A DNA stretch of 64,000 bases, taken from positions 128,001 through 192,000 of IMG/VR virus record IMGVR_UViG_3300045988_154312; one strand, given 5' to 3'. The notes under the pieces were generated by a model. The model saw only the letters and a list, made by a program, of their open reading frames with translations, was not told where the DNA came from and searched no databases. Positions 1 through 64,000 of this stretch are shown piece by piece. Numbering within the stretch: position 1 is the stretch's first letter; each line of letters opens with the position of its first letter. Origin of the DNA: a virus. The position numbers were made by a program, and so were the translations under genes.

Positions 1-1173
1 TTACCCGACACGATTATAGTCGATCAGCATATTACCGAAAGCGATCATTGGGCTAAAACATTATGCGGTGCCGAAATCGCTTTATATTTCTGCCGAGCTA
101 TCGAACGAGCATTAGGCTATAATTATTATCATACGAATAAATTAATTTATTTGGCAGCTATCGGAGCCATTGCCGACGTAATGCCTATGGCTAGTATTGT
201 TAATCAAGCTATTGTGCAAAAAGGTTTTAAACAAATTAATGAAGGCAATGTACCGAACACACTAAGACAATTCGTTAAGAACATGGGTTCGCCTCGAATG
301 AATAGTGAATTCGTATCGTGGGACTTAGCTCCTCGTCTTAATAGCTGTGCTCGATTATTCGATATTAAATCTTCGATTGAATTATTAGACATTAGTGAAG
401 ATGCAGAAGACGTATGTAATAATGTCGAAGCATACAATAATCAACGTAAAGAGCTAACTAAAGAATATACCGATATTATTAAGAAAGTTTATAACGAAAG
501 TTATGATGAAAACTGTAATATTGCACTAGTTGCTTTAGACTATGCTCCATTAGGCATACTTGGTATACTAGCTGGTAAGTTAGAAGACTATAGCGGATTG
601 CCTTCGTTTGTTGGTATCGACGATCAAGAGCAATTAATTCATGGTTCGGCACGAAGTAATTCATATCCACTAAATGTATTATTAGCTAACGATGAAAATG
701 TATATTCATTTGGTGGACATGCGGCCGCTTGCGGCTTTGCTATTTATAATGACAAAGTCGAAGAATTTAAACAATCGTTAACTGATAAAATTAATGAATT
801 AAATAAACATGCTGTTGTCGAATCAGTTCGTAGCAAACCAGAAGAACTTATTTATTTTACGTTATCTGATTTAACAAAAGAAGCTTATAATTCATTTTAT
901 TTATTAGCATATGATAACGTATCGTTTGAAAAGCCTAAAATCTGTATTAAAGATTTAACGATTATGTCGATAAGCATAAGTAAGAATAACGATAAGAATA
1001 TTAAGTATACGTTATTTGACGGTAAAAAACAAATCGATTTCTGGCACTGGGGCGCTGGAGATCTTGGCTTTAGACAAGGAGACAGGGTTCGTATTATTGG
1101 CGATATAACTAAGAATTTCATGAAGCCTAAGTTATATACATTACGAATCGATAAGATTATCAAGGAGGAATAA
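1..1173 (+). CDS. RecJ-like DHH/DHHA1 phosphoesterase, C-terminal part (gene starts upstream of window)
   Basis: Frame 1 is open from nt 1 (LPDTIIVDQHITESDH...). DHHA1-type GGHAAACGF motif. Stop lies 2 nt before the Pol III alpha gene. Confidence 0.65.
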   Translation, partial: LPDTIIVDQHITESDHWAKTLCGAEIALYFCRAIERALGYNYYHTNKLIYLAAIGAIADVMPMASIVNQAIVQKGFKQINEGNVPNTLRQFVKNMGSPRMNSEFVSWDLAPRLNSCARLFDIKSSIELLDISEDAEDVCNNVEAYNNQRKELTKEYTDIIKKVYNESYDENCNIALVALDYAPLGILGILAGKLEDYSGLPSFVGIDDQEQLIHGSARSNSYPLNVLLANDENVYSFGGHAAACGFAIYNDKVEEFKQSLTDKINELNKHAVVESVRSKPEELIYFTLSDLTKEAYNSFYLLAYDNVSFEKPKICIKDLTIMSISISKNNDKNIKYTLFDGKKQIDFWHWGAGDLGFRQGDRVRIIGDITKNFMKPKLYTLRIDKIIKEE

Positions 1174-1175
1174 TC

Positions 1176-4100
1176 ATGTTTACACATTTACATGTGCATA
1201 CAGCATATAGCTTTTTAGATGGCTATTGTCATATACCTAAGTTAGTCTCGAGAGCAAAAGAACTAGGTATGACAAGCTTAGCAATTACTGACCATAATCA
1301 TATGGGTGGTATTTATGAGTTTCAAAAAGAATGTCAAAAGCAAGGTATTAAACCAATTCTTGGATTCGAAGGTTATCAAACTTGGAATACTGAAGAATTA
1401 GCTAAGGATGTTGATAGTCGTTGGGCTGATGCAACCACCGATGCTTTTCGAGAAGGCGTCGTTACCGAAGAAGAAGCACAAGCTGTTATCACGAAGAAAA
1501 AAGGTTTTAAAGGTATTAAAGAAGTTAAAGAACGTATTAAACCCTTTATGTATGATACTCGCCAATATCATTTAATTTTATTAGCTATGAACCAAACTGG
1601 TCTTAATAATTTAATTAAGCTTCAAAGTGAAGCGGCTAAAGTTTGTACATATAACGGACGATTCTTATTCGATATGGGAATGCTTCGTAAATATAGCGAA
1701 GGTGTTATTTGTACATCGGCTTGTGTTGCTAATATCGTAGCTAAAACTTTTAATAATGGCGATCGACAATTGGCCGAAACTTTATTAAAAGAATATAAAG
1801 ATATTTTTAAAGATCGATTTTATTTAGAAGTGCAACCAAATAATTTTAATGATCAAGTTAACGTTAACAATTTTTATATGGAAATGCACGATAAATATGA
1901 TATTCCTTTAATAGCTACTAGCGATGTACATTATGTATTAAAGTCTGATAATAAAGATCATGACGTATTAGTATCTATCGGTACTGGTACTGATATATAT
2001 AATCCTAATCGAATGAAATACGATCATAATTATTGGCTTAAAAGTGAAGAAGAAATGCAAGCTGGTTTTAAAGATATACTTAATAAAACCGAAACCGATC
2101 GTGAAACAGCTTTAAAAAAATATGCTTTATATCTTGAAGCTATGAATAATACACAAGTTATTGCTGACATGGTCGAAGACGTAGTATTAGGTAGTTCGAC
2201 TCCACTAATGCCTAAACTTCCTAATTCTAATAATACTAAAAAGGAATTACGTGAACTTGCTTATAAAGGCTTGTATGAATTAGCTAAACGATATAAATAT
2301 ATCGCTGATGACATTGTTAATTATGAAAAACGATTGGCTTATGAATTAAATATTATTAACTATAAAAACTTTGCTGATTACATGCTGATCGTTCGTGAAT
2401 TTATTAATTGGGCAGATACTAATAATATCATGACAGGTATGGGTCGTGGATCAGCCGCTGGTAGTCTTGTTTTATGGTGTATTGGTATAACAAAAAATGT
2501 TGATCCTATCAAGTATGATTTATTATTCGGTCGTTTCTTAACCATTGACAGAACAGGACTACCTGATATAGATTCAGATGTGTCGTACTTTGGTCGTGAT
2601 AAAGTTATTGAGCATATTAAAGATTTATACGGCTTTGAGAATGTAGCACATATTGGTACTTATACACAACAAGGTGTTAAATCTGGGTTGAAAGATGTTG
2701 GACGTGCATTAAAAATTCCGTTTGAAAAAATGAATTTATTAAGTAAACAAATTGATGATTTTGAAGAGGTCGTACCACCACAACCTAAGTTTAAAGATTA
2801 CGATGCTTTAAAAGATGGTAACGAAAGTGAAAAATCTTTATATAAAAAATGGCAAAAATTAGAATCTGAAAATAAAGAATTATTTAGATTAGCTCGTAAT
2901 TTTGAAGGTCTTAAACGTAACTTTGGTGTTCATGCTTCTGGTGTACTAGCTATGCCTTGTCGTGTTGACGATTATTTCCCGACACGTACTGATGAAAATG
3001 GTGTTATGATTACATTGTTTACAGGTGTTGAATGTGAAGAATTAGGTACGGCAAAACTCGATATTCTTGGATTAAAAACATTATCGATTATCGAAAAGAC
3101 ACTTGATCATCTTCATAAAGATGTTGATTGGCTATATGATAATTTCGATATCGAAGATAAAAAATTGTATCAAATGTTAGCTTGTGCTAAATCAGATTGT
3201 ATATTCCAATTAGAATCTGATATGTTTAAAAATTATCTCCAAGAAATGAAGCCGACATGTTTCGATGATATATCTGCAACAACGGCATTATTGAGACCCG
3301 GGCCTCTTAGTGCAAATATGCATCATCAATATGCAAAACGCAAACAAGGATTAGAAGAATCAGCTCTTCCTTTACGTGGTATCGATAACATTGTTAGCAA
3401 TACTTACTCAGTGATCCCGTATCAGGAGCAAATGATGATGATATCAAAACAAGTATCTGGTTTTGATGATAACCAAGCAGATTCACTTACTAGGAAAATA
3501 TTTGCCAAAAAACAAGTAGCTAAAATGCCTATGTTAGAACGTTGTCATATTTATGGTAAGAAAAATTGTGAAGGTCCTGAAGGTTGGGAAAATAATAATG
3601 AATTACCTTGGTATGATCCTAAAGGTAAATATGGTCCTGAAATTAAAGGTGCATTAGCTAATGGCTATACTGAAAAAGAAATGAAAGACTATTTTGAATT
3701 AATACAAGGTTTTAGTTCGTATTTGTTCAATAAGAGTCATGCTGTAGCTTATTCATTTACTAGTATGCTAACAACATGGTTAAAATTATATTATCCGGTA
3801 GAATTTTATTCAGCATTCTTATCAATGCAAGCTACCGAAGATTTATTACGTTATATCCCAATTATTAGAAAGGAAGGTATCGATGTCAAAGTTCCGGACA
3901 TCAATATATCTAATCGGGATTTTACTCCTGATGGAAATAATATCCTATTTGGTCTTGGGTCCATCAAAGGTGTTGGTGAAGCTTCTATCCCAGCTATTGT
4001 AGATAATAGACCATATACTTCATTAGAAGATGCATTAGACAAAATAGGCAAAAAAGCCTTTAATAAGCGTGTTGGTGAAGCCTTAATTATGTCGGGTGCT

Positions 4101-4523
4101 TTTAATAATTATAAGACTAATCGTAACGAACTATTAAATGAATTCCATGAAATTCGTAAAGATAAAAAAATCGAACCGTTAGATGTCGACGCTTTTAACG
4201 AAGATATTATTATGGATTATGAAATGCAATCGTTAAGTTGCCCGGTAACATGTACGCCAGAATGGTTTGATTATGAAGATGGGCACGATGTATTTAAAGT
4301 ACCGATTAAGATTACGAAGATCGATGAACGCAAAGATCGTAAAGGCAATCTTATGGCATTTTGCGAAGGCGATGTCGGCGGTGGCGTTATTATCGATCTC
4401 GTTATCTTTAGTTCGATATATTTACAAAATATGGGAATTATTCGAGCAGGACATACTACTTTATTTGATGGTGAAAAACAATCGAACGCTAAATTAAAAG
4501 TTAAAAAAGTAAGCTTGTCTTAA
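1176..4523 (+). CDS. dnaE: DNA polymerase III alpha subunit, DnaE type (PHP domain)
   Basis: N-terminal PHP signature FTHLHVHTAYSFLDG...ITDHNHM. 1115 aa with GVHASGV, LRPGPL and FNKSHAVAYS motifs typical of Pol III alpha. Confidence 0.93.
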   Translation: MFTHLHVHTAYSFLDGYCHIPKLVSRAKELGMTSLAITDHNHMGGIYEFQKECQKQGIKPILGFEGYQTWNTEELAKDVDSRWADATTDAFREGVVTEEEAQAVITKKKGFKGIKEVKERIKPFMYDTRQYHLILLAMNQTGLNNLIKLQSEAAKVCTYNGRFLFDMGMLRKYSEGVICTSACVANIVAKTFNNGDRQLAETLLKEYKDIFKDRFYLEVQPNNFNDQVNVNNFYMEMHDKYDIPLIATSDVHYVLKSDNKDHDVLVSIGTGTDIYNPNRMKYDHNYWLKSEEEMQAGFKDILNKTETDRETALKKYALYLEAMNNTQVIADMVEDVVLGSSTPLMPKLPNSNNTKKELRELAYKGLYELAKRYKYIADDIVNYEKRLAYELNIINYKNFADYMLIVREFINWADTNNIMTGMGRGSAAGSLVLWCIGITKNVDPIKYDLLFGRFLTIDRTGLPDIDSDVSYFGRDKVIEHIKDLYGFENVAHIGTYTQQGVKSGLKDVGRALKIPFEKMNLLSKQIDDFEEVVPPQPKFKDYDALKDGNESEKSLYKKWQKLESENKELFRLARNFEGLKRNFGVHASGVLAMPCRVDDYFPTRTDENGVMITLFTGVECEELGTAKLDILGLKTLSIIEKTLDHLHKDVDWLYDNFDIEDKKLYQMLACAKSDCIFQLESDMFKNYLQEMKPTCFDDISATTALLRPGPLSANMHHQYAKRKQGLEESALPLRGIDNIVSNTYSVIPYQEQMMMISKQVSGFDDNQADSLTRKIFAKKQVAKMPMLERCHIYGKKNCEGPEGWENNNELPWYDPKGKYGPEIKGALANGYTEKEMKDYFELIQGFSSYLFNKSHAVAYSFTSMLTTWLKLYYPVEFYSAFLSMQATEDLLRYIPIIRKEGIDVKVPDINISNRDFTPDGNNILFGLGSIKGVGEASIPAIVDNRPYTSLEDALDKIGKKAFNKRVGEALIMSGAFNNYKTNRNELLNEFHEIRKDKKIEPLDVDAFNEDIIMDYEMQSLSCPVTCTPEWFDYEDGHDVFKVPIKITKIDERKDRKGNLMAFCEGDVGGGVIIDLVIFSSIYLQNMGIIRAGHTTLFDGEKQSNAKLKVKKVSLS

Positions 4524-4541
4524 TGACAAGCTCTTTTTTTT
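4512..4541 (+). terminator. Intrinsic terminator after dnaE
   Basis: Stem agcttgtc/gacaagct with 5-nt loop, followed by a T9 run. Confidence 0.8.
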
Positions 4542-4605
4542 GAATGTAATATAAATTTGTAAATTAGATATTTTTTTGTAAAATTAATGAAAAGGACATT
4601 TAATT

Positions 4606-5349
4606 ATGGCTGATATAAAAGGTAAAGTTCTTGTCGAGAATGGTACTGGCGGTAAAGATTTATTTAACCCTAGCACCACAGCCGACCAAGTCGTATTTAG
4701 CGACGGTGAAACTCTCGAACAGAAATTTAAAAAATGGATTCCAAAGCATGCGATTCTTTCCGATCGTTCCGGTAATTCTGACCGAAGCGATTTGAGTGAA
4801 GATACTCGTAAGTTTATGGGTCATCCTGTCGAAGATTTTTTATTGCGTGATGAATTGTTAACGACATTAACAAAAGCTGCCGATACTAATTGTTGGAAAC
4901 AAAGTGTTAATAGCGTTGCCGATTTGTTTACGACATATCCCGATGCAGTATTAGGTGATATTGCTGCAGTTAATAGTGGCGATACAGCCGGTTCTATTTA
5001 TCGATTTAATGGTACTGACTGGGAGATTTTAGTTAGAAATGGAAAAAGTATTTTACCTAATGCTGTTGTTGATAAAATTAATCAAAGCATTGTTCTTCAA
5101 AAAGTAGAATTTGGTTCTAATAAATGGGTTAAAAATGCTACTGATAATTATCAACTCACGTTAGAATTACCGAATGCCGAAGTCGTTAAAGTCGTAATTT
5201 ACGACGGACAAATTAAAAAAGCTTCGACAATTACTTCTGAAGTAACAGATTCTCAAGTATTATTACGAAGCGTATATCCTGAAAGAGGATATGTTTTATA
5301 TTATAATACTCAAATGAGTAATGTTATTGAACATGGTGACACGGTATGA
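4606..5349 (+). CDS. Putative tail-fibre/structural protein
   Basis: First gene of the fibre block, preceded by AAAGGACAT-N6-ATG. Contains an IYRFNGTDWEIL motif resembling the NG(T)xW motif of downstream fibre and spike proteins. Confidence 0.5.
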   Translation: MADIKGKVLVENGTGGKDLFNPSTTADQVVFSDGETLEQKFKKWIPKHAILSDRSGNSDRSDLSEDTRKFMGHPVEDFLLRDELLTTLTKAADTNCWKQSVNSVADLFTTYPDAVLGDIAAVNSGDTAGSIYRFNGTDWEILVRNGKSILPNAVVDKINQSIVLQKVEFGSNKWVKNATDNYQLTLELPNAEVVKVVIYDGQIKKASTITSEVTDSQVLLRSVYPERGYVLYYNTQMSNVIEHGDTV

Positions 5350-6143
5350 TTCAAAAATTAATTCAGCAAATTGGTTTGCAGAAAATCAATGCTAAGATTA
5401 ATGAATTCGATGCTGAAATTAATAGACTTAAAGAATTATCTGATAATAGACCGACTAAACAAAATATCGGTAGTTATATAGAAAATGCTATGCGAGATAT
5501 TCGTAGCGCTATTAAAAATGCTAAAAATAATTTAGCAGCTGCTATCGAATTAATAAAAAATAAAATTAAGTTATATTATACGAAAGACGAAAGCGACGCT
5601 TTATTTGATCGTATTCAAGACTTAGGTAAATTTTTATTGAAAGATCAAGATATTACGTTATATAAAAATTTAAACGTCGGTAAATCTATCGAATTAAACA
5701 ATACGTCTGGTCCGGTTATTACGTTCCCTGACGGCTCGTTAGAAATTCGTCCCGGTGTTTTAAAAATAACGAATAACGGTAACAACGTATTTGAAATACG
5801 AGATAATGTCGTATATAATAACGGACAAGAAGTCGTTACGGGTATTTCTAGAATTAGCCCAGGTAACTGGATCGAATTGCCTAATAGTCGTAACTTAGGC
5901 GTCGGTCAATCTGTATATTATGGCAACGCTATTAACGACGACGCTAATCAGATGTTAATTCTTATGAAATATACTGATAGAGTCGATAATGATCATATGT
6001 ATATCGATCATATATTAATAGAATTATCATTAGGCATTCAACGATATAACCCATCGTACTGCAATATTAATTTAGCAAATAATTATATTAAGCTAGAATC
6101 TAATAGATGGAACGGTACGATTTATAGAGTATTTTATCGATAA
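5346..6143 (+). CDS. Fibre-like structural protein (paralog family, C-terminus ...VFYR)
   Basis: ATGA overlap with upstream gene. N-terminal coiled-coil region with YYTKDESDALF motif shared with 6156 and 7019 genes. Confidence 0.6.
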   Translation: MIQKLIQQIGLQKINAKINEFDAEINRLKELSDNRPTKQNIGSYIENAMRDIRSAIKNAKNNLAAAIELIKNKIKLYYTKDESDALFDRIQDLGKFLLKDQDITLYKNLNVGKSIELNNTSGPVITFPDGSLEIRPGVLKITNNGNNVFEIRDNVVYNNGQEVVTGISRISPGNWIELPNSRNLGVGQSVYYGNAINDDANQMLILMKYTDRVDNDHMYIDHILIELSLGIQRYNPSYCNINLANNYIKLESNRWNGTIYRVFYR

Positions 6144-6155
6144 GGAGATATATTC

Positions 6156-7022
6156 ATGGAACGAATGAAAGAACAATCTACGTCGGTAAAAGCTACGCAA
6201 GAAATTAATAAAATTATCGATGAATATAATGTATTAGAACAAGAAAATAATACGAATAATATTACGGCTGGTGAATTTATTAATAAGTTTAATACTATTA
6301 ATATGGAATACAATGCAGCCCGTAAAGAAATTAGTAAGTCGTTAGTCGATGAAAAAGCTAGTTGGCTAGAAAAAATAAAGAATTATTTTACGAAATCAGA
6401 AGACGATGCTCGTTATTTAAATAGTTTTAATAAAGATAATTTTATATCGAAAGCTACCGATTGGATTTTAAACCATACATTAACAATGAATAATGCCGTT
6501 ATTAATGCTCATAAAAGTGATAATACACTAATGACAATTAATGGCGTTAAAATTATTATGGACGGCGATTGGCTTAAAATGATTAATCCAGATGGTTCAG
6601 AATTATTTGCTAAGAATATTAATGACGGAACAGAACGCGCATTGAATCGTGATCTATTTAAATTAATAGAACGTAAATATATCCCGGCAACTTGGAACAT
6701 CATAGAGAATAGTCGTGTAGATAATGTAGGCGGTACGATAACATTACCATCTGGTTGGAACGATTTAATCGTTATTGTCGATAATACGACGTCTGATTTT
6801 ACATATTGGGACAAACAAAATGAACATAAGTTAGCTCCGTCATATGTATATATGTGTAGTGCTGAAGTACCGATTAAATTCTTTACGCCATATGCTACAG
6901 CCGGTTTAGAAGTTACTAAAACTTATGTTATGTTAACAGCAAAAACAGGTTGGGTAGGCGAAGATTATGACGGTAATAAAAGTCGTGATTTCGGAAAGAT
7001 CTTGAAGGTGTTGTGGCGATGA
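6156..7022 (+). CDS. Fibre-like structural protein (paralog family, C-terminus ...VLWR)
   Basis: SD AAGGAG. YFTKSEDDARY motif. Architecture parallels its neighbours. Confidence 0.6.
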   Translation: MERMKEQSTSVKATQEINKIIDEYNVLEQENNTNNITAGEFINKFNTINMEYNAARKEISKSLVDEKASWLEKIKNYFTKSEDDARYLNSFNKDNFISKATDWILNHTLTMNNAVINAHKSDNTLMTINGVKIIMDGDWLKMINPDGSELFAKNINDGTERALNRDLFKLIERKYIPATWNIIENSRVDNVGGTITLPSGWNDLIVIVDNTTSDFTYWDKQNEHKLAPSYVYMCSAEVPIKFFTPYATAGLEVTKTYVMLTAKTGWVGEDYDGNKSRDFGKILKVLWR

Positions 7023-7906
7023 TCGAACATTTAAAAAATAAAGTAACGACTTTTTTACAAGTTAAAAAAATAAACGAAATCATAGATTCTCTAATTCAAT
7101 TCGACAAAACTATTTCTAGTAATGCTATTCAAGATTTAATTAATCAATATAATTCTCGTCTCGAGAATATGAAACATTATTTAAACGATAAAGTTTCTGA
7201 AAGTATTGACGATTTAAAAAATTTAGTTAATTCGACATTAGCTAATTATTATACTAAAGATGAATGTAACGATCGATTCGTTAAGCTTAGTGAGTTAAAT
7301 GATTTTATTCGATATGAAAATCCAGAAACTAGCGGTAAGTTAATTATTAATTCTGGAGATAATCCTTGTATTAATTTTACACAAGGATCGATTAGTACAT
7401 TATTTAATATCGACGAATATTCTATCGAAGCATTTCCGTTTGCTATTAAACGTGGAGATAAAACATTATTAGAATTTAATGCATATGGTTTAGTGACTAA
7501 TAAGACTATTATTACGACAAATAATTATCGTAATTATATTAAGCTTCCACAATGGCGTAGCAATCAAGAAATGAATAAAGAAAATTATGATAAATGGAAC
7601 GAAGCTTACGCTTATATATATAATGGTTGGAATTACCAGCCAGTATTTATGTTAGTTCATAATGCATTCTTGCGTGGTTATAAACCATGGAATGATCCTA
7701 ACGATGGTCCACCTTCAAATTTATCTGTATCATTTTTTAACTATTATGCTTGGGATAAAAATCATACGATTATTCAACGTTTAGAACTTAATCCATATGA
7801 TTATAAATTTTATGTAAATGAAATTTATCGTCAAAGAAGAAAACATCATAGTAGTTATAATCATTTATGGTGGAATTGCGGAGAATATACAATAAAATGG
7901 CGTTAG
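7019..7906 (+). CDS. Fibre-like structural protein (paralog family, C-terminus ...IKWR)
   Basis: ATG at 7019 overlaps the upstream TGA (ATGA). YYTKDECNDRF motif. The GTG at 7013 is an alternative start. Confidence 0.6.
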   Translation: MIEHLKNKVTTFLQVKKINEIIDSLIQFDKTISSNAIQDLINQYNSRLENMKHYLNDKVSESIDDLKNLVNSTLANYYTKDECNDRFVKLSELNDFIRYENPETSGKLIINSGDNPCINFTQGSISTLFNIDEYSIEAFPFAIKRGDKTLLEFNAYGLVTNKTIITTNNYRNYIKLPQWRSNQEMNKENYDKWNEAYAYIYNGWNYQPVFMLVHNAFLRGYKPWNDPNDGPPSNLSVSFFNYYAWDKNHTIIQRLELNPYDYKFYVNEIYRQRRKHHSSYNHLWWNCGEYTIKWR

Positions 7907-8412
7907 ATTTAAATACATTAAAAAATAACCTCAACGATTTAATCAATAGAATTAATAATTTAGAATCATCTGCTATTCATATCGATGGTTATTTAACGTC
8001 ACTCGATATTAATGAAATGGCATATTCTACTAACGAAACGATTAAAAATTTAGATGTCGATACGATTATTGTTGATGAGAATATATATATTAACGATAAC
8101 AGTATCGATAACACATCTATTAAGATTAATAAACATGATTTAGTTTTTAATGATACGTTAATATACGATAATAAAAAATTAAAATATGATAACGATATGT
8201 TGTTGCCTAAATTCGAAGAATATACTGGCGACTTAGTTAAAGGCGAATATTATATCGTTATTAAAGATACGATTAATAAACCATATCTTATTAATTATCA
8301 TAGTAAAAATTTTATTTGCAACGATTTTAAAATCGAAAATAATAAAATCATCTGCGATAAACAGTATATGATAAGGAAGCGAGGTAACGCTAATGATTCA
8401 AACATTAAATAA
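7897..8412 (+). CDS. Fibre-associated hypothetical protein
   Basis: In-frame ATG at 7897 (MALDLNTLKNNLNDLINRINNLESS) overlaps the upstream gene end by 10 nt. Confidence 0.5.
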   Translation: MALDLNTLKNNLNDLINRINNLESSAIHIDGYLTSLDINEMAYSTNETIKNLDVDTIIVDENIYINDNSIDNTSIKINKHDLVFNDTLIYDNKKLKYDNDMLLPKFEEYTGDLVKGEYYIVIKDTINKPYLINYHSKNFICNDFKIENNKIICDKQYMIRKRGNANDSNIK

Positions 8413-8920
8413 AGATAACGTTACCTTAATCGATATTCAAAATAAAATATCTGAAATCCAAGATTATCTTGCTGAATCTAAAAACAATATTATCGATCAA
8501 GTCGTCGATCTTTCTTTAGCGAATTATAAATTCCAAGATAATTATCATAAAAAGAATATATCGTCTGATTATAATGTCGACACAGTATCTGTTAATAGTA
8601 TTAGTGGCAATATTAATATCGATGAGAATAAAGTAATGATAGGCGGTAATATTCTCGTCGGTAATTCTTATAATAATAAAGAATTAATGATAGCCCGTGG
8701 TAATTCATATCGATGGAATACATTATCATACAATAATTCGGCAATCAATTTAAATGGCACTATCGAATTATTATTAGTAGTTAGACAAGGAACAAATATA
8801 ATTACGTATTTCGTATTAAATGAAGATGGTCGATATTCTATAAGCGGAATCGACTTCGAAATTCTTGACGATATGCTGTTTATCGATCATTCTAATTTAG
8901 TTGCTATTTATTATCGTTAG
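8393..8920 (+). CDS. Fibre-like structural protein (C-terminus ...IYYR)
   Basis: GAGGTAACGCTAATG start context, identical to that of the 9500 gene. Aromatic-Arg C-terminus as in neighbours. Confidence 0.55.
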   Translation: MIQTLNKDNVTLIDIQNKISEIQDYLAESKNNIIDQVVDLSLANYKFQDNYHKKNISSDYNVDTVSVNSISGNINIDENKVMIGGNILVGNSYNNKELMIARGNSYRWNTLSYNNSAINLNGTIELLLVVRQGTNIITYFVLNEDGRYSISGIDFEILDDMLFIDHSNLVAIYYR

Positions 8921-8933
8921 AGGTATATAATCT

Positions 8934-9494
8934 GTGGAAAATTTATCATTAGATGCATTAAACGAAACGATTATGAATTTGTGTAATGATGTCGATGATA
9001 TCATGACAAAATCAAAAGAAAAAGTTTCGGATTATCTAAAAACTAATGGCGTTACAAGTGGTAATATAACATCAGAGTACATCCTTAAAAACAATACGAT
9101 TGATATATTAAATGTTGATAATTTATTTGTAAAAGATCTACGAATAGGCGGTAAATCTTTTATTAAAAACAATATTATTACTTATGGTAATAATACGTTA
9201 AAATTAAATAACATTTTATTATCAAATGATAAGCAGGTGCTGTTTTCTGACGACACCTGCTTTACTTCTTGTTACGATGGAATTTACTCTGTATATTTAT
9301 TAAAAGGTAAGGCTGAAATTGTCGTATCGGCAATGTATGATAATAAGAATATAGGCGATATTATCATACCGGTATCGTTATTAAAAGAAGGCGAAAATGC
9401 TTTTAAAGGCATTATCGTTATTAAAAATAATGACGAATGCTCTATTATTCCGAACGAAAATAAGCTTACTTTTACTAATGTTATTATGAGGTAA
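8934..9494 (+). CDS. Fibre-like structural protein (C-terminus ...VIMR)
   Basis: GTG start after AGAGG. Similar size and layout to neighbouring fibre paralogs. Confidence 0.5.
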   Translation: MENLSLDALNETIMNLCNDVDDIMTKSKEKVSDYLKTNGVTSGNITSEYILKNNTIDILNVDNLFVKDLRIGGKSFIKNNIITYGNNTLKLNNILLSNDKQVLFSDDTCFTSCYDGIYSVYLLKGKAEIVVSAMYDNKNIGDIIIPVSLLKEGENAFKGIIVIKNNDECSIIPNENKLTFTNVIMR

Positions 9495-9499
9495 CGCTA

Positions 9500-9919
9500 A
9501 TGAAGCAATTTATCGAACAAGCTTCATTAAACGAAACGAGTATTAAGTATCTTGTTTACAAATTAAACGAAGTAATTCGTGTCGTTAATAATAAACCCGA
9601 TATTCATGACTTAGAATATTGGACAGATACGATTAAACAATTTGAACAAGACGGTACGATTAATACTTATACCGATCTTCTTGAAGCTTTAAAAAAGAAG
9701 CCTGATTTTAATCAGGTTAGAGATACGGTACGAGATGAGTTAATTAAATATGTCGATCAAGTTAATCAACGTATTTATCAGCCGACTCTCGATCAACTGT
9801 TACGAGTAATCGGCGATGGTTTGCAAGAATATATTAAACAAAACGTCGACGATTATTTAAATAAAGCAACGAACGATTTGCGTAATCGTTTGTCTACCGA
9901 AATTATTCATTGGAATTAA
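9500..9919 (+). CDS. Hypothetical protein in fibre block
   Basis: ORF with GAGGTAACGCTAATG start context, tightly packed. Confidence 0.55.
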   Translation: MKQFIEQASLNETSIKYLVYKLNEVIRVVNNKPDIHDLEYWTDTIKQFEQDGTINTYTDLLEALKKKPDFNQVRDTVRDELIKYVDQVNQRIYQPTLDQLLRVIGDGLQEYIKQNVDDYLNKATNDLRNRLSTEIIHWN

Positions 9920-9931
9920 GGAGATTTTTGA

Positions 9932-12900
9932 ATGTCTAAAAAAATTGTTACCCGTGCATACTTCGGTCTTTATAATCCAGCTCGTAAAGGTTTGACTATC
10001 GATACAGATAATGATAATTCTGGTAGTCAACTAGCTGTCGATAATAAAGCTGTCGAAGACGTAACAAAACAAGCTACTGCCAATAAAGAAGCATCTGCTG
10101 CTAATAAAGTATTAGCTGAAGCTAATAAAGCTGCTGTTGCTAAAGTAGCTGCCGATCTAGCTGCTAAACAAGCACAAGACGTTATTACGTTCTTAAGCAA
10201 AGTCGAAGCTGCTGCACAATATCAACCAAAAGGCGAATACGTTACCGATGCTAAAGTCGACGGAAAAATTACGGAAGCACAAGGTAAAGCTGACCAAGCT
10301 GCCGATGCTAAATTCGCGACTAAAGCTGAACTTGAAACGGCTACTGGCGGCGTGTCTGCTCAAGATTTAAAAACATTAAAAGATGCGATCGATCTTTTAA
10401 AAGATAATCCAGATAGCATTGCTGAAATTGCTAAGAAAGCTGATAAAGATAAAATATATGATAAAGATGCTATCGATAAGTTAATTAAAAAACTTAACGA
10501 TAAAGATACCGATCTTGAAAAAGCTATCGCTAAAGCGGCTATTGCTGACGACGTAGTTAAAGCTGCCGAACTTACTGAAAAAGTAAAAGCTATTGTTGAT
10601 TTAACTCCATATGCTAAAACTGCTGAAGTCGAAGCTACATATGCTAAAAAATCTGATTTAGCCGATAAAGCTGATAAAAATGCTGTTAATACTGAGCTTG
10701 CTAAAAAAGCAAATGCTAGTGATTTAACTCCACTTGCTACTAAAGAAGAAGTAGCTAAAAAAGCTGATGCCACAGCTCTTGCTACAAAAGCCGATCAAAC
10801 AGCTTTGGATAATCTTAAAGCTGAAGCTGATGCAAATAAAGCTGCTGTTGCTGCTGAAGTTGCTGCTCGTAAATCTGCCGATACTCTTAACGATGCTAAA
10901 GTACAAGGTATTGCAGACGATGTATCTAAGATTAAAATTGATGCGGCTCAAGCTAAAGTAGAAAACGAAAAAGCATTAAGCCGCAAGGCGGATCAAGAAG
11001 CTGTTAATACGGCATTAGCAGAAAAAGCTACAAAAGCCGAAGCTGCTGAAGCTAAACAAGCTGCTGCTGATGCTGCAAAAGAAGCTGCTAAAGCAAATAC
11101 AGCTCTTGCAGATAAAGCTGATGCTACTGCACTTGAACCATTTGCTACTAAAGAAGCTTTGAAAAGTGCTAAAGATGAATTAGCTCAAGCTATCGAAGCT
11201 GCTAAGACTGTTGCTGAAGAAGCTAAAGCCGAAGCTAAAACTGGCGAAGCCGTAACCGAAGCTAAGACTAAAGCTGCCGAAGCCGATGCTAAAGCTAAAG
11301 AAATCGAAGCTGCTCTCGTTAATTACGTAACTAAAGCTGTAGCCAACGAAACATATCAACCTAAAGGTGAATATGCTACAAAAGCTGAAGTACAAGCTAT
11401 CGGTTCTTTAGATCCAACTACGTTACAATCTTTAAAAGATTTAGCTCAACAATTAGCAGGTCATGCTGATTTAACAGCCGTTCTCGATAAATTAAATAAA
11501 GTATTTACTAAAGACGAAGTTAATGAAAAACTTGCGGCTAAAGCCGACGTAACTGCTCTTGCTGAATATGCAGAAAAAGCAGATATCGAAGCTAAAGTCG
11601 AAGCGAAAGCCGATAAGACTAAAGTAGCCGAAGATATCGAAGCTGCTAAAGCTGTTGCCGATGCTGCCGTTCGAGAAGTAAATACGACTGCTCAACAAGC
11701 AAAAGCTAAAGCGACTGAAAACGCTGCAGGTCTAGAAGAATTAAAAACTAAGACTGATAAAGCTGTTGAAGATCTTGGTAAATTAACGACTAAAGTTAAC
11801 GACCTTGCTCTTAACGGCGGCGCTGGTACAGGCGCTAGCCTAGATGCACAAGCTGTTGCCGATAAAGTTAAAGAAGTAGTCGACGGTATCGTAGCTCAAG
11901 AAAAATATATTAGCGAAGCTAAACTTAATCAAAAACTTGCCGATAAAGCTGATGTAAGTGCATTGACTGCAGTTCAAACAAAAGCCGATAAAGTAGCTTC
12001 TGATTTGTTAAGCAAAGCCGACGTAAGTGCTCTTGCCGATAAAGCCGATAAATCTGTGTTCGAAGCAAAAGCTACCGAAATCGATACGAAGTTAAATACT
12101 CTCGAAACAGCTATTATTCCTAATTTAATCGATACTAAACTCACTGCTAAGTTAGCTGGATATCAAGAAAAAGGCGAATATATTACTAAAGAAGCTGGTG
12201 ATCGTGATTATCAACCTAAAGGTGAATATGCGACAGCTGCTGCTTTGGAAGAAGTTAAAACTAAAGCTAATGCTAATGAAGCTTTGATTAACGGCCTCGA
12301 TAAAGATAATTTAGTGCATACTGCCGATCTCGATATATATGCTAAATCTGCTAAAGTAACAGAAGATATTGCGGCAGCCGTAGGTGGTCTTGGCGAAACA
12401 TATGTCGCAAAAGCCGACGCCGAAACATTCGCTAAAAAAGCTGAAGTAACTGCAGAAATTGCTACAAAAGCTACTGAACTTAAAAAATATGCTGACGATA
12501 CATTCGCGACAAAACAACAACTCGATAATGCTGTTATCGCTGCTGGCGGTGGCGGTGGCTTGACTCAAACTCAAGTCGAAGGTATTGTCGATAATAAATT
12601 GGGCACATTAAAAGATGCTGTCCAAACTATTGCTAACATCCAATCCGGTGTTAACGATAATAAATCTTCTGTCGAATCTATTCTTTCTGAATTAGCTAAA
12701 AAAGCAACGAAAGATGAGGTAGCTGGTAAAGTAGCGACTACCGATTTCGAAGATGCAAAACAAACTCTTAATACAGCTATTACAGCACAACAAAATGCAT
12801 TAGCTGCTGCTAAGACTGCGTTAGAAAAAGCTATTAACGATAAGTCTCAAGAAGCGGCTGCTGCTTATCAAACTAAAGTAGATTTCGCTACTTGGACTCG

Positions 12901-13771
12901 TGACGTATACGGTACCGAAATTGCTCGTATCAAAGACGATATGATGACAGCTCAAGAAACTGATGCTGCTATCGATGCTAAACTTGCGACTAACCTCGAA
13001 ACTCTTAAAGGTATTTTCCAAGTTAAAGGTAATTATTTAACTCGTGAAGATTTAACTAATACTCTTAAAGACGGTTATATCACTAAGAACGAATCTGATC
13101 GTTTATATCAAGGCGTAGGTAATTATGCTACGATCGAATATGTCGACGATCAAATCGGTAAAAATAAAGTTAAGATCGATGAAGTAAATACAACTATTGC
13201 TAATAAACTCGATGTGAGTGCAGCTACTAGCTTGTATCAAACTAAAGGCGATTACGTATTACGTAGTGAACTCGATACGTTAGCAACGACTCCGACTTTC
13301 ACGAATGCTATTAATACAGCTATAGCTGGTAAAGGTTATCTCGATAAAGAAACGGCCGACGGCTACTATGCTCCTAAAGGTCAATACGTAACGACTGAAA
13401 ATATCGAAGATGCTATTGCTACGAGTGCTGCCGTAACAGCAAAACAAGATGCTCTTACTTTTGGTTCTGGTTTATCTTATGATTCTAACACTAAAACATT
13501 AACAGCATCTGGCGTATCTGTCGACTTAAGTCCTTATACTCTTAAAACCGATGCAGTTCTTAAAACTGTATATGAAGCTAAAATTGCTGAACTCGAAACA
13601 AAAATTCAACAATTAACAGTTAAGTCTGGTGCGACTACCGATCGTCCTGCTACTCCTGTAGCTGGTCAAATGTACTACGATACCGATTTAAATGCTCCGG
13701 TATTCTATAACGGTACCGAATGGAAACCTATGGTAGGTAGCGGTACTGGCGTTGCGGTCGAAGCCGACTAA
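9932..13771 (+). CDS. Long Ala/Lys-rich coiled-coil fibre protein (1279 aa)
   Basis: SD AAGGAG. Dozens of KAD/KAE heptad-like repeats. Recurrent YQPKGEY-type motif. C-terminal RPATPVAGQMYYDTDLNAPVFYNGTEWKP motif shared with the 21525 spike. Confidence 0.8.
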   Translation: MSKKIVTRAYFGLYNPARKGLTIDTDNDNSGSQLAVDNKAVEDVTKQATANKEASAANKVLAEANKAAVAKVAADLAAKQAQDVITFLSKVEAAAQYQPKGEYVTDAKVDGKITEAQGKADQAADAKFATKAELETATGGVSAQDLKTLKDAIDLLKDNPDSIAEIAKKADKDKIYDKDAIDKLIKKLNDKDTDLEKAIAKAAIADDVVKAAELTEKVKAIVDLTPYAKTAEVEATYAKKSDLADKADKNAVNTELAKKANASDLTPLATKEEVAKKADATALATKADQTALDNLKAEADANKAAVAAEVAARKSADTLNDAKVQGIADDVSKIKIDAAQAKVENEKALSRKADQEAVNTALAEKATKAEAAEAKQAAADAAKEAAKANTALADKADATALEPFATKEALKSAKDELAQAIEAAKTVAEEAKAEAKTGEAVTEAKTKAAEADAKAKEIEAALVNYVTKAVANETYQPKGEYATKAEVQAIGSLDPTTLQSLKDLAQQLAGHADLTAVLDKLNKVFTKDEVNEKLAAKADVTALAEYAEKADIEAKVEAKADKTKVAEDIEAAKAVADAAVREVNTTAQQAKAKATENAAGLEELKTKTDKAVEDLGKLTTKVNDLALNGGAGTGASLDAQAVADKVKEVVDGIVAQEKYISEAKLNQKLADKADVSALTAVQTKADKVASDLLSKADVSALADKADKSVFEAKATEIDTKLNTLETAIIPNLIDTKLTAKLAGYQEKGEYITKEAGDRDYQPKGEYATAAALEEVKTKANANEALINGLDKDNLVHTADLDIYAKSAKVTEDIAAAVGGLGETYVAKADAETFAKKAEVTAEIATKATELKKYADDTFATKQQLDNAVIAAGGGGGLTQTQVEGIVDNKLGTLKDAVQTIANIQSGVNDNKSSVESILSELAKKATKDEVAGKVATTDFEDAKQTLNTAITAQQNALAAAKTALEKAINDKSQEAAAAYQTKVDFATWTRDVYGTEIARIKDDMMTAQETDAAIDAKLATNLETLKGIFQVKGNYLTREDLTNTLKDGYITKNESDRLYQGVGNYATIEYVDDQIGKNKVKIDEVNTTIANKLDVSAATSLYQTKGDYVLRSELDTLATTPTFTNAINTAIAGKGYLDKETADGYYAPKGQYVTTENIEDAIATSAAVTAKQDALTFGSGLSYDSNTKTLTASGVSVDLSPYTLKTDAVLKTVYEAKIAELETKIQQLTVKSGATTDRPATPVAGQMYYDTDLNAPVFYNGTEWKPMVGSGTGVAVEAD

Positions 13772-13796
13772 TTTAAATATATTATATAGCTATGTT

Positions 13797-13822
13797 CCCC
13801 GTCGTAATAGCGGGGATTTATA
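13797..13822 (+). terminator. Hairpin terminator (CCCCGT-N7-GCGGGG type)
   Basis: ccccgtcgtaatagcgggg followed by atttat. Near-identical element at 23670. Confidence 0.55.
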
Positions 13823-13840
13823 TGAGGAGTATACTTAATA

Positions 13841-14269
13841 ATGGCTGAAGTTAAAAAATTTTATTACGTAAATGATCCGGATATCATTCTTAAAGATACA
13901 AAGGGTATCGCAAGTGATCCGACAGCACGTTATTTGCTTAGCGCACATGAGGTTGTTGAACGTTTAGGAAATAAACTCGATACGATTGATTTACCTACAC
14001 ATGTTCAAACATATCTTCAAGCTGGCGACGGTATTCATTTCGAAGAAGTTATTGGCGAAGATTCAGAACATACGCCACATCTTGTTATTAAAAGTACTGG
14101 TGGAAGTGGCGCAGCCACGGATCTTAGTGCTTATGAAACACAAGCACAAGCAGAAGCTAAGTACTTAAAACTTGACGATATCGAAACTAAATTGAAAGAA
14201 AAAGGCTTTATTACGCAAAGTGATTTGCAACCTATTCTCGATGCAATTAAAGCATTAAAAGGTGAATAG
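13841..14269 (+). CDS. Hypothetical structural-block protein
   Basis: SD GAGGAG. 142-aa ORF with coherent composition. Confidence 0.6.
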   Translation: MAEVKKFYYVNDPDIILKDTKGIASDPTARYLLSAHEVVERLGNKLDTIDLPTHVQTYLQAGDGIHFEEVIGEDSEHTPHLVIKSTGGSGAATDLSAYETQAQAEAKYLKLDDIETKLKEKGFITQSDLQPILDAIKALKGE

Positions 14270-14292
14270 TTTTTATTATATAGGGGAGAACA

Positions 14293-14826
14293 ATGACATT
14301 AATAAATGCATTAGCATTATTATATAATATTGCTCCTCAAGCAGTCGAAACTTTCTTAACGATGTATACGATTATATTCTTTATGTTAATAATCGATACA
14401 TTGTTAAGATTGTTCGCTCTTACTTTTTCGAAAAAACCTTTGTGGCATTATCGAACTATTATCGATGTATTTTGGGGAGGCTGGGGACAGCAAAAATCAA
14501 GCCGCGTATTTTATCGCGGCTTTCTCTTCAAATTATTCGAATATAGTATTTTAAGTATTTTCGCATTTTTATTAGATGTGATCGTAATACCGTCGAATAT
14601 TCATATACTATATTTTCAGGATGTATTCGATATTATATCTTGGATATGTTATGGTTATATAGTATTAACCGAGTTATTTAGCTTTAAGGAAAACATGAAA
14701 TTAATTCGTTATAATAACGAAATTATTAATAGTCTTCCGAAAGACGTTATCGATCGCATTACCGATGTCGACTTAAATGTCGTGAAGTTTAAATTAAAAG
14801 AGAAAAAAGGTAAGAATGTAAAATGA
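14293..14826 (+). CDS. Putative holin (Phage_holin_4-like multi-TM protein)
   Basis: Several hydrophobic helices. LIIDTLLR...K and LTELFSFKENMKLIR resemble the D..tG...K and E.iSilEN motifs of TcdE/LL-H-type holins (recalled from memory). Confidence 0.5.
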   Translation: MTLINALALLYNIAPQAVETFLTMYTIIFFMLIIDTLLRLFALTFSKKPLWHYRTIIDVFWGGWGQQKSSRVFYRGFLFKLFEYSILSIFAFLLDVIVIPSNIHILYFQDVFDIISWICYGYIVLTELFSFKENMKLIRYNNEIINSLPKDVIDRITDVDLNVVKFKLKEKKGKNVK

Positions 14827-15080
14827 GTAAAATATTTAAAATGATGCTATTTGAAAACGATGGACTTAGTTATACTCGTGTTATTTCCTTTACGTTATTA
14901 TTGTTATTAGTCGGCGTTACGTTATATTTAGTAATTACCGGACATAACTGGCAACATTACGATACGTTAGCTAATTTAACTGGCGGCGGTTCGGCTGCGA
15001 CACAGATTGCTAATAAATTTATTAATAGTAAATATAATAGTGAAGTCGGCACGTATAAGGAAAAAAACGATGCGGAGTAA
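14823..15080 (+). CDS. Small single-TM membrane protein
   Basis: ATGA overlap with holin-like gene. One TM segment (ISFTLLLLLVGVTLYLVI). Confidence 0.55.
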   Translation: MSKIFKMMLFENDGLSYTRVISFTLLLLLVGVTLYLVITGHNWQHYDTLANLTGGGSAATQIANKFINSKYNSEVGTYKEKNDAE

Positions 15081-15690
15081 ATATTATATTAAATGGTTAG
15101 TACTATGCGGAGCTAATATGCTCTGCATGGCACTATGCTATTTAACAAACTGGTTCGTCGTATTATTTGCAGATAAGTATGGTAATTTACCTAAAATATT
15201 TAAATTATGGCAAACCTACGATAACTGTTTAGACATTGCTTGGATGATATACGAAGGAAACGTACCGAAATTTGCTCGATACGATTTTAATAAACATTAT
15301 TTATATCATTTCGAGAATAAAGGCGACGGGTATATGATGTCAGGATATGTCGACCTACTCGACGAGAATTTTACGATTAAAGAAAAATTCCAGCGGTATA
15401 TATGTCGATGTGCTTGGTTATATCGAAATTGCGGTTATGGATTCGCCTATTATATTTTCGGTAAGCATGTGCGTTATCGCGACGTAAAAATAATTATCGA
15501 TCAGAAAAATTTTTTCTTCGCAATCGATATGAGAAATAATATATTTTGTCTTAAAGACGATCGACAATGGTGTCGATATTTTAAGAAAAGCATTTATTTA
15601 GGATATAAATTTGCAGGCGTTAAAGGACGTAAATATCCATTACGATCTATGCTTGCTAATCGTATTAATCTGTTTAGACTTGTTAAGTAA
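15070..15690 (+). CDS. Hypothetical protein with N-terminal hydrophobic segment
   Basis: In-frame ATG at 15070 (MRSKYYIKWLVLCGANML) overlapping the upstream stop. Confidence 0.5.
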   Translation: MRSKYYIKWLVLCGANMLCMALCYLTNWFVVLFADKYGNLPKIFKLWQTYDNCLDIAWMIYEGNVPKFARYDFNKHYLYHFENKGDGYMMSGYVDLLDENFTIKEKFQRYICRCAWLYRNCGYGFAYYIFGKHVRYRDVKIIIDQKNFFFAIDMRNNIFCLKDDRQWCRYFKKSIYLGYKFAGVKGRKYPLRSMLANRINLFRLVK

Positions 15691-15713
15691 TTAACAAGGA
15701 AAGGATTAATTAA

Positions 15714-16907
15714 GTGAATAAATTAAAAGTCGAATCTTTAAAAGTCAATGTTTTAAAAGCATTGCAACTAAAAAAGGCGAAAGCCGATAATAAATATAAA
15801 GACGATCAGGTATATATTCAAGAACCTGACGAAATGATTCAAAATTTTGAAGATATTCAAAATTTAAAAGAATCGAAACAAGATAAACTTAAAGCTGGTA
15901 ATTCAATTACGATTAGCAGCGATAATGAAATCAATGCCGAAATCGACCTTAGCCAGTATCATACTAAAACACAAACGGCTAAATTATTTATGGGCCGTGA
16001 CGAAACATATACGAAAGAAGAAATCGATGAAAAGACCGGTATGAAAGGTTTACGTGCCGGCGATAATATTTCGATTACCCAAGAAAATGGAAAGCCTAAA
16101 ATATCTTCGACAATTGCTTATAAATTAAAAGATAAGATTATGTCAATTGGTAATACGATTTTAGGTAAAGGTACCGCAGTTGGTGTTAATGCTTCGGCAA
16201 CTGGTGAAAATAGCGTAGCTCTCGGTGCCGATTCGCTTGCTACGCTCGCCAATCAAGTATCGGTCGGCAATACTGAAACTAAACGTATAATTAGTAACGT
16301 AGCTGACGGTGTCGAATTAAACGACGTTGTTACAGTTGGTCAATTTAATAAGAAGATAAGTGCGGCACTCGATCAATTGAATCGATTAGCTAGTCAATTA
16401 TATCCAGTCGGATCTATCTATATGAATGTAAATAACGTCGAGCCTTCTGCTATTTTTGGCGGAACATGGGAAAAAATGCCAGCAGGTCGTATGCTTGTTA
16501 ATAGTAGTGACGATTTTGTTCTAGGTCAGATCGGCGGCGAAAAAGAACATCGTTTAACAGAAGACGAATTAGCTATTCACAACCATGGAGGTGGTGAAAT
16601 GGCCGGTGGCCATACTCATACTCGTGGTACGATGGAAATTACCGGTGATTTTGTCGGAGCTATGCAAAGTAATTATGATTATTCAGTTCATGGTGCATTT
16701 TATTATGAAAAAAATGAATTGATTGGACCTTGCGCGGAAAGAGGAGATCCTCGTCAACGTGTTTGGTTTAAAGCATCAAAAACATGGACGGGCGAAACGA
16801 GTGAAAGTGGAGCTCATACTCATAACATTACTCCTTCTGGTAAAAACCAACCACATAATAATATGCCGCCATATATTGTTGTTAATATGTGGAAACGTAT
16901 CGGTTAA
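15714..16907 (+). CDS. Tail fibre protein with YadA-like repeat/neck motif and phage tail-collar domain
   Basis: GENSVALGADS...RIISNVADGVELNDVVTVGQFN is YadA/Hep_Hag-like. LYPVGSIYMN...FGGTWEKM...GGEKEHRLTEDELAIHNH...PHNNMPPY is a tail-collar (MdpB-like) signature. Confidence 0.75.
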   Translation: MNKLKVESLKVNVLKALQLKKAKADNKYKDDQVYIQEPDEMIQNFEDIQNLKESKQDKLKAGNSITISSDNEINAEIDLSQYHTKTQTAKLFMGRDETYTKEEIDEKTGMKGLRAGDNISITQENGKPKISSTIAYKLKDKIMSIGNTILGKGTAVGVNASATGENSVALGADSLATLANQVSVGNTETKRIISNVADGVELNDVVTVGQFNKKISAALDQLNRLASQLYPVGSIYMNVNNVEPSAIFGGTWEKMPAGRMLVNSSDDFVLGQIGGEKEHRLTEDELAIHNHGGGEMAGGHTHTRGTMEITGDFVGAMQSNYDYSVHGAFYYEKNELIGPCAERGDPRQRVWFKASKTWTGETSESGAHTHNITPSGKNQPHNNMPPYIVVNMWKRIG

Positions 16908-16927
16908 TTTAAATAAAGGAAATATAT

Positions 16928-18052
16928 ATGTCTGAACAAATACAAAATATCTCCGAAGAAATTTTAAAATATAAAGATAAATTTTTCTTTAAAATCCTTA
17001 GTGAGGTCCTTAAAGAAAAGAAAGCACCGTTCCCTGAAAATACAAAATATTATTTAAAATTATTACTTAATAATATATCAACAGATCCTAGTTCAATTTC
17101 ATTAAGTTCTATTAAAAAAGAAAATAATAATTATATCGTATCGTTAAATGGTCCATTCGATAGTTATGTCGAAATCAACGGGATTCCGACTCATTTTAAT
17201 AGCAAAGGTAATATAGTTGATTTTAGCGTACCGGCATTAATTAAAGCCGACGATATTCTTAACTTTTATATTTCGGTCGTTAATTTCCCTTATAAAAAAG
17301 AAAAACCTGCTAATTATACTAACGATAAAACGGCTCAGAATATGATCGACACAATCGAAGTTTCTAGTTTATTAGACACTTTCGAAAAAATCGACGAACC
17401 TACTATCGGTGTATTAAAATATCTTAATAGCGTTGTCGCTAGTTATAATGTCGAAGCTCAATGGATTAATAAAGCAGATGTTCAAAATGATACTGGTAAA
17501 GGACTAATTAGACTTACGAATAGTTCTAATGTACCGGTAAAAGTAGTATTTAATAATCAAGAACATATTATTTTAGAAAATAATCATGTCGATATTCCAT
17601 TCGATTTAGATGAATTTTTGGAAACTTATAAAAATTCTGGCTATAATCAAGCTGTCGTAAAGAATTCAGAAGGAACAGAAGTATCGACTGTTGCCGTTAC
17701 GAATCTTTTGACTCAAGACGAATTGAATAATGTTCGAATCAATATAAATGCTGCGCTCGATAGAACTAGCGATAAAGAATTCCCGGCAAAAATGAAAGTA
17801 TCTCTTATAAATCCTAAATTCTTCGGCGAAGCCGGATACTATGTTAATTTCTTAGGTTCCGTTATAAAAGTACCGTCTCAAGCTGAAGGCACTGCCGGTA
17901 TTTCTGTATCGAAAGCCGAAGTGTTAGCTATGGATGAAAAGAAAAATTCATTATTCGTCTGTGATAAAGATGGTAATATGATTGGTAAACAAATTGCTCC
18001 GATAGCTTTTATTACTAGTAACTTAAAAGTAATAAAAGCATTGATTAAATAA
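16928..18052 (+). CDS. Fibre/baseplate-associated protein, N-terminal paralog of 18066 gene
   Basis: The N-terminal ~95 aa align with the next gene (EISEQIKALKD...PFPEKFEHY versus NISEEILKYKD...PFPENTKYY). Confidence 0.6.
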   Translation: MSEQIQNISEEILKYKDKFFFKILSEVLKEKKAPFPENTKYYLKLLLNNISTDPSSISLSSIKKENNNYIVSLNGPFDSYVEINGIPTHFNSKGNIVDFSVPALIKADDILNFYISVVNFPYKKEKPANYTNDKTAQNMIDTIEVSSLLDTFEKIDEPTIGVLKYLNSVVASYNVEAQWINKADVQNDTGKGLIRLTNSSNVPVKVVFNNQEHIILENNHVDIPFDLDEFLETYKNSGYNQAVVKNSEGTEVSTVAVTNLLTQDELNNVRININAALDRTSDKEFPAKMKVSLINPKFFGEAGYYVNFLGSVIKVPSQAEGTAGISVSKAEVLAMDEKKNSLFVCDKDGNMIGKQIAPIAFITSNLKVIKALIK

Positions 18053-18065
18053 ATAAGGAATATAT

Positions 18066-20912
18066 ATGTCAAATAAAATTACAGAAATTTCTGAACAAAT
18101 TAAAGCATTAAAAGATATTACGTTTGGCGAAATTTTTACGCAACAATTAAAAGCATCGAAAATTCCTTTTCCAGAAAAATTCGAACATTATATCGAACAA
18201 TTAATCGAAAATGCTCAATTTACTCAAAATTCTAAATTAGAAGTATTATCGGCTGATAAGCAAAGTGATGGCTGGCATATAGATTTAATGGGACAACCAT
18301 TTAGCTATATTGAACTTGATAATGAACATTATAATTTTCCAGCTAGTGGACGTATGAATATCGTTACTCCATTAAAAGAAAGCGAACCGTTTTTTGTCGC
18401 TAAATATACATGGCTTCCATATGACGAATCTTTTGAAACTAATTATACTAAGCCACAAAACGATCAATATTTTAATAGTATTATTAATTCAGTTAGTTTC
18501 CCTGAAAAACAAGACAAAGGTACTATCGAAGTTGGTTATTTGATTGGAACTGGTAATAAAGATCAATTATTATTTATTGGAGGTCAACCTTCTATTTCTG
18601 GCAATATATATAATGGTTATACTATTCAAGGATTGCTTCCAGAATTTACATTTACAGTTGGCAATAAAGAATTTACGTCTGATTCTAGCGGTATGATTAC
18701 GATTACGACAAAAGAAGTTTTTGAAATCGTTAATGCTTATAACGAACAAAGAAGTACATTACCAGTTGTTGGTAAATACAACGGTATTTTAAAAGATCAT
18801 ATCGTAAAAGAAGATGAAGCATCTTTTGAAGAATCTTATAATTTTTTAGATACAGATATATTTAAACCTAGCGACAGTAGTAATAGTACGTATTATAATA
18901 AAACTAACGTACCGTTAGAAGTCGAATATTTAGGTGAAACTTCTACGATTCCGGTCGACGGTTCTAAAAAACTTAATACGACGTTCAATACGGTCGAACA
19001 ATTAAAAACTATTAAAGCTAATGCTACCGATAAATTTAAAATTAAAAATACGTTTAATTATCCTTGGAATAAAGAATTTACAGTTAGTAATTTGACTAGT
19101 ATATTAGATAAAGATTTATTTGTTAATTATATTAAGAGTAGTCAAAGCTTAGATGTATCGATCGAAGCATTAGGCCAAACATATGGTAATACTAATAATT
19201 ATGGTATTTATTCTATTTATAATGGCAATAGTTTTTATCCGACTAAAGAATTTTTAAAAACTATTCCCGCTAGCGCGACAGAATTAGGTATTACGATTAA
19301 AGATACATTCAATTATCCTTGGAAAACATTTATTAAATGCGATACCGTAACACAAACTATCCTTGATAAAGATTTTTTAATTAATAAAATTAAAAATAAT
19401 CAAAATAGTACAGCTTTGACGACCGAAATATTAGGACAAACGTTTAACGACATAAGCAGTGCTTATTCTTTTATTAATAGTAATAGTGCCACTCCTTCTA
19501 AAGAATTCTTAGAAACTGTCGATGAACATACGACAGAATTAGGCGTGACTATTAAAGATGAATTTACATATCCTTGGAAGAAATTTTTACATGTTCAAAG
19601 CTTTGACAAATTCTTAGATAAAAATTATATTATTAATAATTATAGTATTTATTATTCAACGTATGACGATATCGGTTATTATTTTACAGGATATCCTAAT
19701 TATAGCTATACATTTAATAATAAAGAATTAGTACTTAATAGTAGTTATCAAACAGTTATTTCTTATAAAGATATATATAATTATTTAAAAAATAAAAATA
19801 ATAGCATTTTATCATTTACAGTCAATATTAACTCTAATTATTATAATAAAACTATTAATATTGACAATCTTATTAATTTCAATAATATTATTGATAAATT
19901 ATTTTATGTCGATGTTAGTAATAAAACTATAACAAATAAAGCTGGTATTAAAAAATTAAAAGCTTATACAAATAGTCCTAATAACGGTATTGTTTATACA
20001 TTACCTGAAGAAGAAACATTCTCTTATTATAATTTATTACCGACAGAATTAAAATTTAAAAATAAATTTAATGATGTTAATTTTACTTATATGAATATTG
20101 CTGATGACGACTGTATAAATTCAATATTTTTGAGTCAGTATGTTGCAGCCGTTACTTCTAATATTCTAGCAAAAGAAGTATGCTTTAATAACTTAAGTCC
20201 AAGTTATAGCGATGAACATCAAAAATTAAGTTTAAATTTAGCTGATAATTTTTCTGATCTTAAACAATATATAGCCGATCATTATGAAATTGTTACTGCT
20301 AATGGAAATAAATACAATATTACAGAAACGTCTGATGGATTTATTATCGACGATAAGATTAAGAATGAAATGTTATTTGCTAGCGATGGTCTTACTATTT
20401 CTTTAATTCATAAAAATGATACTAATAATGAATTTATTAAGAAAGAAAATGAAACTATTTATAGCTATAATATTACAGGCAATGCTAATTTAGCAATATC
20501 TATTTATCAAAATTTAAACACACTAAATAAAGTGTATGACAATACTAAAAATGGATTTAATTTTGAAGAAATACTAAACATTTATGTAGATGATTATAAT
20601 TCAGCAGAAACAGCAAATGATGTGCCTAATATAGATTTTACAAAATTTATAGGTATGAAAGCATTATCTTTTATTCATAAAGAAAATGATCAAGAAAGAA
20701 AGCTTATTGAATCTGGTGAAGTTATTACATCTATTAATTCATTAAAATATTATTTTGATAAAAACGATAATAATTATGCTCATTTTATTGTAAATTATAA
20801 TACGGCATCTGAATCTAATAAAATATCTGATATTAAAATTAATGATAATTATGGTTTAATTTCAGGCATTCTTTATGGCTACAACGCAGATAATTTAAAG
20901 GATAAGGCATAA
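18066..20912 (+). CDS. Large fibre/receptor-binding-like protein with three internal ~90-aa repeats
   Basis: Repeats centred on IK(N/D)(T/E)F(N/T)YPW(N/K)K at nt ~19041, 19303 and 19556. Asn/Tyr-rich C-terminal half. Confidence 0.65.
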   Translation: MSNKITEISEQIKALKDITFGEIFTQQLKASKIPFPEKFEHYIEQLIENAQFTQNSKLEVLSADKQSDGWHIDLMGQPFSYIELDNEHYNFPASGRMNIVTPLKESEPFFVAKYTWLPYDESFETNYTKPQNDQYFNSIINSVSFPEKQDKGTIEVGYLIGTGNKDQLLFIGGQPSISGNIYNGYTIQGLLPEFTFTVGNKEFTSDSSGMITITTKEVFEIVNAYNEQRSTLPVVGKYNGILKDHIVKEDEASFEESYNFLDTDIFKPSDSSNSTYYNKTNVPLEVEYLGETSTIPVDGSKKLNTTFNTVEQLKTIKANATDKFKIKNTFNYPWNKEFTVSNLTSILDKDLFVNYIKSSQSLDVSIEALGQTYGNTNNYGIYSIYNGNSFYPTKEFLKTIPASATELGITIKDTFNYPWKTFIKCDTVTQTILDKDFLINKIKNNQNSTALTTEILGQTFNDISSAYSFINSNSATPSKEFLETVDEHTTELGVTIKDEFTYPWKKFLHVQSFDKFLDKNYIINNYSIYYSTYDDIGYYFTGYPNYSYTFNNKELVLNSSYQTVISYKDIYNYLKNKNNSILSFTVNINSNYYNKTINIDNLINFNNIIDKLFYVDVSNKTITNKAGIKKLKAYTNSPNNGIVYTLPEEETFSYYNLLPTELKFKNKFNDVNFTYMNIADDDCINSIFLSQYVAAVTSNILAKEVCFNNLSPSYSDEHQKLSLNLADNFSDLKQYIADHYEIVTANGNKYNITETSDGFIIDDKIKNEMLFASDGLTISLIHKNDTNNEFIKKENETIYSYNITGNANLAISIYQNLNTLNKVYDNTKNGFNFEEILNIYVDDYNSAETANDVPNIDFTKFIGMKALSFIHKENDQERKLIESGEVITSINSLKYYFDKNDNNYAHFIVNYNTASESNKISDIKINDNYGLISGILYGYNADNLKDKA

Positions 20913-20915
20913 TAT

Positions 20916-21509
20916 ATGACATACGAAGAACAATTAAAACAAGTTCGTAATAACGTTATTAAAAACGTATATCCCGTTATACAACGACAAGGTTCTTCGA
21001 ATACTATGATTACTCTTCATTGGACAGCTGGTCATTACGACCAGTTGTTCGATGACTATCATATGTGTATCGATGGATCTGGAAATGTACACGTAATGCA
21101 AGATTTAGATAATAAGGGTGCGCACTGCTATCGAGAAAATACTAATAACCTCGGTATTTCTGCATGTTCTAATTATGGATCTGAATTAAATGGCGACGGT
21201 TATACCGGATACTCAACATATAACCCTGGTTCAGAACCTGTTAATGCCTTACAACTCGAAGCAATGGCGACTGTCGTATATCTATGTTGCGTGACATGGA
21301 GCTTACCATTGAGTCAAGTATTTACTCATGGCGAACGCTGCTTAGCTCGCCAAGATTTATACGATTATCCGGCAGAACGTTGGGATCTCGATATTCTCGT
21401 ACCAGAGTGTCATGTTCGTACTGAAGACGGTTTACATACTGCAGGCGGCAACTGGATTCGTAATCGCGCTCGTGAAATCGCACGGATGAACGGTGTCGAT
21501 TATTTATAA
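20916..21509 (+). CDS. N-acetylmuramoyl-L-alanine amidase (Amidase_2/PGRP-like) lysin
   Basis: TLHWTAGHY...YHMCIDGSGNVH...GAHCYRENTNNLGIS...VFTHGE pattern of type-2 amidases. No obvious wall-binding domain. Confidence 0.6.
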   Translation: MTYEEQLKQVRNNVIKNVYPVIQRQGSSNTMITLHWTAGHYDQLFDDYHMCIDGSGNVHVMQDLDNKGAHCYRENTNNLGISACSNYGSELNGDGYTGYSTYNPGSEPVNALQLEAMATVVYLCCVTWSLPLSQVFTHGERCLARQDLYDYPAERWDLDILVPECHVRTEDGLHTAGGNWIRNRAREIARMNGVDYL

Positions 21510-21524
21510 TAGAAAGGTTTTTTA

Positions 21525-23657
21525 ATGTCTATTATTTCTGAAATTGCTCAAGGCTTAAGCTCGATCATTAAAAAAAATGACGAACTTTTTATGAAAAAAG
21601 CTGATGCTCAAAGTTTATTAGGCTCGACAAAATCTCTTAACGTCGTTATGGAAGGTGTCGATAATACAGGCGCTACCGACGTAACGGCTAAATTAAACGA
21701 AATTTTTCTCAAAGCATCTAAAGAAAAATACGACGAAGTAATTTTCCCGGACGGTACTTACAAGATCGAAAATGTCGTAAAGATTTTCTGCCCAGAAAAA
21801 AAGAGTCGTTCTTTAGTCGTTAGATCTGAAAATACTTATGGTGCTACTATTTTATGCGATCATACCGATGCATCTCAAGGCGATATCGGATTTGTATTGA
21901 CTCGTAATGCACCGGAAGATTTAGACGATATTACTAATGCTTATAATACCGCGATCGATGGTTTTATTTTTAAAGTTAAAGATCAAGACGCCGAAGGCAG
22001 CAGTTTTAAATTTATCGGTACGGCTGGTGACTTTAATCAATTAGTATTCACTAATCTAAAATTATTAAATCTTCGGATGACTAATACTAAAGATTGTACA
22101 GGTAATAATATCGATTTAGCTGCTCAATGTAATAACTTGACTATCGATAACGTAAAAGCCAATTACGGTATGTATGCTATATATCTAGAATACAGTGATG
22201 GCATAAACAACAATATAAGTAATATCGTTTCTAATAACTGTACTTTCTGTATCTGTACATACTCATATGCTGATTTCGAAACCATTACTCTTCATTTTGA
22301 CGATACTGTCGATTTAAATAATGGTACTACGGCTAATTTTTATGCTAATAAAATATCGAATTTTAAATTAACGGGTAGATGGGCTCTTAATCAAAATCCA
22401 TTATATATTAGTGTTGGACCAAGAGCCGAGATTAGTCATGTTACGCTCGATATTACGCTTGACGATAATGTCGACCATGTACTCGTCGAGAAAAAACCTT
22501 CGGCATTTATCTATTTAACTTCACCAGAAAATGCTAAAATCGAAGTAAAAGTAAACAATCTTAAATTTGATAAATTCCAAGAAAACTTTGATAGCTGGAT
22601 ACAAAAAGGTACTAAATTCTCTTGGATTAATTCTCCAGAAGTATCTATCTCGCCTAACGGTATAGCCGAATATCCTACATTAACTTTATTTAACAATCTA
22701 GGTTCTGTCGATGAATATAGCTCGAGAGGTTTCCTTAATAGAAAATATGAAATTAAGGTAGAAGACGATGCTAAGACAAGAATCTATTTAGGTTACGATA
22801 GAACTATTCATGAGCAAAATCCTAGCAGTCGAGATGAATTAGCCGATAGTGAAGGTTCGGCTATTTTCTTCGGTGCTAATGGCGTTCCTTATAAAGACGC
22901 TAAAGATCATGATTATAGTAATTATACTGCTGGCGTTGCCGGCGATGTATATTTAGAATCTAAGCCTAATAGATCCGGTCATTTTGGTTATGTATCGACC
23001 TACAGATATACGACTAAAACCGAGTATTTAGCGGCAGCGGATAAACCTATTTCTGTTACGAATCATGGCGACAGAACAATGACTTTTGGTTTTAATAAAT
23101 TCCCGGTATGGGATAACGGTACGTTAAAAGATACGCCGATTACAGTCGGTAGTATGATGAATGTATTAGGCAAAGGTGGCTTTAAGGTTATCGAAACTGA
23201 TGTCAATGCTAAGACTATGAAATGTGAAATTCCTGAACCTTATAAAGCTGATGTTATTACTTCATTAGCCGATTTAAGTATGGAAATTTATTTCATGCCA
23301 AATAAACCTATTAATACTATGGGTACTATGACCTACGAAACGATTCCGATTATTCATTCTGGCCCGACGGAAAAAAGACCGACTGAGCATATTGCAATTG
23401 GTCAACAGTATTTCGATACGACACTCGGAATGCCGATATTCTGGAACGGTACTAAATGGATTATTAGTGCCAGCGATGTCGACGAAAAATTAAAAGATTA
23501 CGTTCGCATCGATAAGCTTATGGCAAGTGATATTACACAAGCACCAGCGTTTGCTGGACAAATAGCTAAAGTAGATAGTGCACTTTATATTGCAGAATCG
23601 ACGACTAGCACTAATTCTTGGCGAAAAGTTATGTTAGAACCTAACGATACTTTATAA
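21525..23657 (+). CDS. Tailspike/depolymerase-like beta-helix protein
   Basis: N-terminal GVDNTGATDVTAKLNEIF...VIFPDGTYKI (pectate-lyase-3-like start). C-terminal RPTEHIAIGQQYFDTTLGMPIFWNGTKW motif. Confidence 0.65.
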   Translation: MSIISEIAQGLSSIIKKNDELFMKKADAQSLLGSTKSLNVVMEGVDNTGATDVTAKLNEIFLKASKEKYDEVIFPDGTYKIENVVKIFCPEKKSRSLVVRSENTYGATILCDHTDASQGDIGFVLTRNAPEDLDDITNAYNTAIDGFIFKVKDQDAEGSSFKFIGTAGDFNQLVFTNLKLLNLRMTNTKDCTGNNIDLAAQCNNLTIDNVKANYGMYAIYLEYSDGINNNISNIVSNNCTFCICTYSYADFETITLHFDDTVDLNNGTTANFYANKISNFKLTGRWALNQNPLYISVGPRAEISHVTLDITLDDNVDHVLVEKKPSAFIYLTSPENAKIEVKVNNLKFDKFQENFDSWIQKGTKFSWINSPEVSISPNGIAEYPTLTLFNNLGSVDEYSSRGFLNRKYEIKVEDDAKTRIYLGYDRTIHEQNPSSRDELADSEGSAIFFGANGVPYKDAKDHDYSNYTAGVAGDVYLESKPNRSGHFGYVSTYRYTTKTEYLAAADKPISVTNHGDRTMTFGFNKFPVWDNGTLKDTPITVGSMMNVLGKGGFKVIETDVNAKTMKCEIPEPYKADVITSLADLSMEIYFMPNKPINTMGTMTYETIPIIHSGPTEKRPTEHIAIGQQYFDTTLGMPIFWNGTKWIISASDVDEKLKDYVRIDKLMASDITQAPAFAGQIAKVDSALYIAESTTSTNSWRKVMLEPNDTL

Positions 23658-23669
23658 TAAACAATATAT

Positions 23670-23696
23670 CCCCGTACTTAGTGCGGGGATTTTTTC
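23670..23696 (+). terminator. Intrinsic terminator (CCCCGT-N7-GCGGGG type)
   Basis: ccccgtacttagtgcgggg followed by attttttc. Confidence 0.75.
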
Positions 23697-23743
23697 TGTA
23701 ATATAGTAGTATATATTTTAAATCTACGAAAGGACATATTCAT

Positions 23744-25054
23744 ATGCCAGAAACCAATATATACGATTATGAGTTCACCGTTAACGAAAGTGAACCGAAA
23801 CGTGCTGACATGTTAAATAGACTTAAGGATAGGGTTAAGCATGTCGACAAAAAAGAAGTAATCGCATCCGACGAATTTGTCGACGGCGAATCGAGCTTCG
23901 ACGAAGATAAAGCATTAAGTGCTTTCTTATTATATAAGTTATTCCCGACTAAAGTAAATCTGTTAAGAGAACATTATACTAAGGGCGAAGTCGATGGTTT
24001 GTTAAGCGATCTCGTCGCTAAATATTATTTAAAAGATCAGATCGATTCGATGCTTGCCAATTTAAAGAATGATTTAAGAGCTTCGCTCGATACGACAGGC
24101 GACGGTCTAAAACAATTAGTTAATAGTCTTAAATCTGACTTAAGTAAACATCGTACGCTCGAAGAACTAGATCATCCTGACGCTAGCGTTACGACTCGTA
24201 AGATTCGCGATCATGCGATTACGAAAGACAAGCTCTCTTCCGATTTACTATTAAATATCGATGCTAAAGCTAATAAGGCGGGTGATACGTTTACCGGTCT
24301 CGTAACGTTTAACGAAGGTCTAAAAATCCCGTCCTTAGACTTACTAAATACGAATACGTTTCACAGTATTAGTTCAAGTTTAAATAATCGAGGCGAATCC
24401 GATTTAGATGTCGGTACGTACGATACGACTCATCAAGTAAATTTATGTTCGACTAATAACCCGGGTTGGCTCGATGCTAATCGTAATTTTAAGCGTTTCT
24501 TGGTTCAGAACGATCTCGACGATATTAATAATAAGATCAATGCTATTAATACTAAATTAAATAGTAGTAGTAGTAATGATCGATTATATAAACTTAATTT
24601 TGAACTTGTCGACGGCAATAAAATACAAGCATTTTTAATTAAGCCTAATGAACGTGGAGAAAATAATCGTTATGTTTGTGTTAAATTAGCAAGAGTCCCA
24701 AATAACTTTTCTGGATTATTCTATCATACATCAACAGTAGTAAGAGGAAGTGGCGGAGGAGAACATAATGATTATAGTTATGCTTATTCGACAACGCATG
24801 TTAATATTTTAACAAAACAAGACTTAAGTATATCGTTAGAAGATGCTTTTAATCATTCTCGCTCACAAAATGAGAGTGGATATACTAGAAGACATGATAT
24901 TGATCCTGTTCTTCTTATTTATGATGGATACATTTGTTATGTGTTTAAAGATGTAAATGGATATCCTCGCTTAAATATTAATAATGGTTTATGGCACGAT
25001 TATGCAGGATATAAAGAATATTATTTAAATAAAAATTTCTTTGTTATTTCTTAA
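23744..25054 (+). CDS. Tail fibre protein with switchable C-terminal tip (expressed orientation)
   Basis: AAAGGACAT-N6-ATG start context. Codons 269-278 lie in IR-L. The C-terminal ~158 aa are homologous to the minus-strand cassette 25051..25500. Confidence 0.75.
   Translation: MPETNIYDYEFTVNESEPKRADMLNRLKDRVKHVDKKEVIASDEFVDGESSFDEDKALSAFLLYKLFPTKVNLLREHYTKGEVDGLLSDLVAKYYLKDQIDSMLANLKNDLRASLDTTGDGLKQLVNSLKSDLSKHRTLEELDHPDASVTTRKIRDHAITKDKLSSDLLLNIDAKANKAGDTFTGLVTFNEGLKIPSLDLLNTNTFHSISSSLNNRGESDLDVGTYDTTHQVNLCSTNNPGWLDANRNFKRFLVQNDLDDINNKINAINTKLNSSSSNDRLYKLNFELVDGNKIQAFLIKPNERGENNRYVCVKLARVPNNFSGLFYHTSTVVRGSGGGEHNDYSYAYSTTHVNILTKQDLSISLEDAFNHSRSQNESGYTRRHDIDPVLLIYDGYICYVFKDVNGYPRLNINNGLWHDYAGYKEYYLNKNFFVIS
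24548..24578. repeat. IR-L of invertible segment
   Basis: AATACTAAATTAAATAGTAGTAGTAGTAATG, with a perfect reverse complement at 25506-25536. Confidence 0.9.
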
Positions 25055-25500
25055 GAAATGATATATAATCCTAAGTTAAAATTATTTCCGGTATCAAATA
25101 AATTATTATCGTAATCTGGAACATATTGTGAATAGAATCTAATACATATATATCCATTTTTTATAAATATTGTATTGTTTATTTCGTTATCTGCAGATCT
25201 AGATTTACGAGTCCATCCTGTCCTATAAAACTGTGTAAAGAAACTAGTAATATCTTTTTCTTGAACGAATTCATCTTTTAATAAAATATTTACATTAGTT
25301 TGATAAGCAACTTTGATATGTCCATCATCATGTCCACCTGTCCAATAACTATGTTGAGATCTCGTATGGTAATAAATACCAGAAAAACTATTCGGAACTT
25401 TACACAAATACAAATTAAAAATATAACCACCATGGCGATGATCAATTTTTTCAATACGCATCTTAGTTCCTTCAACGTATTCTAACTGCATTTTATACAT
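25051..25500 (-). CDS. Alternative tail-fibre C-terminal cassette (silent orientation)
   Basis: Homologous to the C-terminus of 23744 gene (KVPNSFSGIYYHT, NGYICIRFY, ...IIS). The frame stays open upstream through IR-R, reading NTKLNSSSSN-GS-MYKMQ. Confidence 0.7.
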   Translation of the reverse strand: MYKMQLEYVEGTKMRIEKIDHRHGGYIFNLYLCKVPNSFSGIYYHTRSQHSYWTGGHDDGHIKVAYQTNVNILLKDEFVQEKDITSFFTQFYRTGWTRKSRSADNEINNTIFIKNGYICIRFYSQYVPDYDNNLFDTGNNFNLGLYIIS

Positions 25501-25505
25501 AGAAC

Positions 25506-25536
25506 CATTACTACTACTACTATTTAATTTAGTATT
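25506..25536. repeat. IR-R of invertible segment
   Basis: Reverse complement of 24548-24578, 31/31 identical. Confidence 0.9.
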
Positions 25537-25615
25537 CTAGTAGTAACTATATCCTCTATATGATATACTAATAGTATATAAAAATATTATTGTTTTCATA
25601 TGGAGGATATTTTTT

Positions 25616-26014
25616 ATGAAACAGATTACTCTAAATAATTTTTCTTCTTATATTAGAAGTCGTATTCCTGAAATTAAACTTAAATCCGATATGTTAACTT
25701 TCCTTGTCGACATGTGGCATAAGTATAAATACGGCGAATTTCTATTAAAAGATGTCGTATATAATTACGACGACTATTTCTTTTTAACGAGTAACGTTGA
25801 AGATGATCGTATCATCTCGTATACGTTAGAAGCATACGATATTATTAACGATATCAAAAAAATTAAATATATTGAATATAAATTTATATCGATCGAACGA
25901 CTTCTTCTCGAAAAGAAACCTCAAAATCAAAAAGAAGCTTATAAACTCTTTATCGATGAATTAGTATTATTACTATTAATGGGAACATCTGGTGATGATA
26001 TCAGAAGACAGTAA
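25616..26014 (+). CDS. Hypothetical protein
   Basis: SD GGAGGA. 132-aa ORF with no recognisable domain. Confidence 0.55.
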   Translation: MKQITLNNFSSYIRSRIPEIKLKSDMLTFLVDMWHKYKYGEFLLKDVVYNYDDYFFLTSNVEDDRIISYTLEAYDIINDIKKIKYIEYKFISIERLLLEKKPQNQKEAYKLFIDELVLLLLMGTSGDDIRRQ

Positions 26015-26408
26015 TCTATCCCGTTATATCGACACGTTAGTCGACATGTATTATCCGCCGTTTAGTTTATTCTTTACTAGGTTTAAAAAGAATAATATTA
26101 AAGAGATTATTAAACACGATATCGTCGGTAATTATCTTTATGAACATCCTGGTTTAGATGATAACGATATACGTAAGAAATATATCTTTATCACCGTGAT
26201 TAAATTCTTATCACTTCGTAATTACGAACATATCGACTACGAGATTTATACGCTACGCGGCGAGATTCAGACATTATTATTTAAAGAACAAGCTAAACAA
26301 TTGGCCGAAATATTTATCGAGAATAAAAGTCAACAGATAGCATTTAACAAATATAGAACAAAAATTAAAAAAGACGTCGTCATGCACTATCTTAATAAGA
26401 GCCTTTAA
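25992..26408 (+). CDS. Hypothetical protein
   Basis: GTG/ATG start at 25992/25995 overlapping the upstream gene end, followed by a terminator. Confidence 0.55.
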   Translation: MMISEDSNLSRYIDTLVDMYYPPFSLFFTRFKKNNIKEIIKHDIVGNYLYEHPGLDDNDIRKKYIFITVIKFLSLRNYEHIDYEIYTLRGEIQTLLFKEQAKQLAEIFIENKSQQIAFNKYRTKIKKDVVMHYLNKSL

Positions 26409-26427
26409 CGAGGCTCTTATTTTTTTA
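26397..26427 (+). terminator. Intrinsic terminator
   Basis: aagagcc/ggctctt stem followed by a T7 run. Confidence 0.75.
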
Positions 26428-26894
26428 TTCTTTTTTATCGAATATATGTTCGCTATAATGATATAAATTGTGGTCGATGTATTTTTTAAACAAGGATCAT
26501 AAGTATATGTATGGGAGTATACGTTTTCTCAGTAAGTGTATATAAATGAGAAAACCCAATAAGTAAGAAAACTTGGGATTTTTTGCGAGGGGGTAAGTAA
26601 ATCTATATAAAAATAAAAATATTTATTCTCGATAAGAGCTTGTAAATGAGAAAAACATTATATATGTAAAACTTAGGATATTTTCTGACGGGGTAAGTGT
26701 TTTATATATATATGGCCGATTGACCAAAGTTCGCCCCCCCGCCTTTGATTCTAGGTGGTGTTTGGACTGAACGATGGTCAATCGGTCGTGACCTTCATCA
26801 TTGTGATGGGGTCAATTTAATTAAGACATTGTGTAAAACAAAACACTTCCTTCACAATGTCTATATCTAATTGATGGGAGGAAAGGAACTAAAA

Positions 26895-27176
26895 ATGAAA
26901 AAGTTAGTAGTAATGGTAACAGTTGTAGTATTGATGGCTGTAGGTTTCATCTGGTGGTTAACACCAGTGCAACCCCATCACTACATGTTGCATGTAGTGA
27001 AAGGAGGTGAAACCATTACAAGCATCGTATTGGATGCAAATAGAAATTCTAATATCGATTATGATATTAGAGAGGCTGCAGCAACAGCTGTAGCTGAGTC
27101 CAAGAAGATGGAAGGAGGTATAGCCTCTTATCTCATCCATCCGGGAGATAAGGTAGCAGTACCGATCTATAAATAA
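26895..27176 (+). CDS. Small membrane-anchored LysM-like protein (YneA-like architecture)
   Basis: SD GGGAGGAAAGG. N-terminal TM (LVVMVTVVVLMAVGFIWW), then HVVKGGETITSIV...IHPGDKVAVPIY, LysM-like and similar in layout to B. subtilis YneA. Confidence 0.45.
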   Translation: MKKLVVMVTVVVLMAVGFIWWLTPVQPHHYMLHVVKGGETITSIVLDANRNSNIDYDIREAAATAVAESKKMEGGIASYLIHPGDKVAVPIYK

Positions 27177-27262
27177 GATCTGTGCTACTACCAAGTCCAG
27201 CTGTATGACTATAAACTATAGCAACTTTGTTCTGTTCGTTACTAGTAAAGGAGGTGAAGTAA

Positions 27263-27649
27263 ATGAACAGAGATCGTCTCGTAGCTAAAGCCATCCTCGA
27301 TGCTCAAGTAGCATCCGATGGTGGTAAAGGTATCCGCGAGATCATGCATATGAACAAGAGTGCATGGTATCGCGGATACGATGTAAAAGACAACTATATC
27401 GAGAAGGCACTAACACTGATCAATTCTGATTGGAACAGTGCGTTTCGATATAGAGTCGTTCATAATGGAGAAAATCTGCTCGTTTACTTTACTTGTAGGG
27501 TAAACGGGCAGAAGCTCCAAGTATCGTTTCATACTTATGGTTTCACTAAGTTTAAACGATACTTGAAAAGAAATGACGCCTATCATCTAGTATGGGATCG
27601 CGAATCCAGTCGCGATTCCGCCGTAGAGATATGGCGTCATTTTAAATAA
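27263..27649 (+). CDS. Hypothetical protein
   Basis: Strong SD AAAGGAGGTGA. GC-richer codon usage. Confidence 0.65.
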   Translation: MNRDRLVAKAILDAQVASDGGKGIREIMHMNKSAWYRGYDVKDNYIEKALTLINSDWNSAFRYRVVHNGENLLVYFTCRVNGQKLQVSFHTYGFTKFKRYLKRNDAYHLVWDRESSRDSAVEIWRHFK

Positions 27650-28019
27650 TTCAAGTGTCCATGAAAGGAGGTGATGCTACCATGGACACACGTAAGAGCT
27701 GGCAATCTCGGAATATACTGCCCAGGAGTTGACTTGCCTGGTGGTCTGCTATACGTAGCAGGGATGTGACAACACAAAAGATAGCTTTAGTACGTGCGGA
27801 GTGGGGAAAGCATGATCGCATGCACACAATGATGGCGTACTCAGGCCTAATAAGAGTCTTTCGACAATACAATCTTATTAGGCATCAGGGTGTGAACAGC
27901 AAGTACGATCTTTTGATCGACTCCTGAAGATGATATTAAAGCTGTTCGTTTTTGGAAGTGAAAGTTATGAAAGATGTGTAAGCGTCGTGAGTTAGGACGC
28001 TATATAAATACTAACTCAT

Positions 28020-28063
28020 TCTTTATATAAGGATCTTATATATATAAGGTCTTTATATAAGGA
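28020..28063. repeat. Three abutting AT-palindrome-containing repeats upstream of 28144 gene
   Basis: TCTTTATATAAGGA / TCTTATATATATAAGG / TCTTTATATAAGGA in tandem, about 80 nt before the start codon. Confidence 0.6.
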
Positions 28064-28143
28064 ATATACTTTTTTATTCCTTTGTTTTTTTGGCCCAATA
28101 TTTAAGGGCTTTTAGTTTAGGGCACAAGCCCGAGGAGGTAGCT

Positions 28144-28740
28144 ATGACTACTTTAAATTTAAGAAAATTTTTCTGTTTCGGTATTGAAAACGTGAAAGGT
28201 GAAACCTTCCACGGTACAAAGGAGGCAAAACTTGCCATGAATGTGGCAACCAGCATTATGGAATTTTACCATAATGCTGGTTTTGAAAAAGTCGTTGCAA
28301 CTAATTGTAACGACAACATCTTCGTGAAGGATAGCACTGGCAGACTGCTAGCCTTCGTGACAGAAGTCTGCCATCTCGAGGCGAACGGTTCGAAAGAATA
28401 TAGAACCGCTTATTGGGCATGGAATGAGGTGAAACGCCAAGCCCAAATTGTAGCCGAAAAAGCGGCGGCGAAGAAAGCTTCGGCGAAGGTCGACGCCGAA
28501 GCAAAAGAAGGTCGTGAAGTTGCGACCGAGAAAAATGCTACCATTAAGGGTAGCATCGAGGTTAGATCTCCTCAAAAAAAGACTACCTATTATGCGATTC
28601 GGAAGGGTCGCACAATAGGAATCCTCACCGATTGGGGTGAGGCATCGGAATCCGTTACCGGATATTCCGGTGCGGTATTCAAGAAGTTCAGCGTCCTAAA
28701 GGATGCTGAAGAATATATGAAAGGTGGTGATGACGAATAA
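28144..28740 (+). CDS. Protein with C-terminal RNase H1-type RNA:DNA hybrid-binding domain (no RNase H catalytic domain)
   Basis: SD GAGGAGG. C-terminus TYYAIRKGRTIGILTDWGEASESVTGYSGAVFKKFSVLKDAEEYM matches the Cauli_VI/RNase H1 N-terminal domain pattern. Ala/Lys linker upstream. Confidence 0.7.
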   Translation: MTTLNLRKFFCFGIENVKGETFHGTKEAKLAMNVATSIMEFYHNAGFEKVVATNCNDNIFVKDSTGRLLAFVTEVCHLEANGSKEYRTAYWAWNEVKRQAQIVAEKAAAKKASAKVDAEAKEGREVATEKNATIKGSIEVRSPQKKTTYYAIRKGRTIGILTDWGEASESVTGYSGAVFKKFSVLKDAEEYMKGGDDE

Positions 28741-28778
28741 TCACTCCCTGTTTCGTTGTACTGAGAGGAGGTGAATAC

Positions 28779-29069
28779 GTGAAACAGTACAACTATAAAC
28801 ATTGCCCTGTTGTCAAACTAGCATGTGGTGAAGTCCACGTGCTAAGTGGCGACAAGGGTAGAAAATTCTTGAGCTGGTTCATATACGTCCATAAAGCGGA
28901 CGTGTATGATCCGCTTAAGGAACGCGTCTGGGTGATCGAATACGGTCGCCCAGACGAAATCAAGAAAGAATGTCTCGTTGCTGCTATCCAACCGTATGGC
29001 TGGAAGAACATCGGGACATTCAAAAAGACATACTCTAAATATTTGGAGTATGTCTCCAACAAATCCTGA
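28779..29069 (+). CDS. Hypothetical protein
   Basis: GTG start after GAGAGGAGGTGA. Confidence 0.55.
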   Translation: MKQYNYKHCPVVKLACGEVHVLSGDKGRKFLSWFIYVHKADVYDPLKERVWVIEYGRPDEIKKECLVAAIQPYGWKNIGTFKKTYSKYLEYVSNKS

Positions 29070-29220
29070 GCCAGCATCAGCGCCCGACCACCGAGGCGCT
29101 AGTAATAAATATCGGAATAATATTTCTAATAAAAGCTATCTGTCAAAAATTGATTAATTAAAAACTCGGCAGTAGATAGATAGCTAATAATAAATTAATA
29201 CTGCCGAGGAGGAGTTAAAG

Positions 29221-32200
29221 ATGAAAAAAGTAAATGTTACAACAAATAACACAATAGTTAAAGCTGCAGGCATGGAGCTAGTTGCTCCAACCGTAGCAGT
29301 AGTTATTAAAGAAAATGCACGTGTATCAAAACGCGTGCGTAAATCTTTAGTTTGCAAACGTCGCGAGGAAGTAAAGAAGGCGAAAGCCTTCGCCGCTTAC
29401 GTTACGGCATTAAAGAAAGTAGCTCAAAACGAGCCAGCCGTAGTTCCTAGCGACAATCGCAAGTCGCAGAAAAAACGTGCTGGAAGAGCTCAACAACGCT
29501 GCATCGTTGCGGCAAAGGAGCTGTTGCAACAGCAACGCTCTAATGAGCTGGAGGCACGCAAGCTTCGTCGAGAAAAAGGCCTAGTATTCAAACCGATTGG
29601 TTTGATTACACGCAAAATTTCACCAATCGAAAAAGCTGCTTTATCTGTTAAACCTTCCCAACATTTATTGGAAAGCGTGAATGTATTGGACAATCGTCCA
29701 AGCATTAACGTGCGTTGCGTAGTGGCGCACAAAATGAAGAAATCCTTCATTTATACGATGAAGGTCACATCGATTAATCGGTGTGGAATCTTCAGCGACA
29801 TCGACGTTAAGGCTGGCGCCGTTGTCGAAACAGGAGTCTTCAATGCTAAAGGTAGTATTGAAGATTTCACAAAATCCTTAGTCAAAGACATCTGTCTCGA
29901 TACATTTGTCTTTGACTTTGGCGAGTTAAAAGGAAGCGACATCACGGACGCTTTTGAAGAGCTTGCCGAAATGAAAGGGTTTGCTGATCTATTACCTACA
30001 GCAGCAAGCCCTTCTCAAATTCGCGGCAATCAATTAATTCTTTGCCGTGAAGATCTAGGGTATGCCGTTATTGACCGTGTTCATTTATTGACCGGTAAAT
30101 TAACAGCTGGTAAAGGCGAGTTGTCTGTAGGTAAAGCAGCTAAGCTCTTGACACGAGCAGGACAACCTAACGTAGCTGGCAAAGAATTGAAAATCGACTT
30201 AGATAAAGAATATTTTATCGTAGTCGACTCTTTCAATAAAGGAGATAATTTCGACGGCCAAAGCTTCCACAACCACGAATGGTTCTGTGAAGGCTACGGG
30301 TTGCCGTTCTTCTTTGATACTTATCATCAATCTCGGTTGATGTATATGGCGAAAGAAGGATCTCAACCTTTGAGCCGCGAAGTAATCAATCGCTGGGGTA
30401 AGGAACTTGTTGTTAGCGATAAGGCCTATATTTGCGGCAATAACGCTGCTAAAATTGGCCGTGCCAAAGACTTCAAGAATATTTGGGTCGTTGGCAACGT
30501 TGACGGCGAATGTATTTCTATCCATGACTTGAATGGTTGGAAAGCTTCGCCTGCAGAGCAACAAGCTGCAGAACAGGAAATCTTGAAAGTTATGGCCTTC
30601 ACTCATGAAACTCCTGCAGTAATTGGGTCTCAACCTTTACAATTTACGATGATCGATAAAGCTCATCGTAGTTTAATTGCAGAGTATGCAGTTAAACAAA
30701 AAGTGGCTGAATTTGAACGCAGTATCGAAGCAGTTCTAAAAGGCGGAGATACTGGTTTAGCTATCGATGCAGGCCTTATGGTCGATTACAATAGTTCTAT
30801 TAAGAACAACGTGATCTTAGCATCTAAAATGGCTGCTATTGCCGACAAAGCTGCTAAGATCCTCGAAGGTCCTTCTTTCGAGGGTCAAAAAGAAAGTAGA
30901 TCTTTAAAAGGTGTAGTAGACCCTACATTGCTATTCCTTGACAAAGGTCTATTAAAAGAAGGTGAAGTTGTCGTTTCTGATCGTACATACAAAGCGATGA
31001 AACGAAACGATGGCTTACACCAACTAGTATGCGTGATCTTTAGAAATCCACATGCTGGCGAATTCTACCGTGCACGCATAATTTCTGTTTCTATGTTCAA
31101 GAAACGTATTCTTGGTTTACAAGTTAAATACAACTTGTTCACAGAAATAGAATTAGCAGTTGTTCTTAATGCAGTAAAAATGCTTAACGACAATTGCTTG
31201 ATCACGACAGGTACTGATTATTTCAAATCCTGTTGTGGCGGCAGCGACTATGATACAGATAGCTACGTTGTATGTGTATACGAAGACGCTGCTATCTTCT
31301 CTCATCGCATTGAACGTTCTGTTCATATTCCAAGCGAAATGGGAGCAGACAAGATCGTTGTTTGGAACAGACACGATCAATTGGTTGTCGAAGTGTGGAA
31401 AAATGCCATGAAAGCAACTAAGACAGATGTTGGTAGTTATGCAACAATCATAGCAAAATCTTCGGGCTTACTTGCAGAGCCAGCTGGCAGCGCTGAAGTT
31501 AAAAATGCATTTAAACTTATTAAGGAAGACGCATTAAGCGCTCGAAAAGTTGCTATCGACAAAGAGTTGATTAGCGGCGATGAGGAGGTTCAATATGAAG
31601 GCTTCTATGAAGAAGGCAAAAATATTGGAGAAAAGGATATTAGCAACGAAAAATTGCAAAATATCTACTTGTCTTACGTTCAAAGCCATCTTACTCCTCG
31701 TGAAACAATGAGATGGTTGTTGGATATCTTGTTAACTGGTCCAGCTGCTATGGGTATGATTATCGATATCCCTAAAACACAGCTAACAGTTAATATACCA
31801 TCTGGCGATCTTTTCGAACGCTTGAGCTTAATGCGCAAGAAGTTCCAGCCTAAGATCGCTGAAAACGATGGCAAGTTTGTGGCTGCTACATTTGACTTTA
31901 AAGTTAAAAAATATGTAGCAAGTGCAAATCCATCTACTTGCGGTGGTTTTATTACATCTCTTGGCGGTCAAGAGAGATATTATATCTCCGACGTCTTGTA
32001 TAGAGACATTATGGTACCTACAGCCAAGGCTATGGCCGAAGTTATGAACCGTGTAGCCAAAGAATTAGGTTATAAAGGTCGTAGCGAAGGCGAAAGAAAT
32101 CTTGAAAATAAGGTTGTCGAAATGGGCAATCTTATTCTCGAAGATTGCCGCAAGTCCATTTTCAGCGTCGACGCTGATGGCGTAACTGTCAATAATTTAA

Positions 32201-33690
32201 AGACAGCTTTGCCATACGTCGCTGATATGGTGGCAAGTGCTCTTGGCAAGGGCAACAAATATTCTTTAGCAAAAGAAGCAGGTTTTATCTATAGCGAAAA
32301 CTGTTTCGCTAAGGAATATCTTGATGAATTGGCTGATCAATTCGGCGAAGAAAGATTGTACGTGCCTGTAACTGTTTACGGCCGTGATAACGTTGCATTA
32401 AATATGTACCGCTACCACGACTTCGAAACAGGTCGTGAAGGAGAGTACGTATCTTTCTTCGACGGAATTAGCAGCGACAACTGCTTGTTCTTAAGCGAGA
32501 AGATTTGCGGTCAATTCGAACTTTTCCGCAAAGGAAACACAGCTTACGTCATGAAAGACGTAAGAGATTCCTTTAATGCAGTAGAATTGAAAGGACGAAT
32601 CGCGTTGAGAACTCGTACGGAAAATGCATCCGATGAGATCTTTAAACTCGTTAAGTGGAACGCTTTTGCTCCTGTGGAACAAAAGGCAGAATTCTATTTA
32701 ATGAGCAGTAGCTGTGCTCGTTCTAAAGGAGCTTTGTGGTACGGCAAGAATAAAGAAGCCATTGGTGATGGCTTGTTCATTCTTGCTTCTGGCAGCAATA
32801 AAGTTCCTAAAGGCACACCTATGCAAGTGTGCAAGTTTGATAAAGAAGGCGGTAAATACGTCTTCAATCAAACTGGCGAAGGTAAATTTGCTATTAAGGT
32901 GAACATTGATGAGTTGTGCTTCAACTATATCGATGAAAACAAAGATAGCAAAAAGAACACTATTCTCTTGTTGATGACAAAACAAGAGTCTTGTGTTGTA
33001 TTGCCAGATCCAGAAAAACCTTTAGTAGAAGAAGTTAACGAAACTCCTACTGTTGAAGTCGTAGCAAAGGCCGGAGACTCTGCTACGAAGAGCGAATGGT
33101 TAAGCATGGATAACTATAAGCGCGAAGAAGGCGCGATGGTTATCTGTGCGACTGGCCATCGTTCAGATAAATTAGGTTGCGGCAAGGGAGATGATTGGAG
33201 CTCCAAATCTCCTAAGCTACAACCTGTTCGCGATAGAATCGAAGCGAAACTTCGTTCTATCCTCGATTTTCAAGTCCTAGCGGGCGAAAAGAAATTTGAG
33301 TTGATCAGCGGTATGGCGTTAGGCGTTGACCAACTGTTCTTTAGCGTAGGGAATCAGTTACGCAAAGAATATGCTGAGCAAGGTATTACAATCGTATTAA
33401 CGGCTGCAGTGCCTTGCATTGAGCAAGACGGCATATGGAAAGACGATTGCAAAATCTCATATGCTGCTATGCTTAAGGCAGCTGACAAAAAAGTTCGTAT
33501 TTCTAATAAGAAGTACGAAGACGATAAAGGCTGCATGCAGCGCAGAAACCGTTTCATGGTAGACAATGCCGATATGGTATTGGCTTACCATGATGGAAGC
33601 GAAGGCGGTACTAAGAACTGCATCGACTACGCAAAGAGCATCGGTGCAGTAATAGAGAACGCCTTCGAGGGTCCGGAGGAAAATAAATAA
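29221..33690 (+). CDS. Giant protein with an RdRP/YonO-like two-barrel polymerase signature (DxDxD) fused to a C-terminal YpsA/DUF1273 SLOG domain
   Basis: SD [17 protein letters not shown] (aa 608-614), then [14 protein letters not shown] (D676/D678/D680). The last ~185 aa align motif by motif with B. subtilis YpsA. Basic N-terminal ~130 aa. Confidence 0.85.
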   Translation: [1489 protein letters not shown]

Positions 33691-33713
33691 CCCTCCGGGT
33701 CCCCCCTTCTACG
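33690..33713 (+). promoter_or_regulatory. Hairpin (accc-TCC-gggt) + CCTTCTACG element directly after the polymerase stop codon
   Basis: The same CCTTCTACG 9-mer follows a GC hairpin at 36709-36738, also directly after a stop codon. Confidence 0.4.
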
Positions 33714-33912
33714 TTAACCGAAGTAAGACGTGGGAGGAACGACAATTACATATGAAGATACAGGAGTATATTTATCATTCTACGATAGATGTGCTCTGGC
33801 ACTGCTGTGCCGAAATTTTATTTGAGATTTATAAGGGATTTTCCCTGCCGGGGGCCTCCTGACGGAGAGTCCCCTGCGGGGCAAGTCCTATATAAGTCGA
33901 AGTTGTGTTTCC

Positions 33913-33933
33913 GGACTCCGTCCCGAAACATTC
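33913..33933 (+). promoter_or_regulatory. Hairpin-TCC-GAAA motif copy (variant)
   Basis: ggac-TCC-gtcc followed by cGAAACATTC. Confidence 0.35.
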
Positions 33934-34003
33934 TTTGAAGCAGTTATGCATATATATGCGTAACTGTCTTTAGTGAAGATATTGGGCGTTCTGCGATAGA
34001 AAT

Positions 34004-34025
34004 GTCGCTCCGCTCCGAAATCATC
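34004..34025 (+). promoter_or_regulatory. Hairpin-TCC-GAAATC motif copy (degenerate stem)
   Basis: gtcgc-TCC-gctcc-GAAATCATC. The flanks match the consensus but the stem is weak. Confidence 0.3.
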
Positions 34026-34480
34026 TATGAGGAATTTTTATTCCTTATCGTCTTGGACCACGGAGACGTTAAATACACGCTGAGTGGTCGTCTTTGGGGG
34101 AAGCCGGACGTTAAAGGAGCTTCCCGATTTTTATAATATTATATGTGGACGGTCCATATTGAGTTATGGCGTGAGTTCGTGGTCACAGCCGTTCACATAT
34201 AATATTATCTTTCAGCTGAGCGGTAGACCCGCCGATATCGTCCTAACTTTGTCCTTAGTGGCAGTCATAGGAAGTAGAATCGGCGGGACTACAAAATGCT
34301 TCCGGTGTGGCTTATTATACACGACCGGGGGGACCGTCAGGAGTATATTTGTTACTTCTGGCGGTATATAAATTATCTATTAATGGTTAGTGGCGACCGT
34401 CCACTTTAAAATACCGGCAGGAGAAAAAGATAAAGTTGATTTAAGTTTTAAAATCATACGATAAGTATGATATCTGTAAT

Positions 34481-34771
34481 ATGTTCTTAGACTTTCTTAG
34501 CGGAAGTCTAGATTTTAAAGAATCTTCGTTAGAAGCAAAAGTAACGAATTTGTTCTTTGAAGAAAACGGAAATCTTCTAATTAATGTATCTGCTATGGCG
34601 GATACATCAATAGGAAGATTAAAATCTCTTTTACAATTCAAATTCACAGGAGAAGTTTTGTCCTGCGAGTTTGAAGGTATTGACTACACTGTTCCCCATG
34701 CACAAATCATGGGAGAATTGGTAGATGCAATAGAAAAATTGTGTCTACCTATGTATGAGGAGGAAGAATAG
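34481..34771 (+). CDS. Hypothetical protein (possibly N-terminal part of a TAG-interrupted gene)
   Basis: 96-aa ORF with no SD. Same frame as 34844..35155 and separated from it only by TAG 34769-34771 plus open codons. Confidence 0.4.
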   Translation: MFLDFLSGSLDFKESSLEAKVTNLFFEENGNLLINVSAMADTSIGRLKSLLQFKFTGEVLSCEFEGIDYTVPHAQIMGELVDAIEKLCLPMYEEEE

Positions 34772-34843
34772 ATAAAGACCATCGATTTCAAATATAACGC
34801 AGAAAAATACTGCGTTAAAAATTTCTTAGACGATTCTGGATTA

Positions 34844-35155
34844 TTGTCCAGAAAAGTCTGGTTCGATGACCGTGAGGGGTGTCCTCACGACCGAAAGGAC
34901 CTCAGTATTGTTTCTGTTGTAGATAACATGGCAACATGTGCCTACACAGAGTTAGACAGGAATATCGGTGAATTTGTCGAGCTCACCGTAGAAGTTCCTG
35001 TCGGAAATCTTCACCTTCGCGGTTCAGAAGCCGTTGAGGTGGAATATGAACGTATCCTTTCTACTATAGATGAAGAAGCCGCGGCAATAATCCGCGGCTT
35101 AGTGTGGGAGAAGGAAAAAGATGCAGCTGTTGCCGGCTATAACGGCTGCATCTAA
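34844..35155 (+). CDS. Hypothetical protein (start uncertain)
   Basis: Only a TTG start and no SD. The frame is open back to the TAG at 34769. Followed by a strong terminator. Confidence 0.45.
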   Translation: MSRKVWFDDREGCPHDRKDLSIVSVVDNMATCAYTELDRNIGEFVELTVEVPVGNLHLRGSEAVEVEYERILSTIDEEAAAIIRGLVWEKEKDAAVAGYNGCI

Positions 35156-35171
35156 TTTAATAGTTTATTCT

Positions 35172-35204
35172 AGAGAGCTCCATATGGGGCTCTCTTTATT
35201 TTTT
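35172..35204 (+). terminator. Intrinsic terminator
   Basis: agagagc/gctctct stem, then ttatttttt. Confidence 0.7.
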
Positions 35205-35222
35205 AATAGGAGGCATACTGTT

Positions 35223-35552
35223 ATGTTAAACCGCACTGAACATTCTGTAAAAATTTATAATACCATTGGCGTAGAAACGCCAGATATGGTATTAGAACAA
35301 TACAAAGGGGAACCTATTAGAGTTTCCTGCGAATCTCGTAAAGTCGATACCATCGAAGGTATTGATATTTATGAAAATATTTATGGTGAGGTCACTGGCC
35401 TCCCAGAATTTGCGGAAGGCGTATACTACGTCGTTTCCGCTATGGTGCGTCAAGCACTACCCGGGAGAAAAGACTTACTTTCTCCTGGTCAATTAATTAG
35501 GAATGAGGCCGGACAACCAATAGGTTGCCTAGGTCTTGTTCGCAACAGTTAA
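35223..35552 (+). CDS. Hypothetical protein
   Basis: SD TAGGAGG, then ATG at 35223 (MLNRTEHSVKIYN...). Terminator downstream. Confidence 0.65.
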   Translation: MLNRTEHSVKIYNTIGVETPDMVLEQYKGEPIRVSCESRKVDTIEGIDIYENIYGEVTGLPEFAEGVYYVVSAMVRQALPGRKDLLSPGQLIRNEAGQPIGCLGLVRNS

Positions 35553-35559
35553 GTATTTT

Positions 35560-35609
35560 AGCTTTAGTCGTAGGTATATTATATATCTATGGCTAAAGCT
35601 TTATTTTTT
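35560..35609 (+). terminator. Intrinsic terminator
   Basis: agctttagtc/ggctaaagct stem (one G-T pair), then ttatttttt. Confidence 0.7.
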
Positions 35610-35966
35610 GTTAATAAATATTATAATTATACTATTAATAGAGACATTGATGGCGTAATTATGATATTTATATTTTTTTTATAAATATCGTCCGGCGACA
35701 GGTGTCCGCCCACATTGTTTCGGCACTCACGAAATCACGTTTTTTTATAATATAACGTGAGTGTTATGTGGGCGGTACCGTATTTGCCTTCCGACGCTTG
35801 CGACGTTGGGCTCTGGGCCCGCGTTGCTTCGTCTCTGGTCGGCAAATACTCACCTGTCGCCTCTATATGTATTCCGGCAGTGTCCCTTCGGGTCGTATGT
35901 ACGGAATATATTTTTTTCTTATGTATGCGATCCTGCTGTGGTCGTTTACTAGTGTGTTTTTTATAT

Positions 35967-35987
35967 GACGCTCCGCGTCGAAATGTT
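35967..35987 (+). promoter_or_regulatory. Hairpin-TCC-GAAAT motif copy
   Basis: gacgc-TCC-gcgtc-GAAATG, 77 nt upstream of ATG 36044. Confidence 0.5.
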
Positions 35988-36043
35988 TTATGAGGGTATT
36001 TTGCCCTCAGTATTTTATTTGTTTCATAGAGGAGGAAATTGTC

Positions 36044-36421
36044 ATGAAAAAGATTACTGTTATTAGAAAAAACGGCGTAATTGCCGATGTTGTAGTAAGT
36101 GGCACTGAAGAGCAAGGTAAAAACTTGTTTTTAGACCATCCGTTGTTCAAGAATTATTTCGTTCGGGAAGCTAGAGTATTTGCCCCAGAAACCGAATGTT
36201 GGCGGTTCAGCGTTCCTAACCATGACGACATGGAAGTGTCTGTAATCAGAAGCTCCATGACTTATGGAGGAGCAGAAGGGCTATTCGAGTTGGCGATGCT
36301 TCGCAATGATAGATGCATATATGATACGCCTATCACCAACGATGTAGTTGGTTGGCTAGATGAACAAGATGTACTGGACATCTTAGAAGATGTTCAACGC
36401 ATCTACGGAGAGGAGGCATAG
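36044..36421 (+). CDS. Hypothetical protein
   Basis: SD AGAGGAGGAAA, then ATG 36044 (MKKITVIRKNG...). Confidence 0.65.
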   Translation: MKKITVIRKNGVIADVVVSGTEEQGKNLFLDHPLFKNYFVREARVFAPETECWRFSVPNHDDMEVSVIRSSMTYGGAEGLFELAMLRNDRCIYDTPITNDVVGWLDEQDVLDILEDVQRIYGEEA

Positions 36422-36422
36422 C

Positions 36423-36710
36423 ATGAAATTTATTCTTTTCGGTGAAGCTATGCCGAAGACAGAATTTAATAGCCCAGACTGCTACCATGCGTTACAATAT
36501 GTTTTGAACACCTTCTTCAAGGATTGTGTCGTTGCAGAAAATGTGACATCCTTAGAAGAAGATGTCGTAGCGGTCTGTATTCGTTCGTGGGCAAACATCA
36601 GTTCTGAAGAAGAACCGGTATCCTATGAACGTCATCCTGCATATTTATTGGACGAAGGGAGATATAACAAATTATCTCCTAGTACTCTAGCAATCATTGC
36701 TGGAGATTAG
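36423..36710 (+). CDS. Hypothetical protein
   Basis: ATG 36423 directly after the upstream TAG. SD GGAGAGGAGG lies inside the upstream gene end. Confidence 0.6.
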   Translation: MKFILFGEAMPKTEFNSPDCYHALQYVLNTFFKDCVVAENVTSLEEDVVAVCIRSWANISSEEEPVSYERHPAYLLDEGRYNKLSPSTLAIIAGD

Positions 36711-36738
36711 CCCCCCGCCGGGGCTAAACCTTCTACGG
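36709..36738 (+). promoter_or_regulatory. Hairpin + CCTTCTACG element directly after a stop codon
   Basis: agcccc-ccgcc-ggggct, then aaaCCTTCTACGgg. Confidence 0.4.
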
Positions 36739-36829
36739 GATTACTATGTCGATATTTACGGCATGGTGCTCCTGTTGAAGAATATATATAGTCTTATGTA
36801 CGGCTATGTACATTTCTCTATGTATCACA

Positions 36830-36853
36830 CGCCCCCGCCGGGGCGAAATCTTC
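36830..36853 (+). promoter_or_regulatory. Hairpin-GAAATC motif copy (4-nt loop variant)
   Basis: cgcccc-cgcc-ggggcg-AAATCTTC, 73 nt upstream of ATG 36904. Confidence 0.5.
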
Positions 36854-36903
36854 TTTGAGGGGTTCTTCCCTCATATTCGTCGTTCTGTGAAGGAGGAGAA
36901 AAT

Positions 36904-37068
36904 ATGTTTATCACAGGATTATATAATTATACGTTATTAACTCCAAATGGAGCTTATATTTCCGTACAAAGTACGGACGGTGTGTTTGATATTCTTCGTG
37001 AGAACGAAGGGTGTCAATTTATATCTAAAACATTAGTTGGTTATCAAAGTTGTGCAATGGCTGATTAA
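36904..37068 (+). CDS. Small hypothetical protein (54 aa, below ORF-track cutoff)
   Basis: SD AGGAGGAGAAAAT-ATG. MFITGLYNYTLLTPNG...AMAD. A hairpin follows the stop. Confidence 0.55.
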   Translation: MFITGLYNYTLLTPNGAYISVQSTDGVFDILRENEGCQFISKTLVGYQSCAMAD

Positions 37069-37153
37069 TGTAGAGGTGCTGGTAAGAGATTGCCGGCACC
37101 TTGCTTTAATTTAGTATTTGATATTTCATTATAAACATGAGGAGGTATACATC

Positions 37154-37300
37154 ATGTTAAAGAAACAATTTATTGGTTGGTTAAACGATTTTTACGCGGA
37201 AAATCCTATCACTTTCCGCATCTTTTGGTTTTTGGTGGGCTGGTTTATCGGCTCCACTGTCAAGATGGCTGTACTACAACATCGTCTAGCAAAACGCTAG
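37154..37300 (+). CDS. Small membrane protein (48 aa)
   Basis: SD GAGGAGG, then ATG 37154. Hydrophobic FRIFWFLVGWFIGSTV segment. Confidence 0.55.
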   Translation: MLKKQFIGWLNDFYAENPITFRIFWFLVGWFIGSTVKMAVLQHRLAKR

Positions 37301-37339
37301 CGGTGTAATGATTTCGCTGGAGGGTTAACTTTTGAAGTT

Positions 37340-37360
37340 TCCCCTCCGGGGCGAAATCTC
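37340..37360 (+). promoter_or_regulatory. Hairpin-TCC-GAAATCTC motif copy
   Basis: cccc-TCC-gggg-c-GAAATCTC, followed by ~340 nt without an ORF. Confidence 0.5.
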
Positions 37361-37698
37361 CTGTGACCTTCTCATTAATAGTAGGTCATGTTTTATTTCA
37401 TATAAAGCTTTATATGGAATGCTATGAGGTGTATGTTAATGTACTCATAATACCTCCCTTTAATAGATGCTTAACAATCTGATATGTATCTCATAGCATT
37501 CGATATAAGGTTTTATATACCTTAAAGTAAAGCCGTAGACTTAAAAAGTCTTAAGCTGTAGAAGCCGTTGGGACCGGCTCAAAAGAATAAGGACTTTTAG
37601 TCAAACTTCTTAATAAGATGATTTAATATCATCTTTAAAATTGTATAGTCAAATGTTTTATTTGTTATACAAAGTTCCTAACCTTACGGGAGAAGACA

Positions 37699-37719
37699 GC
37701 CCCTCCGGGGCGAAATCTC
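37699..37719 (+). promoter_or_regulatory. Hairpin-TCC-GAAATCTC motif copy
   Basis: gcccc-TCC-ggggc-GAAATCTC, 219 nt upstream of ATG 37918. Confidence 0.5.
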
Positions 37720-37832
37720 TCATGGGGCTTTCTGTGTGGAGGTCCCTTTCATACTTTTCTCCTCTCTCTCGCGGTGAGAAACTGCGGGAGATATGAGCGT
37801 TAGATGAGCGTTGACTTATCTAGCGTTGATAT

Positions 37833-37868
37833 CTCTTGCATGTGTGTTGATGCAAGAGGAGATTTTTT
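37833..37868 (+). terminator. Terminator-like hairpin inside the 5' leader of the 37918 gene
   Basis: ctcttgca/tgcaagag stem, then gagattttttc, about 50 nt before the start codon. Confidence 0.4.
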
Positions 37869-37917
37869 CACCACGAGAAGCTCAGTCGTGGTACTTTCAA
37901 AGAAAGGAGACATTTAT

Positions 37918-38625
37918 ATGTCTAAATTTGCAAACGTTGTATGTTATTTGTTCGGCTCCAACTCTAATGGTTGGGCACAAATGTTATCCGCTGTTGTAGA
38001 GGGTGTTCCTGGTGTCCGTGACACCAAACCTGTCAGAATTGAAACAGCAGGTCAATCTTATGTGGGTATGGGCTGTAATGCCGTAGCCCAAATCTTGGAG
38101 TTGTTCGCCAACAAGTCCGTTAATTACGGACAGTTCACTGGTGAAGTAGTGACTAGCGACGCTGTCGCTATCCGCTGTTATTCTATCATGAAAGCTATTA
38201 AAGATGGCTTAACGCCAGCTAAAGTAGCTGACCATGTTATGAAAGAAGCGGATACAGCTGAAGACCGCGAGCAGTTTAAGCGTCTTGCTATGGCAATCAA
38301 AGACTGTCAAAGCCAGGGTGTGCGTCTTCGCATTAGCCGTCTTTCCCAAGAGCACAGTTATGCTCTTGAGGTGCCAGAAGGAGTAGAACTCCAAGCTGGC
38401 GACGTGGTCAAATTTGACCGCGGTGTATCCGAAGACGGTGTCAAACTTGCGTATGGAGTGCAATCCAGCTACGCTTATGAAGTGGCTGAGGTCAATGATG
38501 AGCTTAAAGCTCTCAGACCTAAAAACACTCCAAATAGCAAGCACAGAATGGCGTGCGTTAACGCCACTCTTAACTTGATTCGCGAAATCAAGGCAGAAGA
38601 GGTCTCCGCAGAAGACCTCATCTAA
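37918..38625 (+). CDS. Hypothetical protein
   Basis: SD AAAGGAGA, then ATG 37918 (MSKFANVVCYLFG...). The upstream in-frame extension lacks an SD. Confidence 0.65.
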   Translation: MSKFANVVCYLFGSNSNGWAQMLSAVVEGVPGVRDTKPVRIETAGQSYVGMGCNAVAQILELFANKSVNYGQFTGEVVTSDAVAIRCYSIMKAIKDGLTPAKVADHVMKEADTAEDREQFKRLAMAIKDCQSQGVRLRISRLSQEHSYALEVPEGVELQAGDVVKFDRGVSEDGVKLAYGVQSSYAYEVAEVNDELKALRPKNTPNSKHRMACVNATLNLIREIKAEEVSAEDLI

Positions 38626-38629
38626 CATT

Positions 38630-38656
38630 GGGGGCATTTTGCCCCCTTTATTTTTA
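38630..38656 (+). terminator. Intrinsic terminator
   Basis: gggggc-atttt-gccccc, then tttattttt. Confidence 0.8.
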
Positions 38657-38678
38657 TTAGTAAAGGAGGGAGCCCCTG

Positions 38679-39167
38679 ATGGCTACTTTTAATATTAAGC
38701 ATTCCAACCAATCTATTCTTGACTATATGAGAGAAAAGATTACGGTTGAGTATAATGGCTCTGTCGAAGATGTCGACGGAGGCATTAAAGTTGAGGTTGA
38801 TGACAATCACCTTAAAGACATTACGGACGCATTCAGCCGTGCGAAACGTAATGCCATGTTCTCAGGCTGGGTAAAATCTGCCACTAAGTTTGTTGGCAGA
38901 CAAGCTGACACTGTGAAAGATGTCGGCATCGGTGCAGTTGGCATTAGCGCCAAAGGTATCTTTGGTGGTCTTAAAAAGACTGCTGAAGTAGCTATGGGTG
39001 CTACTGCTGTAATCGTAAACGAGGGTAAAGAAGCTTGGAAAGAAGCTTCTGTGAGCGATGAGCTCAGAAACCTCAAGAAATCCTTCGGTAGTACTGGCAA
39101 TGATACAGAAGGTATCGAAATCATTAAGGAAGATACTGTAGAAAATACTGCTGGCGAAAGAGCCTAG
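38679..39167 (+). CDS. Hypothetical protein with Gly/Ala-rich hydrophobic core
   Basis: SD AAAGGAGGGAG. VGIGAVGISAKGIFGGL...AMGATAVIV segment. Confidence 0.65.
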   Translation: MATFNIKHSNQSILDYMREKITVEYNGSVEDVDGGIKVEVDDNHLKDITDAFSRAKRNAMFSGWVKSATKFVGRQADTVKDVGIGAVGISAKGIFGGLKKTAEVAMGATAVIVNEGKEAWKEASVSDELRNLKKSFGSTGNDTEGIEIIKEDTVENTAGERA

Positions 39168-39367
39168 CAGTATAGACGATTGCTATTAATCGTCGGTAAA
39201 TATTAATAGCAGTTGCTCTAGTTGTCAGGGGCGAGTGTAGGTGACAACCTTATTCTAGTTATTTAGGATATTCCTAACTAGAACTGATAAGATAACTATG
39301 AATATCCTTATTATACAGTAATTTTATGCTTTGGACTGTATAATAGAATAAAAAGCACTAGAAATAG

Positions 39368-39420
39368 GGTTTAGTCTAGAGGAGCAGGGTTTGCTCTTCT
39401 AGGCTAAACCTTTATTTTTT
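39368..39420 (+). terminator. Long-stem intrinsic terminator
   Basis: 18-bp stem ggtttagtctagaggagc/gctcttctaggctaaacc (two G-T pairs), then tttatttttt. Confidence 0.7.
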
Positions 39421-39648
39421 CTTATGTTGAATATACATTTAGGTAATACTGTTGTTACAGCGTTAGCTAAATGTATATTTTTTTATAATTCGCGAAAAGC
39501 ATACCGCCTGAGTACGTATGGCGTAATTCGGGTGTCAGCTTTAGCGAAAGTCCATTTTTTTGGACACTTTTGGCAGGGGCTAATTTTTTTAGTGACTGCT
39601 TTTTTTTATCGGAACGATTACGTTTCCGATCGCCAAGAATTATTAAGG

Positions 39649-40443
39649 AGCGAGCGTCAGCGAGCGAATGTATATTTGTTTGTATATAAGCCCGAGCGAG
39701 CGAAGCGAGCGGAGGGCGTTTATTAGGTTCTCTGTGTACTCTCTTCCAAGAGAGTAGTTTTGTTTATTATTTGTATTGTAAGGCGAGCGAAGCGAGCCGT
39801 TAATATTCTTTGTTTACTTTCTTCTTAAGAAAGTAAGTATTGTATTATTTATTAGTAGTAGTTCTCTGCTATCTCTCTTGTAAAGAGAGTAGTTATGTAT
39901 TATATATATTTATATATGTAGATTCTCTGTTATCTCTCTTCTCAAGAGAGTAATTAGTTATTTATATATATATGTATCATAATAGTATTAACGCAGCGAG
40001 CGAAGCGAGCGGAGTATCTGTTATGTATAGTATATAGTTATTCCCGACGAGTGAGGAGGATACGACGAGCGAGTTGTAGTGTCCTAGCGTAAGCGACGAT
40101 CATAAGAGTATATATTTATATATTATATATAGGGCGAGCGAAGCGACCGTCAGGGAGCGGAGCGAGCATAGTATTATTATATAATATATTATAGGGAGCC
40201 TCAGCGACCGGAGTATATATATAGTCTTATAGGAGCTAGATAGGCAATAAGGATTGATAAGGATTTAGTATATCGTGATATAGTATATCGTATTATACTA
40301 TAGTAGTATATAGTCGATCCTTATTTACAGTAAGAAGGAAAAATCGGCCTTGAATTTCTGGAACCGAAGGTTTTAAAAAATTACGATATTTTCCGCCCGG
40401 GAGTATCTGTATCATATATATAGTAGGGAGCGTTAGCGACCGA
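39649..40443. repeat. Dispersed GC-rich repeat family (GCGAGCGAAGCGAGCGGAG and AGGGAGC-N3-AGCGACCG variants)
   Basis: Copies at ~39693, 39782, 39993, 40132, 40195 and 40425 embedded in TATATA-rich DNA. Confidence 0.7.
39728..39952. repeat. Four TTCT(C/T)TG-flanked hairpin repeats with covarying stems
   Basis: 39728-39757 (tactctctt/aagagagta), 39807-39837 (tactttctt/aagaaagta), 39862-39892 and 39923-39952. Confidence 0.75.
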
Positions 40444-41524
40444 TGGTATCATATATATACGTTAGTATATATTAAGTATTTTCTGCCGTCGGTATTTTGT
40501 TAAAAGAGAGACTAGTATATGTAATAATAGCCGCTTAGGATATTATGGTTTATATATAATATGTTTTTAGTTAATGTTTTTACTGTACATATTATATGTA
40601 CAGGTATTAAAAACTTTTAGGGTGGGATATCTTATAATAATATTGAACGTCAGTGAAATGTTATTATAGATTTAAATCTTATATTAGATATAATTTTAAT
40701 GAGAGCTATTAATGTGAAGAATAGGGAGCGCCGCGAATCTATTCAGCTATTAAAATTCTTAGTCGACACGATAGTATAGTATGGTAGAGATCGTGTCGAT
40801 AGGTTACGAGTGCTAACGAGTTATATGTAGAATTCGTTATTAAGAATAGTGTTATCGATGTAGCTTGCGAAGAGAAATAGTATTCTTTAGAATTCGTAAC
40901 AATATATCTAATGCGTTTGTGTGTCTATCGATATATATCAAGAAAATATATACCGACGTGTGCGAATGGAGTTTACGAAGTGTGGCACGCAATCAATTTT
41001 TATATCTCGTAACGAAGCCGTTTACGGTTCGTATTAGTATTATATATAGCGAAGCGAACAATGTAAGCGGAATGTAACTATATAATATTTAATACGAATT
41101 ATACCAAAGTATTAGAAGTTAGTAAGCGTCTAATAAGTAGGTGGTTTTTTGTTTGGGATCCGCCGTTATCTTAGTATTTCATTTACTAGCTAAGGTATTT
41201 AAAAGTCCCTTGCGTTTATTTTAGTCGAGTTATTATTTAATATATATTATATATAATAATAACGAAGAGCCATTACTGTTAAGAATGGATAGTAGACGAA
41301 ATTGGGAACGGGCCCCAATAATAGTTATTAGATTTTTAATATAATAACGTTAATGGTTCGTCGTGTACGATCCTCTGCGAGTTGTTTATCTTCACAGCAG
41401 ATTAATTACTATTAAGAGTTTGGAGCATTTTTAAAATGGGACAACATTTTGTTAGTATTCTTTGTCTATATTATATATATAAAAAAAAGACCCCCATGGG
41501 GCCGTTATATATTGTTTTGTATCT

Positions 41525-41561
41525 GGAGCGGTGAAACTTCGTTTCACCGGTATATTACTCA
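41525..41561 (+). promoter_or_regulatory. U1: GGAGC-[9-bp stem, TTC loop]-GTATATTACTCA element
   Basis: cggtgaaac-ttc-gtttcaccg with invariant flanks. One of three tandem copies. Confidence 0.45.
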
Positions 41562-41684
41562 TGCTTGAGTAAGAGTTATTTAAAAAATAAAAAAATATGT
41601 CAGAAAATAAAAAAGACCCCGAAGGGCCGTTTTTATATAATTATTTTTTTAATGTTCAGCTGTCGCTATCAATAATAAATTATT

Positions 41685-41722
41685 GGAAGCGGTGTAACGT
41701 AGTTACACCGGTATATTACTCA
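41685..41722 (+). promoter_or_regulatory. U2: GGAAGC-[9-bp stem, GTA loop]-GTATATTACTCA element
   Basis: cggtgtaac-gta-gttacaccg. The stem differs from U1 by compensatory changes. Confidence 0.45.
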
Positions 41723-41846
41723 CTTTAGATGCTTAGTTGTCAAAAAATAAAAAAATATTTTTTATTTAATTATATATATAGCAAACAATAAAAAAAAACA
41801 GCCTTAGATTTTTATATCCAAGACTGTTTTGTGTGTGTAAATTTCA

Positions 41847-41881
41847 GGAGCGGTGAACTGCGTTCACCGGTATATTACTCA
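41847..41881 (+). promoter_or_regulatory. U3: GGAGC-[8-bp stem, TGC loop]-GTATATTACTCA element
   Basis: cggtgaac-tgc-gttcaccg. Confidence 0.45.
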
Positions 41882-41985
41882 TATTAGTATATCATTAATT
41901 AATTTTGTAAAAATAATTAAATATTCATTATTAATGCATAATTGAAAGTACGGATATTTTTAAGTAAAAAAAATACAAAAAATTA

Positions 41986-42011
41986 AAGTCAGATAATATC
42001 TGGCTTTTTTT
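41986..42011 (+). terminator. Intrinsic terminator-like hairpin
   Basis: aagtcagat-aat-atctggctt, then a T run. Confidence 0.5.
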
Positions 42012-42633
42012 AATTTTGGTGTCGCCTGCGGTATATATAGGAAACAATAAAACATAATATACAGAATATGTATATTTATGAATACGAGCTTTTTTCAAAA
42101 GCGTTCTTCGACCATAGCTTACTCCGAAAAGTTTAAATGAAACGTCGTAAGCGTAGTAGTGACGCGGGTTTTTAATAATTTTATGTATAAGATTATTTAG
42201 GGTTAGGAACGATCGATATAAAAATTGCTCCCTTAACAGTTCTTATTCATCTCTTATATATACTATATATATAATATAATAATATTTATTTTTTTAAATA
42301 GTCCGCCGTCTCCTCACGAGCGCCAACACCAGTTATTTATTGCTTTATATACTATATATATAGGTAAAGCTATGGCTTTGTTCGTGCAGAAGATACGGCT
42401 CTTGGACTATAGGTGATACTGACTATACAGTATGCTCCCTTGGGGGGTGGGGGGAGTCAGTAACACTCTCAAGTTAGTTATTTTTATCTAAAAACTAATA
42501 AAAATCGTTTATGGCTATTAAAATGATCATAAGTCCGCAACACTTTAAAATCTCCCTTTAACAGCTAAAAACTAGTATTTTTTAAAATATCAAGTTGCTT
42601 TTATTTGCTATATTTTAGCCTATTTTCATATTA

Positions 42634-42689
42634 GATGTATTTGGTCCGATGTATTTGGTCCGATGTATTTGGTCCGATGTATTTGGTCA
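42634..42689. repeat. 4 x 14-bp perfect tandem direct repeat (iteron-like)
   Basis: GATGTATTTGGTCC x3 plus GATGTATTTGGTCA, followed by ~250 bp of almost pure TATA-type DNA. Confidence 0.9.
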
Positions 42690-43015
42690 CATAATATATT
42701 TAATTAGCGTAGCGTATTACTATATATATCATTAATCTGTTATAGCAACTTTATTAGTACTTAATAGCTGTATATAGTCATATATATAGTTTATTGTTAT
42801 ATTATATATATGGTTTAATATATATTATTAGTATTAAGTTATATTATATATTGCTATACTATGTATATATAATAGTATTAGTATATATGTATTATGTTAT
42901 TATATATTGTATTAAGATATATAATTAAGAGAAACTATTAAATGGAAAGATGCGGGCGATTTTGTATATGGTATTTTATATCAAGTCGTTCACGGATCCG
43001 TATATGGATTTTTAA

Positions 43016-43204
43016 ATGTATTGTATTTTGTCGGAGGAAAATATTATTTTAATAATATCAGCAGTAATTATGTTTTTACTATATAAATTAGGCAATAAAT
43101 TATTTAAAGAGCACTATTATAACAGTCGATTAAAAACTATATATTTAATTTTATGTTTTATAATAGTATGCATATTAATTAGACTATTATATTTATATAT
43201 ATAA
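43016..43204 (+). CDS. Small hydrophobic protein (uncertain)
   Basis: 62-aa ORF with two hydrophobic stretches and no clear SD. Confidence 0.35.
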   Translation: MYCILSEENIILIISAVIMFLLYKLGNKLFKEHYYNSRLKTIYLILCFIIVCILIRLLYLYI

Positions 43205-43222
43205 GATTAATATTCTTTAGTG

Positions 43223-43243
43223 CGTGCTCCGCACCGAAATCTC
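43223..43243 (+). promoter_or_regulatory. Hairpin-TCC-GAAATCTC motif copy
   Basis: gtgc-TCC-gcac-c-GAAATCTC, 63 nt upstream of ATG 43287 (first YY-tail gene). Confidence 0.5.
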
Positions 43244-43286
43244 CCGTAGTCCTTTTTTGTTGTATAGGAGTTAATGAGCGTAGCGA

Positions 43287-43487
43287 ATGAATCAATATTT
43301 AGTCGATCAGATTGTCGACCATAGCGACTGGATACGGTATACGCGTCCAAGGAAGATGTGTTATTCTGACGATATAAGCAAGAAATATGATCTAGATAAT
43401 ATAATCGTAGCAATTAGCGAAAGTTATTATAAATATAGTGCTGAATTATATTTACAATATTATATGTATTTAATAGTAGCAGAATAA
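43287..43487 (+). CDS. YY-tail family small protein
   Basis: C-terminus ...YSAELYLQYYMYLIVAE. Confidence 0.55.
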   Translation: MNQYLVDQIVDHSDWIRYTRPRKMCYSDDISKKYDLDNIIVAISESYYKYSAELYLQYYMYLIVAE

Positions 43488-43503
43488 ATGGAGGAAACTA
43501 ATA

Positions 43504-43767
43504 ATGAAATATTTAATACAAGAAAAAGTTGTCGGCGATATTAATCTTGAAATCGAAGCTTCCGATATGGTTAAAGCTGTTAAATTAGCTAGAAAATATA
43601 TCGAAGATAATTATAAAGATATTTTTATCGACTACGATTGTTTCCAAGAGAAACAAGTGTTTGGTTGTTCTGATCGAGAATTTAATAAAGACAGTAAAGA
43701 AGGATTTATTATGATTATTCGTGAAGACAAAAAAACAATGAGTCATTTTGAAATAAAAGTTAAATAA
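43504..43767 (+). CDS. Hypothetical small protein
   Basis: SD GGAGGAAA. 87 aa. Confidence 0.65.
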   Translation: MKYLIQEKVVGDINLEIEASDMVKAVKLARKYIEDNYKDIFIDYDCFQEKQVFGCSDREFNKDSKEGFIMIIREDKKTMSHFEIKVK

Positions 43768-43774
43768 AGTCGTT

Positions 43775-43978
43775 ATGAATAAGAATGAATTAATCGATAA
43801 TATTATCGATGCGGCCTGGATAATAAAAACAAAATATCCAAAATATATGCCGTCCCGAAACTTTCATATAGTCGACGTTATTACAAAAATTACTGTATAT
43901 AGTAATGGTAGTCAAGAAATTAACGGTATGATTTATTATAGCTATTATTTATTTTTAGGACATTTAGATTATGAATAA
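43775..43978 (+). CDS. YY-tail family small protein
   Basis: C-terminus ...NGMIYYSYYLFLGHLDYE. Confidence 0.6.
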   Translation: MNKNELIDNIIDAAWIIKTKYPKYMPSRNFHIVDVITKITVYSNGSQEINGMIYYSYYLFLGHLDYE

Positions 43979-44174
43979 ATCAAAGTTTTTCAATGAATTG
44001 GTATATTATAATATCGATAAATGTAAGATAAATAAATATGAAAAATATAATGTCGTTTATAATACTGGTTATAGTATTCTTAGGAATTATATTATTTATC
44101 GTAATGGCGACGAAAAATATAGTGCAAACATATATGTTTATTATTATCTATATTTAAGTTTAGAACATATATAA
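43971..44174 (+). CDS. YY-tail family small protein
   Basis: C-terminus ...YSANIYVYYYLYLSLEHI. Overlaps upstream gene end. Confidence 0.6.
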   Translation: MNKSKFFNELVYYNIDKCKINKYEKYNVVYNTGYSILRNYIIYRNGDEKYSANIYVYYYLYLSLEHI

Positions 44175-44186
44175 AGGAGGGATTAT

Positions 44187-44414
44187 ATGGAATGTTATAC
44201 TATATCTAAAAGAGAAATATTTATATCAGAAGTCAGAAGAATGACATCTAACGTTATGTGCATTTCATATTTCCCCCATCGGAATATTGAGCCGGCATAC
44301 TTTAATTTAATGGAAGGAATGTCTTATGACGGCGTAAAAAAAGATCCTTTATTCTTATACGATTATTATATATATTTATCTCTTCTAGAATTAGGATATT
44401 ATAATGAACCATAA
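44187..44414 (+). CDS. YY-tail family small protein
   Basis: SD AAGGAGGG. C-terminus ...LFLYDYYIYLSLLELGYYNEP. Confidence 0.65.
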   Translation: MECYTISKREIFISEVRRMTSNVMCISYFPHRNIEPAYFNLMEGMSYDGVKKDPLFLYDYYIYLSLLELGYYNEP

Positions 44415-44622
44415 ATTAAATAATATAGTTAGTAGAGAAAATTCAAAATTGCCTAATAAGATTTATAATAAATATATAGCAAGGCCAGATATTCAAGGCG
44501 ACTTATTAGTATATTATGATCTCGTATATGAATATGTATCTAATGGTATTGCATTATATGATTATTATATATTTTTAAATTATGTAGAATTAGGATACGA
44601 TAATGGACTGCAAAATAAATAA
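44404..44622 (+). CDS. YY-tail family small protein
   Basis: ...LPNKIYNKYIARP...IALYDYYIFLNYVELGYDNG. Confidence 0.6.
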   Translation: MNHKLNNIVSRENSKLPNKIYNKYIARPDIQGDLLVYYDLVYEYVSNGIALYDYYIFLNYVELGYDNGLQNK

Positions 44623-44797
44623 TATAATTTTTAATCATAATTTATTGTTACCTGATGAACTTTATAATAAATATATAATAAAACCAAATTTTTATAGTCG
44701 TATGGTAGTTTATTTCGGTCTTAGATATAAATACATATCTAATTCAAAAGAACTATATGACTATTATATATATTTATCATTAACAGGAACATTATGA
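44603..44797 (+). CDS. YY-tail family small protein
   Basis: ...LPDELYNKYIIKPNFY...KELYDYYIYLSLTGTL. Confidence 0.6.
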   Translation: MDCKINNIIFNHNLLLPDELYNKYIIKPNFYSRMVVYFGLRYKYISNSKELYDYYIYLSLTGTL

Positions 44798-45003
44798 AAG
44801 AATATCATTTATCAGAAGTATTAAGAATAACTTATCTTGTATACACTAAATATAATCGTAAGTATGATATAGATCTTAATTTTTTAATGTGTAGAAAATG
44901 AAATAATATTATCGTATATATAAATGAATATAACGATACGTATTCTGGTAACTTATATTATGATTATTATATATATTTAAGTTTAATGGATAACAGTATA
45001 TGA
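44794..45003 (+). pseudogene. YY-tail family member interrupted by in-frame TGA (close paralog of 52103..52312)
   Basis: MKEYHLSEVLRITYLVYTKYNRKYDIDLNFLMCRK*NNIIVYINEYNDTYSGNLYYDYYIYLSLMDNSI. TGA at 44899-44901 where the paralog has TTA (Leu). Confidence 0.6.
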
Positions 45004-45197
45004 ATTGGAAAATGAAGTATTATCTAATAAATTTTGAATATGATATAGTGAGCAATTCATTTAGATGTAATACACAAAAATATATACTAGTTAATAATTC
45101 AAAATTTTTATATAATATAAATCTTGATGACGATACAAGGAATAGTGGATTTTATTATTATTACTATATATACTTAATGTTTATTGACAAGAGCTAA
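45000..45197 (+). CDS. YY-tail family small protein
   Basis: C-terminus ...NSGFYYYYYIYLMFIDKS. Confidence 0.6.
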   Translation: MNWKMKYYLINFEYDIVSNSFRCNTQKYILVNNSKFLYNINLDDDTRNSGFYYYYYIYLMFIDKS

Positions 45198-45209
45198 TAA
45201 GGAGAATAT

Positions 45210-45572
45210 ATGAAATTTGATCGATGTTTATTAAACGACAACACATATCTTTTCTTAGGCTATGATAAAGGACAAGAAGTATATTGCTTGCGAAATATTA
45301 TATGCATTAGAATTAAAGGAGTTTTAATGGTCGACGCTAGTTTGTTAAGAGTAAGAAAACGCAGCGCCGATAGTTTTGATATTAAGATGACATTACATAT
45401 TAATAGTAATAATGAAGTGTATAGATCATCCTATATATCGTTAAAACATCCTAATAAAAGTATTGTTATTAGAGATGACGACAGTCATCGTAAGGAATAT
45501 ATATTAGCATTAAGAAACTATATTATGGAATATAACAATATAGAACTATTAAGGAGTGAAAATATGTGTTAA
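45210..45572 (+). CDS. Hypothetical small protein
   Basis: SD AAGGAGAA. 120 aa. Confidence 0.65.
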   Translation: MKFDRCLLNDNTYLFLGYDKGQEVYCLRNIICIRIKGVLMVDASLLRVRKRSADSFDIKMTLHINSNNEVYRSSYISLKHPNKSIVIRDDDSHRKEYILALRNYIMEYNNIELLRSENMC

Positions 45573-45886
45573 ACTTAATTTCAAAGTATCAAGACGATAT
45601 TAAAAACTTTATTATTAATAAATATAGTCTAGGTAAAAAAAAATATAATTTCGATTATTTTTGTGAATCAGTTTTTAATTTAAAAGAACTTGATCTTTAC
45701 TATAAAAATGCTTGTCATTGTAAAATTATAAAATATAGTTGGCATCATGATAAAGAAGATCCATATCCTAAAAATATTGTTATACAATTTGAAAATAAAG
45801 AAACATTAAAAGATGTATCTCTTGATGATTTATTTTTAACAAAAAGTTCGTTAAAACAATACAATTGGTTTTTTAAAGAGAATTAA
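45566..45886 (+). CDS. Hypothetical protein, paralog of 50086..50538 C-terminal domain
   Basis: GTG start after AAGGAG. Shared CKI(I/V)KY.W...LFLT..SL..Y.WFFKE. Confidence 0.6.
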   Translation: MLNLISKYQDDIKNFIINKYSLGKKKYNFDYFCESVFNLKELDLYYKNACHCKIIKYSWHHDKEDPYPKNIVIQFENKETLKDVSLDDLFLTKSSLKQYNWFFKEN

Positions 45887-45901
45887 TAAGAAAGAACGCA
45901 C

Positions 45902-46231
45902 ATGAAACATTTATATTGTAAAGAAAAATTCGACAAAGAAAAATATGATCATATATTAAAATTAAAAGTATTAATATCTCAATGTAATTGCGGTAGTATG
46001 CTTCTATATCTTAATAAAATAATGGTTAAATTAGAAGCAATTGAACGCATCGAGTTCGATAAAAATAATGAATATCAATTAACATTATATATTCATTATC
46101 AAAAAAACAATAAAGATCTTTATGAAATCATCGAAGTAAAATTTGAAGATTATGAAGAATTCGAAGAATATAAAGAAATGATCGGCGACATTTTCTGTTA
46201 TACATTTATTAACGAAGAAGCGACTTATTAA
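45902..46231 (+). CDS. Hypothetical small protein
   Basis: 109-aa ORF in co-directional array. Confidence 0.6.
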   Translation: MKHLYCKEKFDKEKYDHILKLKVLISQCNCGSMLLYLNKIMVKLEAIERIEFDKNNEYQLTLYIHYQKNNKDLYEIIEVKFEDYEEFEEYKEMIGDIFCYTFINEEATY

Positions 46232-46242
46232 GGAGTAAAATT

Positions 46243-46557
46243 ATGGTACTAGAATTCTTAAGCGAAACCGATGCTCTTAATGCTTTTACATTTCATGGAC
46301 AAGATGTATTTAAAAGATTAAGAGAGCATCCATTATTCGTAGAAATTGAAAAAGAATATACACCGATAAAAGGCGAATCTATATTTAGTATCGGCTATGA
46401 TTCTGGACTAGAAAATCGTTATGTTACACGATTTATTAAAATAAAACGATATAAGAATTATGTGCGATTAATTCCAGAAAACGATACATATAATTGGATC
46501 GCAAAAGAATTAATCGATTTATTTATTTCCGATATGAAGTATAATGTTATTGTATAA
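46243..46557 (+). CDS. Hypothetical small protein
   Basis: SD AAGGAG. Confidence 0.65.
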   Translation: MVLEFLSETDALNAFTFHGQDVFKRLREHPLFVEIEKEYTPIKGESIFSIGYDSGLENRYVTRFIKIKRYKNYVRLIPENDTYNWIAKELIDLFISDMKYNVIV

Positions 46558-46569
46558 GGAGTAAAAACT

Positions 46570-46779
46570 ATGAAAAATTACGACCATGTTATAAAAAACA
46601 AAATATTACCTGGCGGCAAGCTTATATCTGATTATCAGATTATGACAGGAAACGGCTTGAACGAAGTGGAGTTGGAATATATCGACGAAGTCGGTATTTT
46701 GCCAGTAGCCCCAAAAGATCAATGGATTATCCCGAAAGGCTACGTAGTTGATTTAGATGGCTGCGTTAAAAAAGCATGA
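46570..46779 (+). CDS. Hypothetical small protein
   Basis: SD AAGGAG. Confidence 0.65.
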   Translation: MKNYDHVIKNKILPGGKLISDYQIMTGNGLNEVELEYIDEVGILPVAPKDQWIIPKGYVVDLDGCVKKA

Positions 46780-47084
46780 GAGATAAAAGTTACGCAATAG
46801 TATTTTATCACTATGATAAGAATAATAATTTTCATTACGGCGTTATTTCTTGTGAATACGGTTTTATGCGTCAATTATATTCTGCGTATTATACATATAT
46901 GACAGCTAGTATTGACTGTATGATTTCGATAATCGATGCTAACGAATTAAAGTATTTAGAAGAAATGGAACTAGCTTATGACGATCCAAATTATTATGCT
47001 AATGAAATACAAATGGCTATCGAAGAATGTAGCGTAACAGAATTGATTAAAAAATTAAATAAAAGAAGGGAAACTATACTATGA
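46776..47084 (+). CDS. Hypothetical small protein
   Basis: ATGA overlap with upstream gene. Confidence 0.6.
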   Translation: MRDKSYAIVFYHYDKNNNFHYGVISCEYGFMRQLYSAYYTYMTASIDCMISIIDANELKYLEEMELAYDDPNYYANEIQMAIEECSVTELIKKLNKRRETIL

Positions 47085-47302
47085 AAATATTATTAGCAGG
47101 ATTAATTATTGCTTTATTTACAGTATCAGCTATTGCCGCAAAAATATTAGGTATCGCAACAGTAATTGCTTTTGTATTAGCGTTAATCGGTTTATTCGAT
47201 GTACAAATGAGTACGGCTATTAATTTATTATTATTAACAGTCGGCGCCGGAACTTTTGCAATTATTTTAATGGCTATCGGTAAAGTATTAGCATTTAGAT
47301 AA
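47081..47302 (+). CDS. Small two-TM membrane protein
   Basis: ATGA overlap. Almost entirely hydrophobic (LLAGLIIALFTVSAIAA...LLLLTVGAGTFAIILMAIG). Confidence 0.6.
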   Translation: MKILLAGLIIALFTVSAIAAKILGIATVIAFVLALIGLFDVQMSTAINLLLLTVGAGTFAIILMAIGKVLAFR

Positions 47303-47303
47303 T

Positions 47304-47480
47304 ATGAATAAAAAACTATATCATGATATAACAAAACATATATATAGTATAAGTCTTAATAGAGATTTCGATAGATTTTTAATAGTACTTAATCTTAATA
47401 TAGATTTAACTAAAATATATGATAGCGAGATATACTATACTTTATATAAATATTATCTATATATAATGATTAAGATATAA
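47304..47480 (+). CDS. YY-tail family small protein (58 aa, below ORF-track cutoff)
   Basis: MNKKLYHDITKH...DSEIYYTLYKYYLYIMIKI. Confidence 0.5.
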   Translation: MNKKLYHDITKHIYSISLNRDFDRFLIVLNLNIDLTKIYDSEIYYTLYKYYLYIMIKI

Positions 47481-47490
47481 AAGGTTTTGT

Positions 47491-47688
47491 ATGAAAAATA
47501 GATTAGAACAGATCTTAGTAAATATTGAATACAATATGAGAAATGACTATTACTGCTATAGTATTATTAAAAAATATCGTATAAATAATAATATTAGATT
47601 TAATCTTGGCGACGAAGATAGCTTTTTATTTGTCGATGAAAATTATTACTACTATTATATATATTTATGTATATTTAATATATCTTAG
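47491..47688 (+). CDS. YY-tail family small protein
   Basis: C-terminus ...DENYYYYYIYLCIFNIS. Confidence 0.6.
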   Translation: MKNRLEQILVNIEYNMRNDYYCYSIIKKYRINNNIRFNLGDEDSFLFVDENYYYYYIYLCIFNIS

Positions 47689-47715
47689 TATTAATATATA
47701 TTTAACGAGGTGATT

Positions 47716-48330
47716 ATGAAAAGTTCAAACGATACGAGTTTAGATTACTCGTTAAAACATATGCTAAATAAAAACGACTATAAGATTGTGTATTATGGTC
47801 AACATATTATGAAAAATGACGATTGTTATTTGTATGACTATCATACAGAAATAGAGCATAAAAATAGTCCTTATCTTATTAGTATTTTTCGAGAAGGTAA
47901 GGCGTCGCGTTTTTACGAAGATAATAAAGATTATTATTTCGTAAAAATCGTAAATCAATTAAATAACGATCAAATATCTTATCAAAGAATTAGCGAACGT
48001 TCTGAAGACGTAATTAAATATATCGTTAATAAATTATATGTTTTTAAAAATAATCAAGATATAGATTTATTAAAAGAATTTAAAGATCGATATACTAATA
48101 TATTTGTTACAGAAGACAATAAAATATGTTTATTATTTGTTGCCAACAATAAATTCACAAATTTTATTATTAAATATGAAGACAAAGAATATAAATTTAT
48201 TATTTCGTTAGACGGTTGTGATAGAGCCGAAAGAACTGCTAATAATAGAATAGAATTAATTAATCGTATCGAAGAACGATTAATGGAATTTGATGATATT
48301 ACAGAAGGCATTAGGAGCGATATAAAATAA
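47716..48330 (+). CDS. Hypothetical protein
   Basis: ATG 47716 after GAGGTG (the GTG at 47710 is an alternative start). 204 aa. Confidence 0.6.
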   Translation: MKSSNDTSLDYSLKHMLNKNDYKIVYYGQHIMKNDDCYLYDYHTEIEHKNSPYLISIFREGKASRFYEDNKDYYFVKIVNQLNNDQISYQRISERSEDVIKYIVNKLYVFKNNQDIDLLKEFKDRYTNIFVTEDNKICLLFVANNKFTNFIIKYEDKEYKFIISLDGCDRAERTANNRIELINRIEERLMEFDDITEGIRSDIK

Positions 48331-48659
48331 TGGCTATTGAATTTAAATTTGATGAAGATATAAAGTTAATATATCAAGATTTTACGTACGATATATTTAT
48401 TGACGATCATTGCACAAAATATGAAATATATGATAGCGGAAATGCCGTAACTGGATATATTCGTTTATTTATATTAAATAAAGAAACTAATTATATTAAA
48501 ATTCTTAACGATATTTTTATCGAAATTGATCGTAATAATAATTTTATCTATATAGATCGAGATAATATTAGAGATGAATTATATCTTGTCCAATTATTAG
48601 AATTGAACGAAATTAAAAAATCTATATATAACTATATCGACAATATATCAGGATATTAA
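48330..48659 (+). CDS. Hypothetical small protein
   Basis: TAATG overlap with upstream gene. Confidence 0.6.
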   Translation: MAIEFKFDEDIKLIYQDFTYDIFIDDHCTKYEIYDSGNAVTGYIRLFILNKETNYIKILNDIFIEIDRNNNFIYIDRDNIRDELYLVQLLELNEIKKSIYNYIDNISGY

Positions 48660-48667
48660 TATGAAAA

Positions 48668-48874
48668 ATGAACGATAAAATAAGAAAAATAATTTTTAAT
48701 TATAATCTACAAATGCCTTGTGAACTTTATAATAAGTATATAATACGCTCAAATATGTATAATCGTATGATAATTTGTTTTAGTGCTAAACATAATTGTT
48801 CATCTAAAACAAAAGAATTATATGATTATTATATATTTTTAAATTGTATGGATATAATTAGACGAAATTACTAA
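48668..48874 (+). CDS. YY-tail family small protein
   Basis: ...MPCELYNKYIIRSNMY...KELYDYYIFLNCMDII. Close paralog of the 44603 gene. Confidence 0.6.
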   Translation: MNDKIRKIIFNYNLQMPCELYNKYIIRSNMYNRMIICFSAKHNCSSKTKELYDYYIFLNCMDIIRRNY

Positions 48875-48889
48875 TAAGGAGGCGATCAT

Positions 48890-49222
48890 ATGAACTTCGA
48901 ATATAATAAAGAGAAATACATGTATAAAAATATTAAAGACGAATTACCATTCGATGATGATAGTTATATGTGGCGAAGTGATGAATACGGGCTATATGGC
49001 GTTGAATTTTATCCGGTAGAAGCACCAGGATCAAACGGTAAATTAGCTCAATGCTTCGGAAAGAATTTAGCTTTAGAAAGTTATGCATCTTACGATTCTA
49101 TGTATTTAACAGAGAAATCTGCAATCGACTTCGAAATCGATAAGATTATTTTTAAAAATATCACGAATCAAAAAGAACTTAATTATATGTATGAATTATT
49201 AATGTTAAAACAAAATGAATAG
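48890..49222 (+). CDS. Hypothetical small protein
   Basis: SD AAGGAGG. Confidence 0.65.
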   Translation: MNFEYNKEKYMYKNIKDELPFDDDSYMWRSDEYGLYGVEFYPVEAPGSNGKLAQCFGKNLALESYASYDSMYLTEKSAIDFEIDKIIFKNITNQKELNYMYELLMLKQNE

Positions 49223-49418
49223 TCAAAAAATAAAACTTTTAAGAAATACTTGTGAAGGCCATATTTTAAATTTGGATAATCATATATATATAAAATATGC
49301 ATTATCGACAAACATTGAAAAAGATGGACTTGACCGTATTGAATCTGACGATGTTCTTTTTATGGGTCTTAGTTTTATATATAATTATTACATATATTTA
49401 AGTTATGTAGAATTATAA
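49215..49418 (+). CDS. YY-tail family small protein
   Basis: C-terminus ...LSFIYNYYIYLSYVEL. Confidence 0.6.
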   Translation: MNSQKIKLLRNTCEGHILNLDNHIYIKYALSTNIEKDGLDRIESDDVLFMGLSFIYNYYIYLSYVEL

Positions 49419-49432
49419 AAAGGATTAATAAT

Positions 49433-49762
49433 ATGTATAATAGTAATTGTTATTTAAATTTTAGGACTGATTTATTTGCCGACACTTTTTTTAACGTAAT
49501 TCAAAAACATCATGACCTAGAAATTCGTTGTGAACAAGCATTATGGGTACCGTTCGATTATTTATTGTATAAGAATACTATTACAATAAAATATAAAAAT
49601 CAATATAACGAAGAACTAACATTAATTCTCAATAAAGATAACGAAATAATAAAAGCAACGACCGTCGTTAAAGAAAAATATCCAGAAGACGGCACCGATT
49701 CGTTTTATTTTATCAATGCATTTCAAGAAGTAATGTTCAACGATTATTTTTTAAAGGATTAA
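49433..49762 (+). CDS. Hypothetical small protein (paralog of next gene)
   Basis: Ends ...MFNDYFLKD. The next gene ends ...FYNDYFIGE. Confidence 0.6.
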   Translation: MYNSNCYLNFRTDLFADTFFNVIQKHHDLEIRCEQALWVPFDYLLYKNTITIKYKNQYNEELTLILNKDNEIIKATTVVKEKYPEDGTDSFYFINAFQEVMFNDYFLKD

Positions 49763-49766
49763 TATT

Positions 49767-50084
49767 ATGTATATAAGATTTAAAACAAAAAAATTCGCTA
49801 CTGAATTTATTGATGCAGTAAAAAAGAGCGCAGGAAAATCATTCTATTTTAAAGAATTCGGTACATGGGATTTTTATTATATCAACGAAAAAGAAAACGG
49901 AATCGTAATATCATATCGAAATAGAAAAACAGATTATATTATAATAATAAATATTTTTATTGATAAGTATATGAAAAATCAAATAATTTTTAATACGTAC
50001 GAAGGATATGATTCTATATATACTCCGTTATTTTATAATGAATATAAACAATTATTTTATAACGATTATTTTATCGGTGAATAA
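49767..50084 (+). CDS. Hypothetical small protein (paralog of previous gene)
   Basis: Similar length and shared N- and C-terminal motifs. Confidence 0.6.
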   Translation: MYIRFKTKKFATEFIDAVKKSAGKSFYFKEFGTWDFYYINEKENGIVISYRNRKTDYIIIINIFIDKYMKNQIIFNTYEGYDSIYTPLFYNEYKQLFYNDYFIGE

Positions 50085-50085
50085 A

Positions 50086-50538
50086 ATGGATGAACACATA
50101 ATAGAAAATAAAAACTTTTGGGATATTATGTTTAATGAATTAGATAAGACTACCAATGAAGATTGGAAAAAATTTGTCGAAAAGCATGACGAGGAAAGGA
50201 ATAAAAAAATGGATAAACAATTATTTTTAAGATATCGAGATCATTTTGATAATCTTATCAGAGAAAAATATCTTCTCGACAACAAAACATATGACTTCGA
50301 TAACTACGATATCGAAGATTTTGAATTTGAAAAATTAGATTTTTATTATGACGACGGCCGTGAATGTAAAATCGTAAAATACGATTGGGACGGCGAAGGA
50401 AAATGGTCTTATATTAATAACATTACAATTCGTTTTTCTAACGGCGAAATAATGGAGCACGTAAGCGGATATCATCTTTTCTTAACAGTAGAATCATTAG
50501 AAAAATATGGCTGGTTCTTTAAAGAAGACGACTATTAA
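50086..50538 (+). CDS. Hypothetical protein, C-terminal domain paralogous to 45566 gene
   Basis: In-frame ATG 50086 (MDEHIIENKNF...) directly after the upstream stop. Confidence 0.6.
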   Translation: MDEHIIENKNFWDIMFNELDKTTNEDWKKFVEKHDEERNKKMDKQLFLRYRDHFDNLIREKYLLDNKTYDFDNYDIEDFEFEKLDFYYDDGRECKIVKYDWDGEGKWSYINNITIRFSNGEIMEHVSGYHLFLTVESLEKYGWFFKEDDY

Positions 50539-50552
50539 TAGTATTTTGTCAA

Positions 50553-50720
50553 ATGAACGATAAACTAATAAGAATGATAAATAAGTTTCATAGGCACCAT
50601 TGTGAATCATATACTGGATATTATCGAACATATAGTATTAGATTTAATGTATCTCCTAACTATGTTAAATATATGCCCGATATATTATTTCATTATTATG
50701 AGTATTATACTTATATATAA
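50553..50720 (+). CDS. YY-tail family small protein (55 aa, below ORF-track cutoff)
   Basis: MNDKLIRMINKF...MPDILFHYYEYYTYI. Confidence 0.45.
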   Translation: MNDKLIRMINKFHRHHCESYTGYYRTYSIRFNVSPNYVKYMPDILFHYYEYYTYI

Positions 50721-50731
50721 AGGAGAGATTT

Positions 50732-50944
50732 ATGAGATATAAAGTCGTATTTACTAAATTTAAAGGATTGAATCATTTCGAAGAAACCGAAAGTGCCAGC
50801 GACATAATCAAAGAATTCGTTAAACAAAACAATGCTTTAAAAATAAGAAATATTTTTACCGAAGATAATATTACCTTTGGTAAAGTTCAAGATCTCGATG
50901 GTTTTGATTACGGTATGATTATTATTAAAGAAGTTGCATCATGA
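50732..50944 (+). CDS. Hypothetical small protein
   Basis: SD AAAGGAGAG. Confidence 0.65.
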   Translation: MRYKVVFTKFKGLNHFEETESASDIIKEFVKQNNALKIRNIFTEDNITFGKVQDLDGFDYGMIIIKEVAS

Positions 50945-51126
50945 TTAAAATAATAAATCAAAAGTTAGTCGATGCCGTTTTTAAATACGATGATTATGAG
51001 CCTAACGATCTTGTTCAATATTTAACGTGCGAAAATTTCGAAGAAAAATATTATACATATATGTATACTAATGGTGAATATTATTACTATTTTTATCTAT
51101 CAATAGGATTAATTTGTAATCTATAA
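50941..51126 (+). CDS. YY-tail family small protein
   Basis: ATGA overlap. C-terminus ...NGEYYYYFYLSIGLICNL. Confidence 0.6.
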   Translation: MIKIINQKLVDAVFKYDDYEPNDLVQYLTCENFEEKYYTYMYTNGEYYYYFYLSIGLICNL

Positions 51127-51148
51127 AAGCGAACATATATCCGCTTTT
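51125..51148 (+). terminator. Weak terminator-like hairpin
   Basis: aaaagcg/cgctttt stem with a short T run. Confidence 0.35.
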
Positions 51149-51185
51149 AAGAATTTATGCAGTTTAATAATAATAGCAGGATTTT

Positions 51186-51214
51186 TTGTAAAAAAAAGTA
51201 TTTTATGATATAAT
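51186..51214 (+). promoter_or_regulatory. Sigma-A/sigma-70-like promoter with extended -10
   Basis: TTGTAA, 17 nt (ending TGA), then TATAAT. Lies in the only sizeable gap of the small-gene array. Confidence 0.5.
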
Positions 51215-51247
51215 AAAAGGTTATGATATACTAATAAGGAGAATAAT

Positions 51248-51478
51248 ATGACTGAAAAAGAAGCAATAATTATCGAAGAAATATATTTAATAGAAAATTA
51301 ATTAAAAGAAAAAACATTAGATTATTTTCTCGATAAATATTATGGCGGTAAAACCTTAGAAAAATTACAACCATTTCAACGAGAAAAAATATTAAAATGG
51401 ATGCAGTCATGTCTCGAAAACGAAGAGATGGCTCTCGATAATATTAGTAGTTGGGCTTTAGAACATGGATATTTCTAA
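51248..51478 (+). pseudogene. Small gene interrupted by in-frame TAA at codon 18
   Basis: SD AAGGAGAA. MTEKEAIIIEEIYLIEN*LKEKTLDYFLDKYYGGKTLEKLQPFQREKILKWMQSCLENEEMALDNISSWALEHGYF. TAA at 51299-51301. Confidence 0.5.
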
Positions 51479-51481
51479 ATC

Positions 51482-51703
51482 ATGACTGATAAATTTATAG
51501 AAAAAGTATACATTACGTTACAAATTAAAATATCGTTAGATATATTTAATCAGGATCTCGAGCGTTTTTTAATGGAAACAAATGCCAGAAAATTATATCG
51601 TATATATATTTTAACTAATAAAAATCAGAAATATGATGATTACTATGGCTATTATCTATACTTATTACTATGTACCGATACTTTATTGGAAGGAATAATA
51701 TAA
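51482..51703 (+). CDS. YY-tail family small protein
   Basis: ...KYDDYYGYYLYLLLCTDTLLEGII. Confidence 0.55.
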   Translation: MTDKFIEKVYITLQIKISLDIFNQDLERFLMETNARKLYRIYILTNKNQKYDDYYGYYLYLLLCTDTLLEGII

Positions 51704-51903
51704 TGTATACTGATAAGCTAGTAAAATATATGTCTTTAAAAAACGATCAGTATTATAAAGACGGTAATACTAAATATCTTTCGCTTAATAATTTAAATAA
51801 TCCTAAAGCGATATTTTCATATAAAGCGTATCAGGATCAAGAAGGAATAGCATATAGTGCCAATATATACTACTGGTATTATCTATGCTTAATATTAATA
51901 TGA
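51703..51903 (+). CDS. YY-tail family small protein
   Basis: TAATG overlap start (MYTDKLVKYM...). C-terminus ...YSANIYYWYYLCLILI. Confidence 0.55.
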   Translation: MYTDKLVKYMSLKNDQYYKDGNTKYLSLNNLNNPKAIFSYKAYQDQEGIAYSANIYYWYYLCLILI

Positions 51904-52106
51904 ATGGAAAAACAAATGAATTTAAGTTTTCATTAAAATTATTTGATCGTAAAATAAAAAGTAATAGCATATATATAAAATTAACACCAACAATTAATTG
52001 TCGAACAGTATATATTTTATTTATTAAAAATATAAAATATCGTAAATTATATTATTATTATATATATTATACATATTTATCATTATTAGATGTAGACACA
52101 CTATGA
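51900..52106 (+). CDS. YY-tail family small protein
   Basis: ATGA overlap start (MNGKTNEF...). C-terminus ...RKLYYYYIYYTYLSLLDVDTL. Confidence 0.55.
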   Translation: MNGKTNEFKFSLKLFDRKIKSNSIYIKLTPTINCRTVYILFIKNIKYRKLYYYYIYYTYLSLLDVDTL

Positions 52107-52312
52107 AAGAATATCATTTATCAGAAATATTAAGGATATCTTATCTTGTATATACTAGATATAATCGTAAGTACGATATAGATCTTAATCTTTTAATATG
52201 TAGAAAATTAAACAATACTGTCGTATATATAAATGAATATAACGACAAATATTCTGGTAACTTATATTATGATTATTATATATTTTTATTGTTGTTAGGT
52301 AATATCGAATGA
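52103..52312 (+). CDS. YY-tail family small protein (intact paralog of pseudogene 44794)
   Basis: C-terminus ...YSGNLYYDYYIFLLLLGNIE. Confidence 0.6.
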   Translation: MKEYHLSEILRISYLVYTRYNRKYDIDLNLLICRKLNNTVVYINEYNDKYSGNLYYDYYIFLLLLGNIE

Positions 52313-52503
52313 CTAATAAAATGATAAAAGAATTAAATATATATATGAATACAATACAGGATAGTAGGCATTTAAGTATGCGATATATTAGAATACTTGA
52401 TAATATATCGATGCTACCAACATATTTTAAATTTAATCGTGGCCCATGTCAGTATTTATCTTGGTATTTTTTATACTATTTTTATAATCAGGAATTAAAA
52501 TGA
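52309..52503 (+). CDS. YY-tail family small protein (divergent)
   Basis: C-terminus ...YLSWYFLYYFYNQELK. Confidence 0.5.
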   Translation: MTNKMIKELNIYMNTIQDSRHLSMRYIRILDNISMLPTYFKFNRGPCQYLSWYFLYYFYNQELK

Positions 52504-52715
52504 TTGCGAACAATAAACTCGACGGCGTATTAGAATATTTTACAGAAGACATGTGTTATCATGACGAAATAGAGCCTGGTAGCGAACCATTTTTAATGTT
52601 ATATAATACACATGTTATTTTCGATTTAGATGACTGTCCAAATTTATATTATTACTATTATAGTTTTTATATATATGTTATGTTAATTAAGGAAGAAGGT
52701 CTATATGAAATTTAA
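52500..52715 (+). CDS. YY-tail family small protein
   Basis: ...CPNLYYYYYSFYIYVMLIKEEGLYEI. Confidence 0.55.
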   Translation: MIANNKLDGVLEYFTEDMCYHDEIEPGSEPFLMLYNTHVIFDLDDCPNLYYYYYSFYIYVMLIKEEGLYEI

Positions 52716-52917
52716 AGTATTACTATTAACAGTTCTGTTAGGTGTATCCGTATTAAGTATTAATGCATACGATTCCGATAAAAAAGAGTGTAATCAATAT
52801 TTAGACTGTAAATATTATCAAAATGTGAATATTATTAACTTACATTATGAAAATGACGGAAAATCTGTTAAATTGGTACAACCTAATAACAGTTTTCATT
52901 ATAAAAAAACAAAATGA
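52705..52917 (+). CDS. Small secreted protein (signal peptide)
   Basis: MKFKVLLLTVLLGVSVLSINA-YDSDKKE: classic N-terminal signal sequence. Confidence 0.6.
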   Translation: MKFKVLLLTVLLGVSVLSINAYDSDKKECNQYLDCKYYQNVNIINLHYENDGKSVKLVQPNNSFHYKKTK

Positions 52918-53138
52918 TCAGCAAACAAAATAGAGCTCTGTCGATAACTTATCGAGGTATAAAATTATACGAGAATTTTAATAAATATTCTATTGTTAAT
53001 AATTTAAAAATTCACGACAAATTAACAAATATATGTGTATATAATGACAATGAACGCATGTTTAGTGCTAATATGTATTATAGTTATTATGTTATATTAC
53101 ATTTAATTGACGAAAAATTTAAAAGGAGAAGGACATGA
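52914..53138 (+). CDS. YY-tail family small protein
   Basis: ...FSANMYYSYYVILHLIDEKFKRRRT. Confidence 0.6.
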   Translation: MISKQNRALSITYRGIKLYENFNKYSIVNNLKIHDKLTNICVYNDNERMFSANMYYSYYVILHLIDEKFKRRRT

Positions 53139-53602
53139 ATTGTGAGAAGAATTTGAAAATTAAGTCTTCGGGCTTAACAAAGTTGTTGCGATCTATGAAT
53201 TACAATACGTCTGTCGTCGTTATTAAAACAGATTACGGTTATAAAACAACGTTAATGGCTTTACGTGACGATGGTAATTTTTTACAATTAACAGTATGCT
53301 TAAATTATCATGGTAGCATTGTCGATACTATACATATTCGTATGAATAATACTAAGAAAGATTTAAAATACGAAGATTTTATTTATTTTAAAGCTAACGA
53401 TCCGTATACTGAACGTAAGGACTTATCCGAAGCTATTGCTAATTTAATTATTAATACGAATAGAAAAGTCGATATGTTTTATACTTTTTCATTAAAAAAT
53501 ATTAAAACAGCCTTATTAGACCCAGTATTAATTAGACAATATTTATCTGTGCAACGACAAATGAATAGAATTACTAATACTATTAATGAAGTAAAGATTT
53601 AA
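53135..53602 (+). CDS. Hypothetical protein
   Basis: SD AAAAGGAGAAGG. 155 aa. Confidence 0.65.
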   Translation: MNCEKNLKIKSSGLTKLLRSMNYNTSVVVIKTDYGYKTTLMALRDDGNFLQLTVCLNYHGSIVDTIHIRMNNTKKDLKYEDFIYFKANDPYTERKDLSEAIANLIINTNRKVDMFYTFSLKNIKTALLDPVLIRQYLSVQRQMNRITNTINEVKI

Positions 53603-53604
53603 AA

Positions 53605-53865
53605 ATGGTTTATAATATTATTAAATATAGCAGACATAATAACGATACATATGTATATATACAAAAAATGCCTGGCATTTATAATCGAAATCTAAGTTTA
53701 TATTTTGCATATATATATAGTATATTCGACTTTAAGTTTCGATATAGTATTGTTAAAGATATAGATTTTCAAGCATATGTTAATTTTAGATTATTAGATG
53801 AAAGTATTAATCCTAAAAATGTCGACATCTTAAATATATTAAAGAGTAAAAATTATGAAATATAA
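53605..53865 (+). CDS. Hypothetical small protein (paralog of next gene)
   Basis: Shares layout with 53855 gene (...KMP...SLY(F/I)(A/T)Y...(D/T)...(Q/E)A(Y/L)V...). Confidence 0.55.
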   Translation: MVYNIIKYSRHNNDTYVYIQKMPGIYNRNLSLYFAYIYSIFDFKFRYSIVKDIDFQAYVNFRLLDESINPKNVDILNILKSKNYEI

Positions 53866-54139
53866 AATATTATTAAGAAAGATGCCAGTCGATGAATATG
53901 CCTATGAATTATGTTACGATGCTTTTAATAGTAATTTTAATAGTTCTTTATATATAACATATTTGTTGTTTAATATGTATCCAAAAAGTAGTGTATATTT
54001 AGTTAGCAATACAAAATTAGAGGCATTAGTGTCAATACCTACCCCTGATTATATATTTATGGAAGAGTTAGAAAAACATAATTTATTAAGTATTATAGAA
54101 AGAAATAAAGATGAATCTATTAAGCGAGACAGAATATAA
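53855..54139 (+). CDS. Hypothetical small protein (paralog of previous gene)
   Basis: Overlaps upstream gene end by 11 nt. Confidence 0.55.
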   Translation: MKYKILLRKMPVDEYAYELCYDAFNSNFNSSLYITYLLFNMYPKSSVYLVSNTKLEALVSIPTPDYIFMEELEKHNLLSIIERNKDESIKRDRI

Positions 54140-54476
54140 ATTAAAAGAGCTTGGCCTCACATTAGACGATATTCAGTTTGTGATGTGTACGGAATCTGAA
54201 TACGGTAGCGACTTTATTTTTATGAACAAAGATACGTTTATTGGAAAGGCTACCCTCGTTAATTACGATAATGGATATGGATCTCAAGAGATTAAAAATA
54301 ACTTAACAATTTATACTAAGACTCATATCATTTATCGATTTGAATACGACGGAGCAGAATGCTGGAAATATATTCCGACAATTACTGGCCTTGACGAATT
54401 CTTACAGGATGAAAAAAACTGGAAAGAATTTAAGCTTGAATCAAAGGATTATTATGAAAAACAAATTCCGTTCTAG
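54111..54476 (+). CDS. Hypothetical protein
   Basis: 121-aa ORF with less biased composition. Confidence 0.6.
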   Translation: MNLLSETEYKLKELGLTLDDIQFVMCTESEYGSDFIFMNKDTFIGKATLVNYDNGYGSQEIKNNLTIYTKTHIIYRFEYDGAECWKYIPTITGLDEFLQDEKNWKEFKLESKDYYEKQIPF

Positions 54477-54667
54477 AATTAATAAATGGATTAAAACTAA
54501 AATCTCATCAGTATTGCTTCCATATTATACATGGATAGTATTTGAAAAGCAGGAAAAAATTGGTGAAAAAAATTTAAATTATACCACATTTATTTCTTTT
54601 TCTTAGAAAAATATTTATAATTATAATAAAGAAGAGAAATAATTGTGGATTTTTTTATAGGAAAAAT

Positions 54668-54970
54668 ATGAGTGAAACATATATAATTTCGTCATATGCA
54701 AAAAATGATAGGGATCGATTATGTCGGTTTAAAACATATAAAGCTGATAATATGTTCGTTCGAGCATACCATCTAGCATATTATGTATATATTAGTTATG
54801 CGTATGAGAAATATCGTATTTGTATATATCCAGAAGGAACGATAGGCAATCGATACGATATAACGTTCGAGCAGATTGCTGAAATGTACGATATTGTTCA
54901 TTGTATTAAAAATAAAGAGTATAGCAAAAAAATGAATTCTAAAAAACGTAAGTGGTTGAAAATATTTTAG
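54668..54970 (+). CDS. Hypothetical small protein (internal YY-like motif AYHLAYYVYISYAYE)
   Basis: 100-aa ORF following a ~190-nt gap. Confidence 0.55.
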   Translation: MSETYIISSYAKNDRDRLCRFKTYKADNMFVRAYHLAYYVYISYAYEKYRICIYPEGTIGNRYDITFEQIAEMYDIVHCIKNKEYSKKMNSKKRKWLKIF

Positions 54971-54980
54971 GAGGTATTTA

Positions 54981-55283
54981 ATGGGTTATACGTTAAAACA
55001 TAGTATTGAAAAAACTGCCAAAATTATTAATAATCTTGATATTAATCAGTTTAATGGCGATCGTCAAAACTATTATATTGAGTCAGTAGAGTTTGTTAAC
55101 GAAGGTATATTCCCATCAATTCGTTTTATTATTAGAAATGACCAGACTGGTGCAATTGATAAACGTTGCGGTATGTTGCGCAAAATTCCGAATAGTAACG
55201 AAGTCGAATATCGTGACGGAACAGTTAAAATGTATGACGGTATCATCTGGACATTTTTAAAAGAAGCAGGTATAACATTATGA
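54981..55283 (+). CDS. Hypothetical small protein
   Basis: SD TAGGAGG. Confidence 0.65.
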   Translation: MGYTLKHSIEKTAKIINNLDINQFNGDRQNYYIESVEFVNEGIFPSIRFIIRNDQTGAIDKRCGMLRKIPNSNEVEYRDGTVKMYDGIIWTFLKEAGITL

Positions 55284-55474
55284 ATCATAAAAATTATTAT
55301 GATATCTGTGATTCAGCTCAAAAAATTTATGATAATAATCCTGCATTTTTTCCAGGAAATAATATTAAGAATGATGCAAAAACTAAAATGAGAGAATTCA
55401 ATGTTATTGGTGACGAATTTAATGCTTTATTCTACTATGAATATATTATGTATTTAATCGGAAAAAATTTATAA
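55280..55474 (+). CDS. YY-tail family small protein
   Basis: ATGA overlap. C-terminus ...FNALFYYEYIMYLIGKNL. Confidence 0.6.
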   Translation: MNHKNYYDICDSAQKIYDNNPAFFPGNNIKNDAKTKMREFNVIGDEFNALFYYEYIMYLIGKNL

Positions 55475-55926
55475 TGTTTAAAACTCAAAAAGAATTAGTT
55501 GAAAATTTATTTTATGTAGGATATAATCCTAAGCTTATTCTATGTAATTTGAAACAAGATCGTATTATTAGGATTGCTTCAAAAAGTGAAAGCATGTCGA
55601 GCCCTAAAAACGGCATATGTATTATTGAATTTAAACTAAAAGATCATCGTTTAATACATCATACAGGTTATAATTTAAATTATACGAGGACTCCGATCGT
55701 TAATTTTATTATCGATGTAAAAAATAAAAAAATTAAAGAAATAGAATTTAAATATCGAGCAGCAAATAATTCCGGCTATATAAAAAATTTTTCGAGTATC
55801 GATAATATTAATTATTTGTTCGATAAAAATCTATTAATTTATCATGATTATATTGTCGGATTTCTATTTGTAAATTATGTTAAGAAAACTGTTAAAAATC
55901 TTAGTAAAAACTACGAGGAGGAATAA
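55474..55926 (+). CDS. Hypothetical protein
   Basis: TAATG overlap. 150 aa. Confidence 0.6.
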   Translation: MFKTQKELVENLFYVGYNPKLILCNLKQDRIIRIASKSESMSSPKNGICIIEFKLKDHRLIHHTGYNLNYTRTPIVNFIIDVKNKKIKEIEFKYRAANNSGYIKNFSSIDNINYLFDKNLLIYHDYIVGFLFVNYVKKTVKNLSKNYEEE

Positions 55927-55992
55927 ATATGTTTAAGAAATTCATGAATGAATTGCGTTGGTATATTGAAGAACTATTAAAGGAAATTTAAT

Positions 55993-56211
55993 ATGAAATA
56001 TCGATTAATATTTAACAAATTAAAAATCGAAATAGTATGTGACTGTAATGATTTAACAAAGACAATCGATACTGTTATTATGAATCATAATAAATATGTT
56101 AAAAACAATCACGAATTGAATTATCAAATATATGGCAATGGTCATGGTAGTAATGTCGAAATATATTATAATGGCACATTACTCGAGATTGTTGAAGTAT
56201 CAAAAGCATGA
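55993..56211 (+). CDS. Hypothetical small protein
   Basis: 72-aa ORF in array. Confidence 0.55.
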   Translation: MKYRLIFNKLKIEIVCDCNDLTKTIDTVIMNHNKYVKNNHELNYQIYGNGHGSNVEIYYNGTLLEIVEVSKA

Positions 56212-56603
56212 TTAACTGGTTTAAATTATTATATTCGATTAATCATTATAGTCCGATGGTTCGTATTAAATCATCTACTAAAGATTATTCAACTATTTAT
56301 TATTTATTAAGAATAGATGATGAACCATTATATTTTACATTTTTTAACAGTTCCGATACCATTGATTTTCAAGTCATGTTTTTTACATATAATATTCGTA
56401 GAAATATTCGTGAATATTCTATTACGTTAGCTGCTTTTCAGAATAATGGAAAAATGCATCAAGTATATACTATAGATAATCATTTATTGTATAATATAAT
56501 TAATAAAAGTATGTGTAAGCATTTAATATATTATATGTACTTAGAAACTGATAAAGCTCGACAATTAATTGACGAAATATTAGAGGAATATAAAGATGAA
56601 TGA
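56208..56603 (+). CDS. Hypothetical small protein
   Basis: ATGA overlap. Confidence 0.55.
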   Translation: MINWFKLLYSINHYSPMVRIKSSTKDYSTIYYLLRIDDEPLYFTFFNSSDTIDFQVMFFTYNIRRNIREYSITLAAFQNNGKMHQVYTIDNHLLYNIINKSMCKHLIYYMYLETDKARQLIDEILEEYKDE

Positions 56604-56784
56604 TTTTGGAAAAGTGTTATCGACATATTTTATGTATGATAACAATATCGAAAATAAAAGCCCGACTGATCTTTGTATTGATCTATATAATATAAAACAA
56701 GAATTAGATGCGATCGAAGATGAAAGAACAGTCCGCGAATATTTAAAATTAGCAAAGCTATTAAGAAAAATAGGGCAGCTATGA
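56596..56784 (+). CDS. Hypothetical small protein
   Basis: Overlapping start. Confidence 0.55.
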   Translation: MNDFGKVLSTYFMYDNNIENKSPTDLCIDLYNIKQELDAIEDERTVREYLKLAKLLRKIGQL

Positions 56785-57170
56785 AGTGGGACAAATTTAT
56801 AAAAGAATATAACGATTTAACTGAGTATTTATATAATTATTGGCTTTTTAAAGGTAAAGAAAATAAAAAATTAAATTTATTTTTATTTCAGCATCCGCTT
56901 AAAATTAATTATATTAAATATTATTATTCATATGAAATTGCTCAAAATCAAATTAATTTTCAAATTAGTGTAAAACAATCTGGAAAATCAGTCGATTGTT
57001 TTAATCTATTTTTTAATGAAAAAAATAATATTCGATATGCATTAAGAGAAAATGATTTTTTTAATCGACAATCATTATCTAATATAAACGTCCATAAAAC
57101 TATATTTTTATGGACGTATTTTTTAATGCTTTCAAAAGTTGCTGAATATGAAATAGGAGAATGTTTATGA
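56781..57170 (+). CDS. Hypothetical small protein
   Basis: ATGA overlap. Confidence 0.55.
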   Translation: MKWDKFIKEYNDLTEYLYNYWLFKGKENKKLNLFLFQHPLKINYIKYYYSYEIAQNQINFQISVKQSGKSVDCFNLFFNEKNNIRYALRENDFFNRQSLSNINVHKTIFLWTYFLMLSKVAEYEIGECL

Positions 57171-57538
57171 CTTTATTCGATAAATCAAACGCAATTGCTT
57201 CCATTCTAGAACGTCATAAAAGTCTTAATATTTTAGATGACATTACTGATATGGAAATTTATAATCAAGACTTTAAAATTTATTTTTTAGTCGCTAAAAC
57301 TATGCTAGGATTAAATAATGAATTACCAGAAGTACTATATTTTAGTATTGAAGATGGTGACGATGTAGTATACTTCGATTTATTCGTCGAAAAAGATAAA
57401 GACGAAGATTATGATCCTGTCTTTATTACGACTGAAACAGAAGATAATATTATAAACTATAACAATTCTTTAGAAGTATTATTCCCAGCTTTAATAGAAT
57501 TAGCATATTATAAATTAAAGGAACGAATGTTTAATTAA
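57161..57538 (+). CDS. Hypothetical small acidic protein
   Basis: Overlapping start. Confidence 0.55.
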   Translation: MFMTLFDKSNAIASILERHKSLNILDDITDMEIYNQDFKIYFLVAKTMLGLNNELPEVLYFSIEDGDDVVYFDLFVEKDKDEDYDPVFITTETEDNIINYNNSLEVLFPALIELAYYKLKERMFN

Positions 57539-57586
57539 TAAGTTAAGCTAGGGCTGTCACTAATTTACCACCATTTACTTTACGGT

Positions 57587-57607
57587 TGGGCTCCGCCCCG
57601 AAATCTC
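57587..57607 (+). promoter_or_regulatory. Hairpin-TCC-GAAATCTC motif copy
   Basis: gggc-TCC-gccc-c-GAAATCTC in a GC-rich intergenic patch, 66 nt upstream of ATG 57654. Confidence 0.5.
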
Positions 57608-57653
57608 TTCACACGTTTTCTAATGTGGTTTAGTTAGACGAAAGGAATATATT

Positions 57654-58007
57654 ATGCAACAGGTAACATTTGAATCTAAAGAACAAGCTAAAGAGTTTTT
57701 TATTGCTTTGGGTGAAAATCTTAAAGCCAGTCAAAACAAAATTTTTGAATTTAGTGGTCAACAATGGAACTTCGATAAAACTCCAGAAGTAACACCTAAT
57801 ATTATTAATGCTGTATTAGTATCTGAAAACAACGTACTATATGTAACAGCTAATTTAAGTAATGATACAGTATATTCCGATATTGATTTAGAAGATAATA
57901 TCTCTGGATTTAGTTATAATCAATTACAAAAATCTGTATTATTGTCTAATTTAGTATATATTATATTAGAAGATTATACTCAATTTATGTTCTGTAAAAA
58001 TGAATAA
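57654..58007 (+). CDS. Hypothetical small protein
   Basis: SD GAAAGGAA. Confidence 0.6.
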   Translation: MQQVTFESKEQAKEFFIALGENLKASQNKIFEFSGQQWNFDKTPEVTPNIINAVLVSENNVLYVTANLSNDTVYSDIDLEDNISGFSYNQLQKSVLLSNLVYIILEDYTQFMFCKNE

Positions 58008-58383
58008 TAAAACCAGTTCTAGATTACTTAGTGCAATGTTTTTTAACGTGAGCTTTTTCCAATCGAGAATACCAGCATTAATAATAGGTGACCGACGTTT
58101 TAAAATCGATTTTGATGTTGACGATGGATCTAATATTATTGTACGAACATACGATGATTTTTTTAACGAACAAGTTATATTTTTTAGTACGAGGTTAATG
58201 GCTGTCGAATCGATGACTCAGCTCTCGACAAAAGAAGAAGATGCATTATTTTCTGGTTTAATACATCGTACGGTTATCCCGAAAAAATTATATTCAGAAT
58301 TCGATACGTACAGAATATTAAAACAATTTAATTTATACGTGCAGTATATAATATTTTCATTTAACTATATGCACTGGAGGTGA
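58000..58383 (+). CDS. Hypothetical small protein
   Basis: Overlapping start. Confidence 0.55.
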   Translation: MNNKTSSRLLSAMFFNVSFFQSRIPALIIGDRRFKIDFDVDDGSNIIVRTYDDFFNEQVIFFSTRLMAVESMTQLSTKEEDALFSGLIHRTVIPKKLYSEFDTYRILKQFNLYVQYIIFSFNYMHWR

Positions 58384-58387
58384 TAGT

Positions 58388-58672
58388 ATGATTCAATTAG
58401 GTTTTGGATCTGATAAAGAAACAAAAGATGTATATAATAATTTAAAAAAATTAATTGAAAAAAATATGTTCCCAGAATATGCTATTACAAATTTCGAAGA
58501 AAATAAGGCATGTGATTCTTTTTCATTTACGATTGAATACGACGAAGAATGTATATATTCATATACTATATGGTACGAAGCCGGTATCTTATATATCGAA
58601 CCAGAAAAAGAAGATTACGGCACGGAAGATATTGCATTTATTTTATATCCGATTGCCGAAATGTTATTGTAG
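58388..58672 (+). CDS. Hypothetical small protein
   Basis: SD TGGAGGTGA. Confidence 0.6.
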   Translation: MIQLGFGSDKETKDVYNNLKKLIEKNMFPEYAITNFEENKACDSFSFTIEYDEECIYSYTIWYEAGILYIEPEKEDYGTEDIAFILYPIAEMLL

Positions 58673-58686
58673 AAAGGTCGACGTAT

Positions 58687-58779
58687 ATGTTAGCATTATT
58701 ATTAGCCATATTTTTAATGGTATATTTAGCATTAGCTATTGGAGGAACATTAGCTGGCTGGGACGAGAAAGAAAAATAA
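58687..58779 (+). CDS. 30-aa single-TM peptide (uncertain)
   Basis: In-frame ATG 58687 after GAAAGG: MLALLLAIFLMVYLALAIGGTLAGWDEKEK. Confidence 0.4.
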   Translation: MLALLLAIFLMVYLALAIGGTLAGWDEKEK

Positions 58780-58780
58780 T

Positions 58781-59014
58781 ATGGATCAGTTCTATATAGA
58801 TTTTGCATCATTAATAATATTCATAATAATATTTTTAATGTTTATATTAATTATATATCTTTTACATACTACATATAGAATATATAAAACAAAAAAAGTA
58901 TTAGATTCATTTGACTATACACTTAAGATGTATTATCGAATGTTTTTTAAATTTTGGACAATATCAATATTATTTTTCGTATGTGGCATAATCATTAAGA
59001 GTATATTAGAATAA
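58781..59014 (+). CDS. Small two-TM membrane protein
   Basis: LIIFIIIFLMFILIIYLL and ISILFFVCGIII segments. Confidence 0.5.
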   Translation: MDQFYIDFASLIIFIIIFLMFILIIYLLHTTYRIYKTKKVLDSFDYTLKMYYRMFFKFWTISILFFVCGIIIKSILE

Positions 59015-59325
59015 TGTATTTAAAAGATCTAATAAATTGTGTAAACAATTGTAAGATAAATGATGAAAAAAATATATATCTATTAAAGAATGAAAGATTT
59101 CAAATATTTATGCTTATTTCTATTGTAGATAGTAGTTTACGATTTTCAATATATGATCTTCATTCGTCAAACACAACTGTTTTAGAACTAGAAGCACAAA
59201 ATAAACATAGTTTGCATGAATGGCATGGATATACTGTATGGTTAGAAGATTTTAAAAAGAAACTACCTAATATGTGTACATACTTAGCATATTTGTATGT
59301 TTTTAATATAAACAAAAATGAATAG
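59014..59325 (+). CDS. Hypothetical small protein
   Basis: TAATG overlap. Confidence 0.55.
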   Translation: MYLKDLINCVNNCKINDEKNIYLLKNERFQIFMLISIVDSSLRFSIYDLHSSNTTVLELEAQNKHSLHEWHGYTVWLEDFKKKLPNMCTYLAYLYVFNINKNE

Positions 59326-59962
59326 AATAAAAATAGAAGATAAAATATTTTTTAAGCGGTTCGAAGTATTTCGAAGTAGTAATCGTAATCGTATTACGAT
59401 GAGGCGACGAAAATATAAAATTCATCAATATTATACGACCGAAGGATCTCGATACGAAGTATTAGATCGAAACGAAGTTTGTATCGGAGTTTTTAAAATC
59501 GACGAAGTCGAACAGTTTATGTATTCTGTCGATTTAAGCGAAGAAGATTTGCTATTAATTATTAAAGGTATAGAAAATGTTATTTATTCATATCGTATTC
59601 CGTTAAAGTACGATGGCTATTCGTCTTTAGCATATATTGAAGAAGCTGTTAATCAGTTACAATTTAATAATGTTATTGTTATCGGAGATCATAAAGTAGC
59701 ATTTGAATTAAATCGAGTTAACGACACTATCGGAGAAATTAGAATCGAAGCTAGAACTACTAATATCGATATGTATAATATGCAGATGATATTACAGTAT
59801 CAGTTCTACGATAATTGCATGCATATATTTTGGTATAAAACATTAGTAAAAAGCAAAGAAAAAACATATAAGATATACTATAAATTCTTAATAGCTTTAT
59901 GTAGCTTAATACAATATCAATACATTAATTGTATATTAAGCGTAGAAAGAATTCCGTTTTGA
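59318..59962 (+). CDS. Hypothetical protein
   Basis: 214-aa ORF. Confidence 0.55.
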   Translation: MNRIKIEDKIFFKRFEVFRSSNRNRITMRRRKYKIHQYYTTEGSRYEVLDRNEVCIGVFKIDEVEQFMYSVDLSEEDLLLIIKGIENVIYSYRIPLKYDGYSSLAYIEEAVNQLQFNNVIVIGDHKVAFELNRVNDTIGEIRIEARTTNIDMYNMQMILQYQFYDNCMHIFWYKTLVKSKEKTYKIYYKFLIALCSLIQYQYINCILSVERIPF

Positions 59963-59969
59963 GGTAAAT

Positions 59970-60269
59970 ATGGATACATATATTAGAATTACAGACTGGG
60001 CAATATGCCAGCATTTTGAAATGTTAATTAATACTCATCGAACAACTGGTAAGTTTACTATCGAAGACTTAGACAATGTATCGTGTGAAATTGCATATGA
60101 CAATGCATATCATCGATTACATATATTAATCGACGAAGATAATTATTTTATTAGCGCAATATATGATGCTAATGTAAAAACATTATATTGGAATGTTGAA
60201 AATAATATTTCGTTTGACGATTTTGAAAAAGTATTACAGGGAGCTCAATATGTTAACCCTGTCGCTTGA
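59970..60269 (+). CDS. Hypothetical small protein
   Basis: SD TGAGGT. Confidence 0.55.
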   Translation: MDTYIRITDWAICQHFEMLINTHRTTGKFTIEDLDNVSCEIAYDNAYHRLHILIDEDNYFISAIYDANVKTLYWNVENNISFDDFEKVLQGAQYVNPVA

Positions 60270-60471
60270 AACACTTGAATATATAAAAATATTTTTAGAT
60301 ATAATTTTAGGAGCGTTGTTAGGCGCAGGTATACATTTTTTACTTACAAAATATGTCGATAAAATATATAACGTATATAATGAAGACGGCGATATTAAAT
60401 TATTGTTAACAGTATTGCCATCGACTATTATCGTATTAATGCTATGGAGTATTATTGTATGGATGAGATGA
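60250..60471 (+). CDS. Small two-TM membrane protein
   Basis: In-frame ATG 60250 (MLTLSLETLEYIKIFLDIILGALLGAGIHFLL...). Confidence 0.5.
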   Translation: MLTLSLETLEYIKIFLDIILGALLGAGIHFLLTKYVDKIYNVYNEDGDIKLLLTVLPSTIIVLMLWSIIVWMR

Positions 60472-60746
60472 AATTACAATTAGAAGTATTATATAAAATC
60501 TTAACATTAGATTTTCATAAATTCTATCGTCGGCAAAAAGGATCGTATGACCTAACTATTAAAAAAATAAGTGATGCTGCTCTCGTTACGGTTGACTGGA
60601 ACGAAAACAAAGATTTCGTTAAATTCCAGATTTACTGGAATTCAGAAGAAAGACACGTAAACTTTAGTTTTAATTTCGATACGAATAAAACAGATGCATT
60701 ACTTATCGTAAAAGATTTGTTGCGAGGCAATGAAGATAATGATTGA
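60444..60746 (+). CDS. Hypothetical small protein (start may be ATG 60459 or 60468)
   Basis: ATG 60468 would give an ATGA overlap with the upstream stop. Confidence 0.5.
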   Translation: MEYYCMDEMKLQLEVLYKILTLDFHKFYRRQKGSYDLTIKKISDAALVTVDWNENKDFVKFQIYWNSEERHVNFSFNFDTNKTDALLIVKDLLRGNEDND

Positions 60747-60763
60747 TATAAGGAGGTATTTTT

Positions 60764-61048
60764 ATGGGAATGATTAACGAAATTACTAATAAATTAATTG
60801 GCGTTAAAGGCCGTATTGCATTTGAACACAAAGGATATATTGTTTATATCGATAATTCTCGTAAGAAAGAAGTCGATAGCGGCGATATTCAGATCTTTAA
60901 AGATCGCGAACAAGTATACGATTATTCTATCGCATATCCTTGTAAAGAATGTAAATCTAAAGGTATTTACAACAATAAAAAAGATAAATTTATTAATAAT
61001 ATCGATCTAGAAAAACTGTACGAGATTATTATGACAACGGATTTATAA
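60764..61048 (+). CDS. Hypothetical small protein
   Basis: SD AAGGAGG. Confidence 0.6.
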   Translation: MGMINEITNKLIGVKGRIAFEHKGYIVYIDNSRKKEVDSGDIQIFKDREQVYDYSIAYPCKECKSKGIYNNKKDKFINNIDLEKLYEIIMTTDL

Positions 61049-61049
61049 C

Positions 61050-61697
61050 ATGATTTTTCTAAAAGATAAATATCGAATTGTTCTAGATAAAAGAAACGTA
61101 ACATCAATTATCGTTACGGCATTAACTGTGCTATTTTTTGTGTTTTGTGATCTTAATTATGCTACCGATAATGAAAAACTGGTATTATATCAAACGCCGA
61201 TATTAATTATCGTCGTAAGTATTATTACAATCGATATGTTACCTAGTAAAGTTAATCCATTTCATGCTGATAGTTTAATATTAAGTAGAATTGATGAAAA
61301 ACAAGCTGATAAAGTATTCGAAATATTTAAAAATACTTTCGATTTTATAATACATGAAATATTCTATTCTCCACATGAAATGCATTTAGAAATTGAGAAT
61401 ATTTCGATCGGTCAATTAAAAGATATAACATTATCAATTAATGCTAGATACGTAATGGATACAGGCATTAGAACTATACTTATTGATATAGCGATATATA
61501 AATTAGATAAAAATAATTCTTTAGTGTCTTTTTTTATACCATTGTCATCTAATGTTCCTAAATCTATTAATGAAATGCGAATTTCTAAAAATTTAGCACA
61601 ATGGACAGATATTATTATATTTACTAAAACAATAGAATATTATTTATTAAATCATCAATATAACGGAGCTATTAAAAATGAAAAAAGAAGAATTTAG
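61050..61697 (+). CDS. Hypothetical protein with two N-terminal TM segments
   Basis: 215-aa ORF. Confidence 0.55.
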   Translation: MIFLKDKYRIVLDKRNVTSIIVTALTVLFFVFCDLNYATDNEKLVLYQTPILIIVVSIITIDMLPSKVNPFHADSLILSRIDEKQADKVFEIFKNTFDFIIHEIFYSPHEMHLEIENISIGQLKDITLSINARYVMDTGIRTILIDIAIYKLDKNNSLVSFFIPLSSNVPKSINEMRISKNLAQWTDIIIFTKTIEYYLLNHQYNGAIKNEKRRI

Positions 61698-62082
61698 ACA
61701 ATTATGTTGGCTATTTCGACTATTTTTAATAGCTATCGATATTGAAAATTATCAATCAAAAGATTTTAAAATCGGCGAATTTAAATATGCTCTTAGATTA
61801 ACAGCTGTCGAACATATTCTTCATATCGAGTTGTTAAAGAAAAATAATCCGATCGTTGCTTCGTTATCAGGTGTTGATTATTTTCCGCAGGAATCGTTAA
61901 GTTTTAATTTTAGAACGAACGATATATTAAACGATTATTTCGAATTATTCTTTGACGGTAGTAAAGTAATTGAAGAAAATCTTAATATACTGTATAATAT
62001 ATCATATAATATATGTAATCCTGTAGAAATAATGAAAGGACTAGTTAATAACAATGGTCGGAAGAATAAAATTTACTGGTAA
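61678..62082 (+). CDS. Hypothetical small protein
   Basis: Overlapping start. Confidence 0.55.
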   Translation: MKKEEFRQLCWLFRLFLIAIDIENYQSKDFKIGEFKYALRLTAVEHILHIELLKKNNPIVASLSGVDYFPQESLSFNFRTNDILNDYFELFFDGSKVIEENLNILYNISYNICNPVEIMKGLVNNNGRKNKIYW

Positions 62083-62368
62083 GCTAAGTGCTATTAATAG
62101 AATTAATAATGAATTATTGAATAAAGATATGTTCGCAGGCAATTGTATCGTTAAAGAAAAAATTCGTTGCGATAATATTTTAATGCTAACAATCGAAACT
62201 GATTACGATATTAATTCTGCATATTTAGTTTCATTAAGCGATACATATCATGTGAATATCGAATATAGTATTAGCAATCATGTCGATCATATAAAACATA
62301 GTGGTATTATTGTATTCGAACATAATAAAGCTGAAATCGTAGAAGAAAAGAAATTTACATATGAATAA
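62054..62368 (+). CDS. Hypothetical small protein
   Basis: Overlaps upstream gene by 29 nt. Confidence 0.5.
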   Translation: MVGRIKFTGKLSAINRINNELLNKDMFAGNCIVKEKIRCDNILMLTIETDYDINSAYLVSLSDTYHVNIEYSISNHVDHIKHSGIIVFEHNKAEIVEEKKFTYE

Positions 62369-62819
62369 AAAATTAAATCGAAAAGTATTTTTCTCGATCA
62401 AACATAATATGTTAATGAATTCATTTTGTCGAGACTATAAGTTTAAAAACTTTGAAATTTCGGCTTATAAGACAAACATAAGATTGTTTAATAAAGAAAC
62501 CAAATTGTTAAAAATTGCTAATAGTTGTAAAACGTTAGAAACGTTAGTTAATACATACGAAGAATTAAGACAAGTCGGTATGATTATATGGCTATTAGGC
62601 TTTTACGCATTTCAATTAGATAAAGATTTAGATGTTAAAAAACATTTTAAACTATTCGAAGAAATCGAAAAAGTAACATTAACACAACCATTAAACTTAA
62701 GTCCAGACGATATTCAGATCCGTCAGTTAAGAGAGTCGTTAGAACAAGCAGCCAATAGAATTAATGCACAAATAAATTTTTGGTCGAATATACTTCCCGA
62801 AAGGAATGGTGGTCGATGA
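62361..62819 (+). CDS. Hypothetical small protein
   Basis: Overlapping start. Confidence 0.55.
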   Translation: MNKKLNRKVFFSIKHNMLMNSFCRDYKFKNFEISAYKTNIRLFNKETKLLKIANSCKTLETLVNTYEELRQVGMIIWLLGFYAFQLDKDLDVKKHFKLFEEIEKVTLTQPLNLSPDDIQIRQLRESLEQAANRINAQINFWSNILPERNGGR

Positions 62820-63493
62820 ACGGAAGTTTACGTAATTTATTTAAACGTCATCGTCAAAACTTTAATCCAGAAAGTTTATTACGCGATCTAAAAAAAGATC
62901 AGAATAAAAAAAATCTGGTCGATAAAATTAAAGAAATGGAGGAAACTAGGAAAGCAGAAGTGTTAGAACCTGAACGAAACAACTATCCTCAGTGTAAGGT
63001 CGATTTGGTCGCACAAGTACAAAAAGAAATCGAAGAAGAAAATACTCCGAATGAACCGGCGGACGATATTCAAGAAATTTCAGTACATGCTGATTGTCCG
63101 ACCGTATCGTTAGATAATTGGACGACAGAAGAACTTGTGCGATCGATTCAAAAAGGTAAAGAAGCCGCTAAACATATCTTACAAAATTATGAGTTCTGGA
63201 ATAGTATGGTCAAAGAATGCGATCAGGCATTAGGCGATTTGCGTCATTTCGCAGAATTCTACGACGATGCGACACAAGAAGAAATTAATAAAGTATATAC
63301 CTTAATGACAGAGTACAGTCGTAAACGTCGTGTATATAAAGACCGTGTCGAAATCTTTAAAGACATGTTTGCTGGCAAAACTAGATTTGAAAATATCTAT
63401 GCACCAGTTAATCAAATGTCTAATAAATTTAATAAGATGAATATTGAGCGTCAGTATTCTCCACGGATACTTAAGGACTTGTTCGAGCGTTAG
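62816..63493 (+). CDS. Hypothetical protein
   Basis: ATGA overlap start (MNGSLRNLFK...). Less AT-biased composition. Confidence 0.6.
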   Translation: MNGSLRNLFKRHRQNFNPESLLRDLKKDQNKKNLVDKIKEMEETRKAEVLEPERNNYPQCKVDLVAQVQKEIEEENTPNEPADDIQEISVHADCPTVSLDNWTTEELVRSIQKGKEAAKHILQNYEFWNSMVKECDQALGDLRHFAEFYDDATQEEINKVYTLMTEYSRKRRVYKDRVEIFKDMFAGKTRFENIYAPVNQMSNKFNKMNIERQYSPRILKDLFER

Positions 63494-63515
63494 TCACGTT
63501 CTACATTATCCTTCT

Positions 63516-63536
63516 GGGGCTCCGCCCCGAAATCAC
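63516..63536 (+). promoter_or_regulatory. Hairpin-TCC-GAAATCAC motif copy
   Basis: ggggc-TCC-gcccc-GAAATCAC. Stem polarity is reversed relative to the 37699 copy (gcccc/ggggc). 73 nt upstream of ATG 63589. Confidence 0.5.
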
Positions 63537-63551
63537 TTTTGTGTTCTTTAC

Positions 63552-63582
63552 AAGAAGCTAGGTTTAACTAGCTTCTTTTTTT
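63552..63582 (+). terminator. Terminator-like hairpin between the motif and the next start codon
   Basis: aagaagctag-gtttaa-ctagcttctt, then a T run. Confidence 0.5.
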
Positions 63583-63588
63583 GTATAT

Positions 63589-63942
63589 ATGGATAGTTAC
63601 GATAGAATAATAAAACGATTAATATCGGCAAAAATCCCTAAGAGATTCCGAGATATCCGTGAATATCTTATTGACGATAAAGATTTTAAATATAAACATA
63701 CGTCGATCACATTATTCGATCGGGATTGGAGAATTTCAGGATACGTGCCGAATACTTTTGTCGTAACTGATTTTTCAGCAAATCATACGATGAATCATTA
63801 TATCGATTATAATACAAAACGATATTTAATTCATAAGCATTGTAAAGTATTTGATAGCCGAAAAGAAGTTACGAATGAGGAAGCATATAAAGCTAAAATT
63901 CTATTATTGTGGTTAGTATATTTTTATTATACGGGGTATTAA
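63589..63942 (+). CDS. Hypothetical small protein
   Basis: 117-aa ORF. Confidence 0.55.
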   Translation: MDSYDRIIKRLISAKIPKRFRDIREYLIDDKDFKYKHTSITLFDRDWRISGYVPNTFVVTDFSANHTMNHYIDYNTKRYLIHKHCKVFDSRKEVTNEEAYKAKILLLWLVYFYYTGY

Positions 63943-63944
63943 AA

Positions 63945-64000
63945 ATGAAATACTATCTTGAAGTCGAGAGTGATATTCATCACCCAACAGCAAAAGAAAT
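63945..64000 (+). CDS. Hypothetical protein, 5' fragment (continues beyond window)
   Basis: ATG 63945 two nt after the upstream stop. Open to the window end. Confidence 0.35.
   Translation, partial: MKYYLEVESDIHHPTAKE

Follow-up and report, generated by a model that had tools for sequence, protein, structure and literature searches.

The polymerase-SLOG gene and its surroundings

The window (64,000 nucleotides, positions 128,001 to 192,000 of IMG/VR record IMGVR_UViG_3300045988_154312) derives from a ~230-kb jumbo phage of the human mouth and carries on its plus strand an ATG-initiated open reading frame of 1489 aa (29221-33690) that follows a strong Shine-Dalgarno sequence, GAGGAGGAG. The following features lie in and around this gene:

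28144..28740, +: partner gene, 198 aa from ATG, with a Pfam Cauli_VI hybrid-binding domain at the C-terminus
28779..29069, +: small ORF of 96 aa with a GTG start between partner gene and polymerase; no family match
29221..29610, +: basic (Lys/Arg-rich) extension at the N-terminus, residues 1-130
29611..30678, +: N module, residues 131-486, proposed beta-like barrel; a separate gene in split relatives
30679..31920, +: M module, residues 487-900, predicted catalytic beta-prime-like barrel; a separate gene in split relatives
31246..31260, +: D676-Y-D678-T-D680, predicted metal-binding DxDxD triad, present in 56 of 56 sequences
31921..32985, +: C module, residues 901-1255, the third separate gene in split relatives
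32986..33135, +: acidic linker rich in Pro/Glu, residues ~1256-1305, with low conservation (71%)
33136..33690, +: YpsA/YoqJ-type SLOG domain, residues ~1306-1489, with Pfam YpsA match and GxD/E signature
33691..34480, +: gene-free, highly structured, highly conserved stretch directly 3' of the polymerase gene

We recovered the ORF and every motif quoted in the original prediction, including the 68-residue spacing from R608 to D676 and the triad-bearing segment, which corresponds to residues 671-687. R608 had been placed correctly within FRNPHAGE, but the phenylalanine is residue 607, so that the motif spans 607-614 rather than 608-614. Because the fused ORF is undamaged in 30 database clusters (67-100% identity, independent assemblies) and the fused architecture recurs in four IMG/VR contigs, misassembly does not account for the fusion.

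Upstream, the partner gene begins at an ATG (28144) behind the ribosome-binding site GAGGAGG; its ORF can be extended to a TTG at 28090, and the corresponding gene call in locus L081 is 198 aa. The domain matches Pfam PF01693 (Cauli_VI, RNase H1-type hybrid-binding; 56.9 bits, E 2.5e-15), and the NCBIfam match is limited to the N-terminal part of an RNase H model. In iterated HMM searches, 76 of 80 loci had a partner homologue immediately 5' of the polymerase, with a gap of -4 to 67 nt to the N module; the remaining four loci are cut off. With phmmer (E<=1e-3), homologues of the 96-aa ORF were detected in no loci other than L003, L004 and L006, three of the four of the fused type. Downstream of the polymerase lies a large, very stable, hairpin-rich, non-coding stretch that is ~91-98% identical between relatives while the polymerase diverges to 25-30%; a 95-aa ORF within it (34084-34371) probably does not encode a protein, and the stretch may or may not be functionally part of the cassette. 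The cassette itself is flanked by tail/lysis genes on one side and by a block of small genes on the other and is hypervariable, with 24-34% amino acid identity compared to 76-96% for most flanking proteins. Among the genes of the window and the 10 kb upstream are a DnaB-type helicase, RecJ and DnaE, and none of these genes matched a primase family.

Family, fold and conserved residues of the polymerase

Of all Pfam families, the polymerase part matched RdRP (PF05183) alone, on residues 558-706, with 27.2 bits (E 2.1e-6) for the whole protein and 31 bits (E 1.5e-7) for the M module searched alone, above the curated gathering score of 23.8. Just four of 21 polymerase family members reached this model at E<1; polymerase family profiles found no PDB chain by sequence, and a family search with the C module gave no match. 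Consistent with the earlier remark that T7/N4-type motifs are missing, no Pfam family of this type matched the 1489-aa protein.

Two independent AlphaFold models were partly confident (mean pLDDT 55.5 and 63.8), with pLDDT of 70-90 across most of residues 160-310 in the N module and 70-92 at residues ~560-690 in the M module. Foldseek searches of the PDB with the model of residues 131-900 returned plant RDR2 as the top three matches (E 4.4e-7 to 2.6e-5, probability 1.0, alignments of 660-720 columns), the next PDB match having an E of 0.46. The first independent model yielded the same top PDB matches, and RDR2 was the sole significant PDB match for both. In BFVD, the structure matches included phage proteins named RNA-dependent RNA polymerase and, weakly, baculovirus LEF-9. 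Because the models are partly confident and their TM-scores to RDR2 are low (0.22-0.30), we base the fold assignment on local similarity and motifs.

Eight residues are said to define two-barrel polymerases (PMC2919709), and candidates for all eight are invariant in 54-56 distinct relatives, a set that includes a distant 1145-aa single-chain relative. R608, P610 and D676/D678/D680 are invariant across the polymerase family, and so are D345, R372 and K378 of the other barrel, which the original prediction had overlooked and which we matched to beta-like barrel residues by motif and spacing rather than by residue-level structural alignment. The invariant positions of the N module are S263 and R268 (SxSQIR), K305, K308, D326, D345-G346, Q370, R372, K378, G425-N426, D436, N438 and K441; those of the M module are R608, P610, E614, G664, K669, G673-G674, D676, D678, D680, D689, D835, G845, I848-D849 and K852 (the IDxPKT motif). 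The C module holds 14 near-invariant residues, including D975, Y999, G1021, G1074, F1079, G1082 and S1084. Since the catalytic-site candidates are invariant despite an overall identity of 25-30%, we read them as the signature of a working active site. The N-terminal extension, by contrast, shows the lowest conservation among close homologues (72%); its proposed basic character was borne out by a K+R content of 24.6% in residues 1-130, compared to 11.5-16% in later 130-residue blocks.

Taken with the models, these sequence features support placing the polymerase in the two-barrel superfamily, within a predicted RdRP/YonO-like branch. It resembles cellular RdRPs (PF05183: plant RDR2/RDR6, Neurospora QDE-1) in being a single chain with two predicted barrels and in the motif order DG, Q-x-R...K, RNPxxxxE, GG-x-DxDxD and IDxPKT. 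Unlike these enzymes, with which it has ~10-12% identity in structural alignment, it is phage-encoded, occurs as three genes in most relatives, and has a hybrid-binding partner gene and a SLOG fusion; its RxP-to-DxDxD gap is 68 residues versus ~45 in QDE-1, and its triad reads DYDTD instead of D(L/Y)DGD. Motifs collinear with SPbeta YonO (SxxQIR, DG, R-x5/6-K, RxPH, DxDxD and IDxxKT) accompany a shared organization as a phage-encoded single-chain two-barrel enzyme that, unlike cellular RNAPs, has no sandwich-barrel-hybrid-motif (SBHM, 'flap') insert, and hhalign aligned SxxQIR, the K-rich loop and IDxDK of the N module with YonO. By contrast, YonO is 839 aa long with a Cys-rich C-terminal tail; it lacks both a neighbouring gene for a hybrid-binding domain and a fused SLOG. 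Thus, of the RdRP/YonO-like affinity originally proposed, the part concerning eukaryote-type RdRPs is measurable by profile and structure, whereas the link to YonO is weak by profile-profile comparison (P 0.005, probability 7%). Of the structural comparisons it had suggested (QDE-1, YonO and crAss gp66), the cellular RdRP side was represented by RDR2, but gp66 was absent among the structure matches of both models.

The SLOG domain and the split relatives

As predicted for the C-terminal ~185 aa, Pfam YpsA (PF06908) matched residues 1309-1468 with 54.1 bits (E 2.4e-14; cut-off 27.7), and both B. subtilis YpsA (PDB 2nx2, sequence match with E 7.5e-8) and SPbeta YoqJ (33% identity, E 1e-24) agree with the assignment. 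Four YpsA-like blocks (residues 1310-1319, 1360-1371, 1395-1408 and 1441-1467) include the first-loop TGH(R) at residues 1311-1314 and the GxD/E signature of the family (defined in PMC6459960), here an invariant G1368-V-D1370. Among homologues, conservation of the domain stays at 90-93%, compared to 55-64% for the N and M modules in a distant subclade. The evidence therefore supports a single 1489-aa chain uniting an RNA polymerase of the two-barrel (cellular RdRP/YonO) type with a YpsA/YoqJ-type SLOG.

In the literature searched we found no match for this combination, and the published list of SLOG fusions (HTH, HNH, 3'-5' exonuclease, SF1 helicase and guanylate kinase; PMC9503650) contains no RNA polymerase, in keeping with the original view that such a fusion had not been described. 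According to the same survey, 31% of jumbo phages carry a SLOG and most viral SLOGs stand alone. The present domain shares the YpsA/YoqJ clade, the GxD signature, the jumbo phage setting and the linkage to a nucleic-acid enzyme with the SLOGs surveyed there (Iyer et al. 2022), and differs in that its partner is an RNA polymerase. SPbeta also encodes its SLOG, YoqJ, as a separate gene ~25 kb from yonO.

The fused chain with basic N-terminal extension and SLOG is limited to the lineage of the window. In 74 of 78 related viral loci and one further contig the polymerase is cut into three adjacent genes (N, M and C), and these loci and the contig have no SLOG within 10 kb. Split relatives begin near residue ~130-155 of the fused protein, and N genes of the L007 type have their own N-terminal extension of ~77 residues.

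Proposed function and alternatives

We consider it probable that the protein is a phage DNA-dependent RNA polymerase with a SLOG that detects or eliminates host signals derived from NAD+/ADP-ribose. The active site would form between the N-module barrel (D345, R372 and K378) and the M-module barrel, which would contribute R608-x-P610 and the Mg-binding D676-x-D678-x-D680. The enzyme most likely transcribes phage DNA, as do SPbeta YonO, crAss-like gp66 and P23-45; since the closest solved relatives are RNA-dependent enzymes, we argue DNA dependence from these phage precedents alone. YonO-like enzymes are described as DNA-dependent RNAPs of phages (PMC5467207), and gp66 of the crAss-like phage phi14:2 as a two-barrel enzyme akin to RNAi polymerases; YonO-like enzymes also occur in two jumbo phages (PMC7824862). 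The partner product probably works with the polymerase by holding or clearing the RNA:DNA hybrid.

Alternatively, the enzyme might resemble QDE-1 or RDR2 in being genuinely RNA-dependent or in accepting both kinds of template; it would then use RNA of phage or host, or ssDNA, as a template for duplex RNA or an RNA:DNA hybrid in RNA-based regulation or counter-defence, with the partner binding the duplex product. The top sequence and structure matches are indeed cellular RdRPs and not DNA-dependent enzymes, the strictly linked partner carries a domain type that binds RNA:DNA hybrids and dsRNA, and the very stable hairpin-rich region lies directly 3' of the gene. Yet the phage members of the branch with reported activity (YonO, gp66 and P23-45) are, in the literature searched, DNA-dependent RNAPs, RNA-silencing partners were not seen in the window, and a hairpin region that stays ~91-98% identical next to a polymerase at 25-30% argues against a co-evolving template; we hold this alternative to be improbable. 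Similarly improbable in our estimate is a replication primase or origin-activating RNA polymerase supplying RNA primers or R-loops to a DnaE-type replicase, with the partner stabilising the primer:template duplex. The helicase, RecJ and DnaE genes without a primase match in the window and 10 kb upstream, a hybrid-binding partner suited to primer handling and the proposal that RNAPs prime replication in jumbo phages without primases (PMC7824862) point this way. However, about 70% of the genome lies outside the region covered and may hold a primase or further polymerases, several unannotated genes of 380-460 aa in the replication block could encode a primase, the cassette is located outside this block, between the tail/lysis genes and the small-gene block, and hypervariability is unusual for a core replication enzyme.

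As happens in N4 and crAss-like phages, the virion could also package and inject the protein, here as a 'polyvalent' early effector whose SLOG would counter defence independently, as an enzyme or a sponge, without any regulatory tie to catalysis. This reading is less a rival of the preferred explanation than a version of it, and we regard it as somewhat unlikely. The gene lies just 3' of tail and endolysin-like genes, the basic extension and flexible acidic linker look like add-on modules, and precedents exist in virion-associated NAD/ADPr enzymes (PMC9503650) and in N4-type virion RNAPs, whose fusion partners are NAD+-using ART, peptidase, lysozyme and RNase domains (PMC5512222). Like crAss-like gp66 and N4-like gp50, it is a large phage polymerase with extra modules, but gp50 has an unrelated T7-type fold, of which the fusion protein matched no family, and packaging of the fusion protein is hypothetical. 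Moreover, in the three-gene relatives the products would need to enter the virion as a complex, and our analysis identified no packaging or ejection domain in the protein. Weak similarity to known families and extreme divergence might suggest a degenerate, non-catalytic relic with a structural role; every catalytic-site candidate is, however, invariant in 54-56 sequences at 25-30% overall identity, making a relic very improbable.

Returning to DNA-dependent transcription as the preferred reading, three ancestral genes would have been joined into one chain in the fused lineage and two parts added. The basic N-terminal extension may help to bind nucleic acid or to target the protein. For the SLOG, the most likely ligand or substrate is an NAD+/ADP-ribose-derived nucleotide, for example a cyclic ADP-ribose signal of host immunity: sensing or degradation of ADPr-derived immune signals has been predicted for viral YpsA-like SLOGs, and SLOG fusions to nucleic-acid enzymes have been interpreted as sensor-regulated (PMC9503650). 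Because 74 split-type loci do without a SLOG, communication between SLOG and polymerase is conjectural; the domain may blunt host signalling wherever the polymerase acts, or it may tune polymerase activity to the signal.

Domains and proposed active site of the fused protein

The features of the window under discussion are:
7867-8412: 181-aa ORF that weakly matches Sir2 (NAD-dependent deacetylase) in PHROG (E 0.005)
28018-28065: AT-rich 48-nt near-perfect palindrome with three TATATAAGG copies, followed by a T-run
28144-28740, + strand: partner gene (198 aa)
28779-29069: orf96, a small ORF
29221-33690, + strand: polymerase-SLOG ORF (1489 aa), comprising a basic N-terminal extension (residues 1-130), the modules N (131-486), M (487-900) and C (901-1255), and the SLOG domain (~1306-1489)
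33691-34480: 790-nt gene-free gap directly after the polymerase stop

The polymerase-SLOG ORF is uninterrupted, starts with ATG and is preceded by a strong ribosome-binding site (GAGGAGGAG). All strings quoted in the original prediction were recovered from it: R608 has the position claimed, with FRNPHAGE spanning residues 607-614, the 17-residue string bearing the DxDxD signature corresponds to residues 671-687 (codons of D676, D678 and D680 at nt 31246-31260), and the four YpsA-like blocks lie within residues 1310-1467. The N-terminus is Lys/Arg-rich as described (K+R 24.6% in residues 1-130 vs 11.5-16% in later blocks), and the reading of the protein as a polymerase joined to a SLOG domain is supported by Pfam RdRP and YpsA matches that both exceed the curated cut-offs. 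Pfam RdRP (PF05183, the eukaryote-type cellular RdRP family, gathering threshold 23.8 bits) matches residues 558-706 of the full protein at 27.2 bits and the M module alone at 31 bits (E 1.5e-7), and a precomputed match exists in 26 of 30 close homologues. As only 4/21 family-wide members reach E<1, the fused protein is a fringe member of PF05183. Searches of the 1489-aa protein against Pfam, PHROG, NCBIfam and PADLOC gave no match to T7/N4-type polymerases, defence or further domain families, and the absence of T7/N4-type features noted in the original prediction holds, there being no T7-like match in Pfam, PHROG, NCBIfam or PDB. PADLOC defence-system models matched neither the polymerase-SLOG protein nor the partner nor orf96.

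Eight invariant residues define the two-barrel polymerases (Ruprich-Robert and Thuriaux; PMC2919709); in QDE-1 these are D709, R738, K743, R962, P964, D1007, D1009 and D1011, D709, R738 and K743 coming from the second, beta-like barrel, R962 and P964 forming the R-x-P that precedes the triad, and the last three forming the Mg-binding DxDxD triad of the beta-prime-like barrel (PMC2919709). We aligned 54-56 distinct sequences of the family, among which identity is only 20-34%. In the M module, R608, P610, D676, D678 and D680 are invariant in 56/56 sequences, and the three aspartates fall within the Pfam RdRP match, in a part of the model whose pLDDT is 70-92. In the N module, D345-G346, Q370, R372 and K378 are invariant (D345, R372 and K378 in 54/54 sequences); the spacings between D345, R372 and K378 are 27 and 6 compared to 29 and 5 in QDE-1, these candidates being tentatively equated with the QDE-1 residues by motif and order, in a region of low pLDDT (model 2). 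The motifs of YonO, read directly from SPbeta, occur in the same order as those of the fused protein.

Motifs of the fused protein and of SPbeta YonO, in order
SxxQIR: fused protein S263...R268; YonO SSAGQIR
K-rich loop: fused protein K305, K308
xDxDK: fused protein IDLDKE; YonO IDIDK
DG: fused protein D345-G346; YonO TDG
R...K: fused protein R372 x5 K378; YonO VRLPWVKG
RxPH: fused protein R608-N-P-H; YonO RSPH (LRSPH)
DxDxD: fused protein D676-Y-D-T-D680; YonO DNDGD
IDxxKT: fused protein IDIPKT (848-853); YonO IDFAKT

Alignment of the family profile with a 30-sequence YonO profile (hhalign) gave 638 collinear columns at weak significance (P 0.005, probability 7%), the N module alone reached a probability of 19%, and the M module alone did not match YonO. 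From the invariant active-site candidates, the YonO-like motif order and the RdRP/YonO profile comparisons, the polymerase is assigned to the RdRP/YonO-like branch, within which YonO is measurably more distant from it than the eukaryote-type RdRP family is.

The predicted structure was compared in the manner proposed with the original prediction, and Foldseek returned plant RDR2 as the top PDB match with both AlphaFold models. Model 1 (residues 131-1300, mean pLDDT 55.5) matched 7eu0_M (E 7e-4) and 7rqs (E 1.7e-3), and model 2 (residues 131-900, mean pLDDT 63.8, pTM 0.57; pLDDT 70-92 in the catalytic segment, residues ~560-690) matched 7w88 (E 4.4e-7), 7eu1_M (1.8e-6) and 7eu0_M (2.6e-5), each with probability 1.0 and 660-720 columns aligned; the PDB match that follows has E 0.46. 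Because the TM-scores to RDR2 are low (0.22-0.30), we take these model-based matches as strong evidence for a family relationship rather than for verified barrel geometry. The predicted viral structures that matched were those of an N-module homologue encoded by a 'Myoviridae sp.' MAG (E 2.5e-18), an unnamed phage protein of 1218 aa (E 1e-7), two proteins of phage MAGs that bear the name 'RNA dependent RNA polymerase' and, weakly, baculovirus LEF-9. Family profiles had no genuine match among PDB sequences, since all that they hit were His-tag/TEV linkers, and the sole solved structure matched in a PDB sequence search with the fused protein was B. subtilis YpsA (2nx2). The polymerase represents a new, distinct and very divergent family, previously unannotated, inside the known two-barrel superfamily.

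For the SLOG domain, Pfam YpsA (PF06908) covers residues 1309-1468 at 54.1 bits (cut-off 27.7), the YpsA structure aligns over 162 residues (E 7.5e-8), and SPbeta YoqJ is 33% identical (E 1e-24). G53/E55 of YpsA constitute the GxD/E substrate-binding signature of the clade (PMC6459960); G1368-V-D1370 aligns with LGVE of YpsA, preserving GxD, and is invariant in 16 homologues together with T1311-G-H-R of the first loop. Judged by its sequence, the domain is a member of the YpsA/YoqJ clade within the SLOG superfamily. No other part of the protein is as well conserved among homologues (90-93%), and the subclade in which N falls to 64% and M to 55% is no exception; SLOG is therefore under purifying selection. 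According to Iyer et al. 2022 (PMC9503650), SLOGs are present in 31% of jumbo phages, and the viral domains are for the most part of the YpsA type, generally stand alone and have the predicted function of sensing or degrading immune signals derived from ADP-ribose; the fusions that these authors list join SLOG to HTH, HNH, 3'-5' exonuclease, SF1 helicase or guanylate kinase, with RNA polymerase absent from the list. Whereas YonO and YoqJ are encoded by separate SPbeta genes, both kinds of protein form one chain in the window phage. N4-type virion RNAPs offer an analogy, being fused to an NAD+-using ART and other anti-host domains (PMC5512222).

Split relatives and a hypervariable cassette

Close homologues form 30 clusters (67-100% identity, contigs of 220-234 kb), all with the full-length architecture, and their public names ('DUF1273', 'YoqJ') cover the SLOG part only. 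Megablast and tblastn of the whole protein against GenBank phages gave matches confined to SLOG. An exhaustive phmmer search of 1.84 billion representative proteins yielded only ten matches; the distant ones are complete proteins of 350-465 aa, each equivalent to one third of the polymerase, apart from one 1145-aa single-chain relative without SLOG. Further word-indexed searches with alignments returned mostly relatives already found by the first sequence. Scanning IMG/VR revealed 78 loci, 74 with N, M and C as three genes and only four with the fused form; L001 is a further split-type contig. In L001 each junction between the adjacent genes has a TAA stop and then a new RBS and ATG, and the split is therefore genuine. 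The split points are identical across all split clades, the fused junction corresponding to LDEVKRNLN*/MKENKNLKVAEAF in the nearest split relatives, and no split cassette had a detectable SLOG in the surrounding 10 kb, even with matches up to E 10 admitted. The simplest history that we infer is one ancestral split, followed in the window lineage by re-fusion and gain of the basic N-terminal extension and SLOG. The fused clade is itself an intragenic mosaic: homologues P0027-P0030 share 64% identity with the window protein in N, 55% in M, 89% in C and 93% in SLOG, which suggests recombination or accelerated change limited to the two barrel modules.

The cassette comprises the polymerase and the 198-aa partner just 5' of it, which carries a C-terminal RNase H1-type hybrid-binding domain (Pfam Cauli_VI, E 2.5e-15). 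With an iterated profile, a partner homologue was found immediately 5' of the N module in 76/80 loci, the other four being truncated; on the basis of this linkage, the partner is very probably a cofactor or subunit of the polymerase. As far as our searches show, the SLOG fusion, the three-gene split in relatives and the obligatory hybrid-binding partner are undescribed.

A comparison of the window with split-type phages gives 24-34% identity for the polymerase modules, as against 76-96% for several cassette neighbours such as an endolysin-like protein. DNA similarity ends exactly at the cassette borders (window ~28089 and ~33690-33838), and phages with collinear flanks at 75-92% DNA identity carry swapped cassettes of similar length (5.75 kb). 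For example, window ~28089-33838 and positions 6323-12073 of L068, a related locus, have collinear flanks and cassettes that are non-homologous at the DNA level, that of L068 also encoding a membrane-anchored protein of 359 aa with no counterpart in the window. Because its divergence far exceeds that of its surroundings, the cassette is a likely target of host-phage conflict. The palindrome lies at the left cassette border, just 5' of the partner gene. We considered TATATAAGG as a promoter word, given its position 5' of the partner and a similar CTATATAAGT after hairpin 1 of the gap, and rejected it since it is not enriched in the window.

The gap and the genomic surroundings

The gap DNA is more conserved than the adjoining genes: in the related locus L013 it is 91% identical over 682 nt, as against ~30% for the polymerase, and a core of 60 nt (33838-33897) is 98% identical in >12 loci. 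The + strand RNA of 33820-34380 folds at -241 kcal/mol (z -10.8) into about ten long hairpins, compared to -186 (z -8.1) for the minus strand. Hairpin 1 (33826-33898) contains three G-U pairs feasible on the + strand only and is too invariant for a covariation test. Neither Rfam nor tRNA searches matched the structured region, which might serve as an ncRNA, as a terminator/promoter array or as an origin; a 95-aa ORF within it (34084-34371) is probably spurious.

The phage (~230 kb, human oral metagenome) has all predicted genes on the + strand and no tRNA in the window. Across the window and the ~10 kb of sequence read on either side, DnaB-type helicase, RecJ and DnaE-type polymerase genes lie at or beyond the left end of the window, followed by tail and endolysin-like genes at 15.7-23.7 kb, the cassette and dozens of small unannotated genes. 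G+C is strongly uneven: it amounts to ~38-43% in the stretches 10-14 kb and 26-40 kb, and to 22-27% in the stretch 44-62 kb, which contains small ORFs only. An IS605 OrfB/TnpB-type (Cas12f-like) gene is present in the same genome ~8.4-9.5 kb past the right end (contig L165, 18454-19545), alongside two YopX-family genes. The Sir2-like ORF, if real, would bring the NAD+-related genes of the window to two. Look-ups of three window proteins with uncertain start codons gave no match. Genome matches are limited to contigs (L083 and L084) in two MAG bins, Candidatus Saccharibacteria (126-kb contig) and Mogibacterium diversum, both with split-type cassettes and from the same oral-metagenome project; they are probably mis-binned phage contigs rather than prophages or evidence of infection.

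Possible roles and significance

We consider it probable that the fused protein, a candidate phage DNA-dependent RNA polymerase, transcribes from DNA and that its SLOG domain senses or scavenges host NAD+-derived signals. True RNA-dependent or dual-template synthesis strikes us as very unlikely, and we give the same small weight to replication priming by the polymerase. That the protein is a non-catalytic relic is extremely improbable; its sequences diverge strongly and the active-site candidates are invariant. Packaging of the polymerase in the virion and its injection is a tentative and rather unlikely variant of the DNA-dependent reading, and because it is a sub-variant its likelihood does not add to that of the other alternatives.

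Beyond the DNA-dependent polymerase reading, the cassette may be a front-line element of an arms race in which oral jumbo phages that are otherwise near-identical carry deeply divergent, exchangeable polymerase alleles and one lineage has coupled its polymerase to a SLOG domain that senses or hydrolyses the immune nucleotides of the host, such that defence signalling derived from NAD+ would switch phage RNA synthesis or be kept from affecting it. We regard this as quite unlikely; if true, the enzyme would represent a viral RNA polymerase gated by a ligand, with RNA:DNA hybrid or RNA as its possible template, and not a plain transcriptase.

To our knowledge, bacteria and phages rarely encode two-barrel polymerases of the RdRP/YonO branch, and little is understood of those that they have, the few characterised being YonO, crAss-like gp66 and P23-45. 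The family described here adds a lineage to which, as far as can be measured, the eukaryotic RNA-silencing polymerases are most closely related, and its natural three-piece split beside a re-joined chain supplies ready domain boundaries for biochemistry. The obligatory neighbour with its RNA:DNA-hybrid-binding domain hints at how such enzymes handle their products, and the polymerase-SLOG fusion, the only one of its kind to emerge from our searches so far, would link transcription, or RNA synthesis more generally, to NAD+/ADP-ribose-centred immunity, in a cassette whose divergence marks a likely point of host-phage conflict in an abundant group of human oral phages.

What the first reader, a model, noticed from the sequence alone, without database searches (positions are those of the whole stretch)
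39168..43015. About 3.8 kb without a credible ORF in a densely coding phage genome, separating the late/GC-rich block from the small-gene array
Elsewhere in the window genes abut or overlap. Here the only long ORFs, 39424..39726 and 40865..41077, run through repeats, lack an SD and have implausible composition. The interval alternates almost pure TATA-type DNA with short GC-rich islands. It holds at least five separate repeat or hairpin families, listed in other findings, plus many isolated perfect hairpins. Examples are 39182-39210 (gctattaat/attaatagc), 39310-39344 (ttatacagt/actgtataa), 39431-39479 (11-bp stem), 39609-39631 and 40762-40800 (tcgacacgat/atcgtgtcga). Its position, after the structural genes and a giant polymerase gene and before ~70 co-directional tiny early-type genes, resembles the joined ends of a linear genome. 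There, terminal repeats, packaging signals, origins and early promoters cluster, as in N4, T5 or SPO1-type organisation.
Basis: partly seen in the sequence, partly recalled or inferred. Interest (0 to 1): 0.75.

Follow-up and report, generated by a model that had tools for sequence, protein, structure and literature searches.

The report
Conserved non-coding RNA island in phage
The 3.8-kb gene-free stretch is real, but about 3 kb of it is better conserved than the neighbouring protein genes and folds into RNA structures, including a known orphan RNA motif (OTKONC), so most of it is probably a cluster of phage non-coding RNA genes and not merely joined genome ends.

Summary
Window 39168-43015 has no credible gene, and in relatives the gap runs to 43286. 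Both long ORFs are broken in most of about 20 related phage contigs. These are ~230-kb jumbo phages from human oral metagenomes.

The core, 39366-42330, averages about 88% nucleotide identity among relatives, with stretches at 100%. The flanking protein genes average about 77%, and the downstream small-gene array barely aligns.

Rfam places OTKONC RNA (RF03053) at 41289-41459 (+). The window copy scores 138.5 bits, just under the 141.4 threshold. Seven relatives score 142-160.

OTKONC lies at the 3' end of a structured plus-strand region of about 790 nt (40675-41462). That region has 193 predicted pairs, 99.2% kept, 18 with compensatory changes.

- Upstream are three plus-strand terminator hairpins, strand-specific GC islands and four hairpin repeats.
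- Downstream are three ~160-bp units with an invariant hairpin plus GGTATATTAC. They are separated by terminators that fold best on the minus strand.
- Only the last ~600 bp (42330-42930) evolves fast. It holds a 14/21-bp repeat in 1-6 copies and TATA-type DNA, and could be an origin or packaging site.

Physical ends cannot be tested here. Contig breaks cluster in the region, but those whose end sequence I read lie in or next to repeats.

The parts
39168..39365 (+). Poorly conserved spacer after the 162-aa gene, with two perfect hairpins (39182-39210, 39310-39344)
   Evidence: Sequence. Conservation 0.33-0.8.
39366..39422 (+). Terminator of the late/GC-rich operon: stem of about 20 bp plus a T-run
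   Evidence: Terminator scan. Every variant in relatives folds 10-17 kcal/mol better on + than on -. G-U pairs are kept.
39429..39487 (+). Second long hairpin followed by T7 (a terminator, or a small RNA of its own)
   Evidence: One-sided GU<->AU/GC changes keep pairing on the + strand only, with no unpaired cell at those pairs. + is more stable in all variants.
39488..39608 (+). Conserved structured segment (helix 39491-39546, hairpin 39550-39565) ending in hairpin 39572-39600 plus T8
   Evidence: 91-98% conserved per 25-nt bin. Pairs are kept through wobble changes. + is more stable in all variants.
39609..39631 (+). Conserved 9-bp hairpin ATCGGAACG/CGTTTCCGAT
39640..40230 (+). Strand-specific GC islands (AGCGNAGCG) alternating with TATA DNA, and four hairpin repeat units (stems 39737-39756, 39814-39836, 39873-39889, 39934-39950)
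   Evidence: All 8 + strand AGCGNAGCG sites of the 64-kb window lie between 39699 and 43277, with none on the - strand there. Repeat families D1 and D3. Copy 2 of the hairpin has both arms changed (CTTTCTT/AAGAAAG). Islands gain and lose GCGA units among relatives.
40243..40325 (+). Long imperfect inverted repeat / hairpin, 90-96% conserved
   Evidence: (I6).
40475..40510 (+). 98% conserved box CTGCCGTCGGTATTTTG, resembling the CGGTATATT core of the three units. Possible start signal of the large RNA (inferred)
40675..41462 (+). Large structured RNA region of about 790 nt. Includes an almost invariant stretch of ~95 nt (41140-41232)
   Evidence: RNAalifold on 25 sequences gives 193 pairs. 99.2% of cells are paired. 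18 pairs have changes on both sides, against 10.9 +/- 1.5 in shuffles (0/500) and 1-5 in slid controls. 687 G-U cells against 14 A-C cells (the structure was predicted on +). MFE is -204 kcal/mol on + and -156 on -.
41289..41459 (+). OTKONC RNA motif (Rfam RF03053), the 3' domain of the large RNA
   Evidence: 138.5 bits, E 4e-23, model positions 1-159. Homologous copies in 7 relatives score 142-160 bits, above the gathering score of 141.4.
41481..41503 (-). T0: intrinsic terminator for leftward transcription (U8 on the minus strand)
   Evidence: The minus strand is more stable in all 17 complete variants. GU<->AU and CG<->UG variation is compatible with minus-strand pairing only.
41527..41561 (.). 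Unit 1 core: hairpin (9-bp stem, 3-nt loop) plus the invariant box GGTATATTAC(TCA)
   Evidence: Exact 17-mer occurs 3 times against 0.16 expected. The hairpin is paired in all 56 distinct copies, with 2 compensatory positions. It is present in all relatives that reach it.
41608..41628 (-). T1: minus-strand terminator GGCC-C(UUCG)G-GGUC plus U6
   Evidence: Invariant UUCG tetraloop. An invariant G-U pair on the minus strand is A-C on the plus strand. About -12 kcal/mol on - against -3 to -7 on + in all variants.
41690..41722 (.). Unit 2 core: hairpin plus GGTATATTAC
41786..41830 (-). T2: long hairpin preceded by A9 on + (U9 on the minus strand)
   Evidence: The minus strand is more stable in 12 of 15 variants. 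Terminator scan.
41849..41881 (.). Unit 3 core: hairpin plus GGTATATTAC
41985..42014 (+). T3: plus-strand terminator (T-G wobble on +, T7 tail)
   Evidence: -10.8 kcal/mol on + against -5.8 on - in all variants. Terminator scan.
42015..42330 (.). Conserved block (~75-91% per 25-nt bin) of unknown strand. Starts with GCGGTATATATAGG and contains a helix 42118-42120/42149-42151 with three compensatory pairs
42331..42930 (.). Fast-evolving AT-rich spacer: G6TG6 hairpin 42435-42460, tandem repeat 42634-42689 (4 x 14 bp) and TATA-type DNA 42700-42930. Candidate origin or packaging site
   Evidence: Conservation 0.1-0.6. The repeat is present as 1-6 copies of a 14-bp unit or 3-4 copies of a 21-bp unit in relatives.
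43215..43243 (+). GC hairpin plus CGAAATCTC element just upstream of the first conserved small gene (43287). One of seven such + strand intergenic elements in the window
   Evidence: Stems covary between sites while the TCC loop is nearly always kept.

Best explanation
The interval is a genuinely non-coding, strongly constrained RNA island of a ~230-kb jumbo phage from the human mouth.

Layout, read left to right:
1. Three plus-strand hairpin/T-run terminators close the late operon. They may themselves be two small RNAs.
2. A field of plus-strand-specific GC islands and four hairpin repeats follows.
3. Next is a plus-strand structured RNA of about 0.8 kb whose last 170 nt are the Rfam motif OTKONC.
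4. Three tandem ~160-bp units each carry an invariant hairpin plus GGTATATTAC. They are bounded by terminators built for the minus strand, so they are short leftward transcription units or a leftward terminator array.
5. A plus-strand terminator and a further 300-nt conserved block complete the constrained part.
6. Only the last ~600 bp evolves freely, with a copy-number-variable repeat and pure AT DNA. That part is the plausible DNA-level site (origin or packaging).

Shown: the interval is non-coding. Its conservation exceeds that of the adjacent genes. Plus-strand RNA pairing is kept by compensatory and wobble changes. The OTKONC identity holds. The terminators have the stated strandedness.

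Inferred: these units are separately transcribed, stable RNAs. Constraint covers loops and junctions as well as stems, with ~95 nt almost invariant. I therefore infer that the large RNA works as a folded, protein- or self-associating particle made during infection, and not as a simple antisense regulator. What it acts on is unknown.
For: Coding is excluded.

Conservation. Twenty-one sequences were aligned and up to 29 loci. 100-bp bins across 39400-42299 average 0.88 identity, against 0.77 for the flanking genes at 37800-39199. Most of the downstream array does not align.

OTKONC. The window copy scores 138.5 bits, E 4e-23, full length. Seven relatives score above the gathering threshold.

Structure of 40675-41462.
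- 193 pairs, 99.2% of cells paired.
- 18 pairs with both-sided changes, against 10.9 +/- 1.5 in shuffles (0/500) and 1-5 in slid controls.
- Many one-sided GU<->AU/GC changes, which are tolerated only on the plus strand.
- MFE -204 kcal/mol on + and -156 on -.

Structure of 39366-39640. 85 pairs are kept, largely through wobble changes.

Minus-only pairing variation in T0 and the UUCG loop in T1 are.

The AGCGNAGCG motif is exclusive to the plus strand of this interval. The hairpin of the three units is paired in 56 of 56 distinct copies, with two compensatory positions.
Against: No transcript data exist, so no RNA end or promoter is mapped. Sigma-70-like promoters are not enriched (28 found against 27 expected).

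All relatives are close (pairwise identity to the window 83-89% over the aligned region). Most pairs therefore never vary. The long-range helices (40702-40714 with 41451-41462, and two others) have only one-sided support.

The shuffle control does not correct for relatedness.

The hairpins of the repeat units show only Watson-Crick changes, so they could act in DNA (cruciform or promoter hairpins) and not in RNA. The orientation of the three units is not settled: T0-T2 favour the minus strand, T3 favours the plus strand.

The window's own OTKONC copy is 2.9 bits below Rfam's threshold.
Confidence: 0.6

Rival explanations
1. Joined ends of a linear genome. On this reading the whole interval is DNA-level machinery: terminal repeat, packaging signal, origin and early promoters. 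Its conservation then reflects protein-binding and end-processing sites.
For: The interval lies between the late block and the small-gene array. Four of seven full-length contigs end in the region. A repeat array lies next to about 230 bp of pure AT DNA. N4 has three hairpin-type early promoters (PMC4496689), and there are three hairpin-plus-box units here.
Against: The breaks whose end sequence was read sit in or next to repeats, and three full-length contigs run through. No part of the interval is repeated elsewhere in the 64-kb window. GC skew does not switch. Each of the three units is followed by a terminator and not by a gene. The bulk of the constraint shows plus-strand G-U-preserving substitutions, which DNA sites do not need. 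The candidate origin/packaging part is the least conserved part.
Confidence: 0.15
2. An array of DNA hairpin promoters and terminators for the phage's own two-barrel RNA polymerase, as N4 uses hairpin promoters. On this reading the conserved elements are recognition sites, and the transcripts are short-lived by-products or replication primers.
For: Two classes of element share one architecture: a GC hairpin with a 3-nt loop followed by a conserved 8-10-mer. One class is CGGTG..CACCG plus GTATATTAC, three copies, in this interval only. The other is an N4-5/TCC/N4-5 hairpin plus GAAATCTC, at seven intergenic + strand sites in the window. Stems covary while the box (and in the second class the loop) stays fixed, as described for N4 promoters (PMC4496689). 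The phage encodes a 1489-aa RdRP/YonO-like polymerase just upstream. TATATTAC is listed as the predicted phiKZ promoter in Table 2 of PMC7058600.
Against: TATATTAC is not enriched in the window and is not found before the small genes (9 matches against 12.5 expected). The polymerase is unrelated to N4's T7-like enzyme. This reading does not explain the 0.8-kb region with RNA-type covariation or the OTKONC motif. Several elements of the second class are followed at once by a hairpin and a T-run.
Confidence: 0.15
3. The conservation reflects a recent recombinational sweep or a mobile cassette shared among these phages, not function.
For: Phage genomes are mosaic. The flanking small-gene array is highly variable.
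Against: The interval is collinear and in the same place in every relative. Conservation is patchy on a 20-nt scale, with variable loops and spacers between near-invariant blocks. Substitutions are non-random and keep base pairs. GC islands and repeat numbers have diverged.
Confidence: 0.05
4. Hidden protein-coding sequence: small proteins, a recoded genetic code or a decayed gene.
For: Two ORFs of 100 and 70 aa exist in the window. A minus-strand 55-aa ORF is intact in 12 of 15 relatives.
Against: Frameshifts and stops occur in most relatives. Substitutions show no 3-base periodicity in any candidate. Starts are TTG with no ribosome-binding site. The TATA stretches carry stop codons in all frames. 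A decayed gene would not be better conserved than live genes.
Confidence: 0.02

Closest known systems
OTKONC RNA motif (Rfam RF03053; from memory, it comes from the Weinberg et al. 2017 screen of intergenic regions, PMC5737381, whose main text does not name it)
   Same: The same locus. The covariance model matches 41289-41459 over its full length (138.5 bits). The homologous copies in seven relatives score 142-160 bits, above the gathering score. Its helices show compensatory changes here.
   Different: Rfam describes a 159-nt stand-alone sRNA. Here it is the 3' end of a structured region of about 790 nt inside a 3-kb conserved non-coding block of a ~230-kb phage. A full-text search found no paper naming it. 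An exact 17-mer of its core was not found in any real homologue among 185,579 bacterial and archaeal species genomes.
Large ornate phage-associated RNAs GOLLD and ROOL
   Same: They are several hundred nucleotides long, multi-helix and often phage- or prophage-borne, with function unknown. Constraint extends beyond the stems.
   Different: No Rfam match to either. There are no adjacent tRNA genes. No sequence relationship was detected. The resemblance is of kind only.
Bacteriophage N4 early promoters (three DNA hairpins recognised by the virion RNA polymerase; PMC4496689)
   Same: There are three copies. Each has a GC-rich hairpin with a 3-nt loop, conserved outer stem bases, variable but paired inner stem bases and a conserved sequence just downstream. 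A phage RNA polymerase gene is nearby.
   Different: Stems are 8-9 bp, against 5-7 bp in N4. The polymerase is a two-barrel RdRP/YonO-type enzyme, not T7-like. The units are followed by terminators and not by early genes. Neighbouring terminators point leftward.
Phage T5 injection-stop / terminal non-coding region, and SPO1/T7-type end regions (recalled from memory, not tested)
   Same: An ORF-free stretch dense in direct and inverted repeats, next to a block of small early-type genes.
   Different: No terminal repeat or physical end could be shown. The constraint here has RNA-type signatures.
Iteron-type replication origins (lambda, plasmids)
   Same: Tandem 14/21-bp direct repeats lie next to an AT-rich stretch at 42634-42930.
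   Different: Copy number falls to one in several relatives. No initiator gene was identified next to it. There is no GC-skew switch.

Membership tests
Rfam RF03053 OTKONC RNA | Covariance-model score at or above the curated gathering score (141.4 bits) | tested here: inconclusive
   The window copy scores 138.5 bits, 2.9 below threshold, E 4e-23. The homologous position in 7 of 7 relatives tested scores 142.1-160.2 bits.
Rfam RF03053 OTKONC RNA | Full-length match to the model with its consensus helices | tested here: met
   Model positions 1-159 of 159 match, with mean posterior 0.94. The helices in A1 columns 662-817 contain 5 pairs with compensatory changes.
Intrinsic (rho-independent) terminators | GC-containing stem-loop directly followed by a U-run on the transcribed strand | tested here: met
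   15 sites against 2.1 expected. Strand was assigned by folding all variants: plus strand for 39366-39412, 39429-39480, 39572-39600 and 41985-42007; minus strand for 41489-41503, 41615-41628 and 41795-41830.
N4-type hairpin promoters | Hairpin of 5-7 bp with a 3-nt loop, conserved contact bases, variable but paired remaining stem | tested here: inconclusive
   The 3-nt loop, the conserved outer stem and the covarying inner stem are present. Stems are 8-9 bp, and the N4 contact bases were not compared.
N4-type hairpin promoters | Recognised by a T7-like virion RNA polymerase and placed upstream of early genes | tested here: not met
   The only polymerase seen is a two-barrel RdRP-type protein. 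The units are followed by terminators, and no gene lies within 1.1 kb.
phiKZ-type early promoter (TATATTAC) | Motif recurring upstream of many early genes | tested here: not met
   TATATTAC occurs 9 times in the window against 12.5 expected. Only the three copies in the units and two others are on the + strand.
Physical genome ends / direct terminal repeat | Fixed read termini, doubled coverage, the same sequence at both ends of virion DNA | not testable with these tools
   No reads are available. Contig ends cluster here, but the ones inspected lie in or next to repeats, and 3 of 7 full-length contigs cross the region.
Iteron-type origin | Several direct repeats next to an AT-rich unwinding element | tested here: inconclusive
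   The window has 4 x 14 bp followed by about 230 bp of TATA DNA. Relatives have 1-6 copies or a 21-bp unit.
Iteron-type origin | GC-skew switch at the origin | tested here: not met
   Cumulative GC skew rises monotonically across the window. All genes are co-directional, which weakens this test.
GOLLD / ROOL large RNAs | Match to the Rfam models | tested here: not met
   No match at E up to 1 in 38600-43400.
Protein-coding gene | Reading frame kept in relatives and substitutions concentrated at third codon positions | tested here: not met

The most novel reading that the evidence does not exclude
OTKONC is only the 3' domain of a new large (0.8 kb or more) multi-domain phage RNA. That RNA sits in an island of at least six further, separately terminated small RNAs on both strands. 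The island's hairpin-plus-box elements, together with the TCC-loop/GAAATCTC hairpins elsewhere in the genome, would be start or stop signals read by the phage's YonO/RdRP-type single-chain RNA polymerase. That would be N4-like hairpin recognition evolved independently in a two-barrel enzyme.
Probability: 0.25. Interest if true: 0.8.

Novelty: new variant of a known kind. Interest (0 to 1): 0.62.

Why it matters
OTKONC is an orphan Rfam motif. A full-text search of the paper library finds no paper that names it, and I could find no organism, context or function for it.

This analysis places it in a widespread family of ~230-kb phages of the human mouth. A protein search with the flanking gene returned 200 related proteins, many on contigs of 225-231 kb. 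The motif appears to be part of a much larger constrained RNA locus that evolves more slowly than the phage's own proteins.

That makes a concrete system available for asking what large phage RNAs do. It also flags two families of hairpin-plus-box signals that could reveal how a two-barrel single-chain phage RNA polymerase finds its start or stop sites.

The analysis also shows that the clustering of contig ends in this region need not mark genome termini, since every break whose end sequence was read lies in or next to a repeat.

Tried and rejected
- Megablast of 38000-44000 against GenBank phages found nothing. tRNA/tmRNA search found none. Rfam at gathering thresholds found nothing in the whole window.
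- tblastn of the 1489-aa polymerase against phages matched only its C-terminal SLOG domain. A PDB sequence search with its first 1300 aa found nothing. A profile-based search for distant polymerase loci in IMG/VR returned only the same six loci, so no more divergent homologues of the interval were available.
- TATATTAC as a general promoter is rejected because it is not enriched.
- TATTATATATATTTA looked like an early promoter (18 matches against 3.4 expected, nearly all on +). It is in fact the coding sequence for a conserved ..LYDYYIYL.. motif of a paralogous small-protein family.
- A scan of 185,579 species genomes with an OTKONC 17-mer gave 62 hits, about the number expected by chance, in unrelated bacteria and archaea. 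Two extra IMG/VR hits (L038, L055) were also chance matches.
- Sigma-70 promoter scan: no excess.
- GGA-rich sponge RNA idea: by a rough hand count, GGA is not enriched.
- The similarity of GTTCACC in one hairpin to the P4 iteron TGTTCACC (recalled from memory) holds in only one of the three units and was treated as coincidence.
- The paper behind the Rfam family holds no text on OTKONC, and its supplements are not held.
- Attempts to fix the orientation of the three units from promoter-like sequences on either strand led nowhere.

Full report
**The observation.** The interval 39168-43015 holds no credible gene. The two longest ORFs are 39424-39726 (100 aa) and 40865-41077 (70 aa). With crude gene calls the gap is the largest in the 64-kb window by a factor of four. 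So are the repeat families: GC islands, four CTCTCTT/AAGAGAG hairpin units, three ~160-bp units and four tandem 14-bp units. Terminator-like hairpins number 15 in 38500-43600 against 2.1 +/- 1.3 in shuffles. There are no tRNAs, no Rfam hit at curated thresholds and no close GenBank phage.

**The phage.**
- All long ORFs but one (25051-25500 on the minus strand) lie on the plus strand.
- Upstream are a DnaE-type DNA polymerase, tail and baseplate proteins, and a 1489-aa protein. That protein has a two-barrel RdRP-type polymerase domain and a C-terminal YpsA/SLOG domain.
- Downstream are dozens of tiny genes without family matches.
- The 162-aa gene that ends at 39167 has 26 relatives in IMG/VR, on contigs of up to 236 kb.
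- A wider protein search returned 200 relatives, many on contigs of 225-231 kb.
- One record holding the same genome is labelled a human oral metagenome.
- This is therefore a common ~230-kb jumbo phage of the mouth.

**Comparative result.**
- The interval is collinear in every relative.
- 100-bp bins across 39400-42299 average 0.88 nucleotide identity. The protein-coding flank 37800-39199 averages 0.77. Most of the small-gene array does not align at all.
- At 25-nt resolution many blocks are 95-100% conserved. About 95 nt at 41140-41232 are almost invariant. Short variable loops and spacers separate the blocks.
- Conservation collapses only at 42330-42930.
- Both window ORFs are frameshifted or stopped in most relatives, and their substitutions are spread evenly over codon positions.
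- No other ORF of at least 25 aa behaves as coding. One minus-strand ORF survives in 12 of 15 relatives only because the DNA is conserved.
- ORF 43016-43204 is absent from relatives, so the ORF-free span effectively reaches 43286.

**A known RNA inside it.** A permissive Rfam search gives one hit, OTKONC (RF03053), at 41289-41459 on the plus strand. It scores 138.5 bits against a gathering score of 141.4, with E 4e-23 and full model length. The same position in seven relatives scores 142-160 bits. The locus is therefore the Rfam family, and the window's copy falls just short because of small insertions. A full-text search of the paper library finds no paper that names OTKONC. The exact core 17-mer occurs in bacterial and archaeal species genomes only at chance level.

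**More RNA than the motif.**
- An alignment of 25 distinct sequences of 40675-41462 folds into 193 consensus pairs.
- 99.2% of the cells are paired.
- 18 pairs carry changes on both sides, against 10.9 +/- 1.5 in shuffles (0 of 500 reach it) and 1-5 when partners are slid by 1-3 columns.
- Many further pairs vary on one side only, between G-U and A-U or G-C. Such changes keep pairing on the plus strand but give A-C mismatches on the minus strand. The counts are 687 G-U cells against 14 A-C cells, with the caveat that the structure was predicted on the plus strand.
- Minimum free energy is -204 kcal/mol on plus and -156 on minus.
- OTKONC occupies the 3' quarter of this structure.
- The local helices are well supported. 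The three long-range helices have only one-sided support and remain predictions.
- The 5' block 39366-39640 behaves the same way: 85 pairs are kept, largely through wobble-preserving changes.

**Partition by terminators.** Every variant of each hairpin found in the relatives was folded on both strands.
- Always more stable on the plus strand: 39366-39412 (followed by a T-run), 39429-39480 (T7) and 39572-39600 (T8).
- More stable on the minus strand: 41489-41503 (all complete variants), 41615-41628 (all variants) and 41795-41830 (12 of 15 variants). Each is preceded on the plus strand by A5-A9, which is a U-run on the minus strand.
- On the minus strand, 41615-41628 reads GGCC-C(UUCG)G-GGUC, with an invariant UUCG loop and an invariant G-U pair.
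- 41489-41503 varies in ways that are compatible only with minus-strand pairing.
- 41985-42007 again favours the plus strand.

The interval therefore contains leftward transcription, unlike the rest of the window.

**The three units.**
- Each has a hairpin with an 8-9-bp stem and a 3-nt loop. It is paired in all 56 distinct copies collected, with two compensatory positions.
- The invariant box GGTATATTAC follows directly, then a second hairpin that is variable in sequence but usually foldable.
- The spacers between the conserved hairpin and the minus-strand terminators are the least conserved parts (0.41-0.74).
- The architecture recalls N4's three hairpin promoters (PMC4496689). TATATTAC is listed as the predicted phiKZ promoter in Table 2 of PMC7058600.
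- However, the box is not enriched elsewhere in the window and no gene follows the units.
- I therefore leave open whether they are small leftward RNA genes, a terminator array protecting the large RNA from antisense transcription, or polymerase-specific signals.

**Other features.**
- The motif AGCGNAGCG occurs eight times on the plus strand of the window, all between 39699 and 43277, and never on the minus strand there.
- The GC islands gain and lose GCGA units among relatives.
- The 14-bp repeat GATGTATTTGGTCC is present as one to six copies, or as a 21-bp unit, in different relatives.

**Genome ends.**
- Of seven full-length contigs, four end in the region. One ends inside the 14-bp array, where it has six copies. 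One starts in a polymorphic GC island. One ends at a duplicated GCAACACTTTAAAA box. One ends near 43261, in the start of the small-gene array.
- Three full-length contigs run through.
- Several shorter IMG/VR contigs stop in or just after the ~160-bp repeats.
- Nothing in the interval is repeated elsewhere in the window, and GC skew does not switch.
- The clustering of contig ends is therefore explained by repeats and local polymorphism. Physical termini, a terminal repeat or an origin can be neither shown nor excluded without reads. The variable 600 bp is the only part whose properties fit such a DNA-level role.

**Verdict.**
The position and the distal AT-rich repeat segment fit it. The main content is a strongly constrained non-coding RNA island that includes a known orphan RNA motif within a larger structure.
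- Function remains unknown. Constraint covers loops and junctions as well as stems, which points to a folded, partner-binding RNA and not to an antisense regulator.
- This is a new variant of a known kind (phage-encoded structured RNA), of moderate to high interest.

Noticed in passing
window 34000-34024, 35715-35738 (variant), 37336-37360, 37695-37719, 43215-43243, 57583-57607, 63512-63536 (+ strand): A second family of hairpin-plus-box elements. Each has a 4-5-bp GC stem, usually with a TCC loop, followed by (C)GAAATCTY, always in intergenic gaps on the + strand. Stems differ between sites and relatives but stay complementary (GGGC/GCCC, CCCC/GGGG, GGAC/GTCC, GCAC/GTGC). Several are followed by another hairpin and a T-run. 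They are candidate polymerase-specific start or stop signals, or small RNA elements.
   Followed up: partly
window 29221-33690 (+): A 1489-aa protein combines a two-barrel RdRP/YonO-type RNA polymerase domain (Pfam PF05183, residues 558-706) with a C-terminal YpsA/SLOG domain (PF06908). The polymerase part has no homologue among GenBank phages by tblastn and no PDB sequence match.
   Followed up: partly
window 43287-52310 (+): The small-gene array contains a paralogous family of proteins of about 65-75 aa that share a C-proximal ..LYDYYIYL.. motif. This produces the recurring DNA word TATTATATATATTTA. The array is poorly conserved among relatives.
   Followed up: partly
L009:16806-16883 (+): A relative carries a RAGATH-18 RNA (RF03064, 71.1 bits against a gathering score of 44.9) in its small-gene array. 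The window has no such hit.
   Followed up: no
window 33691-34480 and 37301-37917: Two further ORF-poor gaps of about 0.8 and 0.6 kb lie in the GC-richer block. Each carries one or two of the TCC-loop/GAAATCTC elements. 37300-37400 and 37700-37800 are 88-89% conserved, while the stretch between them does not align among relatives.
   Followed up: no
window 27000-39000 versus 43000-62000: There is a sharp composition step: 40-46% GC in the block holding the polymerase and the genes up to 39167, against 22-30% in the small-gene array.
   Followed up: no
window 43016-43204 (+): This 62-aa ORF at the edge of the interval has no counterpart in relatives (conservation about 0.2). It is either strain-specific or not a gene.
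   Followed up: partly
window 42435-42460: A conserved G6TG6 tract lies inside a CTCCC/GGGAG hairpin, in the otherwise variable segment.
   Followed up: no
window 25051-25500 (-): This is the only long minus-strand ORF in the window that does not lie inside a longer plus-strand ORF. It sits in a low-GC gap between plus-strand tail genes.
   Followed up: no

Follow-up and report, generated by a model that had tools for sequence, protein, structure and literature searches.

The stretch of DNA analysed here (64,000 nucleotides, referred to below as the window) belongs to a jumbo phage of about 230 kb from human mouth metagenomes, in which all genes lie on one strand. Between late-type genes on one side and a run of small ORFs on the other, the window contains a non-coding block (39.65-42.3 kb) that is 80-98% conserved and dense in other repeats and hairpin families. 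The three hairpin units under study sit in this block, where terminator-like sites are also concentrated (10 in 39-44 kb, against 1.7 expected). Directly upstream of the first terminator-like site (T1) and of unit 1, the plus strand carries the OTKONC RNA (Rfam RF03053, 41289-41459; 138.5 bits, E 4e-24), which scores above the gathering threshold in seven of eight related loci. OTKONC shares the phage clade and the non-coding block with the units and ends 70 nt before the hairpin of unit 1, but it is a separate multi-stem RNA and the units fall outside its model. When the Rfam covariance models were compared with the units, no match was obtained at the gathering threshold or at E<=5, the adjoining OTKONC alone being matched.

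The array consists of three perfect hairpins in tandem, with stems of 9, 9 and 8 bp and loops of 3 nt, each followed by the identical 12-mer GTATATTACTCA (hairpin plus 12-mer at 41529-41561, 41690-41722 and 41851-41881). Unit 1 (41529-41567, plus strand) is composed of the stem CGGTGAAAC (41529-41537), the loop TTC, the stem GTTTCACCG (41541-41549), the 12-mer at 41550-41561 and a conserved NNTTWR tail; its folding energies as DNA are -8.8 kcal/mol (template strand) and -9.9 (plus strand), with z about -5. Unit 2 (41690-41728, plus strand) reads CGGTGTAAC-GTA-GTTACACCG at 41690-41710, a loop of the flipped (GTA) type, with the 12-mer at 41711-41722, while unit 3 (41851-41887, plus strand) reads CGGTGAAC-TGC-GTTCACCG at 41851-41869, with the 12-mer at 41870-41881. 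The distance from unit to unit is 161 and 159 nt. Reading of the sequence thus confirmed the three hairpin units with the stems and loops originally predicted, and the 5' flanks GGAGC or GGAAGC are present as described. No other perfect C/G-closed triloop hairpin in the window is as long as these; the exact 12-mer occurs three times in the 64 kb, always at this array and on the plus strand only, and the 11 matches with one or two mismatches are no more than expected by chance. An AT-rich conserved body (41882-41984, plus strand) extends from unit 3 to the last terminator, T4, and would yield an RNA of about 125 nt if unit 3 fires rightward. Small ORFs inside the units show no conservation, the ATG at 41597 being missing in relatives, and a second hairpin 3' of the motif is found in some variants only and is not significant overall.

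A search of related genomes, which the original prediction had called for, found the element in 26 related contigs, with two or three copies each (most often three), and it is therefore not a recent local duplication. Each genome (181-236 kb) has it at a single locus, and it is nearly invariant even in those relatives whose version of the 1489-aa protein discussed below is only 67-69% identical. Outside these relatives, GenBank phage DNA contained nothing similar to 40800-43200, and a cultured relative is not available; scanning the genomes of 185,579 species for an exact 16-mer returned 38 chance matches that point to no host; a metagenome scan with a loose pattern returned 120 chance matches, none with a hairpin; and an endolysin search provided no clue to the host.

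Eight distinct hairpins were found across the 26 related loci, with stems of 8-9 bp and loops always of 3 nt, all of them fully Watson-Crick paired. As MAFFT misplaced the gaps between 8-bp and 9-bp stems, pairs were counted directly from the sequences. The variants differ by compensatory double changes (CGGTG/CACCG to CGATG/CATCG; GAAAC/GTTTC to GTAAC/GTTAC) and by a symmetric 1-bp deletion in the stem, so that the paired stem changes and invariant flank proposed from the window are supported and extended by further compensatory variants. No G·U pair is present in any of the eight, against 22 G·U among 164 pairs in the neighbouring terminators, which argues for structure at the level of DNA (a cruciform) and not of RNA. 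The coding-strand loop is TTC, TGC or TAC in six of the eight variants, so that the template strand reads C-GAA-G, C-GCA-G or C-GTA-G triloops; the commonest single variant carries GTA on the plus strand and hence TAC on the template. The 3' flank, predicted to be identical in all units, is so within the window, but among the relatives about 9 of 49 unit variants have ACGCA, ACGTG or similar in place of its ACTCA end, which leaves the hairpin plus GGTATATTAC as the invariant core. To the right of each motif the sequence is conserved, whereas conservation is lowest in the spacer that leads from a terminator to the following hairpin and that also varies in length; this pattern fits the order promoter, RNA body, terminator and spacer. 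Hairpin types are also shuffled between units among genomes, as with units 2 and 3 of the window compared with relatives.

The runs of A, GC hairpins and T tracts noted around the units are real and were located as four elements, T1 to T4, of which a terminator scan assigned T1-T3 to the minus strand and T4 alone to the plus strand. T1 (41481-41506, minus), lying 22 nt after the OTKONC RNA, consists of A8 and GACCCCCATGGGGCC; on the minus strand it forms a strong intrinsic terminator that includes a G·U pair and T8, and on the plus strand a conserved GTTATATAT tail comes after it, resembling the 'GC hairpin + TTAT' terminators of phiKZ polymerases (PMC10914365). T2 (41609-41634, minus), identical in 23 loci, is built of A6, GACCCCGAAGGGCC and GTTTTT, which on the minus strand gives a C(UUCG)G loop, a G·U pair and T6, and on the plus strand a weak stem followed by U5. 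T3 (41790-41835, minus) comprises A9 and a stem of 11-15 bp; in most variants the minus strand has two or three G·U pairs and folds at -12 to -13 kcal/mol, versus -3 to -4.5 for the plus strand. Of 10 variants, six favour the minus strand, three favour the plus strand and one is neutral. Finally, T4 (41985-42014, plus), invariant in 22 loci, reads AAAGTCAGAT-AAT-ATCTGGCTTT followed by T7, with a U·G pair on the plus strand. Since T1-T3 have their better folds and U-runs on the minus strand, some minus-strand transcript probably has its end immediately left of each hairpin.

In addition to the array, the window holds a second hairpin family, NNNC-TCC-GNNN followed by CGAAATC[TA], in which a hairpin precedes a conserved 3' flank, as in the three units. 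Its seven copies in the window, one of them at 57585-57612, all lie on the coding strand, in gaps between called ORFs and upstream of plus-strand genes, in positions resembling 5'-UTRs and often with another hairpin after them. The stems of this family covary, and most copies carry the N4 heptamer GCGGAGC on the template strand; mini-hairpin heptamers of the form GCGNAGC are enriched (15 against 2.6 expected).

The sole polymerase-like gene within the roughly 84 kb examined (the 64-kb window and about 20 kb of flanks, out of about 230 kb) lies at 29221-33690 on the plus strand, 7.8 kb upstream of the units and after the tail and lysin genes. Its product of 1489 aa, a candidate cognate polymerase, carries an RdRP/QDE-1-type signature (FRNPHAGE and CCGGSDYDTDSY, aa 672-683, in the pattern RNPxxxGE ... 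GGxDYDxDxY) and a C-terminal YpsA/SLOG domain, and has a Pfam match of 27 bits. A profile search of 1.84 billion proteins retrieved this clade and a few fragments only, the contigs of the latter being too short or unrelated. A profile search of PDB sequences gave no match, hhalign detected no profile similarity to gp66 of phi14:2, tblastn against GenBank phages matched the C-terminal SLOG domain only, and an AlphaFold model of the polymerase core (13-sequence alignment) was unusable, with a pLDDT of 30.6. A giant T7-like virion RNA polymerase was looked for in the same 84 kb and none was found. Of the enzymes with which the 1489-aa protein may be compared, phi14:2 gp66 is packaged in the virion and transcribes early genes, its promoter motif being not known; gp66 and QDE-1 favour single-stranded DNA templates, and the promoter of P23-45 gp96 is an AT-rich linear motif. 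A link between the 1489-aa protein and the hairpins would be plausible.

The closest precedent for such units is coliphage N4 (Schitoviridae), whose P1-P3 are early promoters, grouped before the early genes at the genome end that enters first and read by a giant T7-like virion RNA polymerase; initiation there needs extrusion of the hairpin (supercoiling, SSB) and starts about 11 nt from the loop centre. At slightly less than even odds (about 0.45), we infer that the three units are DNA-hairpin promoters of the N4 type that fire rightward and may be used by the RdRP/QDE-1-like 1489-aa protein. The inverted repeat would extrude as a DNA hairpin of the template (minus) strand with a stable C(GNA)G triloop, and a phage-encoded RNA polymerase would recognise both the hairpin and the invariant single-stranded stretch next to it (template 5'-GTAATATACC), transcribing rightward along the plus strand. 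If the start lies 11 nt from the loop centre, as in N4, it would fall on the GG of GGTATATTAC; the purine that closes the conserved ACTCA-NN-TTWR block is the alternative. Transcription would give short RNAs (about 65-130 nt) of conserved AT-rich sequence, read-through to the small early-type genes from 43016 onwards, or both, with T1-T4 serving as two-way terminators that insulate the tandem units. The confinement of two or three copies to one non-coding locus, the near invariance of the element in relatives with a diverged RdRP-like protein, the polymerase-like gene 7.8 kb upstream and the phiKZ-like plus-strand tail of T1 also count in favour of promoters. A more far-reaching version, in which a single-chain two-barrel polymerase (RdRP/QDE-1/crAss-gp66-like) would read extruded hairpins, both families being promoters that converge on the C(GNA)G logic of the unrelated T7-like N4 virion polymerase, is rather unlikely when taken as a whole.

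The original prediction had read the plus strand as three short transcription units, each running from a hairpin promoter to a terminator. The geometry and polarity resembling N4, the second hairpin family and the pattern of conservation speak for that reading; the terminators do so in part only, as T1-T3 are better explained on the minus strand and T4 alone is clearly a plus-strand terminator. The minus-strand preference of T1-T3 in nearly all variants is in fact the main complication for promoters firing rightward. Moreover, the strong plus-strand T4 and 1 kb of non-coding DNA lie between unit 3 and the first ORF, the conserved flank and the stems are longer than those of N4, the GTA-loop type has its GNA loop on the wrong strand, the ACTCA end is replaceable, as stated above, and the assignment of the polymerase is weak.

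The same terminators are the starting point of the foremost alternative, a serious though improbable one, offered in the original prediction as a second reading (units of about 70 nt), which takes the units as three paralogous genes for minus-strand sRNAs of about 50-110 nt, with the hairpin at the start of or within the RNA, a variable linker and an end at T1, T2 or T3. The invariant TGAGTAATATAC and a TTnAnTAAC located 13 nt upstream would then represent either a promoter of unusual type or a single-stranded stretch at the 5' end, and the RNAs could serve as decoys for a protein or pair in antisense with plus-strand transcripts. The strand calls of the terminator scan agree with this, as do the G·U pairs of the minus strand that turn into A·C mismatches when the plus strand is folded (5 of 5 T1 variants, T2 in its 23 loci, 6 of 10 T3 variants), the C(UUCG)G loop of T2 and the conserved T6-T9 runs. 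Furthermore, the minus-strand RNAs fold as clean two-hairpin sRNAs (z -2.7 to -5.3), and the minus strand has a promoter-like layout of conserved block, fixed 13-nt variable spacer and conserved block. That layout does not contain an acceptable sigma-70 promoter: TTGAnn lies 18-20 nt from any TAnnnT, within the '-35' block it is TAAC that is best kept, and the 'spacer' contains a conserved CTAA. A sigma-70 promoter on the minus strand was consequently ruled out on spacing and conservation. Besides, the linker, which would form the body of the RNA, is the least conserved and most length-variable part, whereas the would-be upstream region is well conserved; the hairpin lacks G·U pairs in all eight variants, unlike the adjoining true RNA hairpins; there is no matching Rfam family, and the 12-nt 'seed' has no target beyond chance. 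This explanation also leaves the plus-strand T4 and the gene-associated second hairpin family unaccounted for.

Transcription of the plus strand could also be retained without promoters, if the hairpin plus GGUAUAUUAC were an RNA element (a 5' stem-loop, a processing site or a protein-binding site) in transcripts that start elsewhere, for instance by read-through from OTKONC. OTKONC just upstream and the plus-strand T4 do support plus-strand transcription of the block, and the second family lies in positions resembling 5'-UTRs, often with another hairpin after it. We consider this quite unlikely, as the stems are perfectly Watson-Crick paired with zero G·U, the transcripts would have to read through T1, and an invariance of 30 nt exceeds what is typical of an RNA stem-loop free to covary. 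C-G-closed three-base loops are, in addition, a hallmark of DNA hairpins and are not especially stable in RNA.

About as improbable, and if anything slightly more so, is a DNA-level role other than transcription, as priming or origin hairpins, packaging or terminal-repeat signals, or recombination sites in a genome-end or origin region. The whole 39.65-42.3 kb block is conserved and rich in repeats and hairpins, the GCGNAGC heptamers are in excess, several metagenomic contigs end about 0.4-1.4 kb from the units, and the shuffling of hairpin types between units would be compatible with such signals; on the other side, the interleaved terminators, the N4-like polarity and the gene-associated family point to transcription, and the units are not linked to any replication or packaging protein motif. 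Finally, mimicry of host CRISPR repeats (solitary repeat units or RNA anti-CRISPRs, each a small RNA) is very improbable: the conserved unit of about 34-37 nt, with an internal hairpin and a single-stranded handle, is repeat-like in size and shape and each copy has its own terminator, but the 38 matches of the 16-mer scan were isolated and single, without any repeat array, and a spacing of about 160 nt is not array-like.

To our knowledge, the only phages so far shown to use DNA-hairpin promoters are the N4-like ones, with their T7-type virion polymerase. If the promoter reading is true, structure-dependent promoters would reach beyond one phage family, into an uncultured oral jumbo phage, with a design that has in common with N4 the stem, the 3-nt loop and the loop polarity, and the N4 heptamer in the sister family. 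We know of no promoters for the crAss-like gp66, the relatives of YonO or the ancestors of the eukaryotic RNAi polymerases, a class that likes single-stranded DNA; should the RdRP-like protein read the hairpins, they would provide the first promoter rule for its polymerase class, a concrete and testable one. The orphan Rfam RNA OTKONC gains a context as well, in what would be the control region of this phage clade.

A comparison was also made with T7-group promoters. Unit 2 matches their consensus TAATACGACTCACTATAG at 13 of 18 positions by eye, including ACTCAC-T-TAG, but only one of the three units fits well, ACTCA varies in relatives and a T7-like polymerase was not seen in the 84 kb; the match may be due to chance in AT-rich DNA. 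The two-barrel phage polymerases (crAss-like phi14:2 gp66, SPbeta YonO, P23-45 gp96) and QDE-1 share their signature with the 1489-aa protein, although gp66 differs from it in showing no detectable profile similarity.

The comparison with N4 was made on P1-P3 as read directly from the N4 genome (NC_008720), where the coding strands are GTTGC-TTC-GCAAC (P1), AAGAAGC-TCC-GCTTCTT (P2) and AAGCTGC-TCC-GCAGCTT (P3), with template loops GAA, GGA and GGA. The N4 polymerase reads a template-strand GNA loop with a sheared G:A pair, and stem bases may change provided that pairing is kept (PMC4496689), as they do in the units described here. The units differ in their stems (8-9 bp against 5-7 bp, and not GC-rich near the loop, where they read AAC/GTT), in the GCGGAGC heptamer, which is absent from the three units and present in the second family, in the extent of the conserved flank (10-18 nt against about 4 nt, conservation in N4 being limited to -17..+1), in having one hairpin type with a flipped loop, in the terminator that flanks each unit and is stronger on the opposite strand, and in belonging to a jumbo phage of about 230 kb with no giant T7-like virion polymerase in the part examined. 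Both systems, on the other hand, have three copies, ahead of the early genes in N4 and of a run of small early-type ORFs here, each made of perfectly paired inverted repeats around a 3-nt loop with C-G closure, and a conserved single-stranded stretch on the 3' (coding-strand) side. A coding-strand TNC loop that gives GNA on the template is found in N4 P1-P3 and in six of the eight variants described here (the C-TTC-G of N4 P1 being that of unit 1). The design most resembles a known kind, the N4 hairpin promoters, and the polymerase-like gene in view is of another family.

Three tandem elements, each made up of a perfect hairpin and an invariant 3' motif, lie on the plus strand at about 41.5-41.9 kb of the window. 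The hairpins read CGGTGAAAC-TTC-GTTTCACCG in unit 1 (41529-41549), CGGTGTAAC-GTA-GTTACACCG in unit 2 (41690-41710) and CGGTGAAC-TGC-GTTCACCG in unit 3 (41851-41869). Directly 3' of each stands the 12-mer GTATATTACTCA, which has three exact copies in the window, only at these units and only on the plus strand; inexact copies elsewhere in the window show no excess over shuffled sequence. The hairpins are the longest perfect C/G-closed triloop hairpins within the 64 kb, and their folding as single-stranded DNA gives -7.8 to -9.9 kcal/mol (z about -4 to -5). The original prediction had described these units exactly, as re-reading of the sequence showed, and the three-unit array is confirmed, far beyond chance.

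The same prediction had called for the element to be sought in related genomes, where it is indeed present: an exact 17-mer search of IMG/VR led to 20 related contigs, and the neighbourhoods of diverged copies of a 1489-aa protein, encoded at 29221-33690 of the window, to six further loci. Most related loci carry three units, spaced 131-195 nt apart, and in contigs of 181-236 kb the element is confined to this one locus. It is almost invariant even in a sub-clade where identity of the 1489-aa protein falls to 67-69%, and the block at 39.65-42.3 kb keeps 80-98% identity across 11 genomes, so that this non-coding control block is better conserved than the protein. Since human oral metagenomes contain identical or near-identical 1489-aa proteins on contigs 221-234 kb long, the source is an uncultured jumbo phage; DNA and protein searches found no cultured relative among GenBank phages.

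The window is AT-rich and its credible genes all lie on the plus strand; among them are genes for replication (a DnaE-type polymerase and RecJ), for tail and baseplate, and for an amidase. The gene for the 1489-aa protein is followed by several small genes, by about 3.3 kb of largely non-coding DNA (39727-43015) and, after 43015, by a long series of small ORFs without known families. The G+C content steps up to 38-43% at 26000-40000, against 23-33% elsewhere, over a region spanning the 1489-aa gene and many small genes and gaps. An IS605 OrfB/TnpB (Cas12f-like) gene also belongs to the phage genome, about 7 kb past the right end of the window (flanking contig 17143-18234).

Within the non-coding block, the Rfam RNA OTKONC (RF03053) is matched at full length on the plus strand at 41289-41459 (138.5 bits, E 4e-24; gathering score 141.4), 70 nt before the hairpin of unit 1. 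In relatives it exceeds the gathering threshold in 7 of 8 cases, with scores of 149-158 bits, and this orphan motif evidently derives from this phage clade. At 39724-39962, another repeated structured unit consists of four hairpins in tandem whose stems covary (TACTCTCTT/AAGAGAGTA and TTACTTTCTT/AAGAAAGTAA among them); GCGAGCGAAGCGAGC precedes some of these hairpins. At 40109-40442, TATA(T)AGGG(A/C)G..AGCGACCG occurs three times, each after TATATA runs; these repeats are similar to the TATAGGGAG of the T7 promoter start and could be promoters of another class. The 14-mer GATGTATTTGGTCC, in four perfect tandem copies at 42634-42689, looks like a set of iterons or protein-binding sites; the surrounding 42.3-42.9 kb are poorly conserved and also contain the ends of several metagenomic contigs. 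Finally, there is an excess on the plus strand of GCGNAGC, a mini-hairpin heptamer of the d(GCGAAGC) type (15 copies, 2.6 expected), with 8 of the 15 in 39.7-43.3 kb. The heptamer is found mostly within AGCGAGCGAAGCGAGCGGAG repeats (39650-41070), and its GNA loop is on the plus strand, in opposite polarity to that of the three units and of the second hairpin family described below.

As regards the level at which the unit hairpins act, 49 distinct unit variants contain eight different hairpins, all perfectly paired. The difference between GAAAC/GTTTC and GTAAC/GTTAC is a compensated transversion, that between CGGTG/CACCG and CGATG/CATCG a compensated transition (CGATG being present in every CATCG unit), and the 8-bp hairpin has lost one base on each side. 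There is no G·T or G·U pair in the eight hairpins; in the terminator hairpins a few bases off, 22 of 164 pairs are G·U. A cruciform or DNA hairpin demands pairing on both strands, and an RNA hairpin is expected to tolerate wobble. The pairing is thus suggestive of action as a cruciform or DNA hairpin but does not prove it, as the variants share common ancestry. Where a unit has an ACTC core (45 cases), ACTC[AT]-NN-TT-W-R closes the conserved block, and a 7-nt variable stretch and GTTAnT come next. As ACTCA is replaced (by ACGCA, ACGTG and others) in about 9 of the 49 variants, sometimes with a new small triloop hairpin arising, the invariant core is the hairpin plus GGTATATTAC.

A second hairpin family, noticed while listing intergenic gaps, has the pattern NNNC-TCC-GNNN, with a GC stem of 4-5 bp and a TCC loop (once GCC), and then CGAAATC[TA]. 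Its seven copies in the window (34008, 36836, 37344, 37703, 43227, 57591 and 63520) are all on the plus, coding strand, intergenic and upstream of genes, with none in the replication or structural gene part. The stems covary (CCCC/GGGG, GGGC/GCCC, GGAC/GTCC, GTGC/GCAC), one orthologous site having switched from GCCCC/GGGGC to GGGC/GCCC, and the element is often trailed 4-12 nt later by another variable hairpin. In a distant sister lineage (Logan SRR22071710, short contig 1-5924), where three separate ORFs (404, 437 and 354 aa) make up the RdRP-like polymerase, CCC-TCC-GGG hairpins and GCGAGCG-like repeats lie in a 660-nt non-coding stretch just downstream of these ORFs. The clade therefore uses elements of the type hairpin plus 3' flank in the orientation of its genes, and by analogy units 1-3 should fire rightward.

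The most likely function of the units, with a probability of roughly 0.45, is that of an array of DNA-hairpin promoters of the coliphage N4 type reading rightward, an interpretation that the second hairpin family strengthens. By the N4 ruler, transcription would start on the GG right after the stem. Within a unit, conservation is lowest and length most variable (7 to about 60 nt) in the spacer that leads from a terminator to the following hairpin. Conservation is high rightward of each motif, above all in the approximately 100 nt from unit 3 to the terminator-like hairpin T4; this pattern fits the order promoter, RNA body, terminator, spacer.

The main rival, serious but less probable than the promoter array, is that the units are minus-strand sRNA genes. 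Terminator-like sites number 10 in 39-44 kb (1.7 expected), and those bracketing the units, T1 (41481-41506, directly downstream of OTKONC), T2 (41609-41634, with a C(UUCG)G loop) and most variants of T3 (41790-41835), are clearly better on the minus strand, where their G·U pairs correspond to plus-strand A·C mismatches and T6-T9 runs are conserved; at T4 (41985-42014) the preference is reversed, the plus strand having a U·G pair and T7. Termination of some minus-strand transcript immediately to the left of each hairpin is therefore very probable, and the units folded as minus-strand RNAs resemble tidy two-hairpin sRNAs. However, no credible sigma-70 promoter was found for such genes (TTGAnn lies 18-20 nt from any TAnnnT), the best-conserved bases are misplaced for one, and the putative RNA body is the least conserved part. 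A motif TATATATAG[CG]AAACAATAAAA, kept in relatives, is found just before T3 (41771-41795) and just after T4 (42031-42055), and on the minus strand (TTTTATTGTTTSCTATATATA) could be a leftward promoter. On the plus strand, conserved GTTATATAT follows T1 and GTTTTTATAT follows T2; given that GC hairpins with a TTAT behind them serve phiKZ polymerases as terminators (PMC10914365), the interleaved elements may be two-way terminators, which on the plus strand would stop the OTKONC and unit RNAs and on the minus strand would bar leftward transcription. This does not amount to an explanation of the minus-strand optimisation of T1-T3. The other alternatives are less likely: an RNA element on the plus strand, a DNA signal unconnected with transcription, or mimicry of a CRISPR repeat. 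No family among the Rfam covariance models matches the units themselves.

For the promoter array, the 1489-aa protein is a weak candidate as cognate polymerase, because its Pfam RdRP match (PF05183) reaches 27 bits, structure prediction yielded no usable model and no profile similarity to solved structures or to gp66, the RNA polymerase of the crAss-like phage phi14:2, was detected. It contains FRNPHAGE and CCGGSDYDTDSY, which correspond to RNPxxHPGD and SGGDxDGDxY, signatures shared by eukaryotic RdRPs and QDE-1, and its gene is the only polymerase-like one in the window and about 20 kb of flanks, placed after tail and lysin genes like the virion polymerase genes of N4 and crAss-like phages. 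Single-stranded DNA is transcribed by enzymes related to it in fold, and no motif is known for the early promoters of gp66. When 1.84 billion representative proteins were searched exhaustively, essentially nothing outside this clade was recovered. The protein is fused to a C-terminal YpsA/SLOG (DprA-like) domain and a protein with an RNase H1 N-terminal (RNA/DNA-hybrid-binding, Cauli_VI) domain is encoded just upstream (28090-28740); both features would be in keeping with an enzyme whose templates are single-stranded or hybrid. The flanks differ between units 1-3 and the second family; the readers may be two enzymes, or one enzyme and a factor.

For comparison, the left end of the N4 genome was fetched and its perfect triloop hairpins listed. 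The early promoters P1 (GTTGC-TTC-GCAAC), P2 (AAGAAGC-TCC-GCTTCTT) and P3 (AAGCTGC-TCC-GCAGCTT) have these hairpins on the coding strand, each directly followed by TT(A/G)G, and the template strand therefore reads C-GAA-G or C-GGA-G, its loop forming a sheared G:A pair that is read by the polymerase (PMC4496689). The second family shares with P2 and P3 the heptamer GCGGAGC on the template strand of most copies. In six of the eight unit hairpins the coding-strand loop is TTC, TGC or TAC, so that the minus strand reads C-GAA-G, C-GCA-G or C-GTA-G, and the conserved single-stranded stretch lies on the same side of the hairpin as in N4. The GTA type departs from this loop pattern, being the exact flip of the TAC type, and both orientations occur on the same stem. 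The array falls outside the strict N4 promoter family, as its flank differs, the GC heptamer is absent from the units and no T7-like virion polymerase is seen in the window and about 20 kb of flanks; the units nevertheless appear to work in the same way as the N4 promoters.
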